Positions 1 to 64,000 of a DNA stretch of 64,000 nucleotides are shown here, piece after piece. Every line of letters starts with the position of its first letter. The stretch's first letter is position 1. This stretch comes from Candidatus Eiseniibacteriota bacterium (GTDB taxonomy: Bacteria; Eisenbacteria; RBG-16-71-46), in assembly GCA_963707915.1 (NCBI GenBank), contig OY970178.1, forward strand, positions 1,024,001 to 1,088,000. The letters are read 5' to 3'. A program made the position numbers and the translations under genes. A model generated the notes under the pieces. That model had not been told where the DNA came from and did no database searches. It saw only the letters and a list, made by a program, of their open reading frames with translations.

Positions 1-3000
1 TGCGGACCGGCCGCGAACTCGCCATCGGCGAGCAGACGCACGCGGCGCCCCTGCAGGTCGATCACCTCGAGCCGCGCCAGGCCGCCGCGTGAGAGCGTGA
101 AGCGCACCGCGGTGAGCCCGCGCGACGGGTTGGGGCGGGCCTCGGACAGTGCCAGGCGACCGGGGACGGTGGGCAGGTCCACCGCCAGCGCGGGCCCGGG
201 CACGTGCACGTCGGCCTCGCGACGGCCGTTGCGCGCCTGCGACACCCAGGGCGAGGTGGGGAAGTAAGGCGAGCGGCCGAGTGTGCGGATCAGCCACGCG
301 TAGTCGGTGCCGGGCGTCAGCCCGGCGACGCTCTGGGTGAGCGCGTTGTAGCTGCCGATGCCGCTGGGCGCGCCCGTCGCCTGGAACGCCGCCTGCCGCC
401 CGGCGATCGTCGCTCCCGCCATGCCCACCACGGGCGCGAGGCGCCACTCGAGCTTCACCTTCGAGCGCCCGGCGGCCGAACGGCCGATGGCCTGGAAGTA
501 GAGCCCCCCGCTGCCACCGAGACCCAGCATGGGCACCGGCACGCCGCCCAGGGCACGGCGCGCCAGCTTCGGCCGCAGTTGGCCCAACCCGCCCGCACCG
601 TAGTAGAGCCGCGCGTCGCCCTGGCGCCCGTTGTAGCCCGGCAGGCCGAAGACCAGGTCGTTCCAGCCGTCGCCGTTGACGTCGCCGGCGTTCGCCACCG
701 TGTGTCCGAGGTTCGCGTATGCGCCGCCGCCCACCGCGCTCCACGCCGGCGACGCGCCGGGAGTGAGCGGACCGCGATAGACGAAGGCCTTGCCCTGGTC
801 GCGCGAACCGCCGGCATCCATGAAGACCGCACCCACCAGGACGTCGCTCAGGCCGTCGCCGTCGATGTCGCCCGCACTGGACACCGAGGAGCCGAAGCCC
901 GCGAACGCCTCGCCCCCGGCCTGGGTCCAGATCGCGTTCGGGTTGAGGCCGGCGGACGAGCCCGCGAATGCGAAGGCGCCGCCCTCCCCGCTGATGGCGG
1001 GCTGGTAGCCGGTCGCGCCGGCCACCACGTCGGAATAGCCGTCGCCGTTGACGTCGCCGGCGAAGGCGACCGAGCCGCCCAGCCGCCAGTTGCCGCCGCT
1101 CTCGACGTAGCCCGGGGCGCCGGGCCCGAGCGGGCCGCCGAGCGCCCACAGGATGCGCCCCGCATCCAGCAGGCTGAAGGGCGGCGACAGCGGCTTGTCG
1201 TAGTCCGGCGCACCGGCGACGAGGTCCGAGTACCCGTCCCCGTTGATGTCGCCCGCGCCGGCCACCGAGCTGCCCAGGTGAGCGTCCTGCTGCCCGCCGT
1301 GCGCGCTCCACGCCACCGTGTGCGAGAGCCCTCCCGGCCCCCCGAGGTAGAGGAAGACGCCCCCCTCGCCGGACACGGTGCTCATGTCGGCGGGCGCTCC
1401 GACGACGACGTCGGCGTAGCCGTCGCCGTTGACGTCGCCGGCACCGGCCACCGAACCGCCGAACTGGGTGCCGGCCGCCGAGGCCACCACGCTGTCTGCA
1501 GCCTGGCCGGCGGTGAGCCCGCCCGAGCGGCCGTACCAGACCAGGGCCTTCCCCACGCCCGCGCCACCCTGGTGCGCGCCGACGATGATGTCGTCGTAGC
1601 CGTCCCCGTTGATGTCGCCAGCCGAGGCGGCCGAGACCCCCAGCTGGTCCCCGGCTGCGCCGCCGATGCCGGCCCACCAGCCGCTGGGGCCGAACGGCGA
1701 GCCGTAGACGAGGAACACGCGCCCGCGCCCGCTCGCCGTGCCGTCCGAGTAGGTCGGGTCGCCGACCAGGTAGTCGTCGTAGCCGTCGCCGTTGACGTCG
1801 CCCGCACCGGCCACCGACCAGGCGTAGTTCGAGCTGGCGAAGTCACCCGGCGCCGCCCAGCCCGGAGTGGCCGCCGGCGGGTCGCCGCCGCCGTAGTAGA
1901 GCTGGATCGCTCCCTCGCCGGTCTGGCCGTTCGAATAGCCGTACTCGCCCGCCACCACGTCGCCGAACCCGTCGCCGTTGACGTCGCCCGCGGTGGCCAC
2001 CGAGAGGCCCAGGTACGCGCCCGTCATGTTGCCCTCGACGAAGAACGACGAGATCATCGTGGTCTTGACGGACTGGAACACCGCCACGAGCCCCTCGCCG
2101 GATTCGGGCGAGGCGTAGTCCGGGGCACCCACCACCACGTCGCCGAGCCCGTCCCCGTTGACGTCGCCCGCGGTGCCCACCGAGCTGCCGAAGTGCGCAC
2201 CGCCCACCGGGCCCACCTCGGTCCAGAACACGGTGGTGTCCATGCCGGCCGCCGAGCCGCGGTAGACGTAGGCCTCTCCGCACGCCGTCAGGCTGTAGTA
2301 GCTGGCGTTGCTCGCGCCCACGATCACGTCGGCACGGCCATCTCCGTTGACGTCGCCCGCGGTGCCCACGCTGCAGCCGAAGTTGTCCCCCGGGGTCGTG
2401 CCCGCGATGGTGATGCGTGCCGAGAAGTCCCCATATCCGCCGCCGTAGACCGGCAGCCCGCTCGCGCCGCCGAGGAACACGTAGGCCTGGTTGGCCCCCG
2501 GCGCGCCCATGACGATGTCATCGTAACCGTCGCCGTTGACGTCGCCGGCGGTGCCCACCGAGTTGCCCAGATAGCTGTAGGGACCGAGGAACTGGCAGCC
2601 GAAGAGCGACCAATTCGGATTGGCGGGTATGCCGGAGGGACCGCCGTAGTACACGTCGACCCTGCCGTGGTTGAGGGTGCTGCCCGCGCACAGTCCGATC
2701 TGGGCGGCGTAGCCCGGCGTGCCCACGACGAGGTCGGCGTAGCCGTCGCCGTTGAGGTCGCCGGCGGTGCCCACCGAGTAGGCATAGGAGGCCGCGCCGA
2801 CGACGATGGTGTTGGTCCACGGGCTCGCGAGGTTGAGACCCGAGGCGTTGCCGTAGTAGATGCGCAGCGTGCCACCGCTGGAGTTCGGGAAGCTCAGCGC
2901 CACGTCGTCGTAGCCGTCGCCGTTGAGGTCACCGGCGGCGCCGCACACCGGCGTGCCGGCCGGCAGGCCGGTGAGCGGGTAGCCCGGGGCGAGCGTCGGG

Positions 3001-3320
3001 CCGCCCGGCCCGCCGAGGAACAGGAAGAAGGTATTGCTCGTGGCGCCGTTCCCGGTGGCGATGACGTCGCTGTAACCGTCGCCGTTCACGTCCCCGGCGG
3101 TGGCCACCGACCAGCCGGCCCGCCGGGACGCCACGTTGGACTCGAACGGCCATCCCGCCGCCGGGGTCATGCTCGCCGGCGCGGCCGCGCCCAGCGCGGC
3201 GCTCCAGGCAGGCGCCGGAGCCGGCTGTGCGCGGCCGGCTCCCGGCGCCAGCGGCAGAGCGAGCAACCCGAGGAGTGCGAGGCTGCGGAAGTGCGATGGG
3301 GCGGAACGGGCGGTGAGCAT
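1..3320 (-). CDS. Secreted FG-GAP (integrin-alpha-like) repeat protein with C-terminal FlgD-Ig/T9SS-like sorting domain; 3' end runs off the window
   Basis: Not in the ORF track because no stop lies in the window. ATG at 3320 preceded by AGGAGG; signal peptide MLTARSAPSHFRSLALLGLLALPLA; 14 GD[VIL][ND]GDG motifs counted (frame spot-checked at 3095, 686 and 140); C-terminus RLALSEARPNPSRGLTAVRFTLSRGGLARLEVIDLQGRRVRLLADG. Confidence 0.9.
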   Translation of the reverse strand, partial: MLTARSAPSHFRSLALLGLLALPLAPGAGRAQPAPAPAWSAALGAAAPASMTPAAGWPFESNVASRRAGWSVATAGDVNGDGYSDVIATGNGATSNTFFLFLGGPGGPTLAPGYPLTGLPAGTPVCGAAGDLNGDGYDDVALSFPNSSGGTLRIYYGNASGLNLASPWTNTIVVGAASYAYSVGTAGDLNGDGYADLVVGTPGYAAQIGLCAGSTLNHGRVDVYYGGPSGIPANPNWSLFGCQFLGPYSYLGNSVGTAGDVNGDGYDDIVMGAPGANQAYVFLGGASGLPVYGGGYGDFSARITIAGTTPGDNFGCSVGTAGDVNGDGRADVIVGASNASYYSLTACGEAYVYRGSAAGMDTTVFWTEVGPVGGAHFGSSVGTAGDVNGDGLGDVVVGAPDYASPESGEGLVAVFQSVKTTMISSFFVEGNMTGAYLGLSVATAGDVNGDGFGDVVAGEYGYSNGQTGEGAIQLYYGGGDPPAATPGWAAPGDFASSNYAWSVAGAGDVNGDGYDDYLVGDPTYSDGTASGRGRVFLVYGSPFGPSGWWAGIGGAAGDQLGVSAASAGDINGDGYDDIIVGAHQGGAGVGKALVWYGRSGGLTAGQAADSVVASAAGTQFGGSVAGAGDVNGDGYADVVVGAPADMSTVSGEGGVFLYLGGPGGLSHTVAWSAHGGQQDAHLGSSVAGAGDINGDGYSDLVAGAPDYDKPLSPPFSLLDAGRILWALGGPLGPGAPGYVESGGNWRLGGSVAFAGDVNGDGYSDVVAGATGYQPAISGEGGAFAFAGSSAGLNPNAIWTQAGGEAFAGFGSSVSSAGDIDGDGLSDVLVGAVFMDAGGSRDQGKAFVYRGPLTPGASPAWSAVGGGAYANLGHTVANAGDVNGDGWNDLVFGLPGYNGRQGDARLYYGAGGLGQLRPKLARRALGGVPVPMLGLGGSGGLYFQAIGRSAAGRSKVKLEWRLAPVVGMAGATIAGRQAAFQATGAPSGIGSYNALTQSVAGLTPGTDYAWLIRTLGRSPYFPTSPWVSQARNGRREADVHVPGPALAVDLPTVPGRLALSEARPNPSRGLTAVRFTLSRGGLARLEVIDLQGRRVRLLADGEFAAGP

Positions 3321-3596
3321 CGGAGCGATCCTCCTGCGGGAAGGTGGGGAGACTTCCGGCCCTGCGAGCGAGAACGCCCCTGTGCGCCCGGGTCGACGTC
3401 CCGCGAGGTGGCCACCTTCGTCGATACTTCCGTAGGTGACAATGGTCCGCACGGACCATGTCGCTACCGCACGATCCCGTCCGCCCGGGGGATGGTGGAA
3501 GACCACCCCGCCCGGCCCGCGGCCGCTCCCCGCTCGCTCGCCCCGCCCCGGCCGCCCCACGGAAGCGGCCCGTGGTGCTCACCGCGGGCAACGAGA

Positions 3597-3621
3597 AGGC
3601 CACGCCGACTGCGCGTGGCCT
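3597..3621 (-). terminator. Hairpin just downstream of tRNA-Leu, probable intrinsic terminator
   Basis: AGGCCACGC-N7-GCGTGGCCT 9-bp stem, followed on the minus strand by TCTCGTT (weak U tract). Confidence 0.55.
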
Positions 3622-3629
3622 CGTGAGTG

Positions 3630-3714
<85 letters not shown>

Positions 3715-3736
3715 ACTCGGGTCTCTTCGGGATTGC

Positions 3737-4117
3737 TCAGCGGCCGCCCGACGGGGCGGCGGGAGGCGGCGTGGCTGCCGGCGCCGGAGCGGCTGGCCGG
3801 CTGCCGGACTGCGGCAGCTGGGCCGGAGCACTCGCCGCCGCCTTGCGGGCCTCCTGGTTGATCAGGCTCCTGCCCCGGGTCGAGGTCATGTTCGAGCTCA
3901 TCAGCGAGAGCACCAGCGACGTGGCGAAGAAGAGCCCGCCGAGCACCATGGTGGCGCGGGTCATGAAGTCGGTGGCGCCGCGGCCGCCGAAGACAGTCTG
4001 CGCCGACCCGCCGAAGGCGCCGCCGGCGAGCCCGCCGCCCTTGCCGGACTGCATGAGCACGACACCCACGAGGGCCACACACACCAGCAGGTGGAAGAAG
4101 ATCAGGAAGAGGTACAT
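3737..4117 (-). CDS. secG: Preprotein translocase subunit SecG
   Basis: [37 protein letters not shown]...[14 protein letters not shown], two TM helices; start reassigned to ATG 4117 (GAGG upstream). Confidence 0.93.
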
Positions 4118-4192
4118 GGCATCCTCAGGGACGGGTTTCCACCGCGGAAGACGACCCACCGCTCCGGTCCGCAGCATCCGAAGCAGCGTGAG

Positions 4193-4221
4193 AGACTAGC
4201 AATCACCCCGGCAACCGTCAA
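4193..4221 (-). promoter_or_regulatory. Sigma70-type promoter for secG/tRNA-Leu
   Basis: TTGACG-17 nt-TAGTCT on the minus strand. Confidence 0.6.
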
Positions 4222-4252
4222 ACGGCCGCGCCGGGGGCCCGCGGTGCCCCGT

Positions 4253-5035
4253 TCACGCCCCGGCGGCGGCGATGATGCGCCAGAACGAGGCCGCCTCGAG
4301 GGCGGCCCCGCCCACGAGCGCGCCGTCCAGCTCCTCGTCCGCGAACAGGGCGGCGGCGTTGCCCGGGTTCACGCTGCCCCCGTACAGCACGCTGATGCGG
4401 GCGCCGGCGCCCGGCGCGATGACGCGATCGATCGTGGCGCGCACGATCTGGTGCGCCTCGTGGGCCTGCTCGACCGTGGCCACGCGCCCCGTGCCGATCG
4501 CCCAGACCGGTTCGTAGGCGATCACCGCGGCGAACGCCTGCGCCTGCTCCAGCCCTTCGAACGCGGCCTGCGTCTGGCGCACGAGCACGTCCGCCGTGCG
4601 TTCCGCCTCGCGCTCGGCGAGGGTCTCCCCCACGCAGACGATCGGCGTCAGCCCGTCGCGCTGGGCCGAGCGCATCTTCTGCGCCACCAGCGCGTCGTCC
4701 TCGCCCATGCCGTGGCGGCGCTCCGAGTGCCCGACGATCACGAAGCGGCAGCCGAGCGCGGCCAGCATCGCGCCCGACACCTCGCCGGTGAAGGCGCCGT
4801 GCGTGGCCGGGTGGAGGTTCTGGCCGCCGAGATGGAACGGGCTGCCCTTCAACGCCTCCCCCACCGCGTGCAGCGCGGGGAACGGCGGGCAGAGCGCCAC
4901 CGCACAGCGGGGACGCGCCCCGCCCGCCAACGCGACCAACTCGCGCGCCAGGGCGGCGGCCTCCGGGGCCGTCTTGTGCATCTTCCAGTTCCCGGCGACG
5001 AACCGGGGGCGGCGTGGCCAGGGCGTCGTCATCAC
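4253..5035 (-). CDS. tpiA: Triosephosphate isomerase
   Basis: [29 protein letters not shown] motifs. Confidence 0.97.
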
Positions 5036-6231
5036 GCGCCGTCCAGGGCGGCGACGCCGGGCAGCACCTTGCCCTCGAGGAACTCGAGGGAGGCGCCGCC
5101 ACCGGTCGACAGGTGGGTGAACTTCTCGGCCAGGCCGGCCTGCTGGATGGCGGCCACCGAATCGCCGCCGCCCACGACCGTGACCGCGCCGTGACCGGTG
5201 AGCTCGGCCATCGCCCGGGCCACGCCCAGCGTGCCCTCGGCGAACGCCGGGACCTCGAAGATCCCCATCGGGCCGTTCCAGACCACCGTCTTCGCGTCCC
5301 GGAGCCGGGCCGCGAAGAGCTTCACCGATTCCGGCCCGATGTCCACTCCCATCTCCGCGGGGCCGAGCCCCTCGAGCGGGACCGTCCGCCCGGGAGCGCT
5401 CCCGTCCGGCGCAGTCGAGGCCACGCAGTCCACCGGCAGCACCAGTTCCACCCCGCGCGCCTGCGCCTGCTCCAGCACGGCCTTCGCCATCCCGATCCGG
5501 TCGTCCTCGACCAGCGACTTCCCGGTCGGCCGGCCCTGCGCCTTGAGGAAGGTGAACATCATCGCCCCGCCCACCAGCAGCCGGTCCACCTTGCCCAGCA
5601 GCTGCGTGATCACGTCGATCTTGCCGGAGATCTTCGCGCCGCCCAGCACGGCGACGAACGGCCGCTGCGGACGGTCGAGCGCCCGGCCCAGATAGTCGAG
5701 CTCCTTCTGCATCAGGAACCCGGCCACCGCCGGCCGCAGGAAGTGCGTCACGCCCTCGGTCGAGGCGTGCGCACGGTGCGCGGTGCCGAAGGCGTCGTTC
5801 ACGAAGGCGTCCCCCAGCGCGGCCAGTTGCCGGGCGAAGCCGGCGTCGTTCGCCTCCTCCTCGGGGTGGAACCGCAGGTTCTCGAGCAGCAGGACCTGGC
5901 CGTCCTGCAGCGCGCGCGACCGGGCCTCCACGTCGGGGCCGACGCAGTCGGAGGCGAACGCCACCGGCTGGCCCAGCAGCTTCTCGAGGAGCGCGGCCAC
6001 GGGCTTGAGACTGTTCTTGGTGTCCGGCCCGCCCTTCGGCCGGCCGAGGTGCGACATCAGGATGACGCGCGCCCGCTGCTCGACCAGGTAACGGATGGTC
6101 GGGAGGGCCGCCACGATGCGCGTGTCGTCCCCGACCTGGCCGTCCTTGACCGGCACGTTGAAGTCGACGCGCACCAGCACGCGCCGGCCGGCCGGCCGGA
6201 GTTCCTTGAGACCCTTCTTGGCGTCGCCCAT
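5032..6231 (-). CDS. pgk: Phosphoglycerate kinase
   Basis: [45 protein letters not shown]. Confidence 0.98.
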
Positions 6232-6241
6232 GGCCCCTCCC

Positions 6242-7240
6242 CTACGCCATCATCAGCAGGGCGTCCACCACGCGCTGCGAGAAGCCCCACTCGTTGTCGT
6301 ACCAGGAGAGCACCTTGACCAGCGTCCCCCCCATGACGTTCGTGGAGAGCGAGTCGAACACGCTGCTGTGGGGATTGCCGATCACGTCGGTGGAGACGAT
6401 GGGGTCGGTGCAGAACTCGAGGATGCCCTTCATCGGGCCCTCGGCCGCCGCCTTCATCGCGGCGTTGATCTCGTCCTTCGTCGTGCTCTTGCGGACCTCC
6501 ACCACCAGGTCCACGAGCGAACCGTCGGGGGTCGGCACGCGCACCGCGAGGCCGTCCAGCTTGCCCTTGAGCTCCGGCAGCACCTCGCCGATGGCCTTCG
6601 CCGCGCCGGTCGAGGTCGGGATCATGCTCATCGCCGCCGCGCGCGCCCGGCGCAGGTCCTTGTGCGGCAGGTCGAGGATCTTCTGGTCGTTGGTGTAGGC
6701 GTGGATCGTGGTCATGAAGCCGCGTTCGATGCCGACCAGGTCGTTCAACACCTTCGCGACCGGCGCCAGGCAGTTGGTCGTGCACGAGCCGATGCTCACG
6801 ACCTGGTGCTTCGCCTTGTCGAAGAGCTTGTCGTTGACCCCGATGACGAAGGTCAGGTCGCCGCCCTTGGCCGGCGCCGACACCACGACGTTGCGCGCGC
6901 CCGCGGCCAGGTGCAGCGCCGCGCCGTCGCGGTCCGTGAACTTGCCGGTGGCTTCGAGCACGACGTCCACGCCGAGCGCCTTCCACGGCAGCTTGGCCGG
7001 ATCCTTCTCCGCCAGCACCTGGATCTTCTTGCCCGCCACCTCGAGATGACCGTCCACCGCCTTGCCGGCCCTGGGCCAGACGCGGTGGACCGAGTCGTAC
7101 TTCAGCAGGTGCGCCAGCGTCGGCGCGTCGGTGATGTCGTTGACCGCCACGAACTCGATGGGGACCCCGCGGTCCACCGCTGCGCGCACCACCAGGCGAC
7201 CGATGCGCCCGAATCCACTGATCCCGACACGAACCGCCAT
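6242..7240 (-). CDS. gap: Type I glyceraldehyde-3-phosphate dehydrogenase
   Basis: [23 protein letters not shown]. Confidence 0.98.
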
Positions 7241-7310
7241 GTTCGTTCCTCCTCCTGAAGCTCGAGACGAATCTCGATGGTTTTCCAGAGTCGGCCGGCG
7301 CCGGTCGGCG

Positions 7311-8348
7311 TCAGCCGAAGAAGACCCGCGCGGTCTCGAACAGCTCCGCGGGCACGGTGCGCGGACCCTGCCGCACCACGTCCAGACCCACGGACGTGAT
7401 GCGCCCGCCCTGCAGGCTCACCATGCGTCCGTACTCGCCCCGGACGGCCAGGTCCACCGCTTCGATGCCCATGCGCGTGCCCAGCAGCCGGTCGAACGGG
7501 GTGGGGGTGCCGCCCCGCTGCACGAACCCGAGCGTGACGGTGCGGGTCTCGGTCTTGAGTCGCGCCTCGATCTCGCGCGCCAGGATCTCGCCCACGCCGC
7601 CGTAGCGCGGGCGGCCGAACGGATCGAGGGACTGCGGGATCTCGATCGTCCGCCCGTCCGGGTCGGGCTCGAAGCGCGCCCCCTCGGCCACCACGACGAT
7701 ACTGAAGAAGCGCCCGCGCGCCTGCCGGTGACGGATGTAGTTGCAGACCTCGTGCACGCTGGTGGGGCGCTCGGGCGTCACCACGACGTCGGCGCCCCCC
7801 GCCACGCCCCCGCACACCGCGATCCAGCCCGCACTACGTCCCATCACCTCGAGCACGATCACCCGGTCGTGGGACTCGGCCGTGGTGTGGAGCGCGTCCA
7901 CGGCGTCCACCACGTGGCACAACGCGGTGTCGAAGCCGAAGGCGTAGTCGGTCTCCGGCACGTCGTTGTCGATGGTCTTGGGGATGCCGACGATCGGCAC
8001 ACCCGCCTGCCACAGCCGTTCGGCAGCGGACAGCGTGCCGTCGCCCCCGCACACCAGCAGCCCATCCAGTTCGTGCAGGGCAAGGGCGTCCTTGACGGCC
8101 TGTGCGCCCCCCTCCTCGCGGAGCGGATCGGTGCGGGAGGTCCCGAGGATCGTGCCGCCCCGCGGCAGGATGCCCTTGATGGCCGGCAGGTCGAGGTCGC
8201 GGGCCCGGGACTTGAATAGCCCCAGCCAACCGTCCTCGAAGCCCACCATCTGGCCCTGGTAGGTGCGCACCGTACGGACGACGGCTGCCCGGATGAGCGC
8301 GTTGAGCCCCGGACAGTCGCCACCGCCGGTCAGGATGCCCAAACGCAT
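7311..8348 (-). CDS. pfkA: 6-phosphofructokinase (PfkA family, group III-like; GGDG suggests ATP-dependent)
   Basis: [41 protein letters not shown]. Confidence 0.95.
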
Positions 8349-8419
8349 GCTGACACTCCGGCCCCGGAGGGACTCTTCGGTCGGGAAGGACCATGGAGAT
8401 GGATCGACAGAACGGGCCG

Positions 8420-8448
8420 AATATGCCCGATGGTGCGGGGGGGGTCAA
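8420..8448 (-). promoter_or_regulatory. Sigma70-type promoter of the glycolytic operon
   Basis: TTGACC-17 nt-CATATT on the minus strand, about 70 nt upstream of pfkA. Confidence 0.55.
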
Positions 8449-8469
8449 GGACGGCCGGGCCCGGCCGCG

Positions 8470-9939
8470 TCACTCCGTCGTGTAACGCAGGCGGAAGTCC
8501 CCCACGCCCAGATCGTCGACGAACAGGAAGACGAGCCGCTTGCGGCGCACCCGTCCGGCGACGGCGGGATCGGCGTCCGGGGGCAGCCCGATCGGACCCT
8601 GGTAGATCCACAGCTCGAAGGGGCGCGGGTCGCCGCCGGGGCCCTTCAGGTTGACGTCCCCGACCGAGCGGTCCTCGTTCGCGACGATCTGGGAGATGAC
8701 CTGGTCCACCGTCTGGTCGCCGGTGGGGATCACCTGGTTCACGACCTCGCTGGGCTCGCCATACCGGACATAGGTCCTTCCCATGTCGGAGAACATCCCC
8801 TTGCCGAGCCCCGGCCGGGTGTACATCCGGTTCGCGTAGGCCACCCGCCGCAGGAACGTCGCCCGCGCCTCGTTCTCCGGACTGCCGGGGTTGGGGTTGC
8901 GCGCCGCCCAGAATTCGTCGAGGTAGTGCTCCTGCTCCCCGGGAGAGAGCAGCGCGAACGCCTCCTCGTCGTCCGCACCCAACAGGAAGTGGACGTCGTC
9001 CTGGACCTCGCGCGGGTTCTGCAGCCACGATTCGGCCTGCCACGCCACGCTGAAGGCGGCCCGCCGCACGAGCGGCAGCGAATCGCCTTCCTGCCGCACC
9101 CGCAGCTCCAGCTCGTAGCCGCCCGGCGGCGCCGACGACAGATCCACCGCCACGCCACCCTCGAGCAGCCGCGTCGCGGCCGCGGTGCTCTCCCGCGTGG
9201 CGATCGGTCGCCCTCCGCCGTCGAGGACGACGGCGGTCCAGTGCCACGGCGACTCCGCGTCCGACCGCGCCACGAACGCCGTCCGCAATTCCGGCGCGAA
9301 GCGCCCGTACAGGCGCTCCGGGTCCGGCAGCAGGGTCCGCCCGTGTCGCTTGAACACCGTCGCCCGCCCACCCTCACGCTCGGTCCACAGGAACTCGATG
9401 TCGGAGAGCTCGCGCCCGCCCCGGGGCGCCGCGACGCGCACCTCCCCCTCGACCCGGGCCGTGGAGGCCAGCTTCACCGACAGGGCCCCGCGCCGGCGGG
9501 ACACCACGTCGTCCACGCGCACGAGCAGGCGGTAGACGCCCGGCCGCGACGGGAACCTCATCCCGACCACCTTGCCGAAGCCCCCGGACGAATCCGCCGG
9601 CTCGATGGCGAACTCCTGGGTCTGCTCCTGGTTGCCCGCCCCGCCGAAGACACCGCGCAGCCGGGCCGTCACGCGCAGCCGGGCCAGCCCTTGGGCGTCC
9701 CGCATCAGCGCCGCCAGCGTGCCGCTCGGGAGGCGCACGTAGACCTCGAGCGACGTCCCGGACGATTCGGGGAACGACGCGGCGTCCACGGTGAAACCTC
9801 CGCGGCCCGCCACCCGCCAGGGCAGAGGCCCCGTGTCCGGGCCCCTGGCCACGGCCGTGCCGGCCCCACCCAGGGCCAGCATGACCGCCAAGACGAGACG
9901 CGCCCCCACCCGGGGGCGCGTCCCACACGACTTCGTCAT
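8470..9939 (-). CDS. Exported GWxTD-domain protein
   Basis: Signal peptide (RLVLAVMLALGGAGTAVA), beta-rich N-terminal part, then FWAARNPNPGSPENEARATFLRRVAYANRMY...GMFSDMGRTYVRYGEP and FELWIY, matching the GWxTD-domain pattern. Start uncertain (ATG 9939 chosen). Confidence 0.82.
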   Translation of the reverse strand: MTKSCGTRPRVGARLVLAVMLALGGAGTAVARGPDTGPLPWRVAGRGGFTVDAASFPESSGTSLEVYVRLPSGTLAALMRDAQGLARLRVTARLRGVFGGAGNQEQTQEFAIEPADSSGGFGKVVGMRFPSRPGVYRLLVRVDDVVSRRRGALSVKLASTARVEGEVRVAAPRGGRELSDIEFLWTEREGGRATVFKRHGRTLLPDPERLYGRFAPELRTAFVARSDAESPWHWTAVVLDGGGRPIATRESTAAATRLLEGGVAVDLSSAPPGGYELELRVRQEGDSLPLVRRAAFSVAWQAESWLQNPREVQDDVHFLLGADDEEAFALLSPGEQEHYLDEFWAARNPNPGSPENEARATFLRRVAYANRMYTRPGLGKGMFSDMGRTYVRYGEPSEVVNQVIPTGDQTVDQVISQIVANEDRSVGDVNLKGPGGDPRPFELWIYQGPIGLPPDADPAVAGRVRRKRLVFLFVDDLGVGDFRLRYTTE

Positions 9940-9964
9940 CAGGTCCGCCGGCCGAGGACCGCGA

Positions 9965-10918
9965 TCAGAACAGGAACGTGAGCGAGAAGCGGTGAACACC
10001 GCCCAGGTCCTTCATGTCCGTGAACGCGTAGTCCACGTCGGCCATGCCGACCACCGAGACCGGCACGTGGAACCCGATCCCCCCGGCGGCGCCCTCGGAA
10101 TCGTAGTTGAAGGCGTAACCACCCCGCAGGAACAGGTACTTGTGGAACGAGTACTCCGCTCCGAGGTTGAGCCGTTCCGAGTTGTCCGGCGGGTGCGAGA
10201 ATTCCAGCGAGCCCACCAGCTTCTGATCGGCCCGCTGCAGGAGCACCGCCGAGGCGCCGACCCGGAAGATCGACGGCATGCGGGCCGAGCGGTCGATGAA
10301 GGTGATCTGGGAGCCGATGTTCGAGATGGACATGCCGATGCGCATCCCCAGCGTGCCCACGTCGTAGAGCGTCCCGACGTCGAACGCCATGGCCTGCCGG
10401 GAGTACTCGGCCAGCCCCTCGGTGACGTAGTTGCCGGTGACGCCGGCGCTGAACTTGTCCGTGAACGAACGGGCGTAGGTCAGGCCCAGCGTCATCATGC
10501 CGGCGTCGAACGTCTCCCCCGTGCGGGGATCGGGCTCCGGCGTGTACGCCGTCGTCACCAACATCGGCTGCATGGTGAGCGCGCGGGCGTGGATCGCGAA
10601 GGCCCCGGGGATCCGGCGCGTGTGGAAGACGTAGCTGACCTGGTCGAACGAAAGGTCGGCGATCCAGTTCGCGTGATTCAGCGAGAGCTCGGACTTGTCC
10701 GGATCGATGCGTGCGATGCCCGCGGCGTTCCAGTAGACGGAGCTGGCGTCGTCCGCCATGCCGACGAAGGCACCCCCCATGCCGGCCGCCCGGGAACCGA
10801 CCGGGATCTCCAGGAACTGACTGCCGACCGTCCCAACCTTCTCGAAGATGATAGCCGCACCTGCCCAACCGGGGATGAGCAGACCCGCCAGGCCCAGCGC
10901 CGCGATGACCTTTCTCAC
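9965..10918 (-). CDS. PorV/PorQ-family (UPF0164-like) outer-membrane beta-barrel
   Basis: Signal peptide; QFLEIPVGSRAAGMGGAFVGMADDASSVYWNAAG signature; amphipathic strands; C-terminal HRFSLTFLF beta-signal. Confidence 0.88.
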   Translation of the reverse strand: MRKVIAALGLAGLLIPGWAGAAIIFEKVGTVGSQFLEIPVGSRAAGMGGAFVGMADDASSVYWNAAGIARIDPDKSELSLNHANWIADLSFDQVSYVFHTRRIPGAFAIHARALTMQPMLVTTAYTPEPDPRTGETFDAGMMTLGLTYARSFTDKFSAGVTGNYVTEGLAEYSRQAMAFDVGTLYDVGTLGMRIGMSISNIGSQITFIDRSARMPSIFRVGASAVLLQRADQKLVGSLEFSHPPDNSERLNLGAEYSFHKYLFLRGGYAFNYDSEGAAGGIGFHVPVSVVGMADVDYAFTDMKDLGGVHRFSLTFLF

Positions 10919-10945
10919 TGCGATCCTCCTCTCTCGCTCCCGCGC

Positions 10946-13933
10946 CTAGCGGATGACCACGAACTTGCCGCGCTGCGTGCCCTTGCTGGATTCGACGGTG
11001 AAGACATAGATCCCGCTGACAATGTCCTGTCCATTTCGTGAAATCAAGTTCCAGCTGGCCTGGCCGTCATTCGGATTGTCCTGCTGCCGGTTGTACCCCG
11101 GCACCGTCGACCCGTCCGCACCAGTGATCGGCGTGCGGATGGACTCGTTGACCGGGTCCTCCGATCGAAGGGTCTGCACCAGGTCACCCGAGACCGTGTA
11201 GACCTTGATGGTCCACTTCCCGCGCGGCAGCCCCAGGAAGTCGATGTGCGTGCCGGTGGGATCCGACCCCTTGGGCGTCAGGTCCCAGGACGAAGGCCGC
11301 TGCTCGATGGTCCGGTAGCCGCGGTAGGGGTTCGGCACGACGTAGGCGCTCATCCCGTCCCGCGCCCCGGCCTGCGGCACCACGCCATCGGCCTCGGCGG
11401 CCGACCGGCGGCCCTCCAGCTGGCTCATCTGCTGCCCGACGCCGGTCGAGTCGAAGGCCGTCACCGAGTAGAAGTAGACGAAGCCGTTCTTGACCTGGGT
11501 GTCCTCGTACTTGTAGCGCCCCACGGGGTAGCGCGTGCGGCTCTCGTAGTTCACCGGGTTGTCGCAGGGCAGCCCGTTGATGCACGCATGGAACACGTCG
11601 CACTGGCCCGGGCTGTCCTTCTTCGGCGAACAGGTGATCGGCTCCGCCCGGATGATCTGGCCGGTCTGCCGGTTCCACAGGTCGTCCAGCTGCAGGCAGA
11701 CCTCGACGGTGGCGGTGTCGATCCTGCCGTCCGGATAGGTGTAGCTGGGCACGAAGATGCGCGGGCAGGGGCTCGTGTCCGAATAGTTCCGCTGCTGCAG
11801 CACCCAGCCGGCGCTGGCGTTCTCGTAGTTGTAGATGTGGAACTGGCGGAACTCGCCCAGCAGCGCCCAATCGTCATCGCTCGGCCCCGCCGATCCCACC
11901 GGCCGCTGCCAGTCCGCCGCCTTCCACACCTTGTAGCCGCGGAAGTCGAACCGGTTCGTCTTGGGATCCGGCGTGACCTCGGAGAGGTTGTCCCAGGAGA
12001 GCGTCACGCGCTTGTCGCCCGCCGGGATGACGCGGTCCGGGCTGTCGGAGTAGTTGTACAGGGCCGACACGTTCATGTTCGGATTCGGCGGCGGGGCCTC
12101 GGCGTTCCAGGTGTGGTGGAACATGCCCCGCTGCGTCTGGCTGTTGTAGGCGCCGGTGCAGTAGTCGCAGTCCATGTCGCCCCAGTCCACGGGGTTCGGC
12201 CAGGGGAGCACCGGCGGGCGAGCATTGCCCTCGTCGCGGCAATCCATCACCTCGAGCGTCCCTTCGCCCGCGGCCGGGTGGACCGGCGTCTCGCGGCCAT
12301 GGCCGTTGGTGAGCAGGGGCCAGTCCCGCTGTTCGTAGACGCCCGCAGCCGCGACCTGGATGGTGAAACCGTTCTTGAGCGAAGGGTACTTGGTGACCAG
12401 GGCGCCCGAGCCGCCGTCGAACGTGCCCGCCTGCATGGCGGAGTAGTCGCTCTCGAAGCCATCGGCAAGAGCCTTGTTCCCGGGGGCCACGCTGAACGCG
12501 ACGGTGACCTGGATGCTGGCACCATCCTGAACGCTGAACCACGGCCCGCACGACCACCAGGCCTGGTAGTCGCCCTTCTCGTCGTTCGGGGTATCCAGCT
12601 TGATGCGGCCATCCTCACCGATGTTCCTGCCCGCCCTGCCCGACATGAATTCGTAGCGCTCCGCGTCGGTGCGCGGCCCGCCGCCACCCATGTAGGGCGT
12701 GCTGCCCGTGTAGGAGCGGAACGCGAGGAAGCCCACCTGGGGCGGTCCCGTCAACCCGGTCGGGTCGACCGTGTGGTCCACCAGGAAGAAGGTGGGGATT
12801 CCGGGCGTGCGGCCCAGGTCCCCATCGTCGTCGACCACCGAGAAACCATTGACGTGGATGTTGTAGTGGGTGCACAGAGCCGAGTCGTTCGAGGCGCCGG
12901 CCGGGATGTCGGGCAGCCTCATGCCCGGCTCCTGGAGTCGCTTGTCCGTGCCGTCCGTGGGCACCTGGTAGGGGAGCACGGCGCTCGGGTAGCCCGCCAG
13001 GTCGAGGTCGTCCTGCCAGTAACTGGAGGCCAGGGCGGGACCGCAGTCCATGTCCACCAGGCCGCCGACGACGAGGCTGTCCAGCGGGTGGCCGGAACGA
13101 TTGAAGATGGTGTACTGGACGATGTTGAAGTCGGTGAACTTCTCGATCGAGTAGGCCCAGGCCATCTGCTGGACCTCGAGGCCGAGGGGGACGTGCTTCT
13201 CGGCGGCCGAGGCGTTGATCGCCTGCGGCGTGTTGTCCCAGACCACGCAGGTGATGGTCTGCTGCCCGATGGCGCCGAAGTCCTCGTCGATCAGCCCGTC
13301 GAGATCGTTGTCGCGACCGTCCAGGAAGTCCTCGTCGGTGCGCGGGTCCCCCGACCGGAAGAACCGCTCGTCCCGCGTGTAGAAGTCCCCGTCGTCGTTG
13401 AAATACCGGGCACCGCCCAGGATCCCGTCGTAGGCCCGGTACATCTTGTCCACCGGATCGAGGGTCTGGGGCCGCCACTCGGTCAGCGAGCTCACGCGCC
13501 GGATCGCGTTCGGATCCGAGGCCTGCGGGTTCACGGCACCCACCGCCAGGCCGGCCAGGTTCAGGTACTCGATGCCCGAAGCGCCCGGCCACTGTCCGGA
13601 CGGGTCGCTGGAGACGTTCGTCCACGGGTTGCCGAAGATCCCGAAGTTGGTGACCTTCATGTAGACGTTGCCCACCGTGAGCACCGCCCCCGGACCGAAG
13701 ATGTCCGGGATGTCCGTCGGGCTCGCGTTTCCCGATCCCCCGACCGGGAAGTACTCCGGGAAGGCCGCCTTGAACTCGGCCTCCGTCATCCCGTCCGGAG
13801 TCCCGTCGATCGTGCCCTTGCGGAAGAAGCCGGAACCCTGCTCGTCCTGCGCGACCGCGGCGGTCGCGGCGAGCAGGAGCAGCAGCACGCCCACCGCCAC
13901 GCGCAGCCGGCCACGCCAAGCGTTCGTTCTCAT
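10946..13933 (-). CDS. Large secreted protein (~995 aa) with Asp-rich Ca/metal-binding motif, FN3-like segment and T9SS-like C-terminal domain
   Basis: Start ATG 13933 (GAGGGG upstream), signal MRTNAWRGRLRVAVGVLLLLLAATAAVAQ; DGRDNDLDGLIDED; AGDKRVTLSWD...FRGYKVWK; C-terminus YVVPNPY...IDFLGLP...IKVYTVSGDLVQTL...WNLISRNGQDIVSGIYVFTVES...KFVVIR. Confidence 0.8.
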   Translation of the reverse strand: MRTNAWRGRLRVAVGVLLLLLAATAAVAQDEQGSGFFRKGTIDGTPDGMTEAEFKAAFPEYFPVGGSGNASPTDIPDIFGPGAVLTVGNVYMKVTNFGIFGNPWTNVSSDPSGQWPGASGIEYLNLAGLAVGAVNPQASDPNAIRRVSSLTEWRPQTLDPVDKMYRAYDGILGGARYFNDDGDFYTRDERFFRSGDPRTDEDFLDGRDNDLDGLIDEDFGAIGQQTITCVVWDNTPQAINASAAEKHVPLGLEVQQMAWAYSIEKFTDFNIVQYTIFNRSGHPLDSLVVGGLVDMDCGPALASSYWQDDLDLAGYPSAVLPYQVPTDGTDKRLQEPGMRLPDIPAGASNDSALCTHYNIHVNGFSVVDDDGDLGRTPGIPTFFLVDHTVDPTGLTGPPQVGFLAFRSYTGSTPYMGGGGPRTDAERYEFMSGRAGRNIGEDGRIKLDTPNDEKGDYQAWWSCGPWFSVQDGASIQVTVAFSVAPGNKALADGFESDYSAMQAGTFDGGSGALVTKYPSLKNGFTIQVAAAGVYEQRDWPLLTNGHGRETPVHPAAGEGTLEVMDCRDEGNARPPVLPWPNPVDWGDMDCDYCTGAYNSQTQRGMFHHTWNAEAPPPNPNMNVSALYNYSDSPDRVIPAGDKRVTLSWDNLSEVTPDPKTNRFDFRGYKVWKAADWQRPVGSAGPSDDDWALLGEFRQFHIYNYENASAGWVLQQRNYSDTSPCPRIFVPSYTYPDGRIDTATVEVCLQLDDLWNRQTGQIIRAEPITCSPKKDSPGQCDVFHACINGLPCDNPVNYESRTRYPVGRYKYEDTQVKNGFVYFYSVTAFDSTGVGQQMSQLEGRRSAAEADGVVPQAGARDGMSAYVVPNPYRGYRTIEQRPSSWDLTPKGSDPTGTHIDFLGLPRGKWTIKVYTVSGDLVQTLRSEDPVNESIRTPITGADGSTVPGYNRQQDNPNDGQASWNLISRNGQDIVSGIYVFTVESSKGTQRGKFVVIR

Positions 13934-13965
13934 GTCCCCTCGCTGCCCGATTGGCTGTTCCATGG

Positions 13966-16863
13966 CTAGAACGTGATGCTCAAGCCGAGCCGCACGTTCC
14001 GGCCTTCTTCGTAGACACGCGGATCCCGGACCGGCACCCAGTCCAACTGGTAGTCGCCGTTGATGTCCTGCAGATAGGCGCCGCCGGACCGTCCGGTCTC
14101 CGTGAAATAGATCAGGTAGTCGTCGCCCGCGGAGTCCACGTACGGGTTCACGAGGTTGAATCCGCCGACCTGCTGGATGTTCTTCGAGTCCAGCACGTTC
14201 CTGACGTCGAAGAACAACGTCAGGTTCTGTCCCCACACCTTGTAGTACTTGTCACCGTCGATCGTGAGCCGCGCGACCGAGGGCAGTCGCCGCGAGTTGT
14301 CCAGCGCCGGATCCGGACGGCGGTCGTTGCGGAAGGACGGCGTGAACGGGAAGCCCGATCCGTACAGCCACAGCATCCGGAAGCCCCACTTGCCCGGGTC
14401 ACGCACCACCGTCTGCACGGAGAGCGTGTGGCGCTGGTCCCAGTCCAGCGGCTGCTCGGAGATGGGCAGGTAGAGCTGGCCGCCGTTGAAGAACTGCAGC
14501 GCGGTGTTCGGGTCCGACGCCACCCCGGTCGCGAGCTGGAAGGTGTAGTTCACCTCGGCCGAGAACTTGTGGCTGAAGCTCTTGATGATGCTGGTCTCGA
14601 AGCCCCGCGAGCTGGCGTAGTCGCCGTTGAAGTACACGTTGACCAGGTTGCCGAACTCGTCGCGCTCCTGCCGCACGGTGATCAGCCCGTAGATGTCCTT
14701 GAAGAACACCGAGAACTGCCCCGAGATGTCCCGCGAGAAGAGGTGCTGCACGCCCGCCTGGTAGGAGATGTTGGTCTCGGGCTCCAGGTCCGGGTTCCCA
14801 CGCACGCCCACGCTGGCCTGCATGCCGCGGTTCTCGAAGATGTACTGGCGTGCCGGGGTCTGGAAGGTCCACCCGTAGTGGAACGAGAGCACGTCCTTGT
14901 CCGAGACCGGGTAGGCGATGCCCAGCCGCGGGCTGAACTGCTGCTTGTAGCGCTTGCCGCTCCTCAGGTCCTTGTTGGCGACCTGCAGGCCAGGCGAGAA
15001 CACGTCGAACCGCAGGCCCGCGTTGACCACGAGCCCCTCGAACTCCCAGCGGTCCTGCATGAACGCGGCGCCTTCGGGGTTGTAGTTGACGAACTCGGAG
15101 CGGGACCCTCCGGGGAGCCCGTTGGCCTCCGAGTTGGGCTGCGTCAGGGCCAGGTTCGACACCTCGTTGTACTTGAGCTCGACGCCGGCCTTGACGGTGT
15201 GCTGCTTGAAGTTCCGGGTCGAGTAGTCGCTCTTCATGTTCCAGGTGGACTGGCTGCGCTTGGAATAGAAGGGACGGTCGCCGTGCGTGGCGAAGTACGG
15301 GTTGTTCTCCGTCCCGGTCTGGACGTTGCCGCTCCAGTACTGGGGGCTCTGGGTCCAGTACTCCCACGGCTGCTTGTTCCCGACCGAACTGAGCACGTTG
15401 AAGTTCAGGTTGGCCACGCGGATCGACCACACCGCCTTGTCCGAGATCTGGTCCGTCCAGACGAATGTCTGCTGGTTGAACCGGTCGTCCGTGGTCGACA
15501 CGTGGTCGGGCATGTTGACGAGCTGGTACGTGGAGTCCTTCTGCGTGGCGCTCCACGCACCGTAGATCGGCAGGTGGTACGTGGCGGCCCGGCCGGCGGC
15601 CGTCGTGTCGTAGGTGACCTTCACGAAGCCCTGGCGGCTCCACATGTGGTCATAGGGGGTGTTCACCGTGCGGTTGTTGATGGTCTCGAACGTCAGCTTG
15701 TTCCGGGGATTCACCCGGTAGGCGAGCTTGAAGTTCGTGTTGACCTGGTTGAACTGCCGGTTGCCCAGCTGGATGAAGTCGAGCAGCGTGTTGTGGGGGC
15801 GGGTCATGCTGCTCTTCAGGTACGTGTCCGAGTAGCTGCCCTCGTAGGTCGCGAAGTAGGTCAGGTTCTTGATCGGGGTCGGACCGCCGAATCCGAAGGT
15901 GAACCGGTCGAAGTTGTTGAACGTCTTGGTCGGGTCGCCGAAACGGTCGGTATCCCAGCGCACCTCGCCGCCGAAGCGCTCGGTGCCTTCCTTCGTGCTG
16001 ACGACCACGACGCCCGAGAGCGCGTTTCCGAACTCCGCATCGAAACCGCCCGAGAGCACGTCCGTGCCGGCCACCGCCAGCGAGGCGATGTTGGCGCCCC
16101 GGCCGAAGAGCGGGTCCGACGCCTCGACGCCGTCGAACTGGAACTTCACCTCGCCACCGCGCCCGCCACGGAAGTGGAGCTCCCCGCCGAACGCCACGAT
16201 GCCGGCCTTCACCGCCACCGCCTCGCGCAGGTTGTCCACCGGGATCTCCTTGAGCTTGTCCGCGGTGATGGTCTGCTTGGTGGTCGAGGACTTCGTGTCG
16301 ATGCGCTTCTGCGCGCTGATCTCGATGGTCTCGAGTTCCTTGACGATCTTCTGTTCGCCGAACGTGAAGTTCAGCGTGGCCGTGGCCCCGGCACTCACCA
16401 CCACCGTCTGCTTCTGCGCGTCGTAACCGGAGGAGAAGGCGCGGACCTCGGTCGGGCCCGCCGGAACGCCGACGATGACGAAATTGCCGTTGTCGTCGGC
16501 CTGGGTGCCCTGCCGGGTCGCAGGGATGGTCACGTTGGCGAAGGGGATCGGCTCCCCGCGGGCGGTCACCCGGCCCTGGATCTTGCCGAACGCCGATGCT
16601 GCCGGCGCGGCCGCCTTCGGGGCGGCCACCGCGGGCCGGGGGGCACTCGGCTGGGCCGGCGCCGCCTTGGGGGCCGTGGGCCGGGGTGCGGTCTTCGGGG
16701 CAACCTTGGCCGGCGTCGTGGTCCGGGGAGCGGCCTTCGGGGCCGTCCGGGGAGACGCCGGCTTGGCCTGCTGAGCTAGTGCGGGGACAGCCAGCGCAAG
16801 GACCAGCACAAGCGCCACGCCCGCTCGGATCAAACGCCTGCCGTCAGAGAACATGCGACTCAA
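13966..16863 (-). CDS. TonB-dependent receptor with N-terminal Pro/Ala/Lys-rich extension and carboxypeptidase-regulatory-like domain
   Basis: Signal peptide; GKIQGRVT..GEPIPFANVTI; TonB-box-like LETIEISA; plug LHFRGGRGGEVKFQFDG, SGGFDAEFGNALSGVV; FSPRLGIAYP, GNPDLEPE; C-terminal RNVRLGLSITF. Start TTG 16863 or ATG 16854. Confidence 0.92.
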   Translation of the reverse strand: MSRMFSDGRRLIRAGVALVLVLALAVPALAQQAKPASPRTAPKAAPRTTTPAKVAPKTAPRPTAPKAAPAQPSAPRPAVAAPKAAAPAASAFGKIQGRVTARGEPIPFANVTIPATRQGTQADDNGNFVIVGVPAGPTEVRAFSSGYDAQKQTVVVSAGATATLNFTFGEQKIVKELETIEISAQKRIDTKSSTTKQTITADKLKEIPVDNLREAVAVKAGIVAFGGELHFRGGRGGEVKFQFDGVEASDPLFGRGANIASLAVAGTDVLSGGFDAEFGNALSGVVVVSTKEGTERFGGEVRWDTDRFGDPTKTFNNFDRFTFGFGGPTPIKNLTYFATYEGSYSDTYLKSSMTRPHNTLLDFIQLGNRQFNQVNTNFKLAYRVNPRNKLTFETINNRTVNTPYDHMWSRQGFVKVTYDTTAAGRAATYHLPIYGAWSATQKDSTYQLVNMPDHVSTTDDRFNQQTFVWTDQISDKAVWSIRVANLNFNVLSSVGNKQPWEYWTQSPQYWSGNVQTGTENNPYFATHGDRPFYSKRSQSTWNMKSDYSTRNFKQHTVKAGVELKYNEVSNLALTQPNSEANGLPGGSRSEFVNYNPEGAAFMQDRWEFEGLVVNAGLRFDVFSPGLQVANKDLRSGKRYKQQFSPRLGIAYPVSDKDVLSFHYGWTFQTPARQYIFENRGMQASVGVRGNPDLEPETNISYQAGVQHLFSRDISGQFSVFFKDIYGLITVRQERDEFGNLVNVYFNGDYASSRGFETSIIKSFSHKFSAEVNYTFQLATGVASDPNTALQFFNGGQLYLPISEQPLDWDQRHTLSVQTVVRDPGKWGFRMLWLYGSGFPFTPSFRNDRRPDPALDNSRRLPSVARLTIDGDKYYKVWGQNLTLFFDVRNVLDSKNIQQVGGFNLVNPYVDSAGDDYLIYFTETGRSGGAYLQDINGDYQLDWVPVRDPRVYEEGRNVRLGLSITF

Positions 16864-16916
16864 CCTCTCGGGTGCGATGCAACGCGTTCACGGAAACCTG
16901 ACCAGAGGAACGGTAG

Positions 16917-16945
16917 ACCATGCCAAGCCAAGGACAAGCTGTCAA
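16917..16945 (-). promoter_or_regulatory. Proximal sigma70-type promoter of the TBDR operon
   Basis: TTGACA-17 nt-CATGGT on the minus strand. Confidence 0.5.
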
Positions 16946-17141
16946 CGCGACCACGGCCGGAATCCCTTCCATCCGCCGGAAATCTGCGGAGATCCGCTGC
17001 CATCCGGCCGCGCGAGAAGCCAGTCACGAGCGGTCGGAAGTCACGGCCGGAGTCGGAAGTCGAGGAGGCGGTCCGATTCTGCTGGATAGGCACCTGAGGA
17101 GAAGCCGCCGGACGGCGGTGCCCTACGCCCAGTACGAGGTG

Positions 17142-17171
17142 ACTATCCCCCCGACGTGCTGCAATTGTCAA
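17142..17171 (-). promoter_or_regulatory. Distal sigma70-type promoter of the TBDR operon
   Basis: TTGACA-18 nt-GATAGT on the minus strand. Confidence 0.4.
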
Positions 17172-17224
17172 GAGGTCTTTCAGTCCTGCCACGGACCCGG
17201 CTCCCCCCCTGCCCCGCCGCGCGC

Positions 17225-18853
17225 TCAGAACGTCCACCTCACCACGCTGGCCAGTTGCTGGCGGCTCGAGCGGGGATCGGCCGGGGCGCCGAAGTCGGCC
17301 TGCCGCCATTCGATCGCGTAGCCGGCCTCGAAGGCCCAGGTCGCCCCGACGGGACGGATCCCCAGGCCGAGCGTCACGGCGTTGGCGAGATACTCGTTCT
17401 GCCGGGTGTAGTCGTCCTCGTCCTCCCACCGGTGCACGTAGCCGATGCGTCCGCTCAGGACCGGGTTGCAGCGGTACTCGAGCCCGGTCCGGACGTCCCA
17501 GCCCTTGCGCAGCGGCCCCTGCCCGCTCGCCGTCTGCTCCAACAGGCCCTGCGACCGGTGGTACTCGACGCCCCAAGATCCGCGCCCACCCGGCAGCCGC
17601 ACCAAGAGACCGCCGCCGGCCTCCCAGGTCCGCTCCTCCGACTGCGCGAAGGTCACGCTGTCCGGAAGCACGAGGGAGTCGGTGTTCGGGCGGTAGTAGA
17701 TGACGGTCCGGAAATGGTTGAACGAGGTGAGGTCGCCGGCGCTGGGGGGCATGATGGAGACCTTGCGGTAGCCGGTCGTCACACCCCCGCCCACCTGGAA
17801 CGGCCCCTGGGTCCAGCGCAGCCGCGTGCGCAAGGCCTGCCCGCGCTCATCGCGATCCTGCATCTTGCCGCCGCCCACGAGCGGGGGAGCCGACGTGCCG
17901 GCCGAGATGCTGAACGACCACGTCTCCTCGGACCTCGAGCGCCAGTCGCGGCCGTCCACGCCCCACTCCAGGTTGCCCGCCAGCCGTCCGACCATCGTGA
18001 CCTGGGTCGTGTAGTAGGGGCGCGCCTCGTCGTTCCGAGCGACGTGACGGGCCGACTCGTTCTTCCCGGTGATGTTGCTCTGGACGTAATCCGAGTTCAC
18101 CGCGGCCTTGAAGGCACGGCCGCGGTCGTACGCCACGCCCACCCCACCGCCCAGGGTGCGGACCCGGTAATCGTTCGGCGTGAAGAGGTCCGGCGGATCC
18201 ACCGGCGCCCCCGTCCGGTCGATGTACTGGCCCTGGGAGTTCTCCCACACCTCGCGGAACTCGTTCTTCCGCATCTCACCCGAGTAGAACAGCCGCATCG
18301 AGTAGAGCCAGTGGCTCGACTTGACGTAGGGGATGTGCCCCATCATCACGGGCATGGCCGTCGGCTGGGTGAAGGTGCTGCTCTGCTCGATGGTCTCCGA
18401 GAGGATCTGGTCCATGCGCATGGACCCGAAGTCGCCGGTGACGCCGAAGACCGACTGGCCGGGCGTCCGACGCCAGACCTCGTAGCCGATCCGGCTCTCC
18501 CGCGCCGCGCGCTCCTGCCGCTCGAGGGTCGCGTCGCCGGCGGCGAGGTCGTGCACCCGCGAGAAGGACGAGGTCGCCGGGTAGAACTCGGCCGTGTCGG
18601 TGCTGTCCGCATCGAGGACGCCCAGGGGGCTGCCCGCGAAGTCCCACAGCGTGATGGCCATGTGGGGGTCGTCCCCCACGAACGTCATCCCCCCCATGCC
18701 CAGCATGCGCGGGCTGCGTTCGATGGCGTCCAGGGAGAAGCCGAGCGCCCCGCGCGCCGCGTCGTAGAACTGGGCGTACACGGGCGCCGAGAAAGCCGTG
18801 AGGAGAAGAACAGAACTGATCGCGCTCAGCAGAACCCTGCGCCTGGGGCTCAT
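17225..18853 (-). CDS. Outer-membrane beta-barrel protein of unknown function
   Basis: Signal peptide ending VYA-Q; SPRMLGMGG resembles the N-terminal motif of FadL/PorV-like barrels; many amphipathic strands (WDVRTGLEY, VTLGLGIRP, FEAGYAIEW); C-terminal VVRWTF beta-signal. Confidence 0.72.
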   Translation of the reverse strand: MSPRRRVLLSAISSVLLLTAFSAPVYAQFYDAARGALGFSLDAIERSPRMLGMGGMTFVGDDPHMAITLWDFAGSPLGVLDADSTDTAEFYPATSSFSRVHDLAAGDATLERQERAARESRIGYEVWRRTPGQSVFGVTGDFGSMRMDQILSETIEQSSTFTQPTAMPVMMGHIPYVKSSHWLYSMRLFYSGEMRKNEFREVWENSQGQYIDRTGAPVDPPDLFTPNDYRVRTLGGGVGVAYDRGRAFKAAVNSDYVQSNITGKNESARHVARNDEARPYYTTQVTMVGRLAGNLEWGVDGRDWRSRSEETWSFSISAGTSAPPLVGGGKMQDRDERGQALRTRLRWTQGPFQVGGGVTTGYRKVSIMPPSAGDLTSFNHFRTVIYYRPNTDSLVLPDSVTFAQSEERTWEAGGGLLVRLPGGRGSWGVEYHRSQGLLEQTASGQGPLRKGWDVRTGLEYRCNPVLSGRIGYVHRWEDEDDYTRQNEYLANAVTLGLGIRPVGATWAFEAGYAIEWRQADFGAPADPRSSRQQLASVVRWTF

Positions 18854-18975
18854 GAAAGCTCCTTTCCGGCTGGTCCGGGTCAGAATGATCCATTCACCGT
18901 GCGGAGGAGGACTCTCTCCCGCCTGCCGGGGCGAAAGTGCGCGCGGTCAACGAGGTGCGCATGCACGGACGCCGG

Positions 18976-19004
18976 ATATTAGGAACTGGTCACGAACGTG
19001 TCAA
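18976..19004 (-). promoter_or_regulatory. Near-consensus sigma70 promoter for the beta-barrel gene
   Basis: TTGACA-17 nt-TAATAT; the -35 hexamer overlaps the mpg stop codon. Confidence 0.7.
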
Positions 19005-19675
19005 CCGCGCAATCGGGCTCCGGTCCGCGGTCCCCGCGGCCGCGCCTGCCGGCCCCCGGCCCCGCGCGACGCCGAGACGCACGGATGTCCCTCGAGGAAC
19101 CAGCGCCACTCGCGGTCCAGCGCCACGCGGATCCCGATGCGCGGCCCGCGCGCGATGCGGTGACCGCCCCGCCGCGGCGGCAGGTCCGAGATCCAGAGCG
19201 CCCGGCCCACCAGGTCGAGGCCGTCGTGCGCGCGCGAGAGCCCGAGGGCCCGGGCCAGGTTGCCCGGGCCCCGCGCCAGCCGGGCGGCGGGCAGGCTGCC
19301 GCGCCGCTCGCGCATGAGTTCCTCGCCGTCGACCGGCTCCAGCGCCCGCACCAGGACGGCCGAGGCCGTCCCCGCGGTGCCGGTCACCAGGTTCAGGCAG
19401 TGGTGCATGCCGTAGGCGAAGTAGACGTAGGCGTGCCCGGGCTCGCCGAACATGGCGGCGTTGCGCGGCGTGCGGCCGCGGTGCGCGTGGCTCGCGGGAT
19501 CGTCGACGCCGCGATAGGCCTCGGTTTCCACCACGATCCCGGAGACCCGCCCCTGCGGCGAGTCGTGCACCAGCAACCGGCCGAGCACGGCACGGGCGAC
19601 GACGGCCGGGTCGCGGGCGTAGAAGGCCCGCGGCAGCGGCCGGCCGCGGCCCGCCGCGGCGGCCGGCCGGCTCAA
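19001..19675 (-). CDS. mpg: DNA-3-methyladenine glycosylase (MPG/AAG family)
   Basis: LPRAFYARD, IVVETEAYRGVDDPASH, MFGEPGHAYVYFAYGMHHCLN, AVLVRALEP, GPGNLARALG, GPRIGI. Probable TTG start overlapping the pmm stop (TTGA). Confidence 0.92.
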   Translation of the reverse strand: MSRPAAAAGRGRPLPRAFYARDPAVVARAVLGRLLVHDSPQGRVSGIVVETEAYRGVDDPASHAHRGRTPRNAAMFGEPGHAYVYFAYGMHHCLNLVTGTAGTASAVLVRALEPVDGEELMRERRGSLPAARLARGPGNLARALGLSRAHDGLDLVGRALWISDLPPRRGGHRIARGPRIGIRVALDREWRWFLEGHPCVSASRGAGGRQARPRGPRTGARLRG

Positions 19676-21042
19676 TGCCCGGCCACCGTCCCGGTCACTC
19701 CCGCGCGCGCCAGCGGCTCCATGAACACCGCGCGGATCTCCTCGAGCCGCTCGGGACTGCGGGCCTCGAAGCGCACCACCAGCACCGGCTGGGTGTTCGA
19801 GGCACGCACCAGGCCCCAGCCGTCGCCGAACTCGACGCGGGCGCCGTCGATGTCGATCACGCGGTAGCGTCCGGCGAACTCCCGCTTGAGCTCCTCCACC
19901 ACGGCGAACTTGCGCTCCTCCGGACAGGCGAGCCGGATCTCCGGCGTCGAGAAGTAGTGCGGGATCGAGTCCACCAGCTCGACGAACGACTTCCCGGTGG
20001 CAGCGACGTAGCGCAGCAGGCGCCCCGCGGCGAAGAGCGCGTCGTCGAAGCCGAAGTAGCCCTCGCTGAAGAACATGTGCCCGGACATCTCGCCCGCCAG
20101 CGGCGCCCCGGTCTCGGCCAGGCGGCTCTTGAGCAGCGAGTGGCCGGTCTTCCACATCTCGGGCTGGCCGCCGTGCGCCTCGATGTCCTCCTTCAGGCCC
20201 TGGCTGCACTTGACGTCGAAGATGATCCGGGCGCCGGGCACGCGGGTCAGCACGTCACGCGCCAGCAGCGCCAGGAGCTGGTCGCCCCAGACGATGCGCC
20301 CGTTCGCGTCCACCGCGCCGATCCGGTCGGCGTCGCCGTCGAAGCCGATGCCGAAGTCCGCGCCGCGCCGCTTCACCTCGGCCTGCAGCGCGACGAGCAG
20401 CGCCGGCACCGTGGGGTCGGGCAGGTGGTTCGGGAAGGCGCCGTCCAGCTCGGCGAACAGCGGGAACACCCGGTGCCCCATGCGCTCGAAGGTCTCCGGC
20501 ACGACCGTCCCCGCGCAACCGTTGCCGCAGTCCATCACGACCGTGAGGCCCTTCGGGCTGCGCAGCCGCTCGACCAGCATGGCCCGGTACTCGTCGAGCA
20601 CCGGGCGGTCGGCGGCGAAGCCGGTCCCGCGCTCGAGGTCGCCGCGCTCGATCAGCGCGCGCATCTCCTGGATCTCGGCCCCGTAGAGCGGGAGCCTGCC
20701 CTTGGTCATCTTGAAGCCGTTGAACTCGGGCGGGTTGTGGCTGCCGGTGATCTGCATGCCGCCGTCCAGCGAGCGGGACGCCACCGCGTAGTAGAGCGCC
20801 GGGGTCGGCACGACCCCGACCCGTTCGACCTCGAGCCCGCACGCGACCATGCCGCGCTCGGCGCCGGCGGCCAGCCGCACGCTGCTCGGCCGCACGTCCC
20901 ATCCCAGGGCGACGCGCCGGCCTCCCGCGCGCCGGGTCAGCGTGCCGAAGGCGCGGCCGACCGCCTCGGCGGCCTCGTCGGTGAGCTCGGTCTCGTGCAG
21001 GCCGCGGATGTCGTACTCGCGGAAGATGTGCGCGGGGATCAT
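19672..21042 (-). CDS. Phosphomannomutase/phosphoglucomutase (AlgC-like)
   Basis: IFREYDIRG, ITGSHNP, FDGDADR, GEMSGH, RASNTQP. Confidence 0.95.
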   Translation of the reverse strand: MIPAHIFREYDIRGLHETELTDEAAEAVGRAFGTLTRRAGGRRVALGWDVRPSSVRLAAGAERGMVACGLEVERVGVVPTPALYYAVASRSLDGGMQITGSHNPPEFNGFKMTKGRLPLYGAEIQEMRALIERGDLERGTGFAADRPVLDEYRAMLVERLRSPKGLTVVMDCGNGCAGTVVPETFERMGHRVFPLFAELDGAFPNHLPDPTVPALLVALQAEVKRRGADFGIGFDGDADRIGAVDANGRIVWGDQLLALLARDVLTRVPGARIIFDVKCSQGLKEDIEAHGGQPEMWKTGHSLLKSRLAETGAPLAGEMSGHMFFSEGYFGFDDALFAAGRLLRYVAATGKSFVELVDSIPHYFSTPEIRLACPEERKFAVVEELKREFAGRYRVIDIDGARVEFGDGWGLVRASNTQPVLVVRFEARSPERLEEIRAVFMEPLARAGVTGTVAGH

Positions 21043-22141
21043 CTAGGGGTCCTTCCTCTTGAGGTAGGCGTCGATGAAGGGATCCAGATCGCCGTCGAGC
21101 ACCGCGTGCACGTCCCCGATCTTCAGCTCGGTGCGGTGATCGTTCACCATGGTGTAGGGCTGCAACACGTAGGAGCGGATCTGGCTCCCGAAGTCGATCT
21201 CCTTCTTGCCCGCCGAGAGCACCGCCGTCTTCTGGCGCTCCTGCTCGCGGTAGTACACGAAGAGCCGCGTGCGCAGCATGCGCATGGCGAACTCGCGGTT
21301 GCGGTGCTGGCTGCGCTCGGCCTGCGACTGGGTCACGACCCCGGTCGGCAGGTGGGTGATGCGCACCGCGGACTCGGTCTTGTTCACGTGCTGGCCGCCC
21401 GCCCCGCTGGCGCGGAAGGTGTCCACCCGCAGGTCGCCGGGCTGGATGTCGACGGTGATGGTGTCGTCCACCATCGGGTAGACGAAGACCGAGGCGAACG
21501 AGGTGTGGCGCCGCTGGGCCGCGTCGAACGGCGAGATGCGCACCAGCCGGTGCACGCCGCTCTCGCCCTTGAGGTAGCCGTAGGCGAGTTCCCCGGTGAT
21601 CTCGACCGAGGCGTCCTTGAGGCCGGCCTCGTCCCCGGGTTGCAGGTCGAGGATGCTGGTCGCGAAACCGCGGCGCTCGGCCCAGCGCATGTACATGCGG
21701 AAGAGCATCTCGGCCCAGTCCTGCGACTCGGTGCCGCCGGCGCCGGGATGGATGGAGACCAGCGCGCCGAGCCGGTCGTACTCCCCCGACATCAGGCTGC
21801 GGGTCTGCAGCTCGGCGATGAGCTTCGCCAGCTTGACGGCCTCGCCGTCGACTTCGGCGAGCAGGGCCGCATCGGTCTCGCCCAACTCGAGCAGTTCCTC
21901 CAGGTGCCTCAGCTCGTGGTCGGGCCGGCTCCACTCCTCGACGGTGCGCTTGGCCTGCTTGAGGGCGACCACCGTCTTCTGCGCGACCTCGGGCCGGTCC
22001 CAGAAACCGGGCTCGGCCATGCGCGCTTCCGACTCGCTCACCTCGCGCGCGCGCGCCTCGACGTCAAAGGTACCTCCGCAGGTCCTGCAGCGTGGCACGC
22101 GCCTGCTGGAGGCGGCTGCGTACTTCGGCGACGGTCAGCAT
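21043..22141 (-). CDS. prfB: Peptide chain release factor 2 with programmed +1 frameshift
   Basis: ATG 22141 reads MLTVAEVRSRLQQARATLQDLRRYL then TGA; CTT-TGA-C site with internal GGAGG; the +1 frame continues DVEAR... and contains the SPF and GGQ motifs. Confidence 0.96.
22063..22077 (-). other. RF2 programmed frameshift cassette (internal SD plus CTT TGA C)
   Basis: Minus strand CGGAGGTACCTTTGAC. Confidence 0.93.
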
Positions 22142-22144
22142 GGT

Positions 22145-22798
22145 CTATCCCCTCTCCTCCGGGCCGGCCCGCAGGGCGGCGACCGCCGCCCGCGCCGACC
22201 GCGCCAGTTCCTCGATGCTCCCCGAGTTGTCGAGCGTCACGTCCGCCGCGGCGCCGAACGTCTCGTCGGTCCGCTGCGCCAGGAGCCGGCTCCGTGCCTC
22301 CGCCTCCGTCCAGCCGCGGCTGCGCACCAGCCGCCGCACCTGCTCCGCGTGCGGCGCGGTGACGGCGATCACCGCGTCGCAGGCGCGCTCCAGTCCCCAC
22401 TCCAGCAACAACGCCGCGTCCAGCACCACCACGCCGTGCACACCGCGCTCGCGCAGTCCCTTCAGCCGGTCCTCGAGGCGCGCGACGAGCCGCGGGTGGA
22501 CCAGCCGGTCCAGGCGGGCCCGCGCCGCCGGGTCGCGGAACACGCGGGCCGCGACCCGTCCCCGGTCGAGCCGGCCGTCCGGCCCGTACACGTCGTCCCC
22601 GTATTCGCCGGCCAGCGCGGACCGCACCTCGGGGTCCTGGTCGGTGACCTCGTGGCCCACGAGGTCGGCCTCGATCACGGTCGCTCCGTCCGCCGCCAGG
22701 GCGCCGGCCACCGCGCTCTTGCCGCTCCCCGCGCGGCCGACCACGCCGACGATGAACAGCCCGTCGCCCGCAGGCGCGCGGCGCGCCCTAGTGGACAT
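22145..22798 (-). CDS. coaE: Dephospho-CoA kinase
   Basis: GVVGRAGSGKS P-loop, LDRGRVAARVF, LVHP, DAALLLE; follows polA. Confidence 0.92.
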   Translation of the reverse strand: MSTRARRAPAGDGLFIVGVVGRAGSGKSAVAGALAADGATVIEADLVGHEVTDQDPEVRSALAGEYGDDVYGPDGRLDRGRVAARVFRDPAARARLDRLVHPRLVARLEDRLKGLRERGVHGVVVLDAALLLEWGLERACDAVIAVTAPHAEQVRRLVRSRGWTEAEARSRLLAQRTDETFGAAADVTLDNSGSIEELARSARAAVAALRAGPEERG

Positions 22799-25748
22799 CG
22801 AACCAGGTCCGGCCGACGCCCACCGACACCTCGAGCGGGACCCGCAGCGGTTCGTCCAGCAGGTCCTGGAGCAGCGGGACGTCCTGCATCCCGGCGCGGG
22901 CCGATGCCGCCACGGCCGCCGCGTCCCCGGCCGGGCACTCGATCAGCAGCTCGTCGTGCACCTGGAGCAGCAATCTAGCGGAGGGCCCGAAGCGCTTCAA
23001 GGCGCTCCCCACCCCGATCATCGCGACCTTCATCAGGTCGGCCGCCGAGCCCTGGATCGGAGTATTGATCGCGGCGCGCTCGGCCAGCGAGCGCAGGCCG
23101 CCGTTGGCGCTGCCGAGGTCGGGCAGGTAGCGCCGCCGGCCCATGATCGTCTGCACCCAGCCGCGCGAGCGCGCCTGCTCGACCGTGGCGTCGAGGAACT
23201 CGCGCACGCCGGTGTAGACCGTGAAGTAGTCGCGGATGAATTCCTCGGCCTCGGCCAGGCCGATGCCCATCTGCTGGGCGAGGCTGCGGGCCCCCATGCC
23301 GTACATGACGCCGAAGTTCACGATCTTGGCGCGCGCCCGCAGCGCCGGGTCGAGCTCGCCCTCCTTCACGCCGAAGATGCGGCGCGCGGTGGCGGCGTGC
23401 ACGTCCGTGCCGCCCTGGAACGCCTCGGTCAGCGCCGGGTCGCGCGAGAGGTGCGCCATCAGCCGCAGCTCGATCTGCGAGTAGTCCGCACCCACCAGCA
23501 GGCAACCCTCGGGCGCGACGAAGGCACGCCGGATGGCGCGGCCCTGGGGCGTGCGCATCGGGATGTTCTGCAGGTTGGGGTCGCTCGAGGACAGCCGCCC
23601 GGTGGCCGCCACCGCCTGGTGGAAGGTCGTGTGCACGCGGCCATCCGCGGCGTCGGCCACTGCGGGCAACGCGTCGAGGTAGGTGGACTTGAGCTTGGCG
23701 AGCGCCCGGTACTCGAGCAGGAGCTTCGGGAACGGGTGCTCCGCCGCCAGCTCTTCGAGCACGCCCTGGTCGGTCGAGAATCCGGTCTTGGTGCGCCGGC
23801 CGGTCTTGAGCCCGAGCTTCTCGAACAGCACGCGCGCGACCTGCGGACCGCTGTTGAGGTTGAAGCGCTCGTCGGCCAGCACGTAGAGCGCCTCCTCGAG
23901 CCGGGCGATGTCCTCGGCCGCGCGGCCCGACATCTCGGCCAGCACCGCGCAGTCGAGCGCGATCCCCGCGCGCTCCATCTCGAGCAGCACCCGGACGAGC
24001 GGATGCTCGACCCGGGTGTAGAGGGCGTCCTGCCCGCGCGCGTCGAGCTGGGCGCGGAGCGCCGCCTCCAGCCGCCACAGCGCGGCCGCCGCCGGCGCGG
24101 CAAACGCCCGCGCGGCCGCCGGCGCGAGCGCCGCGTACGACGGCTGCGGCCGGCCGCGCGGGGTACCCGCGCGGTCGGCGCCCGCCGGCGCGGCCTCGGG
24201 CAGGATCTCGCCGAGGAAGTCGCGCGCCAGCGCGGCCAGCGCTTGGTCCCGGTCCGGGTCGCAGAGGAACGAGCCGAGGTGGACGTCGAAGGACCGGCAC
24301 CGGACGTCGAACGGCTCGATCCTCAGACCCGCGGCCTCGAGCACGTGGCCGTCGGCCTTGAGGTCGTGGCCCACCTTGGGCAGCGTGGGGTCCGCCAGCG
24401 CCGGAGCGAGCCACTCGCGCACCTTCGCGAGCGGCAGGTTGGGGCCCGGGTCGTGGCCCAGCGGGACGTAGCAGGCGGTCCCGTCACGCGCCGCCAGCGC
24501 CAGCCCCACCAGCCGCGCGGTGCGCGGGTCCGCGCCGTCGGTGAGCGGCAGCAGCGCCAGGCCGTGCAGGGAGCGAGCCCGCACCTCGTGCAGCTCCTGC
24601 GTCCAGGCCTCGAGCAGCGCGGCCTCGCCCTCCTCGTCGGCCGTCCCGGCCGCGCCCCACAGGTCGAGCGTGGCCTGGCCGCCGGGGGCCGGCGAAGGCC
24701 CGGACCGCGGCGCGCCCCGGGCCGGCGGGGCCGCGGGCGGGACCTGCACCAGCGGCGGGGCCGCGGACGACGGCGCGCGCGGCATCGCCAGCGTCACCCC
24801 CTCGGCCGGCGTCTCGCTCACCGTGCCGCGGCGCCCCGCCGGCCGGGCCGGCGAGAGCGCGCCCGCGTCGGCGTCCGCCACGCCCAGGCTCTGCGCCACC
24901 GCCTCGAGCCGGCGCACCTCGTGGCGCCGGGCGAATTCGAGCAGCGCGTCACGCCGGATCGGGCCGCAGCGCAGCTCCTCCCAGGAGTACGGCAGGTCGA
25001 GGTCCGCGCGCACCGTCGCCAGCTCGCGCGACAGGAACGCCAGCTCCCGGTTCGCCTCCAGCTTCGCCCGGAGCGCCGGCTTCGTCACCTCGTCGAGCCG
25101 GGCGTAGAGCGCGTCGAGCGAGCCGAAGCGGCGCATCAGCTCCTTCGCGGTCTTCTCCCCCACGCCCGGCACACCGGGGATGTTGTCGCTGGAGTCGCCC
25201 ATCAGCGCGAGCATGTCGCGGATGTGCTCGGGCCCCACGTCCCACTTCGCGCGCACCGCGTCGGCGTCCATCCACTCGTAGGCCTCGCGCGCCTGCGGCA
25301 CCAGCACGCGCACCGGCCCGCCCACCACCTGGAGCATGTCCTTGTCGCCGGTGACCAGCACGACCTCGAGCCCTTCGCGCGCGCCGCGCGCGGCCAGCGT
25401 GGCCATGACGTCGTCGGCCTCCATGCCCGGGATCTCGAGCACCGGCAGACCCAGCGCCTGCGCCAGGGTCTCGATCGGCTCGAGCTGGGCGAGCAGGTCA
25501 TCGGGCGTGGGCTTGCGCTGCGCCTTGTAGGCGGGGAAGCGCAGGTGACGCCAGGTCGGGCCCGGCCCGTCCCAGGCCAGCGCCCAGTGCTCGGGCTTCT
25601 CGTCGCGCCGGATCTTCAGCACCGTGTTGGCGAAGCCGAAGATCGCCGAGGTGTTCTCGCCCCGCGAGTTGACCAGCGGCCGCGCGATGAAGGCGTAGAA
25701 GGCCCGGTAGGCGAGCCCCATCGCGTCGAGCACGAACAGGCGGGGCAC
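22788..25748 (-). CDS. polA: DNA polymerase I
   Basis: 5'-3' exonuclease (LDAMGLAYRAFYA, EADDV, GDSSDNIPGVPGVGEKTA); polymerase motifs TGRLSSSDPNLQNIP, DYSQIELR, AKIVNFGVMYG, QVHDEL. Confidence 0.97.
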   Translation of the reverse strand: MPRLFVLDAMGLAYRAFYAFIARPLVNSRGENTSAIFGFANTVLKIRRDEKPEHWALAWDGPGPTWRHLRFPAYKAQRKPTPDDLLAQLEPIETLAQALGLPVLEIPGMEADDVMATLAARGAREGLEVVLVTGDKDMLQVVGGPVRVLVPQAREAYEWMDADAVRAKWDVGPEHIRDMLALMGDSSDNIPGVPGVGEKTAKELMRRFGSLDALYARLDEVTKPALRAKLEANRELAFLSRELATVRADLDLPYSWEELRCGPIRRDALLEFARRHEVRRLEAVAQSLGVADADAGALSPARPAGRRGTVSETPAEGVTLAMPRAPSSAAPPLVQVPPAAPPARGAPRSGPSPAPGGQATLDLWGAAGTADEEGEAALLEAWTQELHEVRARSLHGLALLPLTDGADPRTARLVGLALAARDGTACYVPLGHDPGPNLPLAKVREWLAPALADPTLPKVGHDLKADGHVLEAAGLRIEPFDVRCRSFDVHLGSFLCDPDRDQALAALARDFLGEILPEAAPAGADRAGTPRGRPQPSYAALAPAAARAFAAPAAAALWRLEAALRAQLDARGQDALYTRVEHPLVRVLLEMERAGIALDCAVLAEMSGRAAEDIARLEEALYVLADERFNLNSGPQVARVLFEKLGLKTGRRTKTGFSTDQGVLEELAAEHPFPKLLLEYRALAKLKSTYLDALPAVADAADGRVHTTFHQAVAATGRLSSSDPNLQNIPMRTPQGRAIRRAFVAPEGCLLVGADYSQIELRLMAHLSRDPALTEAFQGGTDVHAATARRIFGVKEGELDPALRARAKIVNFGVMYGMGARSLAQQMGIGLAEAEEFIRDYFTVYTGVREFLDATVEQARSRGWVQTIMGRRRYLPDLGSANGGLRSLAERAAINTPIQGSAADLMKVAMIGVGSALKRFGPSARLLLQVHDELLIECPAGDAAAVAASARAGMQDVPLLQDLLDEPLRVPLEVSVGVGRTWFDVH

Positions 25749-25777
25749 GGGCTACTCCGCGGGGCGCCGGCCACCCG

Positions 25778-26386
25778 TCACGCGCCCCTCCCGTACAGCC
25801 CGCGGCGGGCGATGTGGGCGGCGACCGCGTCCGGCACGAGGTAGCGCAGCGAGCGGCCGGCACGCGCGCGGGCCCGCAGGGCGCTCGAGGAGAACGCCAC
25901 CGGCGGGTTGTCGAGCAGCACGACGCGCCCGCGCGCAGCGGCCGGGACTCGCAGCCGGCCGCGGGCCGCCGCGCCCGGGCCCGGCAGCCGCGCCGCCACC
26001 ACCAGCGTGGCGAGCCGGGCGATCTCGCCGGGCTCGTGCCAGCCGGGGAAGTCCGCGAGACTGTCCGCCCCCATCAGCAGGTAGAAGCGCGCACCCGGCT
26101 GGCGGGCGCGGAGGTGCCGCAGCGTGTCCACGGTGAACGACGGGCCCGCGCGGCGCGCCTCGAGGCCCGAGACCGCGAAGGCCGGGTTGCCCCGCACCGC
26201 AAGGCGGGTCATGGCGAGCCGGTCGGCGGCGTCCGTGAGCCGGCGGCCGAGCTTGTGGGGCGGCGCGCCCGCCGGCATGAACACCACGCGGTCGAGCCGC
26301 AGCGCGGTGCGCGCCCACTCGGCCAGCACCAGGTGCCCGACATGGGGCGGGTCGAACGTGCCGCCGAACAGGCCGATGCGGCGCAT
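25778..26386 (-). CDS. nadD: Nicotinate-nucleotide adenylyltransferase
   Basis: GLFGGTFDPPHVGH, PPHK, SFTVDTL, LMGADS, SSSALR. Confidence 0.95.
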   Translation of the reverse strand: MRRIGLFGGTFDPPHVGHLVLAEWARTALRLDRVVFMPAGAPPHKLGRRLTDAADRLAMTRLAVRGNPAFAVSGLEARRAGPSFTVDTLRHLRARQPGARFYLLMGADSLADFPGWHEPGEIARLATLVVAARLPGPGAAARGRLRVPAAARGRVVLLDNPPVAFSSSALRARARAGRSLRYLVPDAVAAHIARRGLYGRGA

Positions 26387-26390
26387 GGCG

Positions 26391-27188
26391 CTACTTCGTC
26401 TTCGGCGGGTGCCGCTCGAGGCGCGCGAGTTCCTTCGCGGCGATCCGGGCCAGGGGCTTGTCCGCGCCGCTCTTCAGGATGTCGCGCAGCACGGCCATCG
26501 CCTCGTCGCGCTTGCCCGCCATCGCGTCGGCCAGGCCGAGACCCAGGTGCGCGTCCGGCGCGATCGACGTGTCCGGGTACTCGTCGATCACGCGGCGGAA
26601 GTAGACGCGGGCCGGGCCGGCGCGCCGCAGCTTCAGGTAGAGGACGCCCGAGCGGTTGAGCTTGTCCGCCAGCCGCTCGCGCGCGGCCAGGCGGCGCGTC
26701 GTGGCCTCGGCGTTCAGCCAGTGCCCGGGGTAGGCGCGCAGGTAGCTCTCCCACTGGTCGACGGCCTTCTGCGTGTATTCCTGGTCGAAGGCCGCGCCGC
26801 GGGACTGCCCCCAGAGCGCCTCGCCCAGGTGGAACGAGGCGGCGGCCGCGGAATCGCTCTCGGGGTAGTCGCGCAGGACCCGCTCGAACTGGCCCTGCGC
26901 CTCGGCCCACTCCTTGATGCGCAGGTTCGCCTCGCCCAGCAACTCGATGGCCTGGTCCACGTCGGCACCGCCCGCGTTGTTCGCGACGTAGCTCTTTAGC
27001 AGCTCGAGCGCGACGTTGTACTCGCGCAGCTGGAGCGCGCGCCGCCCCTGGGCCAGGCGCTCCGGCTCGGAATGGATGGCGGGGATGCTGCTCGCCCCGC
27101 ACCCGGACAGCGATCCGGCGAGCAGGCCGAGCGCGAGCGGGAGCAGCACCCGGCGCACCCTGCGGGACCTCGTCACGGCGGGCCTCAC
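26391..27188 (-). CDS. bamD: Outer-membrane protein assembly lipoprotein BamD (TPR)
   Basis: Lipobox LSGC, TPR helices, FDQEYTQKA..W..YL..YP, RERLADK...YLK; next to nadD. Start GTG 27188 (overlaps upstream stop) or GTG 27176. Confidence 0.85.
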   Translation of the reverse strand: MRPAVTRSRRVRRVLLPLALGLLAGSLSGCGASSIPAIHSEPERLAQGRRALQLREYNVALELLKSYVANNAGGADVDQAIELLGEANLRIKEWAEAQGQFERVLRDYPESDSAAAASFHLGEALWGQSRGAAFDQEYTQKAVDQWESYLRAYPGHWLNAEATTRRLAARERLADKLNRSGVLYLKLRRAGPARVYFRRVIDEYPDTSIAPDAHLGLGLADAMAGKRDEAMAVLRDILKSGADKPLARIAAKELARLERHPPKTK

Positions 27189-27934
27189 GGTCGGTTCTGG
27201 AAGAAGAGCGCCGCCAGGCCGCCGACCACGGCGATCACGACCAGCGGCTCGAAGACCTTGCCCACGTTCCGGGTCGGCACCGGGCTCTTGAGATCGCTGT
27301 GCCGCTCGTCCTCGACCAGGCTGACCCGGTCGGCCCGGAAGGCGTCCAGCAGATTGTACGAGGCGCTCGACGACCACAGCACGTTGGCGCTGCGCGGATC
27401 TCGCAGCGTGAGCGCGCCCTCGACCAGGGACTGCCGCTCGATCTTCACGCGCCCCGAGAAGGGCAGCCAGCCCACCAGCCTCAGGTAGGTCACCCGCGCG
27501 GTGGCGAGCTGGTACTCGAGCAGCGGGTCGCCGGTCGGCGAATAGGTCGACAGGCTGTCGTCCGCCAGGATGCTGCGCCGCACGGTGGCCGTCACGCCGC
27601 GCCGGGCCAGCTCGCGCAGCACGGCCTGCTCGACGACGAAGTTGAGCGGGTGGCTCTCGGCCGGCGCCAGCACCACGTGGGCGCCCGTGTCGATCGGGGC
27701 CGATTGCAGCGCGCGCGAGAAGGCGGTGTTGGCGACCAGCGTCAGGACCTGCAGGTTGGTCGCCGGCACGCGGGGCCCGCGGGGCCGCACGATGGGATTG
27801 ACCTCGGCCAGGGTGGTCGAGAAGGTCGTGTCGATGCCCGGCTTGGGCCCGGCGGCGTACTTGAACTTCTTCGCCTCCGCGGGGGAGCCGAACACCAACA
27901 GGCCGACCAGGGCGGCCGCGAGTCCTGCACGCAT
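27185..27934 (-). CDS. Exported hypothetical protein with C-terminal TM anchor
   Basis: N-terminal signal (AEA-K), C-terminal FEPLVVIAVVGGLAALFFQNRP; overlaps rimO stop and bamD start. Confidence 0.7.
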   Translation of the reverse strand: MRAGLAAALVGLLVFGSPAEAKKFKYAAGPKPGIDTTFSTTLAEVNPIVRPRGPRVPATNLQVLTLVANTAFSRALQSAPIDTGAHVVLAPAESHPLNFVVEQAVLRELARRGVTATVRRSILADDSLSTYSPTGDPLLEYQLATARVTYLRLVGWLPFSGRVKIERQSLVEGALTLRDPRSANVLWSSSASYNLLDAFRADRVSLVEDERHSDLKSPVPTRNVGKVFEPLVVIAVVGGLAALFFQNRP

Positions 27935-29310
27935 CAGGCGGATCCTTTCACGAGTTGTACGAAGGGCCCGGAGGCGTCGGCCCGCGCGAACAGGTCGTAC
28001 GCCGCCGCTCCCGTCACGCGGACCTCGGCGAGGGTCCCGGGCACCAGCCCGTCGCCTTCTACCACCACGCCGCCGTCCACTTCAAACGCCGAACCCGAGG
28101 TCCTGCCAGCATACTGATTGCGACCGGCCGGGCCGTCAATCATGACCGTGAGCCGCTCCCCCACCCGGCCGGCGTTGCGGCTCCGAGCCAGTCCCTGCTG
28201 CAGCTCGAGCAGCCGAGCCCGCCGGGCCCGCCGCACCGTGAGCGGCACGCGCGGAGTCATGTCCCAGGCCGCCGTGCCCGGCTCGCGCTCGTAGGGGAAG
28301 ACCACGAGGTGCTCGAAGGGCTCTTCCTGGACGTACCGGCACAGCTCCTCGAACTGCTCGTCGGTCTCGCCCGGGAATCCCACGATGAACGTGGTGCGCA
28401 GGGTGACGCCGGGGATGCCCTCCCGGATGCGCCGGACCAGCGCCCGGGAGGCCGGGCCGGTGATGCCCCGGGCCATCGCACGCAGCTGTCCGGTGGCGAT
28501 GTGCTGGAGCGGCAGGTCCACGTACGGCACGACGCGCGCAGCCCTCGCCCAGGTCTCGATGAGCCGGTCGGTCCAGCGCCGCGGGTAGGTGTACTGCACC
28601 CGGATCCAGCTGAGGCCCGCGACCTGGTCGAGCGCCTCGAGCAGGTCGGCGAGCGCCGGCTGGCCGGGCAGGTCGGCGCCGTAGGCCGTGGTGTCCTGCC
28701 CGATCACGTTGAGCTCGCGCACCCCGCCGGCGGCGAGGCGGGCGGCCTCGGCCACCAGGTCCTCGAGCGTGCGGCTGCGCTGCGGCCCGCGCAGCTGCGG
28801 GATCACGCAGAAGGTGCAGCGCTGGTCGCAGCCCTCGGAGATCTTGAGGTAGGCGATGTGCCGCGGCGTCGAGAGTGGCCGCGGCCCGAGCGGCTCGAGC
28901 GCGCCGCCGGGACGCTCGACCAGCACCGGCCGCTGGTCCCCGCCGTCCAGCAGGTGCGACGCGACGCGGGCCACCTCGCTCCACTGCCCGGTCCCCAGCA
29001 CCGCGTCCACCCCGGGGAACTCCTCCAGCAGCGCGGCTCCGGCGCGCTGGGCGAGGCAGCCGGCGACGATGACGCGACGCAGCCGGCCCCGGCCGCGGGC
29101 GGCGACGACCTCCTCGATGGCGGCCTTCGACTCGCGCACCGCGCTCTGCAGGAAGCCGCAGGTGTTGATCACCACGACGTCCGCCTCGGCCGGATCGGCC
29201 ACGGTGCGGAACCCGGCCTGCACCAGCAGCCCGATCATGTGCTCGGAGTCGACCGTGTTCTTGGGACAGCCGAGCGTGACGAAGGCCAGCGTGCGCGGGG
29301 CCGCCGTCAC
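27934..29310 (-). CDS. rimO: Ribosomal protein S12 methylthiotransferase RimO
   Basis: TLGCPKNTVDSE, INTCGFL, YLKISEGCDQRCTFC radical-SAM motif, C-terminal TRAM domain. Confidence 0.94.
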   Translation of the reverse strand: MTAAPRTLAFVTLGCPKNTVDSEHMIGLLVQAGFRTVADPAEADVVVINTCGFLQSAVRESKAAIEEVVAARGRGRLRRVIVAGCLAQRAGAALLEEFPGVDAVLGTGQWSEVARVASHLLDGGDQRPVLVERPGGALEPLGPRPLSTPRHIAYLKISEGCDQRCTFCVIPQLRGPQRSRTLEDLVAEAARLAAGGVRELNVIGQDTTAYGADLPGQPALADLLEALDQVAGLSWIRVQYTYPRRWTDRLIETWARAARVVPYVDLPLQHIATGQLRAMARGITGPASRALVRRIREGIPGVTLRTTFIVGFPGETDEQFEELCRYVQEEPFEHLVVFPYEREPGTAAWDMTPRVPLTVRRARRARLLELQQGLARSRNAGRVGERLTVMIDGPAGRNQYAGRTSGSAFEVDGGVVVEGDGLVPGTLAEVRVTGAAAYDLFARADASGPFVQLVKGSA

Positions 29311-31628
29311 TCGAGGTTGTCCTCGAGCCAGCGCTGATCCACGAGCACGTCGCGGGCCTTGCTGCCCTGGAAGGGCCCGACCACGCCGAGCTGCTCGAGC
29401 TGGTCCATGAGGCGGCCGGCGCGCGAGTAGCCCACCTTGAGACGGCGCTGCAGCAGCGAGGTCGAGCCCTGCTGGTGGGCGACCACCAGGCGCGCGGCCT
29501 CGCGGATCAGCTCGTCGTCGAAGGAGCCGGCCTCGTCGTCGGTCTCGGCCTCGCTCTCGGCGGCGAGCGCCATGTCGGTGGCCAGCGCGGGCGGCGGCGG
29601 GGCGACGGCCGCCTTCGCCCGCCAGAACTCGACCACCGCCGCGGTCTCCTCCTCGGAGACGTAGGCGCCGTGGATGCGGTAGGGCTCGGGCTTGCCGGCC
29701 GGCGTGAACAGCATGTCGCCGTTGCCGAGCAGGTTCTCGGCCCCGTTCATGTCGAGCACGGTGCGCGAATCGGTCTTGGAGGCGACCTGGAACGCCATCC
29801 GCGAGGGGAAGTTCGCCTTGATGACGCCGGTGATGACGTCCACCGACGGCCGCTGGGTGGCGAGGATGAGGTGGATGCCCACGGCGCGCGCCATCTGCGC
29901 CAGGCGCGCCACCGGCTCCTCGATCTCCTGCGGAGCGGTGAGCATCAGGTCCGCCAGCTCGTCCACCACGATCACCAGGTAGGGCAGCTTCTCGGGCTTG
30001 ACCTCCTTGTCGCGCCGCTCGTCGAACTCCGCCGGCACCAGCCCGGCCGCGACCTTGTCGTTGTAGCCGGCGATGTTCCGCGCCCCGACCTTCGCCATGA
30101 GCTTGTAGCGCGTCTCCATCTCGCCGACGGCGCTGCGCAGCGCGCTGGCGGCCTTCTTGGCCTGGGTGAGCACCGGGAAGATCAGGTGCGGGATGCCGTT
30201 GTAGGCCGACAGCTCGAGCATCTTGGGGTCCACCATCACGAACCGCAGGGTGGTCTGGTCGTGCTGGAACAGCAGCCCGGTGATGATCGCGTTCAGGCAG
30301 ACGCTCTTGCCCGACCCGGTCGCTCCGGCGACCAGCAGGTGGGGCATCTTGGTCAGGTCGGCGACGAACGGCTGCCCCACCACGTCCACCCCCAGCGGGA
30401 CCTTGAGCGCCGCCTTGCTCGATTCGTATTCGGCCGACGAGAGCACCTCACGCAGATACACCGTGCGGCGCCGCCGGTTCGGAATCTCCACTCCCACCGC
30501 GGCCTTGCCGGGGATGGGAGCCAGGATGCGGATGCGCTGGGCCCGCAGCGCCATGGCCAGGTCGTCCTCGCGCGAGACGATCTGGCTGACCTTGACCCCG
30601 GGCGCCGGCTCGAACTCGAAGGTCGTCACGACCGGTCCCGGGTGGATCTCGGTCACGTGGCCCTGCACGTCGAAGTCCGCCAGCTTGGAAGTCAGCAGGT
30701 TGGCCTCGACCGTGAGGTCCTCCGTGGTGACGATGTCCTCGATCTGCAGCGGCATCTCGAGCAGGCTGAGCGAGGGGAAGGCCTCGGTGGGCACCTCGCG
30801 CGGCTTGTCGTCCCCCGCCGCCGCGACCGGCCGGAGCTTCGCCTCCCTGGGCTTCGGCCGCGCGTCGATCTTGAGGCCGACCGGCGGCGGCAGGTCCAGC
30901 TGGTCGAGGCGGCCGGACGGGGCCGGCGGCTGGGAGCTGATGCGCGGCCGGACCGGGGCCTCTGCGGGATCCTGTTCCTCCCTGGCGTTCGGCGGCCTCG
31001 GCCCGCCGGCCTTGGGCGGAGCGGACTTCGGCCTCGGCTTCGCCTTCTGCTCGCGGGCGCGCGCTTCGCGCCACTGGCCCCAGGCCGCGCCGAGCCCGAC
31101 GGCCGGGTCCACCACCGCGCGCCGCGCGATCCGCGCGATCCAGTGGAATCCCAGCTCGCTGGCCACCAGCACGCTCACGCCGAACACGGTCCCGGCCACG
31201 ATCCACGAGCCCACCTCACCCAGCGCCGAGCGCAGGGCGAGCGCCCCGGCGAAGCCCCACGATCCCGCCCATGCCAGGCGGTCGAGATCGCCCAGGCCGA
31301 GCAGCGTGCAGACCTCGAAGAGGATCAGCGCTCCGATGAGCGACGAGATGACCAGCGGGCCCGGCTTGTTGCCCCGCACCCGGTTCCAGGCCCAGCACGC
31401 GCTGAGCAGGGGCACGCCGTACGAGGCGAAGCGGCCGAAGGTCCAGACCAGGATGGTGGCCAGCGCGGCCCCCACCGGGCCGCAGGCGTTGGGAGGCGTC
31501 CACGGGCCGCGCCCCAGCAACGGCTCCTGCCAGGTGGCCACGCTCATGAGCGAGAGCACGGCGAAGGCCGCCAGCAGCAAGCCGACGATCTTGAGTTGCA
31601 GGCCGGTGGAGAGGGACTTGGAAGCCAT
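29307..31628 (-). CDS. ftsK: DNA translocase FtsK/SpoIIIE
   Basis: N-terminal TM domain, PHLLVAGATGSGKS, VVDELADLM, ATQRPSVDVITG, gamma domain LQRRLKVGYSRAGRLMD; start ATG 31628. Confidence 0.96.
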   Translation of the reverse strand: MASKSLSTGLQLKIVGLLLAAFAVLSLMSVATWQEPLLGRGPWTPPNACGPVGAALATILVWTFGRFASYGVPLLSACWAWNRVRGNKPGPLVISSLIGALILFEVCTLLGLGDLDRLAWAGSWGFAGALALRSALGEVGSWIVAGTVFGVSVLVASELGFHWIARIARRAVVDPAVGLGAAWGQWREARAREQKAKPRPKSAPPKAGGPRPPNAREEQDPAEAPVRPRISSQPPAPSGRLDQLDLPPPVGLKIDARPKPREAKLRPVAAAGDDKPREVPTEAFPSLSLLEMPLQIEDIVTTEDLTVEANLLTSKLADFDVQGHVTEIHPGPVVTTFEFEPAPGVKVSQIVSREDDLAMALRAQRIRILAPIPGKAAVGVEIPNRRRRTVYLREVLSSAEYESSKAALKVPLGVDVVGQPFVADLTKMPHLLVAGATGSGKSVCLNAIITGLLFQHDQTTLRFVMVDPKMLELSAYNGIPHLIFPVLTQAKKAASALRSAVGEMETRYKLMAKVGARNIAGYNDKVAAGLVPAEFDERRDKEVKPEKLPYLVIVVDELADLMLTAPQEIEEPVARLAQMARAVGIHLILATQRPSVDVITGVIKANFPSRMAFQVASKTDSRTVLDMNGAENLLGNGDMLFTPAGKPEPYRIHGAYVSEEETAAVVEFWRAKAAVAPPPPALATDMALAAESEAETDDEAGSFDDELIREAARLVVAHQQGSTSLLQRRLKVGYSRAGRLMDQLEQLGVVGPFQGSKARDVLVDQRWLEDNLE

Positions 31629-31769
31629 GCGCGTTCGAGAGCCTCCCTGCCTGGGAAGGGGCGCCTCGCGGATCGGAGGCCGCACACTCGCGCCCCGCAG
31701 CAGGCCGGCGACAGGGACGCCGGGCCCGGTTCCCCGCCTCCCTGGCGGGTCACGCCAGCCCATGATGCC

Positions 31770-32339
31770 TCAGGCGGGGGAAACGGGCAATCCGCCCTGG
31801 CCTGCCTTCGCCTCCAGCAGCACCACCGTCTGCCAGAGCCGGGGCAGGTGCAGGTGCTTCGTGAAGTGGCCGGGGAACACGCTCCAGGAACGCACGCGGA
31901 AACGGGATGCGAACTCCCACGGGTACCAGCCCGAGCGATGCGTCTCGTAGGGCTGGCCGGGGACCTCCTGCGGGCGGAAGCCCCACGGCGTGGCGACCAG
32001 CACCCGGCGGGACCGGCGCGCCAGCGCCTCGAGCAGCGTCCACGCCTCGGCCTTCTCCAGGTGCTCGATCGCGTCCACGCAGACCGCCAGGTCGTAGTGC
32101 GGCGCGTCGGCGGGGAGCAGCGACTCGAGCCGGCGCAGGTCGCCGAGGTAGACGTGATCGTAGACCGGGTAGCGCGGCGGGTTGGCGTCCACCGCGTCGA
32201 GGCGCGCAGGGGCCGCGTACTCGCGGGTCATCACGCCGTACTTGCCGTAGCCTGCTCCCACGTCGAGCACGCTCGCCGGCTGCTCGCGGGCGATGACGTC
32301 CACGATCCAGGGGATCTGCCAGTGCTCGGAGGTCGGCAT
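31770..32339 (-). CDS. Class I SAM-dependent methyltransferase
   Basis: SVLDVGAGYGKYG motif I, YDLAVCVDAIEHL, VLVATP; start ATG 32339. Confidence 0.82.
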   Translation of the reverse strand: MPTSEHWQIPWIVDVIAREQPASVLDVGAGYGKYGVMTREYAAPARLDAVDANPPRYPVYDHVYLGDLRRLESLLPADAPHYDLAVCVDAIEHLEKAEAWTLLEALARRSRRVLVATPWGFRPQEVPGQPYETHRSGWYPWEFASRFRVRSWSVFPGHFTKHLHLPRLWQTVVLLEAKAGQGGLPVSPA

Positions 32340-32413
32340 GACGGCGTTGCCTCGGTCTGGGGTGCGGCGGGGCGCGCGGAGCGCGGGCAACGTAGCACAC
32401 GCCCCGTGCGGCG

Positions 32414-33013
32414 TCAGGTGCCGGAGGCGCCCCCGAGGCGCGCCCAGCCCGTGCCCTCGTGGCCGAAGCGGAACGCCGCGGGGTGCAGCATCTCGGCGAT
32501 CGCCTCGAGCACTTCGGCGACCTGGGGTCCCGGCCGGCTGAAGAACGTCGCCCCGTCGGCCACGTGGACCCGGCCCTCGCGCGCCGCGCGCAGCGCCTGC
32601 CAGTCGGGCCGCGACGCGAGCGAACGGGCCGCGGCCAGCGCGGCGGGCAGCCCCATCCCGGCCGGCGCGAGGATGACGACATCCGGGTCGGCGCGCCCGA
32701 GGTCCGGCGCGGCCAGGGCCCGCGGCACGGCGCCGGATGCTCCCAGGGCGTCCTCGCCCCCGGCCAGCGCCACGAGTTCCACGATCCAGCCGGGCGCGGC
32801 GAGGGCCGGGTCCAGTCCCGCGATGCAGGCCACGCGCGGGTGCCCGGGCTGCTGGGCGGCGCGCAGCGTGACGGCCTCGATCCGGGTCCGCAGGCGCGTG
32901 ATCAGCTGCACGCCCCGCTCGGGCACGCCGAGCGAGTCGGAAACGCGCCGCAGGTCGGTCCAGAGGTCGGCCAGCGCGGGCGGCTGAGCCGGGACGTGGC
33001 GCACGGTGGACAT
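32414..33013 (-). CDS. BtuF/cobalamin-siderophore-binding-like protein, apparently the C-terminal portion only
   Basis: PRVACIAGLDP...[49 protein letters not shown] resemble helical-backbone SBPs; no signal peptide or N-terminal RIVSL-type lobe. Confidence 0.65.
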   Translation of the reverse strand: MSTVRHVPAQPPALADLWTDLRRVSDSLGVPERGVQLITRLRTRIEAVTLRAAQQPGHPRVACIAGLDPALAAPGWIVELVALAGGEDALGASGAVPRALAAPDLGRADPDVVILAPAGMGLPAALAAARSLASRPDWQALRAAREGRVHVADGATFFSRPGPQVAEVLEAIAEMLHPAAFRFGHEGTGWARLGGASGT

Positions 33014-33185
33014 GGGGCCTCGACGGGCTGCGGACGCCCGGAAGGCGGTCTCCTTCGGATGAGGGATCGGCACTCGCGACTGGCATCCCCTACTACACCG
33101 GACGCCACCCGCCGGTTCGCCGCTCGTCGCGCCACCGCGCCCGCCGCGCGTGCACGTGCCCGTCCCCATGGGGTAGCCTCGCCCG

Positions 33186-35606
33186 ATGCCCGACCCGGCG
33201 AGCCTTCCCGTCATCGGCTTCGTCCTCGTGGCGGCCGCCGCCCTCCTGGCCCGCGGCCGCACCGGGGCCCGCGCCGTCCCGTTCGCGCTCGGCGCCCTCG
33301 GCGTGGCCTTCGCGGCCCTCGTGCTGTTCGAGCGCTCCGGCGCCGCCCTGCCGGCCAGCTCGGCGCTGGCCGCCCTGGCCCGCACCCTGGCCACCGCTGC
33401 CGCGCTCGTGCTGTGGGGAGCGCTCTGCGTGCTCGCGTTCCACCGGGCCCGGCGCCGCGACCTCGTGGTCATCGCGATCTTCGGGCTGTTCACGGCGCTC
33501 GTCCTGTCGGAACCGGGACGCCCCGTCGGCATCTCCCTCCTGCTCGCGCTGCCGATGATCGCGCGCTGGCGCTGGCAGGACTCCGCCGGGCGGCGTGCCC
33601 AGGGCCTCGCCCTGCTCGCAGCCTTCCTCCTGCCGATCCTGGCGTTCGCGCCGGTGCCGGGGGATCGCGCCGCCGAGACCGCGGCCGGCTTCGGGCTCGT
33701 CCGCTTCGCCGCCTGGGCACGGGAACTCGCCGGCCTCTACTTCCTGCTCGCGCTGCCCGGGCTGCTGCAGCGGTGGAGCGTCCGGGTGCGCCGCGTGAGC
33801 CGGCGGCTCGCCCTCCTGCTGGTGCTGAGCGGCGTCGTGCCGGTGCTGCTGGTGACGACCATGTGGGGCTTCAGCACCCAACTCGGAGTGCGTGCCGAGC
33901 GCGCCGTGTTCGCCACCCGGCTGGTCGAGCAGGCGGCCGAGGGCCTGCGCGCCTCGCTGGGCGTCGCGCGTGCGGCGCGACCCGCGCGGCCCGACGCGCT
34001 CCTCGCGGTGGCCGCGACCCACCCTCGCTGGCCCGGCATGCGGCTCTGGCGCAACGGCGTCCGCCTCCGCGGCGAGCCGATCGACGACGAGGCCGTGCTG
34101 AGGCAGTGGCCGGACTCGCTGCCCCAGGGAACCACCCTCGCGCTGGGGCCCGACCTCTGGCTCGGGGCGCGTGCCGCGGGCGCCGGCGGCGACACGCTGA
34201 CCGCCCTGGTCCCGCTGAAGGAGGTGCTCGACACCGACATCCAGCGGCTGGTGGGCGCGCGGCTCTCCCTGTCGCCGCCGATCGCGGCGGATTCGCTCGG
34301 CGAGCTGACCGGCGTGACGCCGGCCTCGCCGGATACCGGCGAAGTCCGCGAGGACTCGCTGCCGGCCACGGCGGGTGGCGCGGGCGGGGATTCCACCCGG
34401 ATCACGCTGACCGTCGGCGGCCGGCGGCTGGCGGCGGGCGGTGGGTTCAGCATCACCGAGGGTCACGGCCTGCTCAAGTGCCTCCGCTGGGACGGGCGGC
34501 GATGGACCCGGGAGGAGAGCCTGCTCTCGGCCGACGTGCACTGGAGCGCCGCGGCCCTCGGGCTCTACTCCGGGATCCGCGAGAACCCGGCGGCGGTCCT
34601 GTCGCTGGCCCTCCTGGGCCTGCTCGCGCTGCTGCTCGCGATGCTGGCCGGAACCGACCTCGGCATGGTGCGCGCGCTCGGGCGCAGCATCACGGCCGCG
34701 GTCGCCGCGCTGCGGCAGGGCGCCGAGCGTCTCGAAGCCGGCGATCTCTCCCACCGGATCCCGGTCGAGGGCCAGGACGACCTTTGGGACGTGGCCGGGG
34801 CGTTCAACCGGATGGCCGTCGGGCTCGAGCGCGGGCGGCTGCTGGAGATCGAGCGGCAGCGCACCGAGGACGAGCTGGCGCTGGCGCGTCGCATCCAGGC
34901 GCGGCTGCTGCCGGCCGGCCCGCCGGCGGTCGCGGGGCTCGAGCTGGCCGGCACGAGCGAGTCCGCGCGCGAGGTGGGCGGCGACTACTACGACTACCTG
35001 CCGCTCGGGGACGGGCGCGTGGCGCTCGTCGTCGCCGACGTGTCGGGCAAGGGCGCCGGCGCCGCGCTGCTCATGTCGGGCTTCCGCGCCTCGCTCCTGA
35101 GCCAGGACCTCGCCGGCACCGGCCTGGCGGAGGTCGTCGGCCGGCTGAACCACTTCCTCCATCGCAGCGTCGAGCCGGGCCGTTTCGTCACCGCCTTCCT
35201 CGGCGTGCTCGACGGACGCGACGGCCGGCTGGTCTACTGCAACGCGGGGCACAACGCCCCGTTGCTGGTCGGTGCCGACGGCGGCGTGACACCGCTCGAG
35301 ACCGGGGGGCTCATCCTCGGGATCCTCGCCCACAGCCCCTACGAGACCGGCGAGGCGGTGCTCGAACCGGAGGGGCGGCTGGTGCTCTACACCGACGGGG
35401 TGACCGAGGCCGCGAACGAGGCCGACGAACTGTGGGGCGAGGAGCGGCTGATCGAACTGCTCCGCAGCATGAGCGGGGCCCCCTGCGCCGGCGTGGTGTC
35501 CCGGATCGTCGAGGAGGTGCGCCGCTTCGAGGGCTCGCGCGGCGCCTCGGACGACGTGACGCTGGTGGTGGCACGGCGGGCCCCGGCAGGCCCCGGACCG
35601 GCCTGA
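33186..35606 (+). CDS. Membrane-bound SpoIIE/RsbU-type PP2C phosphatase with HAMP domain
   Basis: Multiple TM helices, HAMP (GDLSHRIPVEGQDDLWDVAGAFNRMA), EVGGDYYD, ADVSGKG, CNAGH, LYTDGVTEA, DDVTLVV. Confidence 0.92.
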   Translation: MPDPASLPVIGFVLVAAAALLARGRTGARAVPFALGALGVAFAALVLFERSGAALPASSALAALARTLATAAALVLWGALCVLAFHRARRRDLVVIAIFGLFTALVLSEPGRPVGISLLLALPMIARWRWQDSAGRRAQGLALLAAFLLPILAFAPVPGDRAAETAAGFGLVRFAAWARELAGLYFLLALPGLLQRWSVRVRRVSRRLALLLVLSGVVPVLLVTTMWGFSTQLGVRAERAVFATRLVEQAAEGLRASLGVARAARPARPDALLAVAATHPRWPGMRLWRNGVRLRGEPIDDEAVLRQWPDSLPQGTTLALGPDLWLGARAAGAGGDTLTALVPLKEVLDTDIQRLVGARLSLSPPIAADSLGELTGVTPASPDTGEVREDSLPATAGGAGGDSTRITLTVGGRRLAAGGGFSITEGHGLLKCLRWDGRRWTREESLLSADVHWSAAALGLYSGIRENPAAVLSLALLGLLALLLAMLAGTDLGMVRALGRSITAAVAALRQGAERLEAGDLSHRIPVEGQDDLWDVAGAFNRMAVGLERGRLLEIERQRTEDELALARRIQARLLPAGPPAVAGLELAGTSESAREVGGDYYDYLPLGDGRVALVVADVSGKGAGAALLMSGFRASLLSQDLAGTGLAEVVGRLNHFLHRSVEPGRFVTAFLGVLDGRDGRLVYCNAGHNAPLLVGADGGVTPLETGGLILGILAHSPYETGEAVLEPEGRLVLYTDGVTEAANEADELWGEERLIELLRSMSGAPCAGVVSRIVEEVRRFEGSRGASDDVTLVVARRAPAGPGPA

Positions 35607-35837
35607 GTCACGCGGCCTCCCGGACATTCGGCGGTTGCTCACCCGCCGGTGCTCGGGTACATTGCGCCGTCCTTCCAACTTTGGACGGCCCGTGCCGCGC
35701 GGGCCGCCGGGGCGGGAGGTCCGAATCGCTCCACCGACCGGGTGCCCCCTTCCATAGCGCGGACGCTTGCGCCATCCGTTCGGTGAGTCCCCTCCGGCGC
35801 GAGCCGGGTGCTTCAAGCACTGCCGAAGGAGCGTCGC

Positions 35838-38292
<2,455 letters not shown>

Positions 38293-38310
38293 CCCCGCCT
38301 CCGACCCCCA

Positions 38311-38343
38311 CGCGCCCGCGGGACCCCGAGTCCCGCGGGCGCG
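38311..38343 (+). terminator. GC-rich hairpin after hppA
   Basis: CGCGCCCGCGGGA...TCCCGCGGGCGCG 13-bp stem; no U tract. Confidence 0.45.
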
Positions 38344-38495
38344 GCGCCCCCGGCTCCCGCCCGGCGCCCTTCCCCACCGCCGCTGCCCGCTCCTTCCGCG
38401 CCGGCCCCGGCTCTGGTATTCCTTCCGCGGGTTCATCGCCTCCTCGCCCGGGGACCGCCCGTCCCCTGCTCGTGGACCACCCAGGAGAACGTCCC

Positions 38496-40298
38496 ATGCT
38501 CGCCCCCCCGCTGCGCCATGCCGGCGTCACCGCCGCGTGCGGCCTCGTCCTGCTGCTCGCGGCCGGCCCGGCCCCCGCGGCCCCCGCCCGCCCCGGGCCC
38601 CGGCCCGCCCCGGCGGTCGCGACCCCCGGCCTGCCGGTCGAGGAGCACGTGCTCTCGAACGGCATGAAGATCCTGCTCGTGCCCCAGCACCTCGCGCCCA
38701 CCGTCTCGGGCGTCTGGGTGGCCCACGTCGGCTCGGTCAACGAGTCGCCCGGCATCACCGGCATCTCGCACCTGTTCGAGCACATGATGTTCAAGGGCAC
38801 GCACGTCATCGGCACGCGCGACTACGAGAAGGACGTCCGCCTGATCGACGAGCAGGAGCGCGTGCGCGAGGAGATGCGCGCGGAACTGACGAAGATGCGG
38901 CTCGCCCAGCGGCGCGGCGAGATCGAGGACCTCACGAAGCCCGAGAGCCGCACGCCGCGCTACCGGGAGCTCGAGGCGCGCTTCGACTCGCTGGTCGCGG
39001 AACAGCGCGCCAACATGATCAAGAACGAGTTCAACCTGGTGCTGCAGCGGAACGGCGCCACCGGGATCAACGCCTTCACCACCGAGGACCTGACCGCCTA
39101 CTTCGAGACCCTGCCGGCCAACAAGCTCGAGCTGTGGTTCTGGATGGAGGCGGACCGGATCCGGAACCGCGTGTTCCGCGAGTTCTACTCGGAGCGCGAC
39201 GTGGTCTTCGAGGAGCGCCGCCGCGGCGTCGAGTCCACGCCCACCGGCAAGTTCGACGAATCGCTCAACTCCACCTTCTGGACCTCGAGCCCCTACACCT
39301 GGGACGTCATCGGCTGGCCGAGCGACCTGGCGGCCATCACCAAGGCGCAGGCCGACGACTACTATTCGAAGTTCTACGCGCCGCAGAACCTCACGGCCAT
39401 GCTGATCGGCGACTTCGAGCCCCGGACGGCGCTGGCGCTGGCCGAGAGGTACTTCGGCTCGATCCCGCCGGGGACGCAGCCGGTCCCCGAGATGATCACC
39501 ACCGAGACCCCCTCGGTCGCCGAGAAGCGCTTCTACGCCGAGGCCGAGACCAACCCGGCCGCGGAGATCCGCTGGCACACGGTGGCGTTCGTCCACCAGG
39601 ACGTCCCGGCGCTGCTCGCGCTCGAGCAGGTGCTCGACGGACCGACCGGCCGGCTGCAGAAGGGCCTCGTGCTGGGTGGCGGCGTCGCCACCAGCGCCCG
39701 GGCGAACTGCGATCCGCGCAAGTACGAGGGGCTGTTCTCGATCCAGGCCGAGTGCAAGGAGGGCCGCACTCCCGAGGAGCTGGAGAAGGCGATCTACGCC
39801 GAGCTCGAGAAGCTCCAGAAGGACCCGGTCCCGGCCGACGAGCTGCAGAAGGTCAAGAACCGCTACCTGACCGACGCCTACCGGCAGATGGGCGGCGGCT
39901 TCCTGCTGTTGTTCCGCTACGTGCTGGCCGAGGGCCGCGGCACCTGGCGCGACGCCGACCGCATCGACCAGGCGGTGCAGGCAGTCACCGCCGCGGACAT
40001 CCAGCAGGTGGCCCGCAAGTACTTCACCCGCGAGAACCGCACGGTCGCGATCTGGACGCGCAAGGGCGGCGCGGGCCCCGAGGACCCGGCGCTCGCCGGC
40101 CTGCCGCCCGAGGCCAAGGGCATGGCCCGGCAGATGCTGGCCCGCATCGACGCCATGACGGACGCCGCGCAGGTGCAGAAGATGCTCGAGCGCCTCGACA
40201 CGATGGGCGCCCAGGTGCCGGCCGAGATGAAGCCGGCGATGGACCTGGTGCGCGCGAAGGCCCAGGCCAAGCTCAACTCGCTCTCGAACCCCAAGTGA
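38496..40298 (+). CDS. M16 (pitrilysin/insulinase) peptidase, catalytic subunit, exported
   Basis: AGGAG SD, signal peptide, LSNGMKILL, GISHLFEHMMFKG (HxxEH), NAFTT, ERDVVFEER. Confidence 0.92.
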   Translation: MLAPPLRHAGVTAACGLVLLLAAGPAPAAPARPGPRPAPAVATPGLPVEEHVLSNGMKILLVPQHLAPTVSGVWVAHVGSVNESPGITGISHLFEHMMFKGTHVIGTRDYEKDVRLIDEQERVREEMRAELTKMRLAQRRGEIEDLTKPESRTPRYRELEARFDSLVAEQRANMIKNEFNLVLQRNGATGINAFTTEDLTAYFETLPANKLELWFWMEADRIRNRVFREFYSERDVVFEERRRGVESTPTGKFDESLNSTFWTSSPYTWDVIGWPSDLAAITKAQADDYYSKFYAPQNLTAMLIGDFEPRTALALAERYFGSIPPGTQPVPEMITTETPSVAEKRFYAEAETNPAAEIRWHTVAFVHQDVPALLALEQVLDGPTGRLQKGLVLGGGVATSARANCDPRKYEGLFSIQAECKEGRTPEELEKAIYAELEKLQKDPVPADELQKVKNRYLTDAYRQMGGGFLLLFRYVLAEGRGTWRDADRIDQAVQAVTAADIQQVARKYFTRENRTVAIWTRKGGAGPEDPALAGLPPEAKGMARQMLARIDAMTDAAQVQKMLERLDTMGAQVPAEMKPAMDLVRAKAQAKLNSLSNPK

Positions 40299-40312
40299 CC
40301 GGAGGAGACGCC

Positions 40313-41882
40313 ATGAATCCCATGAACGCCTTGCGCCGGCCGCTGGCCTGCGCCGGACTGCCCGCCATGCTGCTCGTGGCCGCCACGCTCGCGACGTCGG
40401 CCCCGCCGGCCGCCGCCGCCGACCTGCCGGCGCGCCCGGAGCAGATCCAGTTCCCGACGCTCCGGTACGCACCGCCGAGGGCCGCCGACTACCGCGTGAA
40501 GCTCGCCAACGGCATGGCCGCCTACCTCGCGCCCGACAAGGCCATCCCGCTCGTGACGGTGACCGTGCTGATGCGGGTCGGCCCGGACCTCGACCCGGCG
40601 GGCAAGGAAGGCCTCGCCGCCACCATGGTGCACCTGCTGACGCGCAGCGGGACGCCGACCCTGACCGCCGAGCAACTCGAGGAGCGGGTCGGCTTCCTCG
40701 GCGCCCAGCTCGAATCGGGCATGGGCGGCGGCGGCGGCATGATGGGGCTGGGCGGCGTGCCCATCACCGGCACCGAGTCCCGCGTCACGCTCAACCTGCT
40801 CTCCAAGGACCTCGACGAGGGGCTCGCGCTGCTCACGGCCTGCCTGAAGGGCGCCGCCTTCCAGGAGGACCGGCTCAAGCTGCGCCGGGACCAGCAGCTC
40901 CAGAACATGAAGCAGCGCAACGACGCCACCTCCGACCTCGAGGAGCGCGAGTGGGGCTTCCTGATGCGCGGGGCGGAGCACTGGACGCAACCGCTACCCG
41001 ACCGAGGCCTCGATGAACTCGATCACGCGGGACGACCTGGTCGCGCTGCAGCGGCGCTACGTGGGCCCGCGGAACTTCGTGGTCGCGGTCGCGGGCGACT
41101 TCGACCGCGCCGCCATGAAGGCGAAGCTCGAGAAGGCCTTCGCCGGCTGGCCCACGCCGGGCGAGAACCCCGGTCCGCCGAAGCCGCCGGTGGCCCCCGC
41201 CGCGCAGGGCTGGTACGTCGTCGACAAGGACGTGAACCAGACCCGCGTCTCGCTCGGCCTGCGGGCGCTCGACCGCTACGACCGCGACTTCGCCGCCGCG
41301 CAGGTCATGAACTACGTCCTCGGCGGCGGCGGCTTCACGTCGCGGCTGGTGAACCGCATCCGCTCGGACGAGGGCCTCGCCTACACGGTGCGCTCGAGCT
41401 TCGAGGGCGGCGTCTACTACCCCGACCCGTGGCGCGCGTTCTTCCAGACCAAGGCGCGCTCCACCGCCTTCGCCATCTCGATCGCGCTCACCGAGATCGG
41501 CCGCGTGCGCGACTCGCTGGTCACGCCCGGCGAGCTGGAGACCGCGAAGAACGCGTTGATCGAGGGCTTCCCGGCCCGCTTCCCCACCGCGCAGGCCATC
41601 GCCGGCGCGCTGGCGGCCGACGAGCTGACCGGGCGCTACCAGCAGGATCCCGCCTACTTGGCCCAGTACACCGGCCGCATCGCGGCGGTGACCGCCGAGG
41701 ACGTGCAGCGCGTGGCGCAGCGCCTGCTCGACCCGGCGAAGCTGACGTTCCTGATGGTCGGCAGCGCGAAGGAGACGGTGCTGCCCGACGGCAAGCACGA
41801 CGTGCTGCTGACGAAGCTGGCAGGCGGCGAGCCGAAGCGCCTCCCGCTGCGCGACCCGATGACGATGAAGCCGATGCCGTAG
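40313..41882 (+). pseudogene. M16 peptidase partner (non-catalytic) subunit, interrupted by a one-base frameshift near 40988 (pseudogene or sequencing error)
   Basis: GGAGG SD, signal peptide, LANGMAAYL, no HxxEH, LGGGGFTSRL..RIRSDEGLAY (R/Y pair); frames join if one base is removed at CAC TGG ACG C AAC CGC TAC. Confidence 0.86.
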
Positions 41883-41905
41883 GGCGGCACCGGGTGCAGG
41901 GACAC

Positions 41906-41935
41906 GGAGCCGGGGCGGGCGACCCCCCCGGCTCC
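41906..41935 (+). terminator. Hairpin after the M16 pair
   Basis: GGAGCCGGGG...CCCCGGCTCC 10-bp stem; no U tract. Confidence 0.45.
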
Positions 41936-42034
41936 GCCCATACCCCTTGCCCGCCACCCCGGGCACGGCGCTATGCTCCGCGGCGGCGGTCGGCGCCGCG
42001 CCGGTACCGCGCCACCCACTCCGGGAGGTGAATC

Positions 42035-42613
42035 ATGACGACCCCGACACGCTACGCGATCGAACCCGGGCCCGGCTTCCGCTCCCGCGAGGCCGCGCTG
42101 TTCGTCGCGCAGCTCGACGACCTCGGCCGGCGCCTGCTCGAGGACACCCGCACGCTCGCGCCGGCGGCGCTCGAGTGGCAGCCCGCACCGGGCCTGAACA
42201 CCATCGGCATGCTGCTCGCCCACGTCGCCTACTGGGAGGTGTTCTGGACGCGCATGGTGCTCGAGGGCCGGCCCATGCCCTTCGAGGTCCGCGACGTGCT
42301 GGGCCTCGACCGGGAGGACATCGGCACGCCGTTGCCGGCGGACGGGCGGGGGCCCGCGGGGCTCGCGGGGAAGGACATCGCGTTCTTCCACGGCCTGCTC
42401 GACCGGGCGCGCTCGCACACCCGTGCGGTCGCGCGGACCCTCGCGGACGCCGACCTGGAGCGCGAGGTCGTGCGCAAGCGCCCCGACGGGAGCGAGAACT
42501 CGATCACGGTGCGCTGGGCGCTCCACCACCAACTGGAGCACCTCGCCGCGCACCACGGGCAGGTGAACCTGGTGAAGCACCTGCAACGAGCCGGCGCGCG
42601 GCCCGGGGCGTAG
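42035..42613 (+). CDS. DinB/DUF664-family four-helix protein
   Basis: NTIGMLLAHVAYWE and WALHHQLEHLAAHHGQ His pattern; GGAGG SD. Confidence 0.85.
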   Translation: MTTPTRYAIEPGPGFRSREAALFVAQLDDLGRRLLEDTRTLAPAALEWQPAPGLNTIGMLLAHVAYWEVFWTRMVLEGRPMPFEVRDVLGLDREDIGTPLPADGRGPAGLAGKDIAFFHGLLDRARSHTRAVARTLADADLEREVVRKRPDGSENSITVRWALHHQLEHLAAHHGQVNLVKHLQRAGARPGA

Positions 42614-42652
42614 CCCGGCGCGCCGTCCTGCGCCGGAACGGGCCTCCCGCCC

Positions 42653-43822
42653 TCACTCCGCCGCCGCGAACTCCTCGAGGCGCGCCAGCCCCTCGGCGAA
42701 CACCGCAGGCTCCGGGATGAGGCTCAGCACCAGGTAGCCCTCCCCGGCGATGTCGTAGAAGTGGCCCGGGTGCACCACCACGCCGCGGGCGAGCAGGCCG
42801 AGCGCCCACTCCTCCTCGCTGCGCTGGCGCGGCACGCGCAGCACCGCACCCCAGCCGCCCTGCGCCGCGAGCACGCCCAGTTCCGGGCGGCGCTCGACCA
42901 GACCGGCCAGCCCCTCGAGGTTCGCCGCGATCCGCTCGCGCGTGCGCCGCTGGAACTCCCCGCGCGCCGCGAGCAGCGTCGGCAGCGCCACCTGCACCGG
43001 CGTCGACACCGAGAGGAACAGGTCCGCGATCCACTCGAGCCCGTGCAGCGCCTCGTCGCGGGCCGCCGCGGGACCGCCCGCCACGATCCAGCCCAGCTTC
43101 ATCTGGGGCATCCCGCAGACCTTCGAGAGCCCGCTCAGCACGAAGGTCGGCACCTGCGCCTCGCCCACCAGGCTCGGCAGCGGCGCGGCGCGGCCGGGCC
43201 GCGGGAAGTCGCCGAAGACCTCGTCCGAGACGATCGCGGCGCCGTGGCGCTCGCACAGCGTGCCGAGCAGGGCGCGCTCGTCCGCGTCGAGGCACGAGCC
43301 GGTCGGGTGGTTGGGCTGCACCACGATCACGCCGCACACGTCGCCGGCGAACGCCTGCTCGAGCGAGTGCCGGTCGAGGTGCCAGTCGCCGTCGTAGGCG
43401 AGCCGGTAGGGCCGCAGGCCCACGCCTTCGAGCGCGGCCAGCGGCTCGAACAGCGGGTACGACGGCGCGGGCACCAGGAACACCCCGCCCGGATCCGCGA
43501 GCAGCCGGAACAGGTGGGTGTAGGACTCGCTGGTGCTCGCGGTGAGCACGACGTGCCCGGGCGAGACCCGCGCACCACGCTCGGTGTAGTAACCGGCGAC
43601 CGCGTCGCGCGCCGCGCGGCTGCCGCGCGCATCGGGCTCGTAGCGGGCGCCTTCCGCCCGCGCCAGCGCGGCCAGTTCATTCGGGCCCGCCCCGCCGAGG
43701 CCGACGCGCGTCGGGTTCGTCTCGGACAGGTCGAGCAACCGCGCCTCCGCGGCACGGCACTGCTCCAGGGACCGGGCCCAGTCGTTGGGCTCGAAATCGT
43801 GCGGCAGCCGGCGCGAGAGCAT
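42653..43822 (-). CDS. PLP-dependent aminotransferase class I/II
   Basis: PSYPLF, PNHPTG, IVSDEVF, SGLSKVCG (PLP Lys); start ATG 43822. Confidence 0.9.
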   Translation of the reverse strand: MLSRRLPHDFEPNDWARSLEQCRAAEARLLDLSETNPTRVGLGGAGPNELAALARAEGARYEPDARGSRAARDAVAGYYTERGARVSPGHVVLTASTSESYTHLFRLLADPGGVFLVPAPSYPLFEPLAALEGVGLRPYRLAYDGDWHLDRHSLEQAFAGDVCGVIVVQPNHPTGSCLDADERALLGTLCERHGAAIVSDEVFGDFPRPGRAAPLPSLVGEAQVPTFVLSGLSKVCGMPQMKLGWIVAGGPAAARDEALHGLEWIADLFLSVSTPVQVALPTLLAARGEFQRRTRERIAANLEGLAGLVERRPELGVLAAQGGWGAVLRVPRQRSEEEWALGLLARGVVVHPGHFYDIAGEGYLVLSLIPEPAVFAEGLARLEEFAAAE

Positions 43823-43972
43823 GCGCCCGACGGTACGGGCCGCGCGCCCGGCAGGCAAGCGGCCCCGGCCGGGACCGCGCCGACCCCGTGCGGGGAACCG
43901 CAGGGCCCCATCCAGCGTCGGGCCCCGGCCGGATGGCCGGAGCCCGAGCGCCAGGCGATGGACCGGCCGCGG

Positions 43973-45274
<1,302 letters not shown>

Positions 45275-45406
45275 GGGTTCTCCTCGGGAGGTGGGTCAGG
45301 GTCAGGATCACGGCTGGACGCGGTGCATACTGCCCGACCCGCGCGCCGGGCTCAAGCGAAAACACGAGGATGACGACGCGGGCCACGATAAGGTATGCTT
45401 TCGCAC

Positions 45407-45658
45407 ATGAAGCGAACCACCCTGGTGCTCGACGCTGCGCTCTACGGGCGGCTCCGTCGGCGCGCGGCCGACGAGGGGCGGACCCTCTCCGACGTGGTCG
45501 AACGCGCCCTGCGGCTCGGGCTCGAGGCGCTGGCGTCGAGCCGGCGCGGCCGCGTCGCGCTCCCCTCCTACGAACTGGGCCCGTTCCTGGTGGACCCCGC
45601 GAGGCGCGAGACCTTCGGGGCGATGGTCTCGCGGCCCGGCGAGCCCGGAGAGCGCTGA
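45407..45658 (+). CDS. RHH-type antitoxin (VapB-like)
   Basis: MKRTTLVLDAALY..LRRRAA.EGRTLSDVVERALR; stop overlaps the start of the PIN gene (TGATG). Confidence 0.82.
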   Translation: MKRTTLVLDAALYGRLRRRAADEGRTLSDVVERALRLGLEALASSRRGRVALPSYELGPFLVDPARRETFGAMVSRPGEPGER

Positions 45659-46161
45659 TGCGGGCCGTCGACACCAGCCTGCTGGCCTACGCCGCCAACC
45701 GCCACGCCCCCGAGCACGCGCGGGCGCTGCGGGTGGTCGAGGCGCTGGCCAACGGCGAGGCCCCCTGGGCGCTGCCCTGGCCGGTGGTCCACGAGTTCCT
45801 GCGCGTGGTCACCCACCCGCACGCCGTGGCGCGCGCCCTGGCGCCGGCGGATGCATGGGCCTTCATCGACGCGCTGCTCGCGAGCCACACGGTGCGGTTG
45901 CTCGGCGCCACCGAGGCGCACGCCGCGGCACTCGACGAGGTGGTGGCCTCCCTCCCGCCGGGAGCCGGCCTCCCGCCCGGGGTCGAGACCGCCGTGCTGC
46001 TGCGCGAGCACGGCGTGCGGGAACTGCTCACCGCCGACCGCGGGATGCGGCGCTTCGCGTTCCTCAGCGTCCGCGACCCGGTCCACGGTGAGGCCTGGTC
46101 GCCCACCGAGCGGCCCGCCCGGCGTTACCGGGTGCTCCAGCCGCGCGCGGCGAAGGGGTAG
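45658..46161 (+). CDS. PIN-domain VapC-like toxin with degenerate active-site residues
   Basis: MRAVDTSLLAYAAN, WPVVHEFLRVVTHP, EHGVRELLTADR, VRDP. Confidence 0.82.
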   Translation: MRAVDTSLLAYAANRHAPEHARALRVVEALANGEAPWALPWPVVHEFLRVVTHPHAVARALAPADAWAFIDALLASHTVRLLGATEAHAAALDEVVASLPPGAGLPPGVETAVLLREHGVRELLTADRGMRRFAFLSVRDPVHGEAWSPTERPARRYRVLQPRAAKG

Positions 46162-46295
46162 GCCCGCCGCCGGTCCCGCCCGGGGCACCGGCGGCGAGCG
46201 GGCTCGACGGGTGTCCCGGGCCGGGGCGCCGTCCGCCGCGAAGAACGGGATGGACTCGACGGCGGACTTCGCTCACCATCCTCCCGGGAGCCGTC

Positions 46296-47786
46296 ATGAA
46301 TCGATCCCCCACCCGACTCGCGGACCTCGTCCGCCCCGCCCTCGCGCTGGCCTGCGCGGCAGCCCTCCTGCTGCCGTCCGGCCCGTCGCGCGCCGCTTCG
46401 CCCGGCTCCGCGCCCGACCCGCCCGCGAAGGCTGCCGCCTGGGACGACCCGCTCCTCCCGATGGTCCGCCGGATCGACCACTACCTGCAGGAGTTCCAGG
46501 TGGACGGCGTCACCATGGACTGGCGCTACTCCGTGATCCCCTCCGAGGAGATCCGCCAGACGGTGGTGTGCCAGTTGCTCGCCTACGTCGAGCTCGCGCG
46601 GCTGGACCCTCGGACCCGGCTGCGCGTCGAGATCGTCCGGCACGCGGACTTTCTGCTCGGCCGCCTCGCCGAGATCCGCTCGTACGGCCCGTTCGACGGC
46701 ATGCTGGCCTACAGCCTGCTCGGCGCGTACGAGATCACGCGCGAGCCGCGCTTCCTCGACGCGGCCTCGCTCATGATGACCGACCTGCTCGCCATCCCGA
46801 CCTCCGAGTGCCGGTTGAACGGCGGGCTGATGGTGGCCATGGCCACGGCGGCCTACTCGCAGTTGACCGGCGACGCCCAGGCCGGGCAGAAGACCCACGA
46901 CATCGTGGCGGGGCTGGTGCCCTACCAGAACGCGGACGGGAGCTTCCCGCACTGGTGCTGGGGCTCGCGCGACATCCACTACACCGCCTGGATGGCGATG
47001 GAGCTGATCCACATCGACCGCTGGATGGACGACCCCTACGTCGAGCCCTTCCTCTCCAGCATGTCGACGTTCCTCGCGGGACGCATCGCCCCCGACGGCC
47101 GGGCGATCTACGAGGAGCCGTGCCCGGGCGTGCCCGGCTGCACGCTCTACTACTACAGCCGCGCGACCGGCTGCGGCTACGACCTCGACAGCCGCGGCTG
47201 GACGGTGGAGCCGGCCTACTGCGGCCTGCTGTTCGACCGCCAGGGCTCGGAGAAGTACCAGCCGGTGATGACGTTCCTGGACTCGCTCGAGGTCGGGGGC
47301 ACCTTCTCGGACCTCTACGGCTACTGGCCGCCGCCCAGCGATCCCGAGTACCCGTGGACCACGGCGGACACCTCGGTGGTGTGCATGAGCATCAACCTGT
47401 GGACGCTCAGCACCGCGATCGCCGGCCGGGTCGAGCGGGGCGCGCCCGTCGACCTGGTGCTCGACGATCTCATCGACACGACCGCGATCACGGAGCCGCC
47501 GGCGGCGCCCGAGACGCGGCCGTTGGTGGTGCAGCCCAATCCCGCGAGCGGCGCCTGCGTCCTGCGCTTCTCCCTGGCCGCCCCGCGACGGGGCTCGCTG
47601 GCGGTGTTCGACGCGAGCGGGCGCCGGGTGCGCACGCTCGCCTCGGGAGACTTCGCCAGCGGCGACCACGTGCCCCGCTGGGACGGGCGCGACGACGCGG
47701 GCCGCGCTCTGCAGGCGGGCGTCTACTTCGCGCGCCTGCGACTCGACGACCGCACCGAGACCCGGCGGATCACGCTCCTGCGCTGA
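46296..47786 (+). CDS. Secreted helical (alpha/alpha-toroid-like) protein with FlgD-Ig/T9SS-like CTD
   Basis: Signal peptide; YQNADGSFPHW; C-terminus LVVQPNPASG...VFDASGRRVRTL...WDGRDDAGRALQAGVYFARL...RRITLLR. Confidence 0.82.
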   Translation: MNRSPTRLADLVRPALALACAAALLLPSGPSRAASPGSAPDPPAKAAAWDDPLLPMVRRIDHYLQEFQVDGVTMDWRYSVIPSEEIRQTVVCQLLAYVELARLDPRTRLRVEIVRHADFLLGRLAEIRSYGPFDGMLAYSLLGAYEITREPRFLDAASLMMTDLLAIPTSECRLNGGLMVAMATAAYSQLTGDAQAGQKTHDIVAGLVPYQNADGSFPHWCWGSRDIHYTAWMAMELIHIDRWMDDPYVEPFLSSMSTFLAGRIAPDGRAIYEEPCPGVPGCTLYYYSRATGCGYDLDSRGWTVEPAYCGLLFDRQGSEKYQPVMTFLDSLEVGGTFSDLYGYWPPPSDPEYPWTTADTSVVCMSINLWTLSTAIAGRVERGAPVDLVLDDLIDTTAITEPPAAPETRPLVVQPNPASGACVLRFSLAAPRRGSLAVFDASGRRVRTLASGDFASGDHVPRWDGRDDAGRALQAGVYFARLRLDDRTETRRITLLR

Positions 47787-48037
47787 GCCGGGCCAACCCC
47801 GGGTCGCGGCCGCTCTTCACTCGAGGCGGCCGGCGACCGTCCGGCTGCGGCGCGCGTCCGAGCGCCCGCCTCGACGCTGCACCGTCGCCCCAGGCTACAC
47901 TTCCTCCCGAGCAGTCCGGCTGCCGCGCGAGCGGGTGGGGCCGCGCGGATTCGCCAGGGCCAAGTCACCGAACGACTTGGTCCCTGCCTCGCCTTCCTGG
48001 CACGGCGTGGCCCGCCACTTGCGGGCGATTCGGTGGC

Positions 48038-49282
48038 ATGCCATATCCCATCCGCGGCCTGGAAGCCGCATCCCGCGCGATCCGTCTCGCCGCCGTGATC
48101 ACGGCGGCGGCCGCGCTGTCGCTCGCCGCCGGTTCCTGCGGCGTCTCCCCTCTCGCCCCGGTCAACGGCGCCGGTGCCGGCGCCGCGATCGGGACGGGGG
48201 CCGCTGCGCCGGCTGCGGGCGGAATCGAGGTCCCGGCCATCGGCGCGGTCGCCATCACGCGCGCTGGGGACCGGCTGAGCTTCTCGCTCGAGATCGTCCC
48301 GGATGACGAGCCTGCCGTGTCCCTCGTCCGACCCGGATCGAGCGCGCCCGCGCCCTGGACCTTCCGACTCTACTTGGACACCGACCGCGATCCGCTCACC
48401 GGCGACGAGGGCGGCGCCGACTTCGCGCTCATGCCCCGGCCGGACGGCAGGATCGGGCTCTGGCGTCGCCAGCCGTCCCGCTGGGAGCCGGTGGACGCGG
48501 CCCCGATGGCCTGGACGTCGTCGCGGATCGCCTTCGACCTGCCCGCGACGGCGCTGGGTGCCGGCAGCGGCCCCGTGGAGTACGTGCTGGACGTCTACGC
48601 GAGCACACCCGTCGCGGAAGGTCCGGGCCGCGTCCCGGCGGCCCGCTACGCCGGCCGCGGCGGGGGCACCCCCGACGAGCGCGCGCAGGTCCCCGCCATC
48701 TCGCACCTGCGCAGCGACGTGAAGTTCGGCACCCTGATCCTCACCGGCAACCTGAGCCAGCGCGGCAGTCGTGCGGAACAGCAGTACTCCCCCTATCGAC
48801 CCGGCGGATGGTGCCTGCAGGTGCTCCTCAACACGGACCAGCAACGGACCGGATACTGGCTGGGCTTCGATTACATCGTTCGCGGCGTGGAGTGGGAGCC
48901 GACCAGCGGGGCCTCGGTCGTGCGGCGGATCACGCTCGAGCCCGGCTACCCGGGCGGCTGGGGGCCGGCCAGCGGCACGGCCACCCTCCGGGTCAGCCGC
49001 GGCAGCTTCAGCATCGCCGTCCCGCTCGACGCGGTCGGCGGCGATGACGGCAACCTCGACTTCGTGCTGGAGACCTACGCCACAGTCGCCTGTCCGGAGT
49101 CCGATTCCGGGGTCAGCCAGCTCTACGCGGCCGACTACTTCGGCAGTTCCTCCGCCGGCGGACGCGCTGCCCTCGCCGTCCGCCGCGAGCCCGCCACGAG
49201 CGGGCCCGAGCGGTCGACCCCGCGGCCCTCGGGCCTCGTGGGCGCGGGGCTCACTCCCGCACGAACTCCGTCGCGCCCTTGA
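48038..49282 (+). CDS. Putative lipoprotein with two tandem DOMON/CBM9-like beta-sandwich repeats
   Basis: Lipobox-like LAAGSC; internal repeats WTFRLYLDTD..TG..GADF and WCLQVLLNTD..TG..GFDY, ending LPATALG..VEYVLDVYA and VPLDAVG..LDFVLETYA. Confidence 0.6.
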   Translation: MPYPIRGLEAASRAIRLAAVITAAAALSLAAGSCGVSPLAPVNGAGAGAAIGTGAAAPAAGGIEVPAIGAVAITRAGDRLSFSLEIVPDDEPAVSLVRPGSSAPAPWTFRLYLDTDRDPLTGDEGGADFALMPRPDGRIGLWRRQPSRWEPVDAAPMAWTSSRIAFDLPATALGAGSGPVEYVLDVYASTPVAEGPGRVPAARYAGRGGGTPDERAQVPAISHLRSDVKFGTLILTGNLSQRGSRAEQQYSPYRPGGWCLQVLLNTDQQRTGYWLGFDYIVRGVEWEPTSGASVVRRITLEPGYPGGWGPASGTATLRVSRGSFSIAVPLDAVGGDDGNLDFVLETYATVACPESDSGVSQLYAADYFGSSSAGGRAALAVRREPATSGPERSTPRPSGLVGAGLTPARTPSRP

Positions 49283-51224
49283 CCTCCGCGCCGGTCAGCA
49301 GGTCGCGGACGCGGATCTCGAGCCGGTAGCGGTCCGGCGCCAGCGACCGCGACGGGATGCTCACGAACTGCCGGCGCAGCGAGCCGACCTGCACCGCCTC
49401 GCGCGAGGTCGCGCTGACCACCGGCGCCTCGGGCCATACGAACAGCTTCGCCAGCCCGGTCTGGGCCTTCGGCACGCGCCGGACGATGTACTCGTACTCG
49501 AAGCGCGCCAGCCCGTCGGCGCCCGCCGCGAGGCGGTAGATCTCGAAGTACGCGACCAGCGGCTGCCGGCCCGCGATGCGCGCGTCGATGTTGGCCTCGA
49601 GCCGCACGGCCGAGCCGCTCACCATCAGGGCGGGCTCGCCGCACGCCAGCACCAGGTCACTGAGAGCGAGCCCGCGGGGCACGGGCGCGAGCGCCAGCCG
49701 GCCGCGAAACAGCCCGCGGCGGCGCTGCGCGTCGCGCACCGAGGCCACCACCTGGGACTCCCCGGCCGGCAACGCGGCGGAGAACTCCGCGACGCGGCGC
49801 GAAGTCGGGTCGCAGGCCGACACCGCCAGCTCGCCGGCGTCCCGCGCGATCTCGCGCCCGGTCGAGTCCAGCACCACCCAGCGCACCCACAGCGTGTCGC
49901 CCGGGCCCCCGGGCGCCTGGACCTGCGCGACCAGCCGTGGCCGGCCGTCGCTCTCGAAGCGCGCCGCGAGTCCCCCGACCTCGAGCCGCTGCGCGCTCGG
50001 CGGCAGCGTCGGGAAGACCGCCTGCCCGCCGCCCAGCGACAGCAGGTCGCCGCGCCTGGCCAGCACGCGCGGGTCGGGCACCGAGAGCGGGTCGAAAGCG
50101 CGCGTGGTCGCGGCCGTGTACCGGCCAGTGAGCGATCGGTCGTGCAGCACCACGCGCATGCCGAGGTCGGGGTAGCTCCACACCAACGCATCGAGCGGGT
50201 ACTCCGCCATGCCGGACCCCTTCCGGCCCGACTGGCCCAGGTCGTACTTGAAGGTGCCCGCCACGCCGGCGGGGTTCCGCTCGACCTTGCCCGGCGGGCC
50301 GTAGCGCACGTAGGTCTCGGCACGCGCGTCGAGCTCCGGCCGCAGCGGGTCGAAGAACAGCAGGTAGGCGTGCGCGACCCGCGCCCAGTATTCGAGCCGG
50401 GCCTCGTTCTGCGGCGTGGTCGGATCGGGATCGAGCCCGGCCCACGGATCGGCAGCGGAGCCCGGCGGCGCAGCGCCGGCCGCCGCTGCGCCGGGACCGC
50501 GGAGCCCGATCCACGCCGGCTTCTGGAACAGCGCCTGCAGCGTCGGGTCCAGCCGCGGGATGGCCGCGGCGAACAGGCTGTCCGCCCGCTCGATCTCCCC
50601 CCGCCGGTAGGCCAGGCAGGCGACCGCCAGGGGCGCCGCCGGGCGGCGCGGACGGCCTTCCAGCGCGCGCTCGGCGGCGGCCGCCGCCCCCGCGAGGTCG
50701 CCCCGCTCGTAGCGCAGGGGCACGAGCCTCAGCCAGGCGTCCGCGCCGTGGGGCCGCAGCAGCGCCACCGTGTCGAACGCCGCGACCGCGCGCTCGAGCG
50801 CCGCCCGGTCGATGGTGCGCAGGAACTCGCGCTTCCACGCCATGCCCAGCTCCATGTAGCCGTCGGGCTGGCGCGGCGCGAGCGCGATGGACCGGCGATA
50901 GCAACCGCGCGCGAGGTCGCCGTAGTCGCCCAGCTCGTAGGCCCGCCCCAGCGCGAGCCAGGGCTCCGGATCGCGCGGGGCGAGTCGGATGGCCTCCTTC
51001 AGGTCGCGGATCGCCCGCTGCCGCGCCTCGATCCCGCGGTCGGCCACGCCGTCCCACCCCCAGCGCGTGAGCGCCCGCGAGGTGGCGAGCGAGTCGGCGG
51101 CGCTACGGGCCCGCGGCGGCGCGGCACCGCCGGGCGCGGCGAGGAACACGAGCACGACGAGCGGCAGGAACGGCGGTCGGTGGCGCAGTGGACGGTCTCC
51201 GGAGTCGGAGAGCCATCCTCTCAT
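49251..51224 (-). CDS. Exported TPR plus GWxTD-domain protein
   Basis: Hydrophobic signal, TPRs (AIRLAPRDPEPWLALGRAY), WAGLDPDPTTPQNEARLEYWARVAHA...ARAETYVRYGPP, C-terminal Ig-like region (LSDLVL, YFEIYRL, YRLEIRVRD). ATGA overlap with upstream gene. Confidence 0.8.
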   Translation of the reverse strand: MRGWLSDSGDRPLRHRPPFLPLVVLVFLAAPGGAAPPRARSAADSLATSRALTRWGWDGVADRGIEARQRAIRDLKEAIRLAPRDPEPWLALGRAYELGDYGDLARGCYRRSIALAPRQPDGYMELGMAWKREFLRTIDRAALERAVAAFDTVALLRPHGADAWLRLVPLRYERGDLAGAAAAAERALEGRPRRPAAPLAVACLAYRRGEIERADSLFAAAIPRLDPTLQALFQKPAWIGLRGPGAAAAGAAPPGSAADPWAGLDPDPTTPQNEARLEYWARVAHAYLLFFDPLRPELDARAETYVRYGPPGKVERNPAGVAGTFKYDLGQSGRKGSGMAEYPLDALVWSYPDLGMRVVLHDRSLTGRYTAATTRAFDPLSVPDPRVLARRGDLLSLGGGQAVFPTLPPSAQRLEVGGLAARFESDGRPRLVAQVQAPGGPGDTLWVRWVVLDSTGREIARDAGELAVSACDPTSRRVAEFSAALPAGESQVVASVRDAQRRRGLFRGRLALAPVPRGLALSDLVLACGEPALMVSGSAVRLEANIDARIAGRQPLVAYFEIYRLAAGADGLARFEYEYIVRRVPKAQTGLAKLFVWPEAPVVSATSREAVQVGSLRRQFVSIPSRSLAPDRYRLEIRVRDLLTGAEVKGATEFVRE

Positions 51225-53260
51225 TCCCCGGCGCTCTCCTCCAGCAACGCCATGGGGTCGGGCCCGGGGAGGGTCTGGCCGCGCTCCACCAGGACGGCGG
51301 CGATCCGGCCCGACCGCGGGGCCGCGACCTCGAACTGCATCTTCATGGACTCCACGACGAACAGGACCTGGCCCTCCTCCACCACCTCGCCCGGCGTCAC
51401 GCGCACCTCGACCACCGCGCCCGCCATCGGTGCGCGCACGGCCCCGCTGGCGCGCTCGGCGGGGGCACGCGGGGGCGCGGTCAGCGTGGCGAGCGGGTCC
51501 TCGAGCGCCAGCGTCTCGCCGAAGACGGCCAGCGCCATGCGCGACCCGCCCAGCCGGCAGGCCCGCAGGCGCAGCGCCAAATCGGGCTCCTGCACCGCGG
51601 CGCGGGCCCGCTGGAAGCCGGGGCCGCACTCGTGGCGCGCCACGCCGTCGTTCGAGCGCCCGAGCATCTGCCGCAGGGCCGGGCCGCTCAGCGTGAAGCT
51701 GTCGAACGCCTCCCCGCGCCCGAAGCGGAACGCCGCCTTCTCCTGGCGGCTGCCGATCCGCAGCTCCGCGTGCGCCAGGCCGGCGAAGCGCGCAGCGGGG
51801 CCGGGCAGCGGCTCCCCCACGCCGCGGAACACGCACGAGAGCGATTCGCGGAAGGCCCGCGACTCGAAGAACGCCCGGCACGCGGCGGGCAGCAGCGGCG
51901 CGTTGAGCGCCTCGAGGTTCGCCCCGATCCAGGCGGTGGACTCCACGCCGGCGAGGTAGTCGGGGTGCCGGCTCACCGCCTGCAGGAAGGGCAGGTTGGT
52001 GGTGCAACCCAGGATGGTGAAGTCCTCCAGCGCCGCCGAGAGCCGGCTCACCGCCTGCGCCCGGTCCTCGCCCCAGACGACCAGCTTCGCGACCAGGGAA
52101 TCGAAGCGGTCGAGGATGCGCCCACCCGCGCAGACCCCCGAGTCCACGCGGATGCCTTCGCCCACGGGCTCGCGGTAGACCACCAGCGGCCCCGGCGTGG
52201 GCAGGAAGCCGTTACGCGGGTCCTCGGCCAGGACGCGCGCCTCGAGCGCCACGCCGCGCGGCCGCGGGACGACGAAACGCGCCGGGTCGCCGAGCGCCTC
52301 CGGGAAGCGCCCCTCGGCCAGCTCGAGCTGGGCCTGCACCAGGTCCACGCCGAGCACCATCTCGGTGACCGGGTGCTCCACCTGCAGGCGCGTGTTCATC
52401 TCGAGGAAGTGGAAGCCGCCCTCCTCGTCCAGCAGGAACTCCACCGTCCCGGCGCCGCGGTAGCGGGTCTCGCGGACCAGGGCGAGCGCAGCGCGGCCCA
52501 GGGCCTCGCGCAGCGTCTCGTCCACGACCGGGCTGGGCGCTTCCTCGAGCACCTTCTGGTGCCGCCGCTGCAGCGAGCACTCGCGCTCGCCGAGGAACAC
52601 CCCGCCCCCGGCGCCGTCACCGAAGACCTGCACCTCGACGTGGCGGGGCGCGCGCAGGTAGCGCTCGACGAAGACCGTGCCGTCGCCGAAGCCCGCCAGC
52701 GCCTCGCCCGAGGCCCGCTCGATGGCGCCGGCGAGCGCCTCCAGCGTCTCGACCACGCGCATGCCGCGCCCGCCACCGCCGCCGCTGGCCTTCACCAGGA
52801 AGGGCGCGACGATGCCGCGCGCGGCCAGCTCGCCGCCCCAGCGCTCGCGCGGCAGGCGGGCGAGCTCGTGCGAGAGCAGCGCGGCGAGCGTCGGCACGCC
52901 GCAGCCGCGGGCGATGGCCTTGGCGGACTCCTTGCCGCCCAGCGCCCGCATGTTCTCCGCGGTGGGCCCGACGAAGCCGATGCCCGCGTCCTCCACCGCC
53001 CGGGCGAAGTCCGCGTTCTCGGCGAGGAAGCCATAGCCCGGGTGCAGGAGCCGCGCCTGCCAGGCGAGCGCGGCGGCCACGATCTCGCGTGGGGCGAGGA
53101 AGCTGGCGACCTCGAGCACCGCGTCCGCCTCGCGCCGCACCAGGCTCTCGGCGTCCTCGGGCGTGGAGACCACCGCCACCGAGTAGCCGCGCGCGCGGGC
53201 GGCACGCAGGATGCGGCGCGCGATCTCGCCCCGGTTGGCGACGACCAGGCGCCGCGTCAC
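51221..53260 (-). CDS. Acyl-CoA carboxylase alpha subunit (biotin carboxylase plus BCCP; MCC/LiuD-like)
   Basis: VANRGEIA, HPGYGFLAEN, GGGGRGMR, ERECSLQRRHQK, EMNTRLQVEHPVTE, biotinyl ESMKM; GTG start overlaps the hydratase stop. Confidence 0.93.
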   Translation of the reverse strand: MTRRLVVANRGEIARRILRAARARGYSVAVVSTPEDAESLVRREADAVLEVASFLAPREIVAAALAWQARLLHPGYGFLAENADFARAVEDAGIGFVGPTAENMRALGGKESAKAIARGCGVPTLAALLSHELARLPRERWGGELAARGIVAPFLVKASGGGGGRGMRVVETLEALAGAIERASGEALAGFGDGTVFVERYLRAPRHVEVQVFGDGAGGGVFLGERECSLQRRHQKVLEEAPSPVVDETLREALGRAALALVRETRYRGAGTVEFLLDEEGGFHFLEMNTRLQVEHPVTEMVLGVDLVQAQLELAEGRFPEALGDPARFVVPRPRGVALEARVLAEDPRNGFLPTPGPLVVYREPVGEGIRVDSGVCAGGRILDRFDSLVAKLVVWGEDRAQAVSRLSAALEDFTILGCTTNLPFLQAVSRHPDYLAGVESTAWIGANLEALNAPLLPAACRAFFESRAFRESLSCVFRGVGEPLPGPAARFAGLAHAELRIGSRQEKAAFRFGRGEAFDSFTLSGPALRQMLGRSNDGVARHECGPGFQRARAAVQEPDLALRLRACRLGGSRMALAVFGETLALEDPLATLTAPPRAPAERASGAVRAPMAGAVVEVRVTPGEVVEEGQVLFVVESMKMQFEVAAPRSGRIAAVLVERGQTLPGPDPMALLEESAGE

Positions 53261-54093
53261 GGCACCCAGCGCGGCGGGACCTTCCCGAAGAAGGCGCGCA
53301 GCCCCTCCTGCCCTTCCTCGGAGGCCCGGGCCTCCGCGATGGCCCGGGCGGTGACCTCGGTGAGTTCGGGACCGGGCAGGGGCGAGACCGCGAGCATCAG
53401 CGCCTTGGCACGGCGCGCGGCCTCGGGCCCGGCGGCGAGGAACTGGCCGAGCAACTCGGCCAGCGCGCCGCCCGGGTCCTCCGCCGGGCCGAGCACGCGC
53501 TGCACCAGGCCGATGCGCAGGGCCTCGGCGGCCTTCACGCGCTGGCCGGTCAGCAGCAGCGCCGAGGCGTGGGCCACGCCGAGGCGGCGGATGACGTACG
53601 GGCTGATGAGGCCCGGCACCAGCCCGAGGCGGACCTCGGTGGTGGCGAACACGGCCGCGGAGTCGGCGAGCACGTAGTCCGAGCAGGCCGCGAGCCCCAG
53701 GCCCCCGCCGACGGCGGAGCCGTGGACGTGGCACAGCACCGGCACGGGGAGCGCGGCGAGGCGGCGGAACATCCGGCCCAGCGCCCGCGCGTCGTCGAGG
53801 TTCTCCTCCGGGCCCGCGGCGGCCTGCGCCTTCATGTAGGCGAGGTCGCCCCCGGCGCAGAAGCTCTCCCCCTCACCCTGCAACACCAGGACGCGCAGCT
53901 CCGCGCCCTGCGGCACCAGCGCCAGCGCGCCCAGCGCGCCGGAGATCTCGGAGATCATCGCCTCGTCGAAGGCGTTGCGGACCGCGGGGCGCGCGAGCAC
54001 CAGCCGCATGACGCCGTGCGGCAACTCCTCGAGCCGCACGCTGCGGCCCGGCTGGCGCACCCGCTCCACCGGGAAGCCGGGGATCGCGATCAC
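53257..54093 (-). CDS. Enoyl-CoA hydratase (methylglutaconyl-CoA hydratase/LiuC-like)
   Basis: LARPAVRNAFD, FCAGGDL, AVGGGLGL, EVRLGLVPGLISPYV, EGQEGLRAF. Confidence 0.9.
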   Translation of the reverse strand: MIAIPGFPVERVRQPGRSVRLEELPHGVMRLVLARPAVRNAFDEAMISEISGALGALALVPQGAELRVLVLQGEGESFCAGGDLAYMKAQAAAGPEENLDDARALGRMFRRLAALPVPVLCHVHGSAVGGGLGLAACSDYVLADSAAVFATTEVRLGLVPGLISPYVIRRLGVAHASALLLTGQRVKAAEALRIGLVQRVLGPAEDPGGALAELLGQFLAAGPEAARRAKALMLAVSPLPGPELTEVTARAIAEARASEEGQEGLRAFFGKVPPRWVP

Positions 54094-55979
54094 GAGCGGC
54101 CCCGCTCGAGGACGAGCTCGCCGGGACACGGTGCGTCTTCCAGGCGGATGGTGCCGAGCAGGGCCTCGGGCACGTCCACCACGCAGCGCAGCAGCGCCTG
54201 CGAGAGCGTCTTGCCCTGCGCGTCGATGAACAGGCTGCGCGTGCCGCCGCCGCCGAGGGCGCCCTCGAGCAGGAAGTTCAGCGCCCACAGGTGCGGCACC
54301 GCGAAGCGCTCCACCTTGCCGTGACAGACACCGGCGAACCAGGTCTTCACCTGCTCCGCCGTGACGTGGTCGCGCAACCACGCGTAGCACTCGGGCGAGC
54401 GCCCGATGAGGCCGATGTTGGCGGTGTCGCCCTTGTCCCCGCTGCGCGCGTGCGCGATGCGCATGAGGGGCATCGCCACGACGCGGCCGCCGCGCCCGCC
54501 GTCGAAGGCCCACGGATCGGCGACCCGCGCGCCGCTCGCTCCGCCACCGCCGGTGACCGGCCAGTCCAGCGGCCCCGCCCGCGAGACCGGCTCGAACCGG
54601 CCGGTGCCGCGCTCCTCGAACACGGTCACCACCGGCCGGGCGTGCTCCTGCGGCATCAGCGCGGGCCAGTAACTGACCACCTCCGAGATCGCCGGCGCGC
54701 CACCGGTGACCGCGACGCCGGCGGGGCCGGAGAGGATCATCGAGGGCAGCAGCTTGCGGTAGACGTCCAGCGGCCGACGCTCGGCCGAGCGCGCCGAGAG
54801 CCGCAGCAGCACCTCGCTCGCGACGTGCTCCGGGGTGAGGCCGCGGTGCGTCGCGTCGTCGCCGATGAACTCCGTGCAGGTGTCGTCGAGCGCGGGCAGG
54901 CCCGCCTTGCGCAGCTCGGCCGCGCAGCGCTCCCAGAAGACCTGCGCGAAGACCTCGGCCTTGGCGCGCGCGTCGGGACCGGAGACGATGAGCGAGCCGC
55001 TGGCCTTGTGGCCGTCGGCGTAGGCGACGCTGACCTTGAGCAGGTCGGTGGGCGGACGCCCCTTCACCCCCGAGACCCGCACGCGGTCCGGGCCCGCGGG
55101 CTCGAGCCGGATGCTCGAGAAGTCGGCGATCACGTCGGGCGTGAGGTAGGCCTGCGGGTCGCCCATCTCGTAGAGCAGCTGCTCCCGCACCGTCTGCGTG
55201 GTGACCAAGCCGCCGCTGCCGGGCTGCTTGGTCACCACGAAGGAGCCGTCGGGGGCGCACTCGACGACCGGGAAGCCCACGTCCACGAAGGACGGGACCT
55301 TCCGCCAGTCGGTGAAGTTGCCGCCGGTCGCTTGTGCGCCGCACTCGATGATGTGCCCGGCCACGATGCCGTGGGCGATGCGGTCGTAGTCGGTCGCCGA
55401 CCAGCCGAAGGCGTGGACCAGCGGCGCCAGCGTGATGCCGGTGTCGGTCACGCGCCCGCAGATCACGATGTCGGGGTCGCCCCGGAGCGCCTCCACCACC
55501 GGCCGCGCGCCGAAGTAGGCGTTGGCGGAGAGTGCCCGGCCCGCGTAGGGCGCGAACGACTCCCCGGTCTCGAGGTTGCGCAGGTCGACGCCCTGCGCGC
55601 GCAGCTCGCCCAGGCGCGGCGCGATGTCGTCGCCATCGATGACCGCCAGCCGCAGCTCGAGGCCCTTCGCCCGCGCCACCGCCGCCAGCGCCTCGGCGCA
55701 GGCCACCGGGTTCACGCCGCCGGCGTTGGTGATGACGCGGATGCCGCGCTCGAGGATGCGCTCCAGCAGCGGCTCGATCTGCGTGACGAAGTCGCGCGCG
55801 TACCCGGCGCCCGGGTCCTTGAGCCGCTGCTTCTGCAGGATGCTCATGGTGACCTCGGCCAGGTAGTCGATCGAGACGTAGTCGAGCGCGAGCGGGCCCT
55901 CGACCTGCCGCCGCAACGCGTGCGGGTCGTCGCCCCAGTAGCCGCCGGCGTTGGCGATGCGGATGAGTTCCCGGGTCAT
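54090..55979 (-). CDS. AtuA-family (DUF1446) acyclic terpene utilization protein
   Basis: RIANAGGYWGD, DYLAEVTM, NAGGVNP, GRVTD, GHIIECGAQATGGNF, EQLLYE, C-terminal ARSGDKGD and DAQGK. Confidence 0.9.
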   Translation of the reverse strand: MTRELIRIANAGGYWGDDPHALRRQVEGPLALDYVSIDYLAEVTMSILQKQRLKDPGAGYARDFVTQIEPLLERILERGIRVITNAGGVNPVACAEALAAVARAKGLELRLAVIDGDDIAPRLGELRAQGVDLRNLETGESFAPYAGRALSANAYFGARPVVEALRGDPDIVICGRVTDTGITLAPLVHAFGWSATDYDRIAHGIVAGHIIECGAQATGGNFTDWRKVPSFVDVGFPVVECAPDGSFVVTKQPGSGGLVTTQTVREQLLYEMGDPQAYLTPDVIADFSSIRLEPAGPDRVRVSGVKGRPPTDLLKVSVAYADGHKASGSLIVSGPDARAKAEVFAQVFWERCAAELRKAGLPALDDTCTEFIGDDATHRGLTPEHVASEVLLRLSARSAERRPLDVYRKLLPSMILSGPAGVAVTGGAPAISEVVSYWPALMPQEHARPVVTVFEERGTGRFEPVSRAGPLDWPVTGGGGASGARVADPWAFDGGRGGRVVAMPLMRIAHARSGDKGDTANIGLIGRSPECYAWLRDHVTAEQVKTWFAGVCHGKVERFAVPHLWALNFLLEGALGGGGTRSLFIDAQGKTLSQALLRCVVDVPEALLGTIRLEDAPCPGELVLERGRS

Positions 55980-55988
55980 GGCAGCGCC

Positions 55989-57596
<1,608 letters not shown>

Positions 57597-57620
57597 GGGC
57601 GGTCTCCGGGGGCCGGCACG

Positions 57621-58766
57621 CTAGAATTCCTTCAGCAGGTGACGCGCGATGACCATGCGCTGCACCTCGCTGGTGCCCTCGCCGATGGTGCAGAGCTTCA
57701 CGTCGCGGTAGAACTTCTCGACCGGGTAGTCCTTGATGAAGCCGTAGCCGCCGTGGATCTGGACGGCCTCGTCGGCCACGCGGCAGGCGGTCTCGGAGCT
57801 GTGGAGCTTGGCCATGCTGGCGGCCTTGGCGTAGGGGCGCCGCTGGTCGCGCAGGTTCGCGGCCTGGTAGACCAGCAGGCGTGCCGCCTCGACCTGCACC
57901 TGCATGTCGGCCAGCTTGAACTGGATGCCCTGGTGCTCGGCGATGGGCCGGCCGAAGGTCTGGCGCTTCTTCGCGTAGCGCACGCTCTCCTCGAAGGCGC
58001 CCTGCGCCATCCCGAGGCCCAGCGCGGCGATGCTGATGCGCCCGCCGTCGAGCGTCTTCATGGCCTGCTTGAAGCCCACGCCCTCCTCGCCCAGCAGGTT
58101 CTCCGCCGGCACCCGCACGTCCTCGAGGATCAGCTCCGAGGTGTCGCTGGCGCGCATCCCCAGCTTGTTCTCCTGCTTGCCGGCGTGCAGCCCCTTCATG
58201 CCCTTCTCGACGATGAAGGCGCTGATGCCGTCGGTGCCGTGCCCCGGGCGCGTGCGCGCCATCACCACGGCGATCCCGCCCACGGTGGCATGCGTGATGA
58301 AGTTCTTGGTGCCGTTGATGACCCAGTCGCCGCCGTCCTGCCTCGCCACCGTGCGCAGCGCGCCAGCGTCGCTGCCGGCCCCGGGCTCGGTGAGCGCCCA
58401 GGCGCCGATCACCTTGCCGCTGGCGAGCGGCACGAGGTAGCGGCGCTTCTGCGCCTCGCTGCCCATGGCGAAGATGTGGTTGGAGCACAGGCTGTTGTGC
58501 GCCGCGATGCCCAGGCCCACGCTGCCGTCCACGCGGCTCAACTCCTCCACCACCACGGCGTACTCGAGGTAGCCCATGCCGGCGCCGCCGTACTCCTCGG
58601 GGAAGATCACGCCCATCATCCCCATCGCGCCGAGCTGCGCCATGACCTCCGCGGGGAAGGTCTTGGCTTCGTCCCACTCCATCACGTGCGGGCGGATCTC
58701 GTTCTCGGCGAAGCGTCGCACCTCCTCGCGGAGGGCGTTCACGTGCTCGGGCAAAGTGAAGTCCAT
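57621..58766 (-). CDS. Acyl-CoA dehydrogenase (short/branched-chain type)
   Basis: [52 protein letters not shown]; start ATG 58766 with GGGGAG SD. Confidence 0.94.
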
Positions 58767-58913
58767 GCGCTCCCCCGGTCGGGTGACGTCGTTTGGATGC
58801 AGGCTCGGCGGCAAACATACCGTGCGAAGATGCTTCTTCGCGGTGGGACCAATGGACCACACCGGACCGGCCGGGGCCGCGAGCGTCCGGCCGGACGTAC
58901 GTCGAGCAAATGG

Positions 58914-58946
58914 AACGGCCCGCCCCCCGGTCGGGGACGGGCCGTT
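58914..58946 (-). terminator. Hairpin downstream of the alkene reductase gene
   Basis: AACGGCCCG...CGGGCCGTT stem extended by CCCC/GGGG; followed on the minus strand by CCATTT. Confidence 0.55.
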
Positions 58947-59007
58947 GTCTGCACAGGCGCAACGCGTTAGCCGCTCTGCTTCATCCTGTCGGTGAGGCCG
59001 GTACCGG

Positions 59008-60126
59008 TCAGACCGGAGACGCCGCCTGCGTCTCGCCGGCTGCGTCCAGCGCCGGGTAGTCCGTGTAGCCCTTCGGCCCGGGCGTGTAGAACGTCGCGAA
59101 GTCGGGTGGATTGAGCGCCAGCCCGCGCTCCAGCCGCGTGATCAGGTCGGGATTGGCGAGGAACGGCCGGCCGAAAGCCACCAGGTCGCACCGGCCCTCG
59201 CGCAGCGCCGCCTCGGCGCCCGCCCGGTCGAAACCGCCGGCCAGGATGAAGGTGCGGGGCCACGCCTTCCGCAGCGCGGACTTCAGGCTCGCCGGCACCG
59301 TCGGCGCGCCCATCGACGAGTGGTCCACGACGTGGACGTACTGGATGCCGATGGACGCCAGCTTCGGCACGAGCGTGGCGTAGGTCTCGTCGATCTCGGG
59401 ATAGGGCTTCATGCCGGCGTTCGCCCCGTACGGCGAGAGCCGGATGCCGACCCGCGCGCCGCCGATCGCCGCGGTCACCGCCCGCGCCGCCTCGAGCGCA
59501 AAGCCGAGCCGCTTCTCCACCGAGCCGCCCCACGCGTCGGTGCGCAGGTTCGTGTGCGGGTTGAGGAACTGCTCGATCAGGTAGCCGTTGGCGCCGTGCA
59601 ACTCGACCCCATCGAAGCCCGCGGCGATCGCGTTGCGCGCAGCCAGCACGTACGAGTCGATGGCCTGGCGCACGTCGTCCTCGCTCATCGCCCGCGGCAC
59701 CGGGTACGGCTGCATGCCTTGCGCGTCGGTGTACATCCGGCCGTCGACCGCGACCGCGCTGGGGGCGACCACCTCGGCGCCCGCGGGCAGGTTGAGCGGA
59801 TGGCCCACCCGCCCGGTGTGCATCAGCTGCGCGAAGATGCGGCCGCCCTTGGCGTGGACCGCTTGCGTGACCTTCTTCCAGCCCCCGACCTGCGCGGCCG
59901 ACCAGAGGCCCGGGATGCGGGCGTAGCCGGTGCCGTTGGGCGCGGGCGAGGTGCCCTCGGTGATGATGAGCCCCGCGTCCGCCCGCTGGCCGTAGTACTC
60001 GGCCATCAGGTCGTTGGGCGTGCCGCCCTCGGCGGCGCGGCTGCGCGTCATGGGCGCCATCACGGCGCGGTTGCGCAGGACCAGCGGGCCGAGCGTGGCG
60101 GGCGAGAACAGGGAAACGTCTGCCAT
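59008..60126 (-). CDS. Old Yellow Enzyme-family alkene reductase (NemA-like)
   Basis: [55 protein letters not shown]. Confidence 0.94.
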
Positions 60127-60261
60127 GGATATCCACTCCAGTCGGGGACGGCTTCGGTCGTCGAAGGGCGGCGCTGTGAGGGCAGGACTCGGAAAGGCGA
60201 TACCCCTTGGATGCAGGCACCCGCGCGCGGGTGCCAGGGAAGCTGCGCCGGCCCGATCTCC

Positions 60262-61947
60262 CTACCGCCGCCCCCGGCCGTCCTGTTCCAGTGACTTCTT
60301 CCTCGCCGCCTCGAACTCGTCCCCCGGGTACCACGACGGGCGCCCGGCGCCGTTCGCCACCTCGAGGCCGACGAGGTAGCCGAGTCGCGTGTCCTCGACC
60401 ATGCCGGAGAGGTCCCACTCGGGCCGGATCTCGTCGCTCGGCTGGTGGTAGTGCAGCCGCCGGAAGTCGGCGTCCTTCTGCCTGCCCCATTCCTCGGGCC
60501 GTCCGATGAATGCCCTCCCCGACTTGAAGTAGAGCGCGGGCACTCCGGCCCGGGCGAGACTCAGCTGGTCCGAACGGTAGTAGTAGCCCTTGTCCGGTTC
60601 GGGGTCGTCCACCAGCGTACGTCCCTGGGTCGCGGCGGCGGCGGCAAGGAGGTCTTCGAGGTCCGACTTGCCCTTGCCGATGACCGAGACGTCCGAGGTG
60701 CGGCCGAGCACGTTGCCGCCGTCGAAGTTGATGTCGGCCGCGATGCGGGCGAGCGGGACGGTGGGGTGGGCCGCGTAGTACTGCGAGCCGACCAGACCCT
60801 GTTCCTCGCCCGCGACGAACAGCGCGATCACGCTGCGGGCCGGCCGCGGCCGCGTGGCGGCGAAGGCCCCGGCCAGCGCGAGCACCTGCGCACAGCCGGA
60901 GGCGTTGTCCAGGGCCCCGTTGTTGATGCGGTCCCCGGTGGCATCGGGCTCGCCGACCCCGAGATGGTCGTGGTGGGCGGTGAAGACGACCGCCTCGTCG
61001 CGAAGCCCGGGGTCGCCCCCGGGCAGCAGCCCGACGACGTTCGCGGTCTCGGTCTCCTCGACCGTGACGTCGAACGCCAGCGAGGTCCTGACACCCAGCG
61101 GGACCGGCCTGAACTCGCGCCGGCGTGCCGCCGCGACGAGCGAATCCAGGTCTTTGCCGCCCAGCGCGCACATCCGGCGCACCGCCGGCTCGGTCAGCCA
61201 GCTCTTGAACCCGAGCCGCGGCTCGCCCGCCGCCGGCACCTCGAACTGGGTCCCCGCCCACGAGCGCTGCACCACGTTCCAGCCGTAGCCCGCCGACTCC
61301 TCGGTGTGGAGGATGATCGCGGCGGCCGCGCCCTGGCGCGCTGCGGCGTCGTACTTGTAGTCCCAGCGCCCGTAGAACAGGCGCTTCTTCCCGGCGAACA
61401 ACGCCGGGTCCCAATCGGGGTCGCTGTTCAGGATGAGGAGGATCTTGCCCTTCAGGTCGGCGCCCTTGAAGTCGTCCCACTGGAACTCCGGGGCCTGGAT
61501 GCCGTAGCCCACGAAGACGACCTCGGTCTCGGGGACGGAGACACGCGGAGTCTGCACACCGCTCCCGCCGATGAAGTCCTCGCCCCAGCGGAACGCGGCA
61601 TCCCCCGCCGGGCCGGCGAAGCGCCAGGTGTCGAGGTTCCGCGTCGTCAGGCCCACCAGCGTGATGGGCTGCTCCCACGAACCGGCCGCGCCACCCGGCT
61701 CGAAGCCGATCTCGCGCAGGCGCCGCGCGAGGTAGCCCCGCGCCCTGCGGTCGCCCGCGGTGCCCGGGAAGCGACCCTCCATCGAGTCCGCCGACAGGGC
61801 CTCGGTGTCGTGGAGGATCGCCGAAGCGCCGATGCGCGCCTGGGCGTCCCGGGAGCCCGGGGACGACGCGGCCACGGCGACGGGACCGCCAAGGCCCAGG
61901 AGCAGGAGCGTGAGGGACGCGGGGAGCACGCGCAGCGCGGATGACAT
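60262..61947 (-). CDS. Exported M28 peptidase with PA domain
   Basis: Signal peptide; LSADSMEGR, FVGYGIQAPE..WDDF, AHHDHLG, NGALDNASG, GEEQGL, YRSDQ, YHQPSD; start ATG 61947 with GGAGG SD. Confidence 0.92.
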   Translation of the reverse strand: MSSALRVLPASLTLLLLGLGGPVAVAASSPGSRDAQARIGASAILHDTEALSADSMEGRFPGTAGDRRARGYLARRLREIGFEPGGAAGSWEQPITLVGLTTRNLDTWRFAGPAGDAAFRWGEDFIGGSGVQTPRVSVPETEVVFVGYGIQAPEFQWDDFKGADLKGKILLILNSDPDWDPALFAGKKRLFYGRWDYKYDAAARQGAAAAIILHTEESAGYGWNVVQRSWAGTQFEVPAAGEPRLGFKSWLTEPAVRRMCALGGKDLDSLVAAARRREFRPVPLGVRTSLAFDVTVEETETANVVGLLPGGDPGLRDEAVVFTAHHDHLGVGEPDATGDRINNGALDNASGCAQVLALAGAFAATRPRPARSVIALFVAGEEQGLVGSQYYAAHPTVPLARIAADINFDGGNVLGRTSDVSVIGKGKSDLEDLLAAAAATQGRTLVDDPEPDKGYYYRSDQLSLARAGVPALYFKSGRAFIGRPEEWGRQKDADFRRLHYHQPSDEIRPEWDLSGMVEDTRLGYLVGLEVANGAGRPSWYPGDEFEAARKKSLEQDGRGRR

Positions 61948-62204
61948 GGGACCTCCAGGAACTGGGCGTCGGGCCGGGCGCGGGCCGAGGGCGCGGCACT
62001 CGACCTGCTCGTGCCCGCTCGGTGCTCGACACCCGCTCGGTCCGTGCCTGCGCACAGGATGTCGCGTCGGCCCGCAGAGGGCAAGCGCCTCGCGCGCCGC
62101 GCGCCGGGCGGGCGCGACGCCCGCGCGGCCGAGGGGGCGATTCGCCTACTCATCGCCCGCCATCTATGGCACCATCCGGCCTCCCGCCAACCAGGAGGCT
62201 GACC

Positions 62205-64000
62205 TTGCGTCACGTGACCCCGCTCCTGCTCGCCCTGTCCATCGTGGCCCCGTGCTCCGCCCGCGCCGCGGTGATCCCGACGCCGAGCGAACATCTCAAG
62301 ATGGCCATCGGCGCCGACCGCGTGCTGGCGGACTACCGACAGATCCGTGCCTACTTCGCCGAGCTCGACCGTCTCTCGCCGCGCGTGCAGGTCGAGGACC
62401 TCGGCCCCACCACGCTGGGCGAGCCCATGATCATGGCGGTGATCTCGTCCGAGGCGAACCTCGCGCGCCTGCCCCGCCTGAAGGAGATCGCGCGGCGGCT
62501 CAGCGACCCGCGCGGACTCAGCGCCGGCGGGATCGACTCGCTGGCACGCGAGGGCCGGACGATGCTGCTGGTGACCTGCAACATCCACTCCACCGAGATC
62601 GCCGCCTCGCAGATGGCGATGGAATGGGCACACGCGCTCGCCACCGCCGACGACCCCGAGACGCTCCACCGCCTCGACCAGGTGGTGCTGCTGCTGGTGC
62701 CCTCGCTCAATCCCGACGGCCAGATCATGGAGACCGAGTGGTACCGCAAGTACCTCGGCACGCGCTACGAGGGCGGGCGCATGCCGTGGCTCTACCACCC
62801 CTACACCGGGCACGACGACAACCGCGACTGGTTCATGCTCACACAGAAGGAGTCGCAGGCGATGTCGCGCGCGGTCTACAAGGAGTGGTTCCCCCAGGTG
62901 TGGCTCGACGAGCACCAGATGGGCGCCACGGGGCCGCGCCTGTTCCTGCCGCCCTACTCCGAGCCGGTGGCCCCCGAGATCCACCCGCTGGTGTGGCGCG
63001 AGGTCAACCTGATCGGCTCGCAGATGGCGCTGCGCCTCGAGCAGGCGCGGAAGTCGGGGGTGATCTACGGCTACCAGTTCGACGCCTACTGGCCGGGCGG
63101 CACCAAGAACACCGCGTGGTTCAAGAACATCTCCGGCCTGCTCACCGAGGCGGCCTCGGTGCGCGTCGCCACGCCGGTCTACGTGGAGCCGAACGAGCTG
63201 AGCGGCGATCGCAAGGGCCTGATCGACTACCGGCCGCAGACCAACTTCCCGAGCCCGTGGCCGGGCGGCTGGTGGCGCCTGCGCGACATCATGGACTACG
63301 AGCGCATCGCCTCGGACGCGCTGCTCGAGACCTGCGCGCAGCACCGCGAGGACATGCTGCGCGACATGGCGGCGCGGGCGAACGCGTCGATCGCGCAGGC
63401 GCAGCCGGGTGAGGCGTTCCGCATCCCGCGCACGCAGCGCGACTGGCCCACCGCGCTGCGGCTCGCGGCGCTGCTCGACGCGCACAACGCCGAGGTCGCC
63501 GAGGGCCCCGGCGGCGACCTGTGGGTGCCGCTGGCCCAGCCCTACGGGCTGTTCGTGCGCGAGATGCTGACCGCGCAGCGCTACCCGGAGGTGAAGCTGG
63601 TGCCCGGGAAGGACATCGTGCGCCCCTACGACGTGGCGGCGTGGTCGCTGCCGCTGATGATGGGCGTCACCGTGGAGCGGGGCACGCTGCCGGCGGGGAC
63701 GCGGCAGTACGTGCCCGCGAGCGCCGCGGGCGAAGCGCCGGCCGGCGGGGCCGCGCTGGCGCCGGGCGTGGAATCGGCACGCGCCCTGAACGCCGCGCTG
63801 CGCAGCGGCGGGCGCGTGAGCGTCGCGCGCGAGGCGGTCGAGGCCGCGGGCACGAGCTGGCCGGCGGGCACCGCGTTCCTCGACCACGCGGCCGCGCTCG
63901 CCGCGGCGAAGGCCCTGGCGCCGGGCGTCACGCTGGTGCCGGCCGAAGTCGCGCCGGCGAATGCCGCGACCTTGACCGCTCCGCGCGTCGGCCTCTACAA
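62205..64000 (+). CDS. Exported M14-family zinc carboxypeptidase; 3' end runs off the window
   Basis: Not in the ORF track. AGGAGG then TTG 62205, signal MRHVTPLLLALSIVAPCSARA; NIHSTE (HxxE), NPDG, GHDDNRD, DEHQMG. Confidence 0.88.
   Translation, partial: MRHVTPLLLALSIVAPCSARAAVIPTPSEHLKMAIGADRVLADYRQIRAYFAELDRLSPRVQVEDLGPTTLGEPMIMAVISSEANLARLPRLKEIARRLSDPRGLSAGGIDSLAREGRTMLLVTCNIHSTEIAASQMAMEWAHALATADDPETLHRLDQVVLLLVPSLNPDGQIMETEWYRKYLGTRYEGGRMPWLYHPYTGHDDNRDWFMLTQKESQAMSRAVYKEWFPQVWLDEHQMGATGPRLFLPPYSEPVAPEIHPLVWREVNLIGSQMALRLEQARKSGVIYGYQFDAYWPGGTKNTAWFKNISGLLTEAASVRVATPVYVEPNELSGDRKGLIDYRPQTNFPSPWPGGWWRLRDIMDYERIASDALLETCAQHREDMLRDMAARANASIAQAQPGEAFRIPRTQRDWPTALRLAALLDAHNAEVAEGPGGDLWVPLAQPYGLFVREMLTAQRYPEVKLVPGKDIVRPYDVAAWSLPLMMGVTVERGTLPAGTRQYVPASAAGEAPAGGAALAPGVESARALNAALRSGGRVSVAREAVEAAGTSWPAGTAFLDHAAALAAAKALAPGVTLVPAEVAPANAATLTAPRVGLY

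Follow-up and report, generated by a model that had tools for sequence, protein, structure and literature searches.

Gene content and organization of the locus

The locus lies at positions 8470-18853 of the window (the whole 64,000-nucleotide stretch of DNA that was analysed) and comprises five genes, all on the minus strand, encoding a candidate barrel protein (the orphan barrel), a TonB-dependent transporter (TBDR), a secreted cargo protein, a PorV/PorQ-family barrel, and a GWxTD-domain protein (Table 1). The host is an uncultured soil/sediment-type bacterium, Candidatus Eisenbacteria. The gene set described in the initial annotation, four co-oriented genes about 25-35 bp apart with a barrel gene before them, is confirmed, the gaps being 32 bp (TBDR-cargo), 27 bp (cargo-PorV-like), and 25 bp (PorV-like-GWxTD), and the orphan barrel lying about 361 bp ahead of the TBDR. 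A consensus scan for promoters returned three sites against 0.5 expected (19004-18976, 17171-17142, and 8448-8420), all intergenic and each upstream of a minus-strand gene. Because the second of these sits in the 361-bp gap ahead of the TBDR gene, and only 25-32 bp separate the genes downstream, the layout suggests a four-gene operon of TBDR, cargo, PorV-like barrel, and GWxTD protein; the orphan barrel is probably transcribed separately.

Table 1. Features of the minus-strand locus, in window coordinates
Feature	Position	Strand	Length or sequence	Basis
Orphan barrel	17225..18853	-	542 aa	ORF and translation
Promoter-like site	17142..17171	-	TTGACA-18-GATAGT	Consensus match only
TBDR	13966..16863	-	965 aa from TTG	Pfam CarboxypepD_reg, Plug, and TonB_dep_Rec_b-barrel
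Cargo, secreted	10946..13933	-	995 aa	Signal-like N-terminus, sub-threshold TIGR04183 tail
PorV/PorQ-family outer-membrane barrel	9965..10918	-	317 aa	NF033709
GWxTD-domain protein	8470..9939	-	489 aa	TIGR04514

The TBDR has a signal peptide, a Pro/Ala-rich linker, a CarboxypepD_reg domain (PF13620, 55 bits), a Plug (PF07715, 23.7 bits), and a 22-strand-type barrel domain (PF00593, 96 bits). Judging from the sequence upstream, an ATG at 16854 preceded by GAGAGG is a likelier start than the TTG at 16863. No SusC/RagA model in NCBIfam matches the TBDR at E<=1. As first described, no SusD adjoins it, and neither PF07980 nor PF14322 matches anywhere in the genome (3.62 Mb, 94.8% complete). T9SS core genes, which the initial annotation had proposed to look for, are present in the form of SprA (501 bits) and PorU (464.9 bits, followed by its own adjacent PorV), and 72 matches to the type-A CTD model TIGR04183 exceed its cut-off in the genome; GldM gave no match with two models, in searches that the controls were unable to validate. 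The locus is flanked by PrfB, PGM, and glycolysis genes, and the neighbouring genes examined include neither a regulator nor an enzyme of glycan degradation; a family search of the locus genes identified no Omp85 gene. Our literature search found no paper on this gene set.

Conservation and recurrence of the gene set

Among the first nine loci compared, the order barrel-TBDR-cargo-PorV-like-GWxTD is intact in all six that span it, and it is also intact in a distant class whose GAPDH is only 60% identical. In 79 new PorV-anchored loci, which span the phylum and include a Krumholzibacteriota locus (L110), the TBDR-cargo pair lies upstream in 50 of the 53 informative loci and the GWxTD gene downstream in 66 of 73, in genomes that are related and not independent samples. 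Because this synteny is kept in dozens of related genomes, the arrangement is, by gene order, far beyond chance, and the synteny that the initial annotation had proposed to survey is indeed conserved. The TBDR is the most conserved of the five genes, with identities of 68-90% across Eisenbacteria loci (44% in the most distant class) that overlap those of GAPDH over the same loci (72-96%). Identity is 69-83% for the PorV-like barrel and 44-77% for the cargo, and faster evolution of the cargo relative to both is expected for an exposed partner.

The core triad of TBDR, cargo-family protein, and PorV-like barrel recurs, as the initial annotation had anticipated, both within this genome and in other FCB-type lineages. 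All three other full-length cargo-family paralogs of the genome (134179-137610, 3074674-3077196, and the frameshifted 18082-21103) adjoin a TBDR and a PorV-like gene, so that 4 of its 8 PorV-family genes and 4 of its 11 Plug-domain TBDRs are in triads. A KSB1 genome carries all three genes in 5/9 fetched loci and a MAG labelled Bacteroidota in 2/3, one of them adjoining GH20. In the Eisenbacteria genome itself, one of the paralogous triads (L010) is accompanied by a LacI regulator, an ABC sugar-binding protein, and two glucoamylase-type genes (PF10091). TBDR, cargo, and PorV-like barrel are therefore, at the level of gene neighbourhoods, a repeated and conserved unit. Gene adjacency this tight and this often repeated is what physical partners such as SusC/SusD typically show.

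The unit is not invariable. Solo cargo paralogs with neither TBDR nor PorV-like gene nearby occupy 7/20 loci in other Eisenbacteria, and PorV-like genes are found with cargo but without a TBDR (cargo-cargo-PorV in L026, cargo-PorV in L121) or, in L014, downstream of an fn3/FlgD_ig protein. These cases favour co-regulation without physical coupling. On that reading the T9SS would secrete the cargo like any other enzyme or binding protein, its variant tail would make export depend on a private PorV-like shuttle, much as type-B cargo depends on PorP/SprF, and the TBDR would import the products with no lid-like complex, as happens in utilisation loci generally. We consider this possible but doubtful, since the TBDR gene lies only 32 bp upstream, its order is also kept in the KSB1 and Bacteroidota MAG triads, and every one of the four full-length cargo-family genes of the genome adjoins a TBDR.

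The cargo family was found in 151/151 Eisenbacteria genomes searched, and the window copy is a phylum-wide, single-copy ortholog among housekeeping genes, embedded between PrfB/PGM and PFK/GAPDH. This universality, together with GAPDH-like conservation of the TBDR, would also fit a role in envelope building or export instead of import: the cargo could be a major barrel-anchored surface protein of a universal coat, or the TBDR could work outward as a CarboxypepD_reg-type, Oar-like transporter, with the GWxTD protein as an outer membrane assembly helper. In Myxococcus, Oar is needed for secretion of PopC. Two of eight GWxTD loci in other phyla likewise lie near assembly-type genes, namely an Omp85/POTRA gene (L140) and a BamD-like TPR gene with an Omp85-domain protein (L137), and the Bacteroidota BAM includes FadL-like barrels among its structural components according to the available part of one study (PMC12578637). 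We nevertheless regard such a role as unlikely. The triad is multi-copy and diversified in the KSB1 genome and present four times here, a pattern easier to reconcile with diverse substrates than with a single machine, and copies occur in a glycan-use cluster and beside GH20. Moreover, with a T9SS-type tail on the cargo and SprA in the genome, no second exporter would be needed.

The cargo protein and its tail

Taking as its start the Met that precedes a hydrophobic signal-like stretch, the cargo consists of a signal-like N-terminus, a beta-supersandwich (~70-530), a Cys-containing middle region, fn3-like domains, and a CTD (~860-995). It matches no Pfam family even at E<=5. An AF2 model built on an alignment of 50 sequences (pLDDT 83.2, pTM 0.80) best matches 1lf6_A in VIA-align (Z 18.0, 250 residues aligned, rmsd 3.2) and other N-domains of GH15/GH94/GH65/GH116 proteins, and the predicted fold is thus the galactose-mutarotase-like supersandwich typical of carbohydrate-active enzymes. 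Sugar binding is only suggested by this model, because the parts matched in the glycoside hydrolases and phosphorylases are their non-catalytic N-domains and because the periplasmic domain of YidC has this fold too (Z 11.1). A nearly invariant Asp-rich stretch of DxDxDG type lies within the supersandwich at residues 200-218, and H247, D309, D368, and D423 are invariant in the 50 sequences. The latter could mark an active site, and the supersandwich is catalytic in some lyases and in GH174, listed at Z 11-14; both points would suit a co-regulated, uncoupled enzyme.

The tail scores 18.3 bits against TIGR04183, under the curated cut-off of 23, and has no match to the type B model TIGR04131 at E<=1. 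It therefore appears to be a variant of the type-A T9SS CTD and not type B, a class that the initial annotation had mentioned. Many ORFs besides the cargo match the C-terminal part of the cargo-family HMM with their own C-termini, in many cases where TIGR04183 matches as well, and the top tail scores belong to proteins adjoining PorV-like genes.

A dedicated PorV-like barrel

The PorV-like barrel scores 201.9 bits against NF033709 (PorV_fam, cut-off 90) and remains under the equivalog cut-offs for PorV (80.8 vs 250) and PorQ (86.2 vs 220). It is one of eight PorV-family genes in the genome, a different member of which follows PorU; family assignment thus marks it as a dedicated paralog distinct from the general shuttle, in line with the initial annotation. 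In a tree of 18 PorV-family barrels, grouping those linked to a TBDR into one clade is neither favoured nor rejected (3 changes, p-AU 0.53).

The cargo CTD is predicted to dock on this neighbouring barrel. The modelled complex of cargo residues 850-995 with the barrel reached an ipSAE of 0.92 (0.92-0.93 in three runs) against 0.01 for the best of three controls, with partner pLDDT of at least 65 and at least 91% of contacts shared, in support of the CTD-barrel pairing first proposed. The mark used by the docking tool is reached by 116/157 solved complexes and 2/215 mismatched pairs, and is approximate with one's own alignments. Because solved PorV-substrate complexes exist (6h3i and the 8gl* entries), the pass may reflect likeness to, or memory of, these structures, and the prediction does not discriminate a private barrel from a general PorV.

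It seems very improbable that the barrel is a FadL-type channel that passes a small hydrophobic substrate, is unrelated to the cargo tail, and adjoins the cargo only through a shared substrate. The barrel does have a sub-threshold Toluene_X match (24.6 bits, cut-off 29.7), and PorV itself is a FadL homologue in the accessible text of PMC12578637. However, the PorV_fam score far exceeds the FadL score, the barrel profile matches solved F. johnsoniae PorV (6h3i_F, E 3.1e-26) with no FadL chain at E<=0.01 among solved chains, and both the predicted docking and the ranking of the tails next to PorV-like genes tie the barrel to the cargo.

Companion genes

The orphan barrel has a signal-like N-terminus and a C-terminal ...RWTF. 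Its tail weakly matches NF033709 (20.4 bits), hhalign aligns it with the PorV-like alignment at 44% probability over 46 columns, and its nearest ESM-Atlas clusters belong to the FadL/OMPP1 family (score 0.97; recognition 2259, under 2300). The candidate barrel before the TBDR is probably a distant FadL/PorV-like barrel, although this is a lead only. Its orthologs precede the TBDR in L001, L002, and L004-L008, and in 31 of the 50 loci with enough upstream DNA.

The GWxTD protein (TIGR04514, 65.9 bits vs cut-off 28) has a signal-like N-terminus without a lipobox cysteine, and sequence and profile searches returned no solved relative. In the KSB1 and Bacteroidota genomes, 0/9 fetched GWxTD loci adjoin a triad. 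The gene therefore appears to be a lineage-specific companion, and because its link to the module is confined to Eisenbacteria and Krumholzibacteriota, its proposed role as a periplasmic accessory is weakened, although the linkage holds within those two lineages.

Comparison with known systems

As in SusC/SusD and RagA/RagB of Bacteroidota, a TonB-dependent transporter whose N-terminal domain is of CarboxypepD_reg type lies beside a large surface-partner gene, in a unit that is repeated within genomes, some copies with glycan-use genes. By contrast, this genome lacks any SusD/RagB fold or family, the TBDR falls outside the SusC/RagA models, and the partner is a T9SS-type cargo, not a lipoprotein, with an integral barrel as presumed anchor; the unit has three genes instead of two, and a physical lid is hypothetical here.

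The accessible part of PMC10202324 proposes that cognate PorV-like barrels retain uncleaved CTDs, for PorZ on PorQ and for type-B cargo with PorP/SprF. Within what that source covers, the predicted retention of a type-A-like CTD on a PorV/PorQ-family barrel, holding the protein at the surface, resembles PorZ-PorQ and PorU-PorV. Those pairs, however, are parts of the secretion machine present once per genome, not a repeated, TBDR-tied payload module; the locus barrel falls under both equivalog cut-offs, and the genome's own PorU-PorV pair sits outside the locus. Clustering of a cargo gene with a cognate barrel thought to anchor it likewise recalls SprB-SprF, as far as the same partial source goes, but the PorP/SprF model gives the locus barrel only 15.3 bits (cut-off 90.55), the tail is not of type B, and the known pairs lack a TBDR. 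In BamG-BamH of the Bacteroidota BAM, the extracellular loops of a FadL-like 14-strand barrel also hold a surface protein (available text of PMC12578637); BamH, unlike the cargo, is a lipoprotein, in a complex built on BamA. Finally, Oar-type transporters of Myxococcus resemble the locus TBDR in being long, having a CarboxypepD_reg domain, and adjoining a secreted protein, but here the cargo bears a T9SS-type tail, a T9SS translocon is encoded, and nothing tested indicates outward transport.

Proposed function

Overall, the interpretation in the initial annotation is partly supported, and we give an even chance to the locus encoding a TonB-dependent uptake module that has no SusD and relies on a capture partner tethered to a barrel. 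Sec would carry the cargo over the inner membrane, and the T9SS of the genome would carry it over the outer one. Its CTD would not be passed to PorU for removal and would stay bound to the dedicated PorV-like barrel, tethering the cargo at the surface beside the TBDR; in Porphyromonas, PorZ and PorU remain attached in this way to PorQ and PorV, respectively. There the supersandwich part might capture, and perhaps trim, a substrate, most likely a glycan, and hand it to the TBDR for TonB-driven import. In Bacteroidota, such capture is done by SusD and surface glycan-binding lipoproteins. Points that count against the proposal are the housekeeping setting of this ortholog, where neither a regulator nor a glycan-degrading enzyme adjoins it, the solo cargo paralogs, and the sub-threshold tail score.

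Because the window copy is phylum-wide, single-copy, and placed among housekeeping genes, its substrate is probably something that every member needs, and the GWxTD protein and the upstream FadL-like barrel appear to be companions of this ortholog only. If this proposal is correct, a PorV-anchored secreted partner would stand where Bacteroides would use a SusD lipoprotein.

Gene Arrangement of the Locus

The five minus-strand genes are best read as a TonB-dependent uptake module with a T9SS-exported, supersandwich-bearing surface partner that is held on a private PorV-family barrel. The genes encode an orphan barrel candidate, a TonB-dependent receptor (TBDR), a secreted protein with a C-terminal T9SS-type domain (CTD), here called the cargo, a PorV-like barrel, and a GWxTD protein. 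The last four follow one another at distances of 32, 27, and 25 bp, and the locus is flanked by housekeeping genes, with those for PrfB and phosphoglucomutase upstream and those for PFK, GAPDH, PGK, and TIM downstream. The initial annotation was right in every particular of this arrangement. The source genome is a single contig of 3.62 Mb (94.8% complete; G+C of the window 72%), and among public genomes it is closest to MAGs that carry the label Candidatus Eisenbacteria. No RNA run in the run listing carries the locus; three DNA runs have shares of 0.06-0.19, and a fourth has next to none.

Coordinates of the locus genes, of further triads (TBDR, cargo-family protein, and PorV-like barrel), and of further GWxTD matches; window coordinates unless marked as genome
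Feature	Position	Strand	Description
Orphan barrel candidate, 542 aa	18853..17225	-	ORF
Promoter-like site	17171-17142	-	within 361-bp gap ahead of TBDR gene
TonB-dependent receptor, 965 aa	16863..13966	-	CarboxypepD_reg, Plug, and barrel domains
Cargo, 995 aa	13933..10946	-	signal-like N-terminus, without Pfam family
PorV/PorQ-family barrel, 317 aa	10918..9965	-	NF033709
GWxTD protein, 489 aa	9939..8470	-	TIGR04514
Triad of locus L013	genome 131-139 kb		TBDR-cargo-PorV
Triad of locus L011	genome 3.07 Mb		CTD protein-TBDR-PorV-...-cargo
Triad of locus L010	genome 15-22 kb		TBDR-cargo (several frames)-PorV
TPR-fused GWxTD match	49251-52007	-	sub-threshold, 24.3 bits
TPR-fused GWxTD match	genome 306879-307181		
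TPR-fused GWxTD match	genome 1945406-1945657		

Conservation of the Gene Order

A search with the cargo as query returned nine Eisenbacteria loci, and all six that span the region have the order PrfB-PGM-barrel-TBDR-cargo-PorV-like-GWxTD-(PFK)-GAPDH, with which the three truncated loci agree as far as they extend. Amino acid identities across these nine loci are 68-90% for the TBDR, 69-83% for the PorV-like barrel, 44-77% for the cargo, 48-82% for the GWxTD protein, 39-72% for the orphan barrel, and 72-96% for GAPDH. The same order is kept in a distant class in which GAPDH identity is 60% and cargo identity is ~30-38%. The cargo-family profile matches 151 of 151 Eisenbacteria genomes, including all 118 of high quality (150 of 150 when G015, a genome flagged as unpublished, is excluded).

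A search anchored on the PorV-like gene yielded at least 564 confirmed relatives among at least 600 stretches, and the best 80 were examined, giving 79 new loci. The TBDR-cargo-PorV(-GWxTD) order, for which a neighborhood survey had been proposed, proved to be conserved among them: cargo and TBDR genes lie upstream of the PorV-like gene in 50 of the 53 loci with at least 6.5 kb of upstream sequence (exceptions L089, L107, and L113), and a GWxTD gene lies downstream in 66 of the 73 with at least 1.7 kb of downstream sequence (exceptions L089, L107, L113, L115, L117, L118, and L119), counts that come from related genomes and are therefore not independent samples. The orphan barrel was recognized in 31 of 50 loci by an HMM whose input sequences were limited to close orthologs. 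Krumholzibacteriota are among the loci, and one of them (L110) has the full four-gene set. One apparent exception, a locus in which the end of a cargo gene lies directly ahead of GAPDH (L009), was set aside; it is probably a second cargo copy, since in another locus of the same MAG (L061) a second cargo gene runs off the contig after the PorV-GWxTD pair.

The window copy is the phylum-wide ortholog in a housekeeping neighborhood, and given this setting its role may instead be a structural or envelope one, in envelope building or export and not in nutrient import.

The TonB-Dependent Receptor and the Host T9SS

The receptor of the putative uptake module is a TonB-dependent transporter with a Plug and a 22-strand-type barrel domain. 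Its barrel domain scores 96 bits on PF00593 (cut-off 27), and its Plug (PF07715) scores 23.7 bits against a cut-off of 23.9 in hmmscan and 27.9 bits when the genome was searched, which is over the cut-off. By eye, a candidate TonB box (…LETIEISA…) can be made out ahead of the Plug. There are 11 Plug-domain receptors in the genome. None of the eight NCBIfam matches of the TBDR at E<=1 is to SusC/RagA, and the SusD/RagB models PF07980 and PF14322 have no matches anywhere in the genome, while the Bacteroides thetaiotaomicron positive control was matched. The lack of a SusD beside the TBDR, remarked on in the initial annotation, is therefore borne out for the genome as a whole.

Judged by family models, the host has a T9SS, with SprA/Sov, PorU, PorV, and many CTD proteins. 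An SprA-type translocon was matched in one frame (501 bits summed), PorU scores 464.9 bits (cut-off 420) with a PorV-family gene directly behind it, and 72 of the 86 matches to the type-A CTD model TIGR04183 at E<=0.01 are over cut-off. The proposed search for T9SS core genes thus recovered sprA and porU and was silent on GldM/PorM, for which TIGR03517 and PF12081 gave no match in this genome and no control genome was over cut-off either; the T9SS motor in Eisenbacteria may be too divergent or differently organized. An ordinary T9SS cargo is encoded 30 kb from the locus (46296-47786, plus strand), a 496-aa protein with an FlgD_ig/type-A CTD tail (TIGR04183, 30.4 bits; genome 1071535-1071771).

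The PorV-Like Barrel and Its Predicted Docking to the Cargo Tail

The PorV-like barrel belongs to the PorV/PorQ family NF033709, which it matches over residues 32-316 of 317 with 201.9 bits (cut-off 90), and a profile of 24 relatives matches the solved PorV structure 6h3i_F (E 3.1e-26). It falls short of the equivalog cut-offs of both PorV proper (NF033710, 80.8 vs. 250) and PorQ proper (NF033711, 86.2 vs. 220), and is also below the cut-offs of PorP/SprF (TIGR03519, 15.3 bits vs. 90.55) and FadL/TodX (PF03349, 24.6 bits vs. a gathering cut-off of 29.7). Eight PorV-family genes are over cut-off in the genome, and the one behind PorU (genome 475783-476676) is distinct from the locus barrel; the latter is therefore not the single general shuttle of the genome, a role that would, by the initial annotation's own criteria, have refuted its proposal. 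In a tree of 18 PorV-family barrels with long branches, those linked to TBDRs need three changes, a number as low in 128 of 500 shuffles (p-AU 0.53), which speaks neither for nor against their being a single clade.

PorV paralogs also follow small secreted proteins in two other loci of the source genome, one behind a protein with fn3 and FlgD_ig domains (L014:10843-11892; barrel gene at genome 1521892-1522716) and another behind a DUF4384 protein (L015:8898-11353), which suggests that private barrel-cargo pairs without a TBDR exist there.

Docking of the cargo CTD on this barrel, which the initial annotation had proposed to model, is predicted. The mature barrel with cargo residues 850-995 (alignments of 24 and 50 rows, respectively) gave ipSAE values of 0.92-0.93 in three runs vs. 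0.00-0.01 in three controls, with partner pLDDT no lower than 65 and 91% or more of the contacts shared. In the calibration of the method, 116 of 157 solved complexes attain the mark used, as do 2 of 215 mismatched pairs, rates that apply only roughly to the alignments made here. Since PorV-containing complexes have already been solved (6h3i, 8gl*), the modeled interface may reflect likeness to those complexes, not private specificity. An AF2 model of the PorV-like barrel built without an alignment was useless (pLDDT 28.6).

Fold, Family, and Tail of the Cargo

The AF2 model of the cargo, built with 50 homologs, has a pLDDT of 83.2 and a pTM of 0.80. Compared with 48,161 chains by VIA-align, its residues ~70-530 (rows span 69-849) align to the galactose-mutarotase-like supersandwich. 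The best match is the N-domain of a GH15 glucoamylase (1lf6_A; Z 18.0, 250 aligned, rmsd 3.2), and the supersandwich also matches GH94, GH65, and GH116 N-domains, aldose epimerases (Z 11-13 for the latter), and the periplasmic domain of YidC (Z 11.1). Foldseek on the whole model found the same kind of fold at low TM-scores (~0.17), so that VIA-align was the clearer of the two. Across the 50 sequences, H247, D309, D368, D423, and P464 are invariant and an Asp-rich stretch at residues 200-218 is nearly so. The family comprises 1174 cluster representatives at E<=0.001, and the six members scanned contain no Pfam family.

The cargo tail (~860-995) is probably a variant of the type-A CTD that contains an insertion. 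It scores 18.3 bits on TIGR04183, below the cut-off of 23, and is outside the genome's 86 matches to that model; the type-B model TIGR04131 does not match the cargo at E<=1. When the genome is scanned with the cargo-family HMM, the model's C-terminal portion also matches numerous further ORFs at their C-termini, often at TIGR04183 sites, and the top tail scores belong to cargo-family proteins, most of which adjoin PorV-like barrels.

Further Triads in the Source Genome and in Other Phyla

The family HMM identified three further full-length cargo paralogs in the source genome, and every one of them has a TBDR of the CarboxypepD_reg type and a PorV-family barrel as neighbors. Behind the triad at L010 lie two PF10091 glucoamylase-type genes, the first of them CTD-bearing, with a LacI regulator between them and an ABC sugar-binding protein after the second. 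The cargo paralog of this triad (L010:5785-9107; genome 17.8-21.1 kb) can be read only in pieces spread over several frames (5785-, 6110-6763, 7328-7834, and 7863-9107), from either gene decay or a series of indel errors in the assembly; the TBDR upstream of it ends in an odd Arg/Pro-rich stretch.

A cargo survey of Eisenbacteria covered 20 loci from 12 other genomes, 11 of which are orthologous TBDR-cargo-PorV-(second cargo)-GWxTD sets; the rest comprise one TBDR-cargo locus, one cargo-cargo-PorV locus, and seven solo or tandem cargo paralogs. In some Eisenbacteria a second cargo gene separates the PorV-like gene from the GWxTD gene or comes after the latter (L025, L032, L048, L061, and L091), and many genomes encode several cargo paralogs of near-full length at other sites (in genome G032, four matches with 908-973 bits). 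The three triad genes occur together in five of the nine loci fetched from a KSB1 genome, where two more are partial (cargo with PorV-like barrel, and cargo with TBDR; in one the cargo is cut at the contig end), and in two of three loci from a MAG labelled Bacteroidota, one of them directly behind GH20 and HGSNAT-like genes.

The GWxTD Protein and the Orphan Barrel

The 489-aa protein is a GWxTD-family member (TIGR04514, 65.9 bits vs. 28) and is just below the cut-off of PF20094 (26.1 vs. 26.9); neither it nor a nine-sequence profile had a match among solved structures. In Eisenbacteria and Krumholzibacteriota, a GWxTD gene comes directly after the PorV-like one; the Krumholzibacteriota genome searched has four GWxTD loci, of which one, the ortholog, is near a triad. 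GWxTD genes were found near a triad at none of the five loci fetched (of six matches) in the KSB1 genome and at none of four in the Bacteroidota MAG. Since the neighbors of GWxTD genes in other phyla vary (MiaB-like, SMC, Omp85/POTRA, and a BamD-like TPR with an Omp85-domain protein), and since three other matches in the source genome are placed toward the C-terminus of proteins with TPR repeats, GWxTD is a wider envelope-associated family whose tie to the triad is lineage-specific. Two GWxTD architectures thus occur in one genome, with a beta-rich N-terminal region at the locus or with TPR.

Within the Bacteroidota MAG/KSB1 set, a GWxTD gene adjoins an Omp85/POTRA gene (L140:518-3570), another adjoins genes for a BamD-like TPR protein and a peptidase_MA/PD40/Omp85-domain protein (L137:2347-7811), and GWxTD genes follow a MiaB-like radical-SAM gene in L135 and L140; such neighbors, of the Omp85 or BamD-like kind in two of eight loci, may hint at outer-membrane assembly. 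The window itself contains a row of a MiaB-like gene, a gene for a 249-aa no-family protein, and a BamD/YfiO-like TPR lipoprotein gene (26391-29310, minus strand) that resembles these neighborhoods but has no GWxTD match.

The 542-aa orphan barrel is linked weakly to the PorV/FadL family: its hhalign alignment with the PorV-like barrel has a probability of 44% over 46 columns, and a FadL/TodX link is an ESM Atlas lead only.

A Possible Alternative to SusC/D

If the locus is an uptake module, the uncleaved tail would keep the supersandwich protein on its private PorV-family barrel, and the barrel-held partner would fill the role of SusD or of a surface glycan-binding lipoprotein in a lineage without either; we infer the step from adjacency and predicted docking to substrate capture for the TBDR. 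According to a review (PMC10202324), barrel-retained tails have precedents in PorZ/PorQ, PorU/PorV, and type-B cargo with PorP/SprF, and according to PMC12578637 the BAM of Bacteroidota includes a FadL-like barrel that holds a surface protein. The parts are of known kinds, and their combination is new within the theme of a TonB transporter with a surface partner. By title and start of abstract, none of the matches listed from journals other than closed ones describes an arrangement of TBDR, CTD cargo, and private PorV-like barrel, and 'Eisenbacteria' is not among the matches listed for outer membrane or T9SS; nothing was found on GWxTD in literature other than subscription journals and preprint supplements.

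A bolder proposal, which we hold only tentatively and think rather unlikely, is that the three proteins of the triad assemble into a single stable machine, a SusCD-like lidded transporter made from T9SS parts in which the supersandwich closes over the TBDR and the tail is locked in the private barrel. The variant tail would then be a 'stay-attached' signal that diverts the cargo from PorU cleavage, and the machine would be the device by which FCB-type phyla without SusD, such as Eisenbacteria, Krumholzibacteriota, and KSB1, capture nutrients in general.

SusC/SusD-type lidded transporters account for the dominance of Bacteroidota in glycan-rich habitats, and no mechanism of polymer capture is known for the many related soil and sediment phyla that lack SusD. 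A repeated unit of TBDR, T9SS cargo, and private barrel would represent another solution to polymer capture, arrived at independently, and T9SS tails and PorV paralogs would gain a new role in keeping transporter partners permanently tethered. Such a unit would also assign a function to a cargo family of 1174 cluster representatives, and would make utilization loci predictable in genomes where SusD-based PUL finders find nothing.
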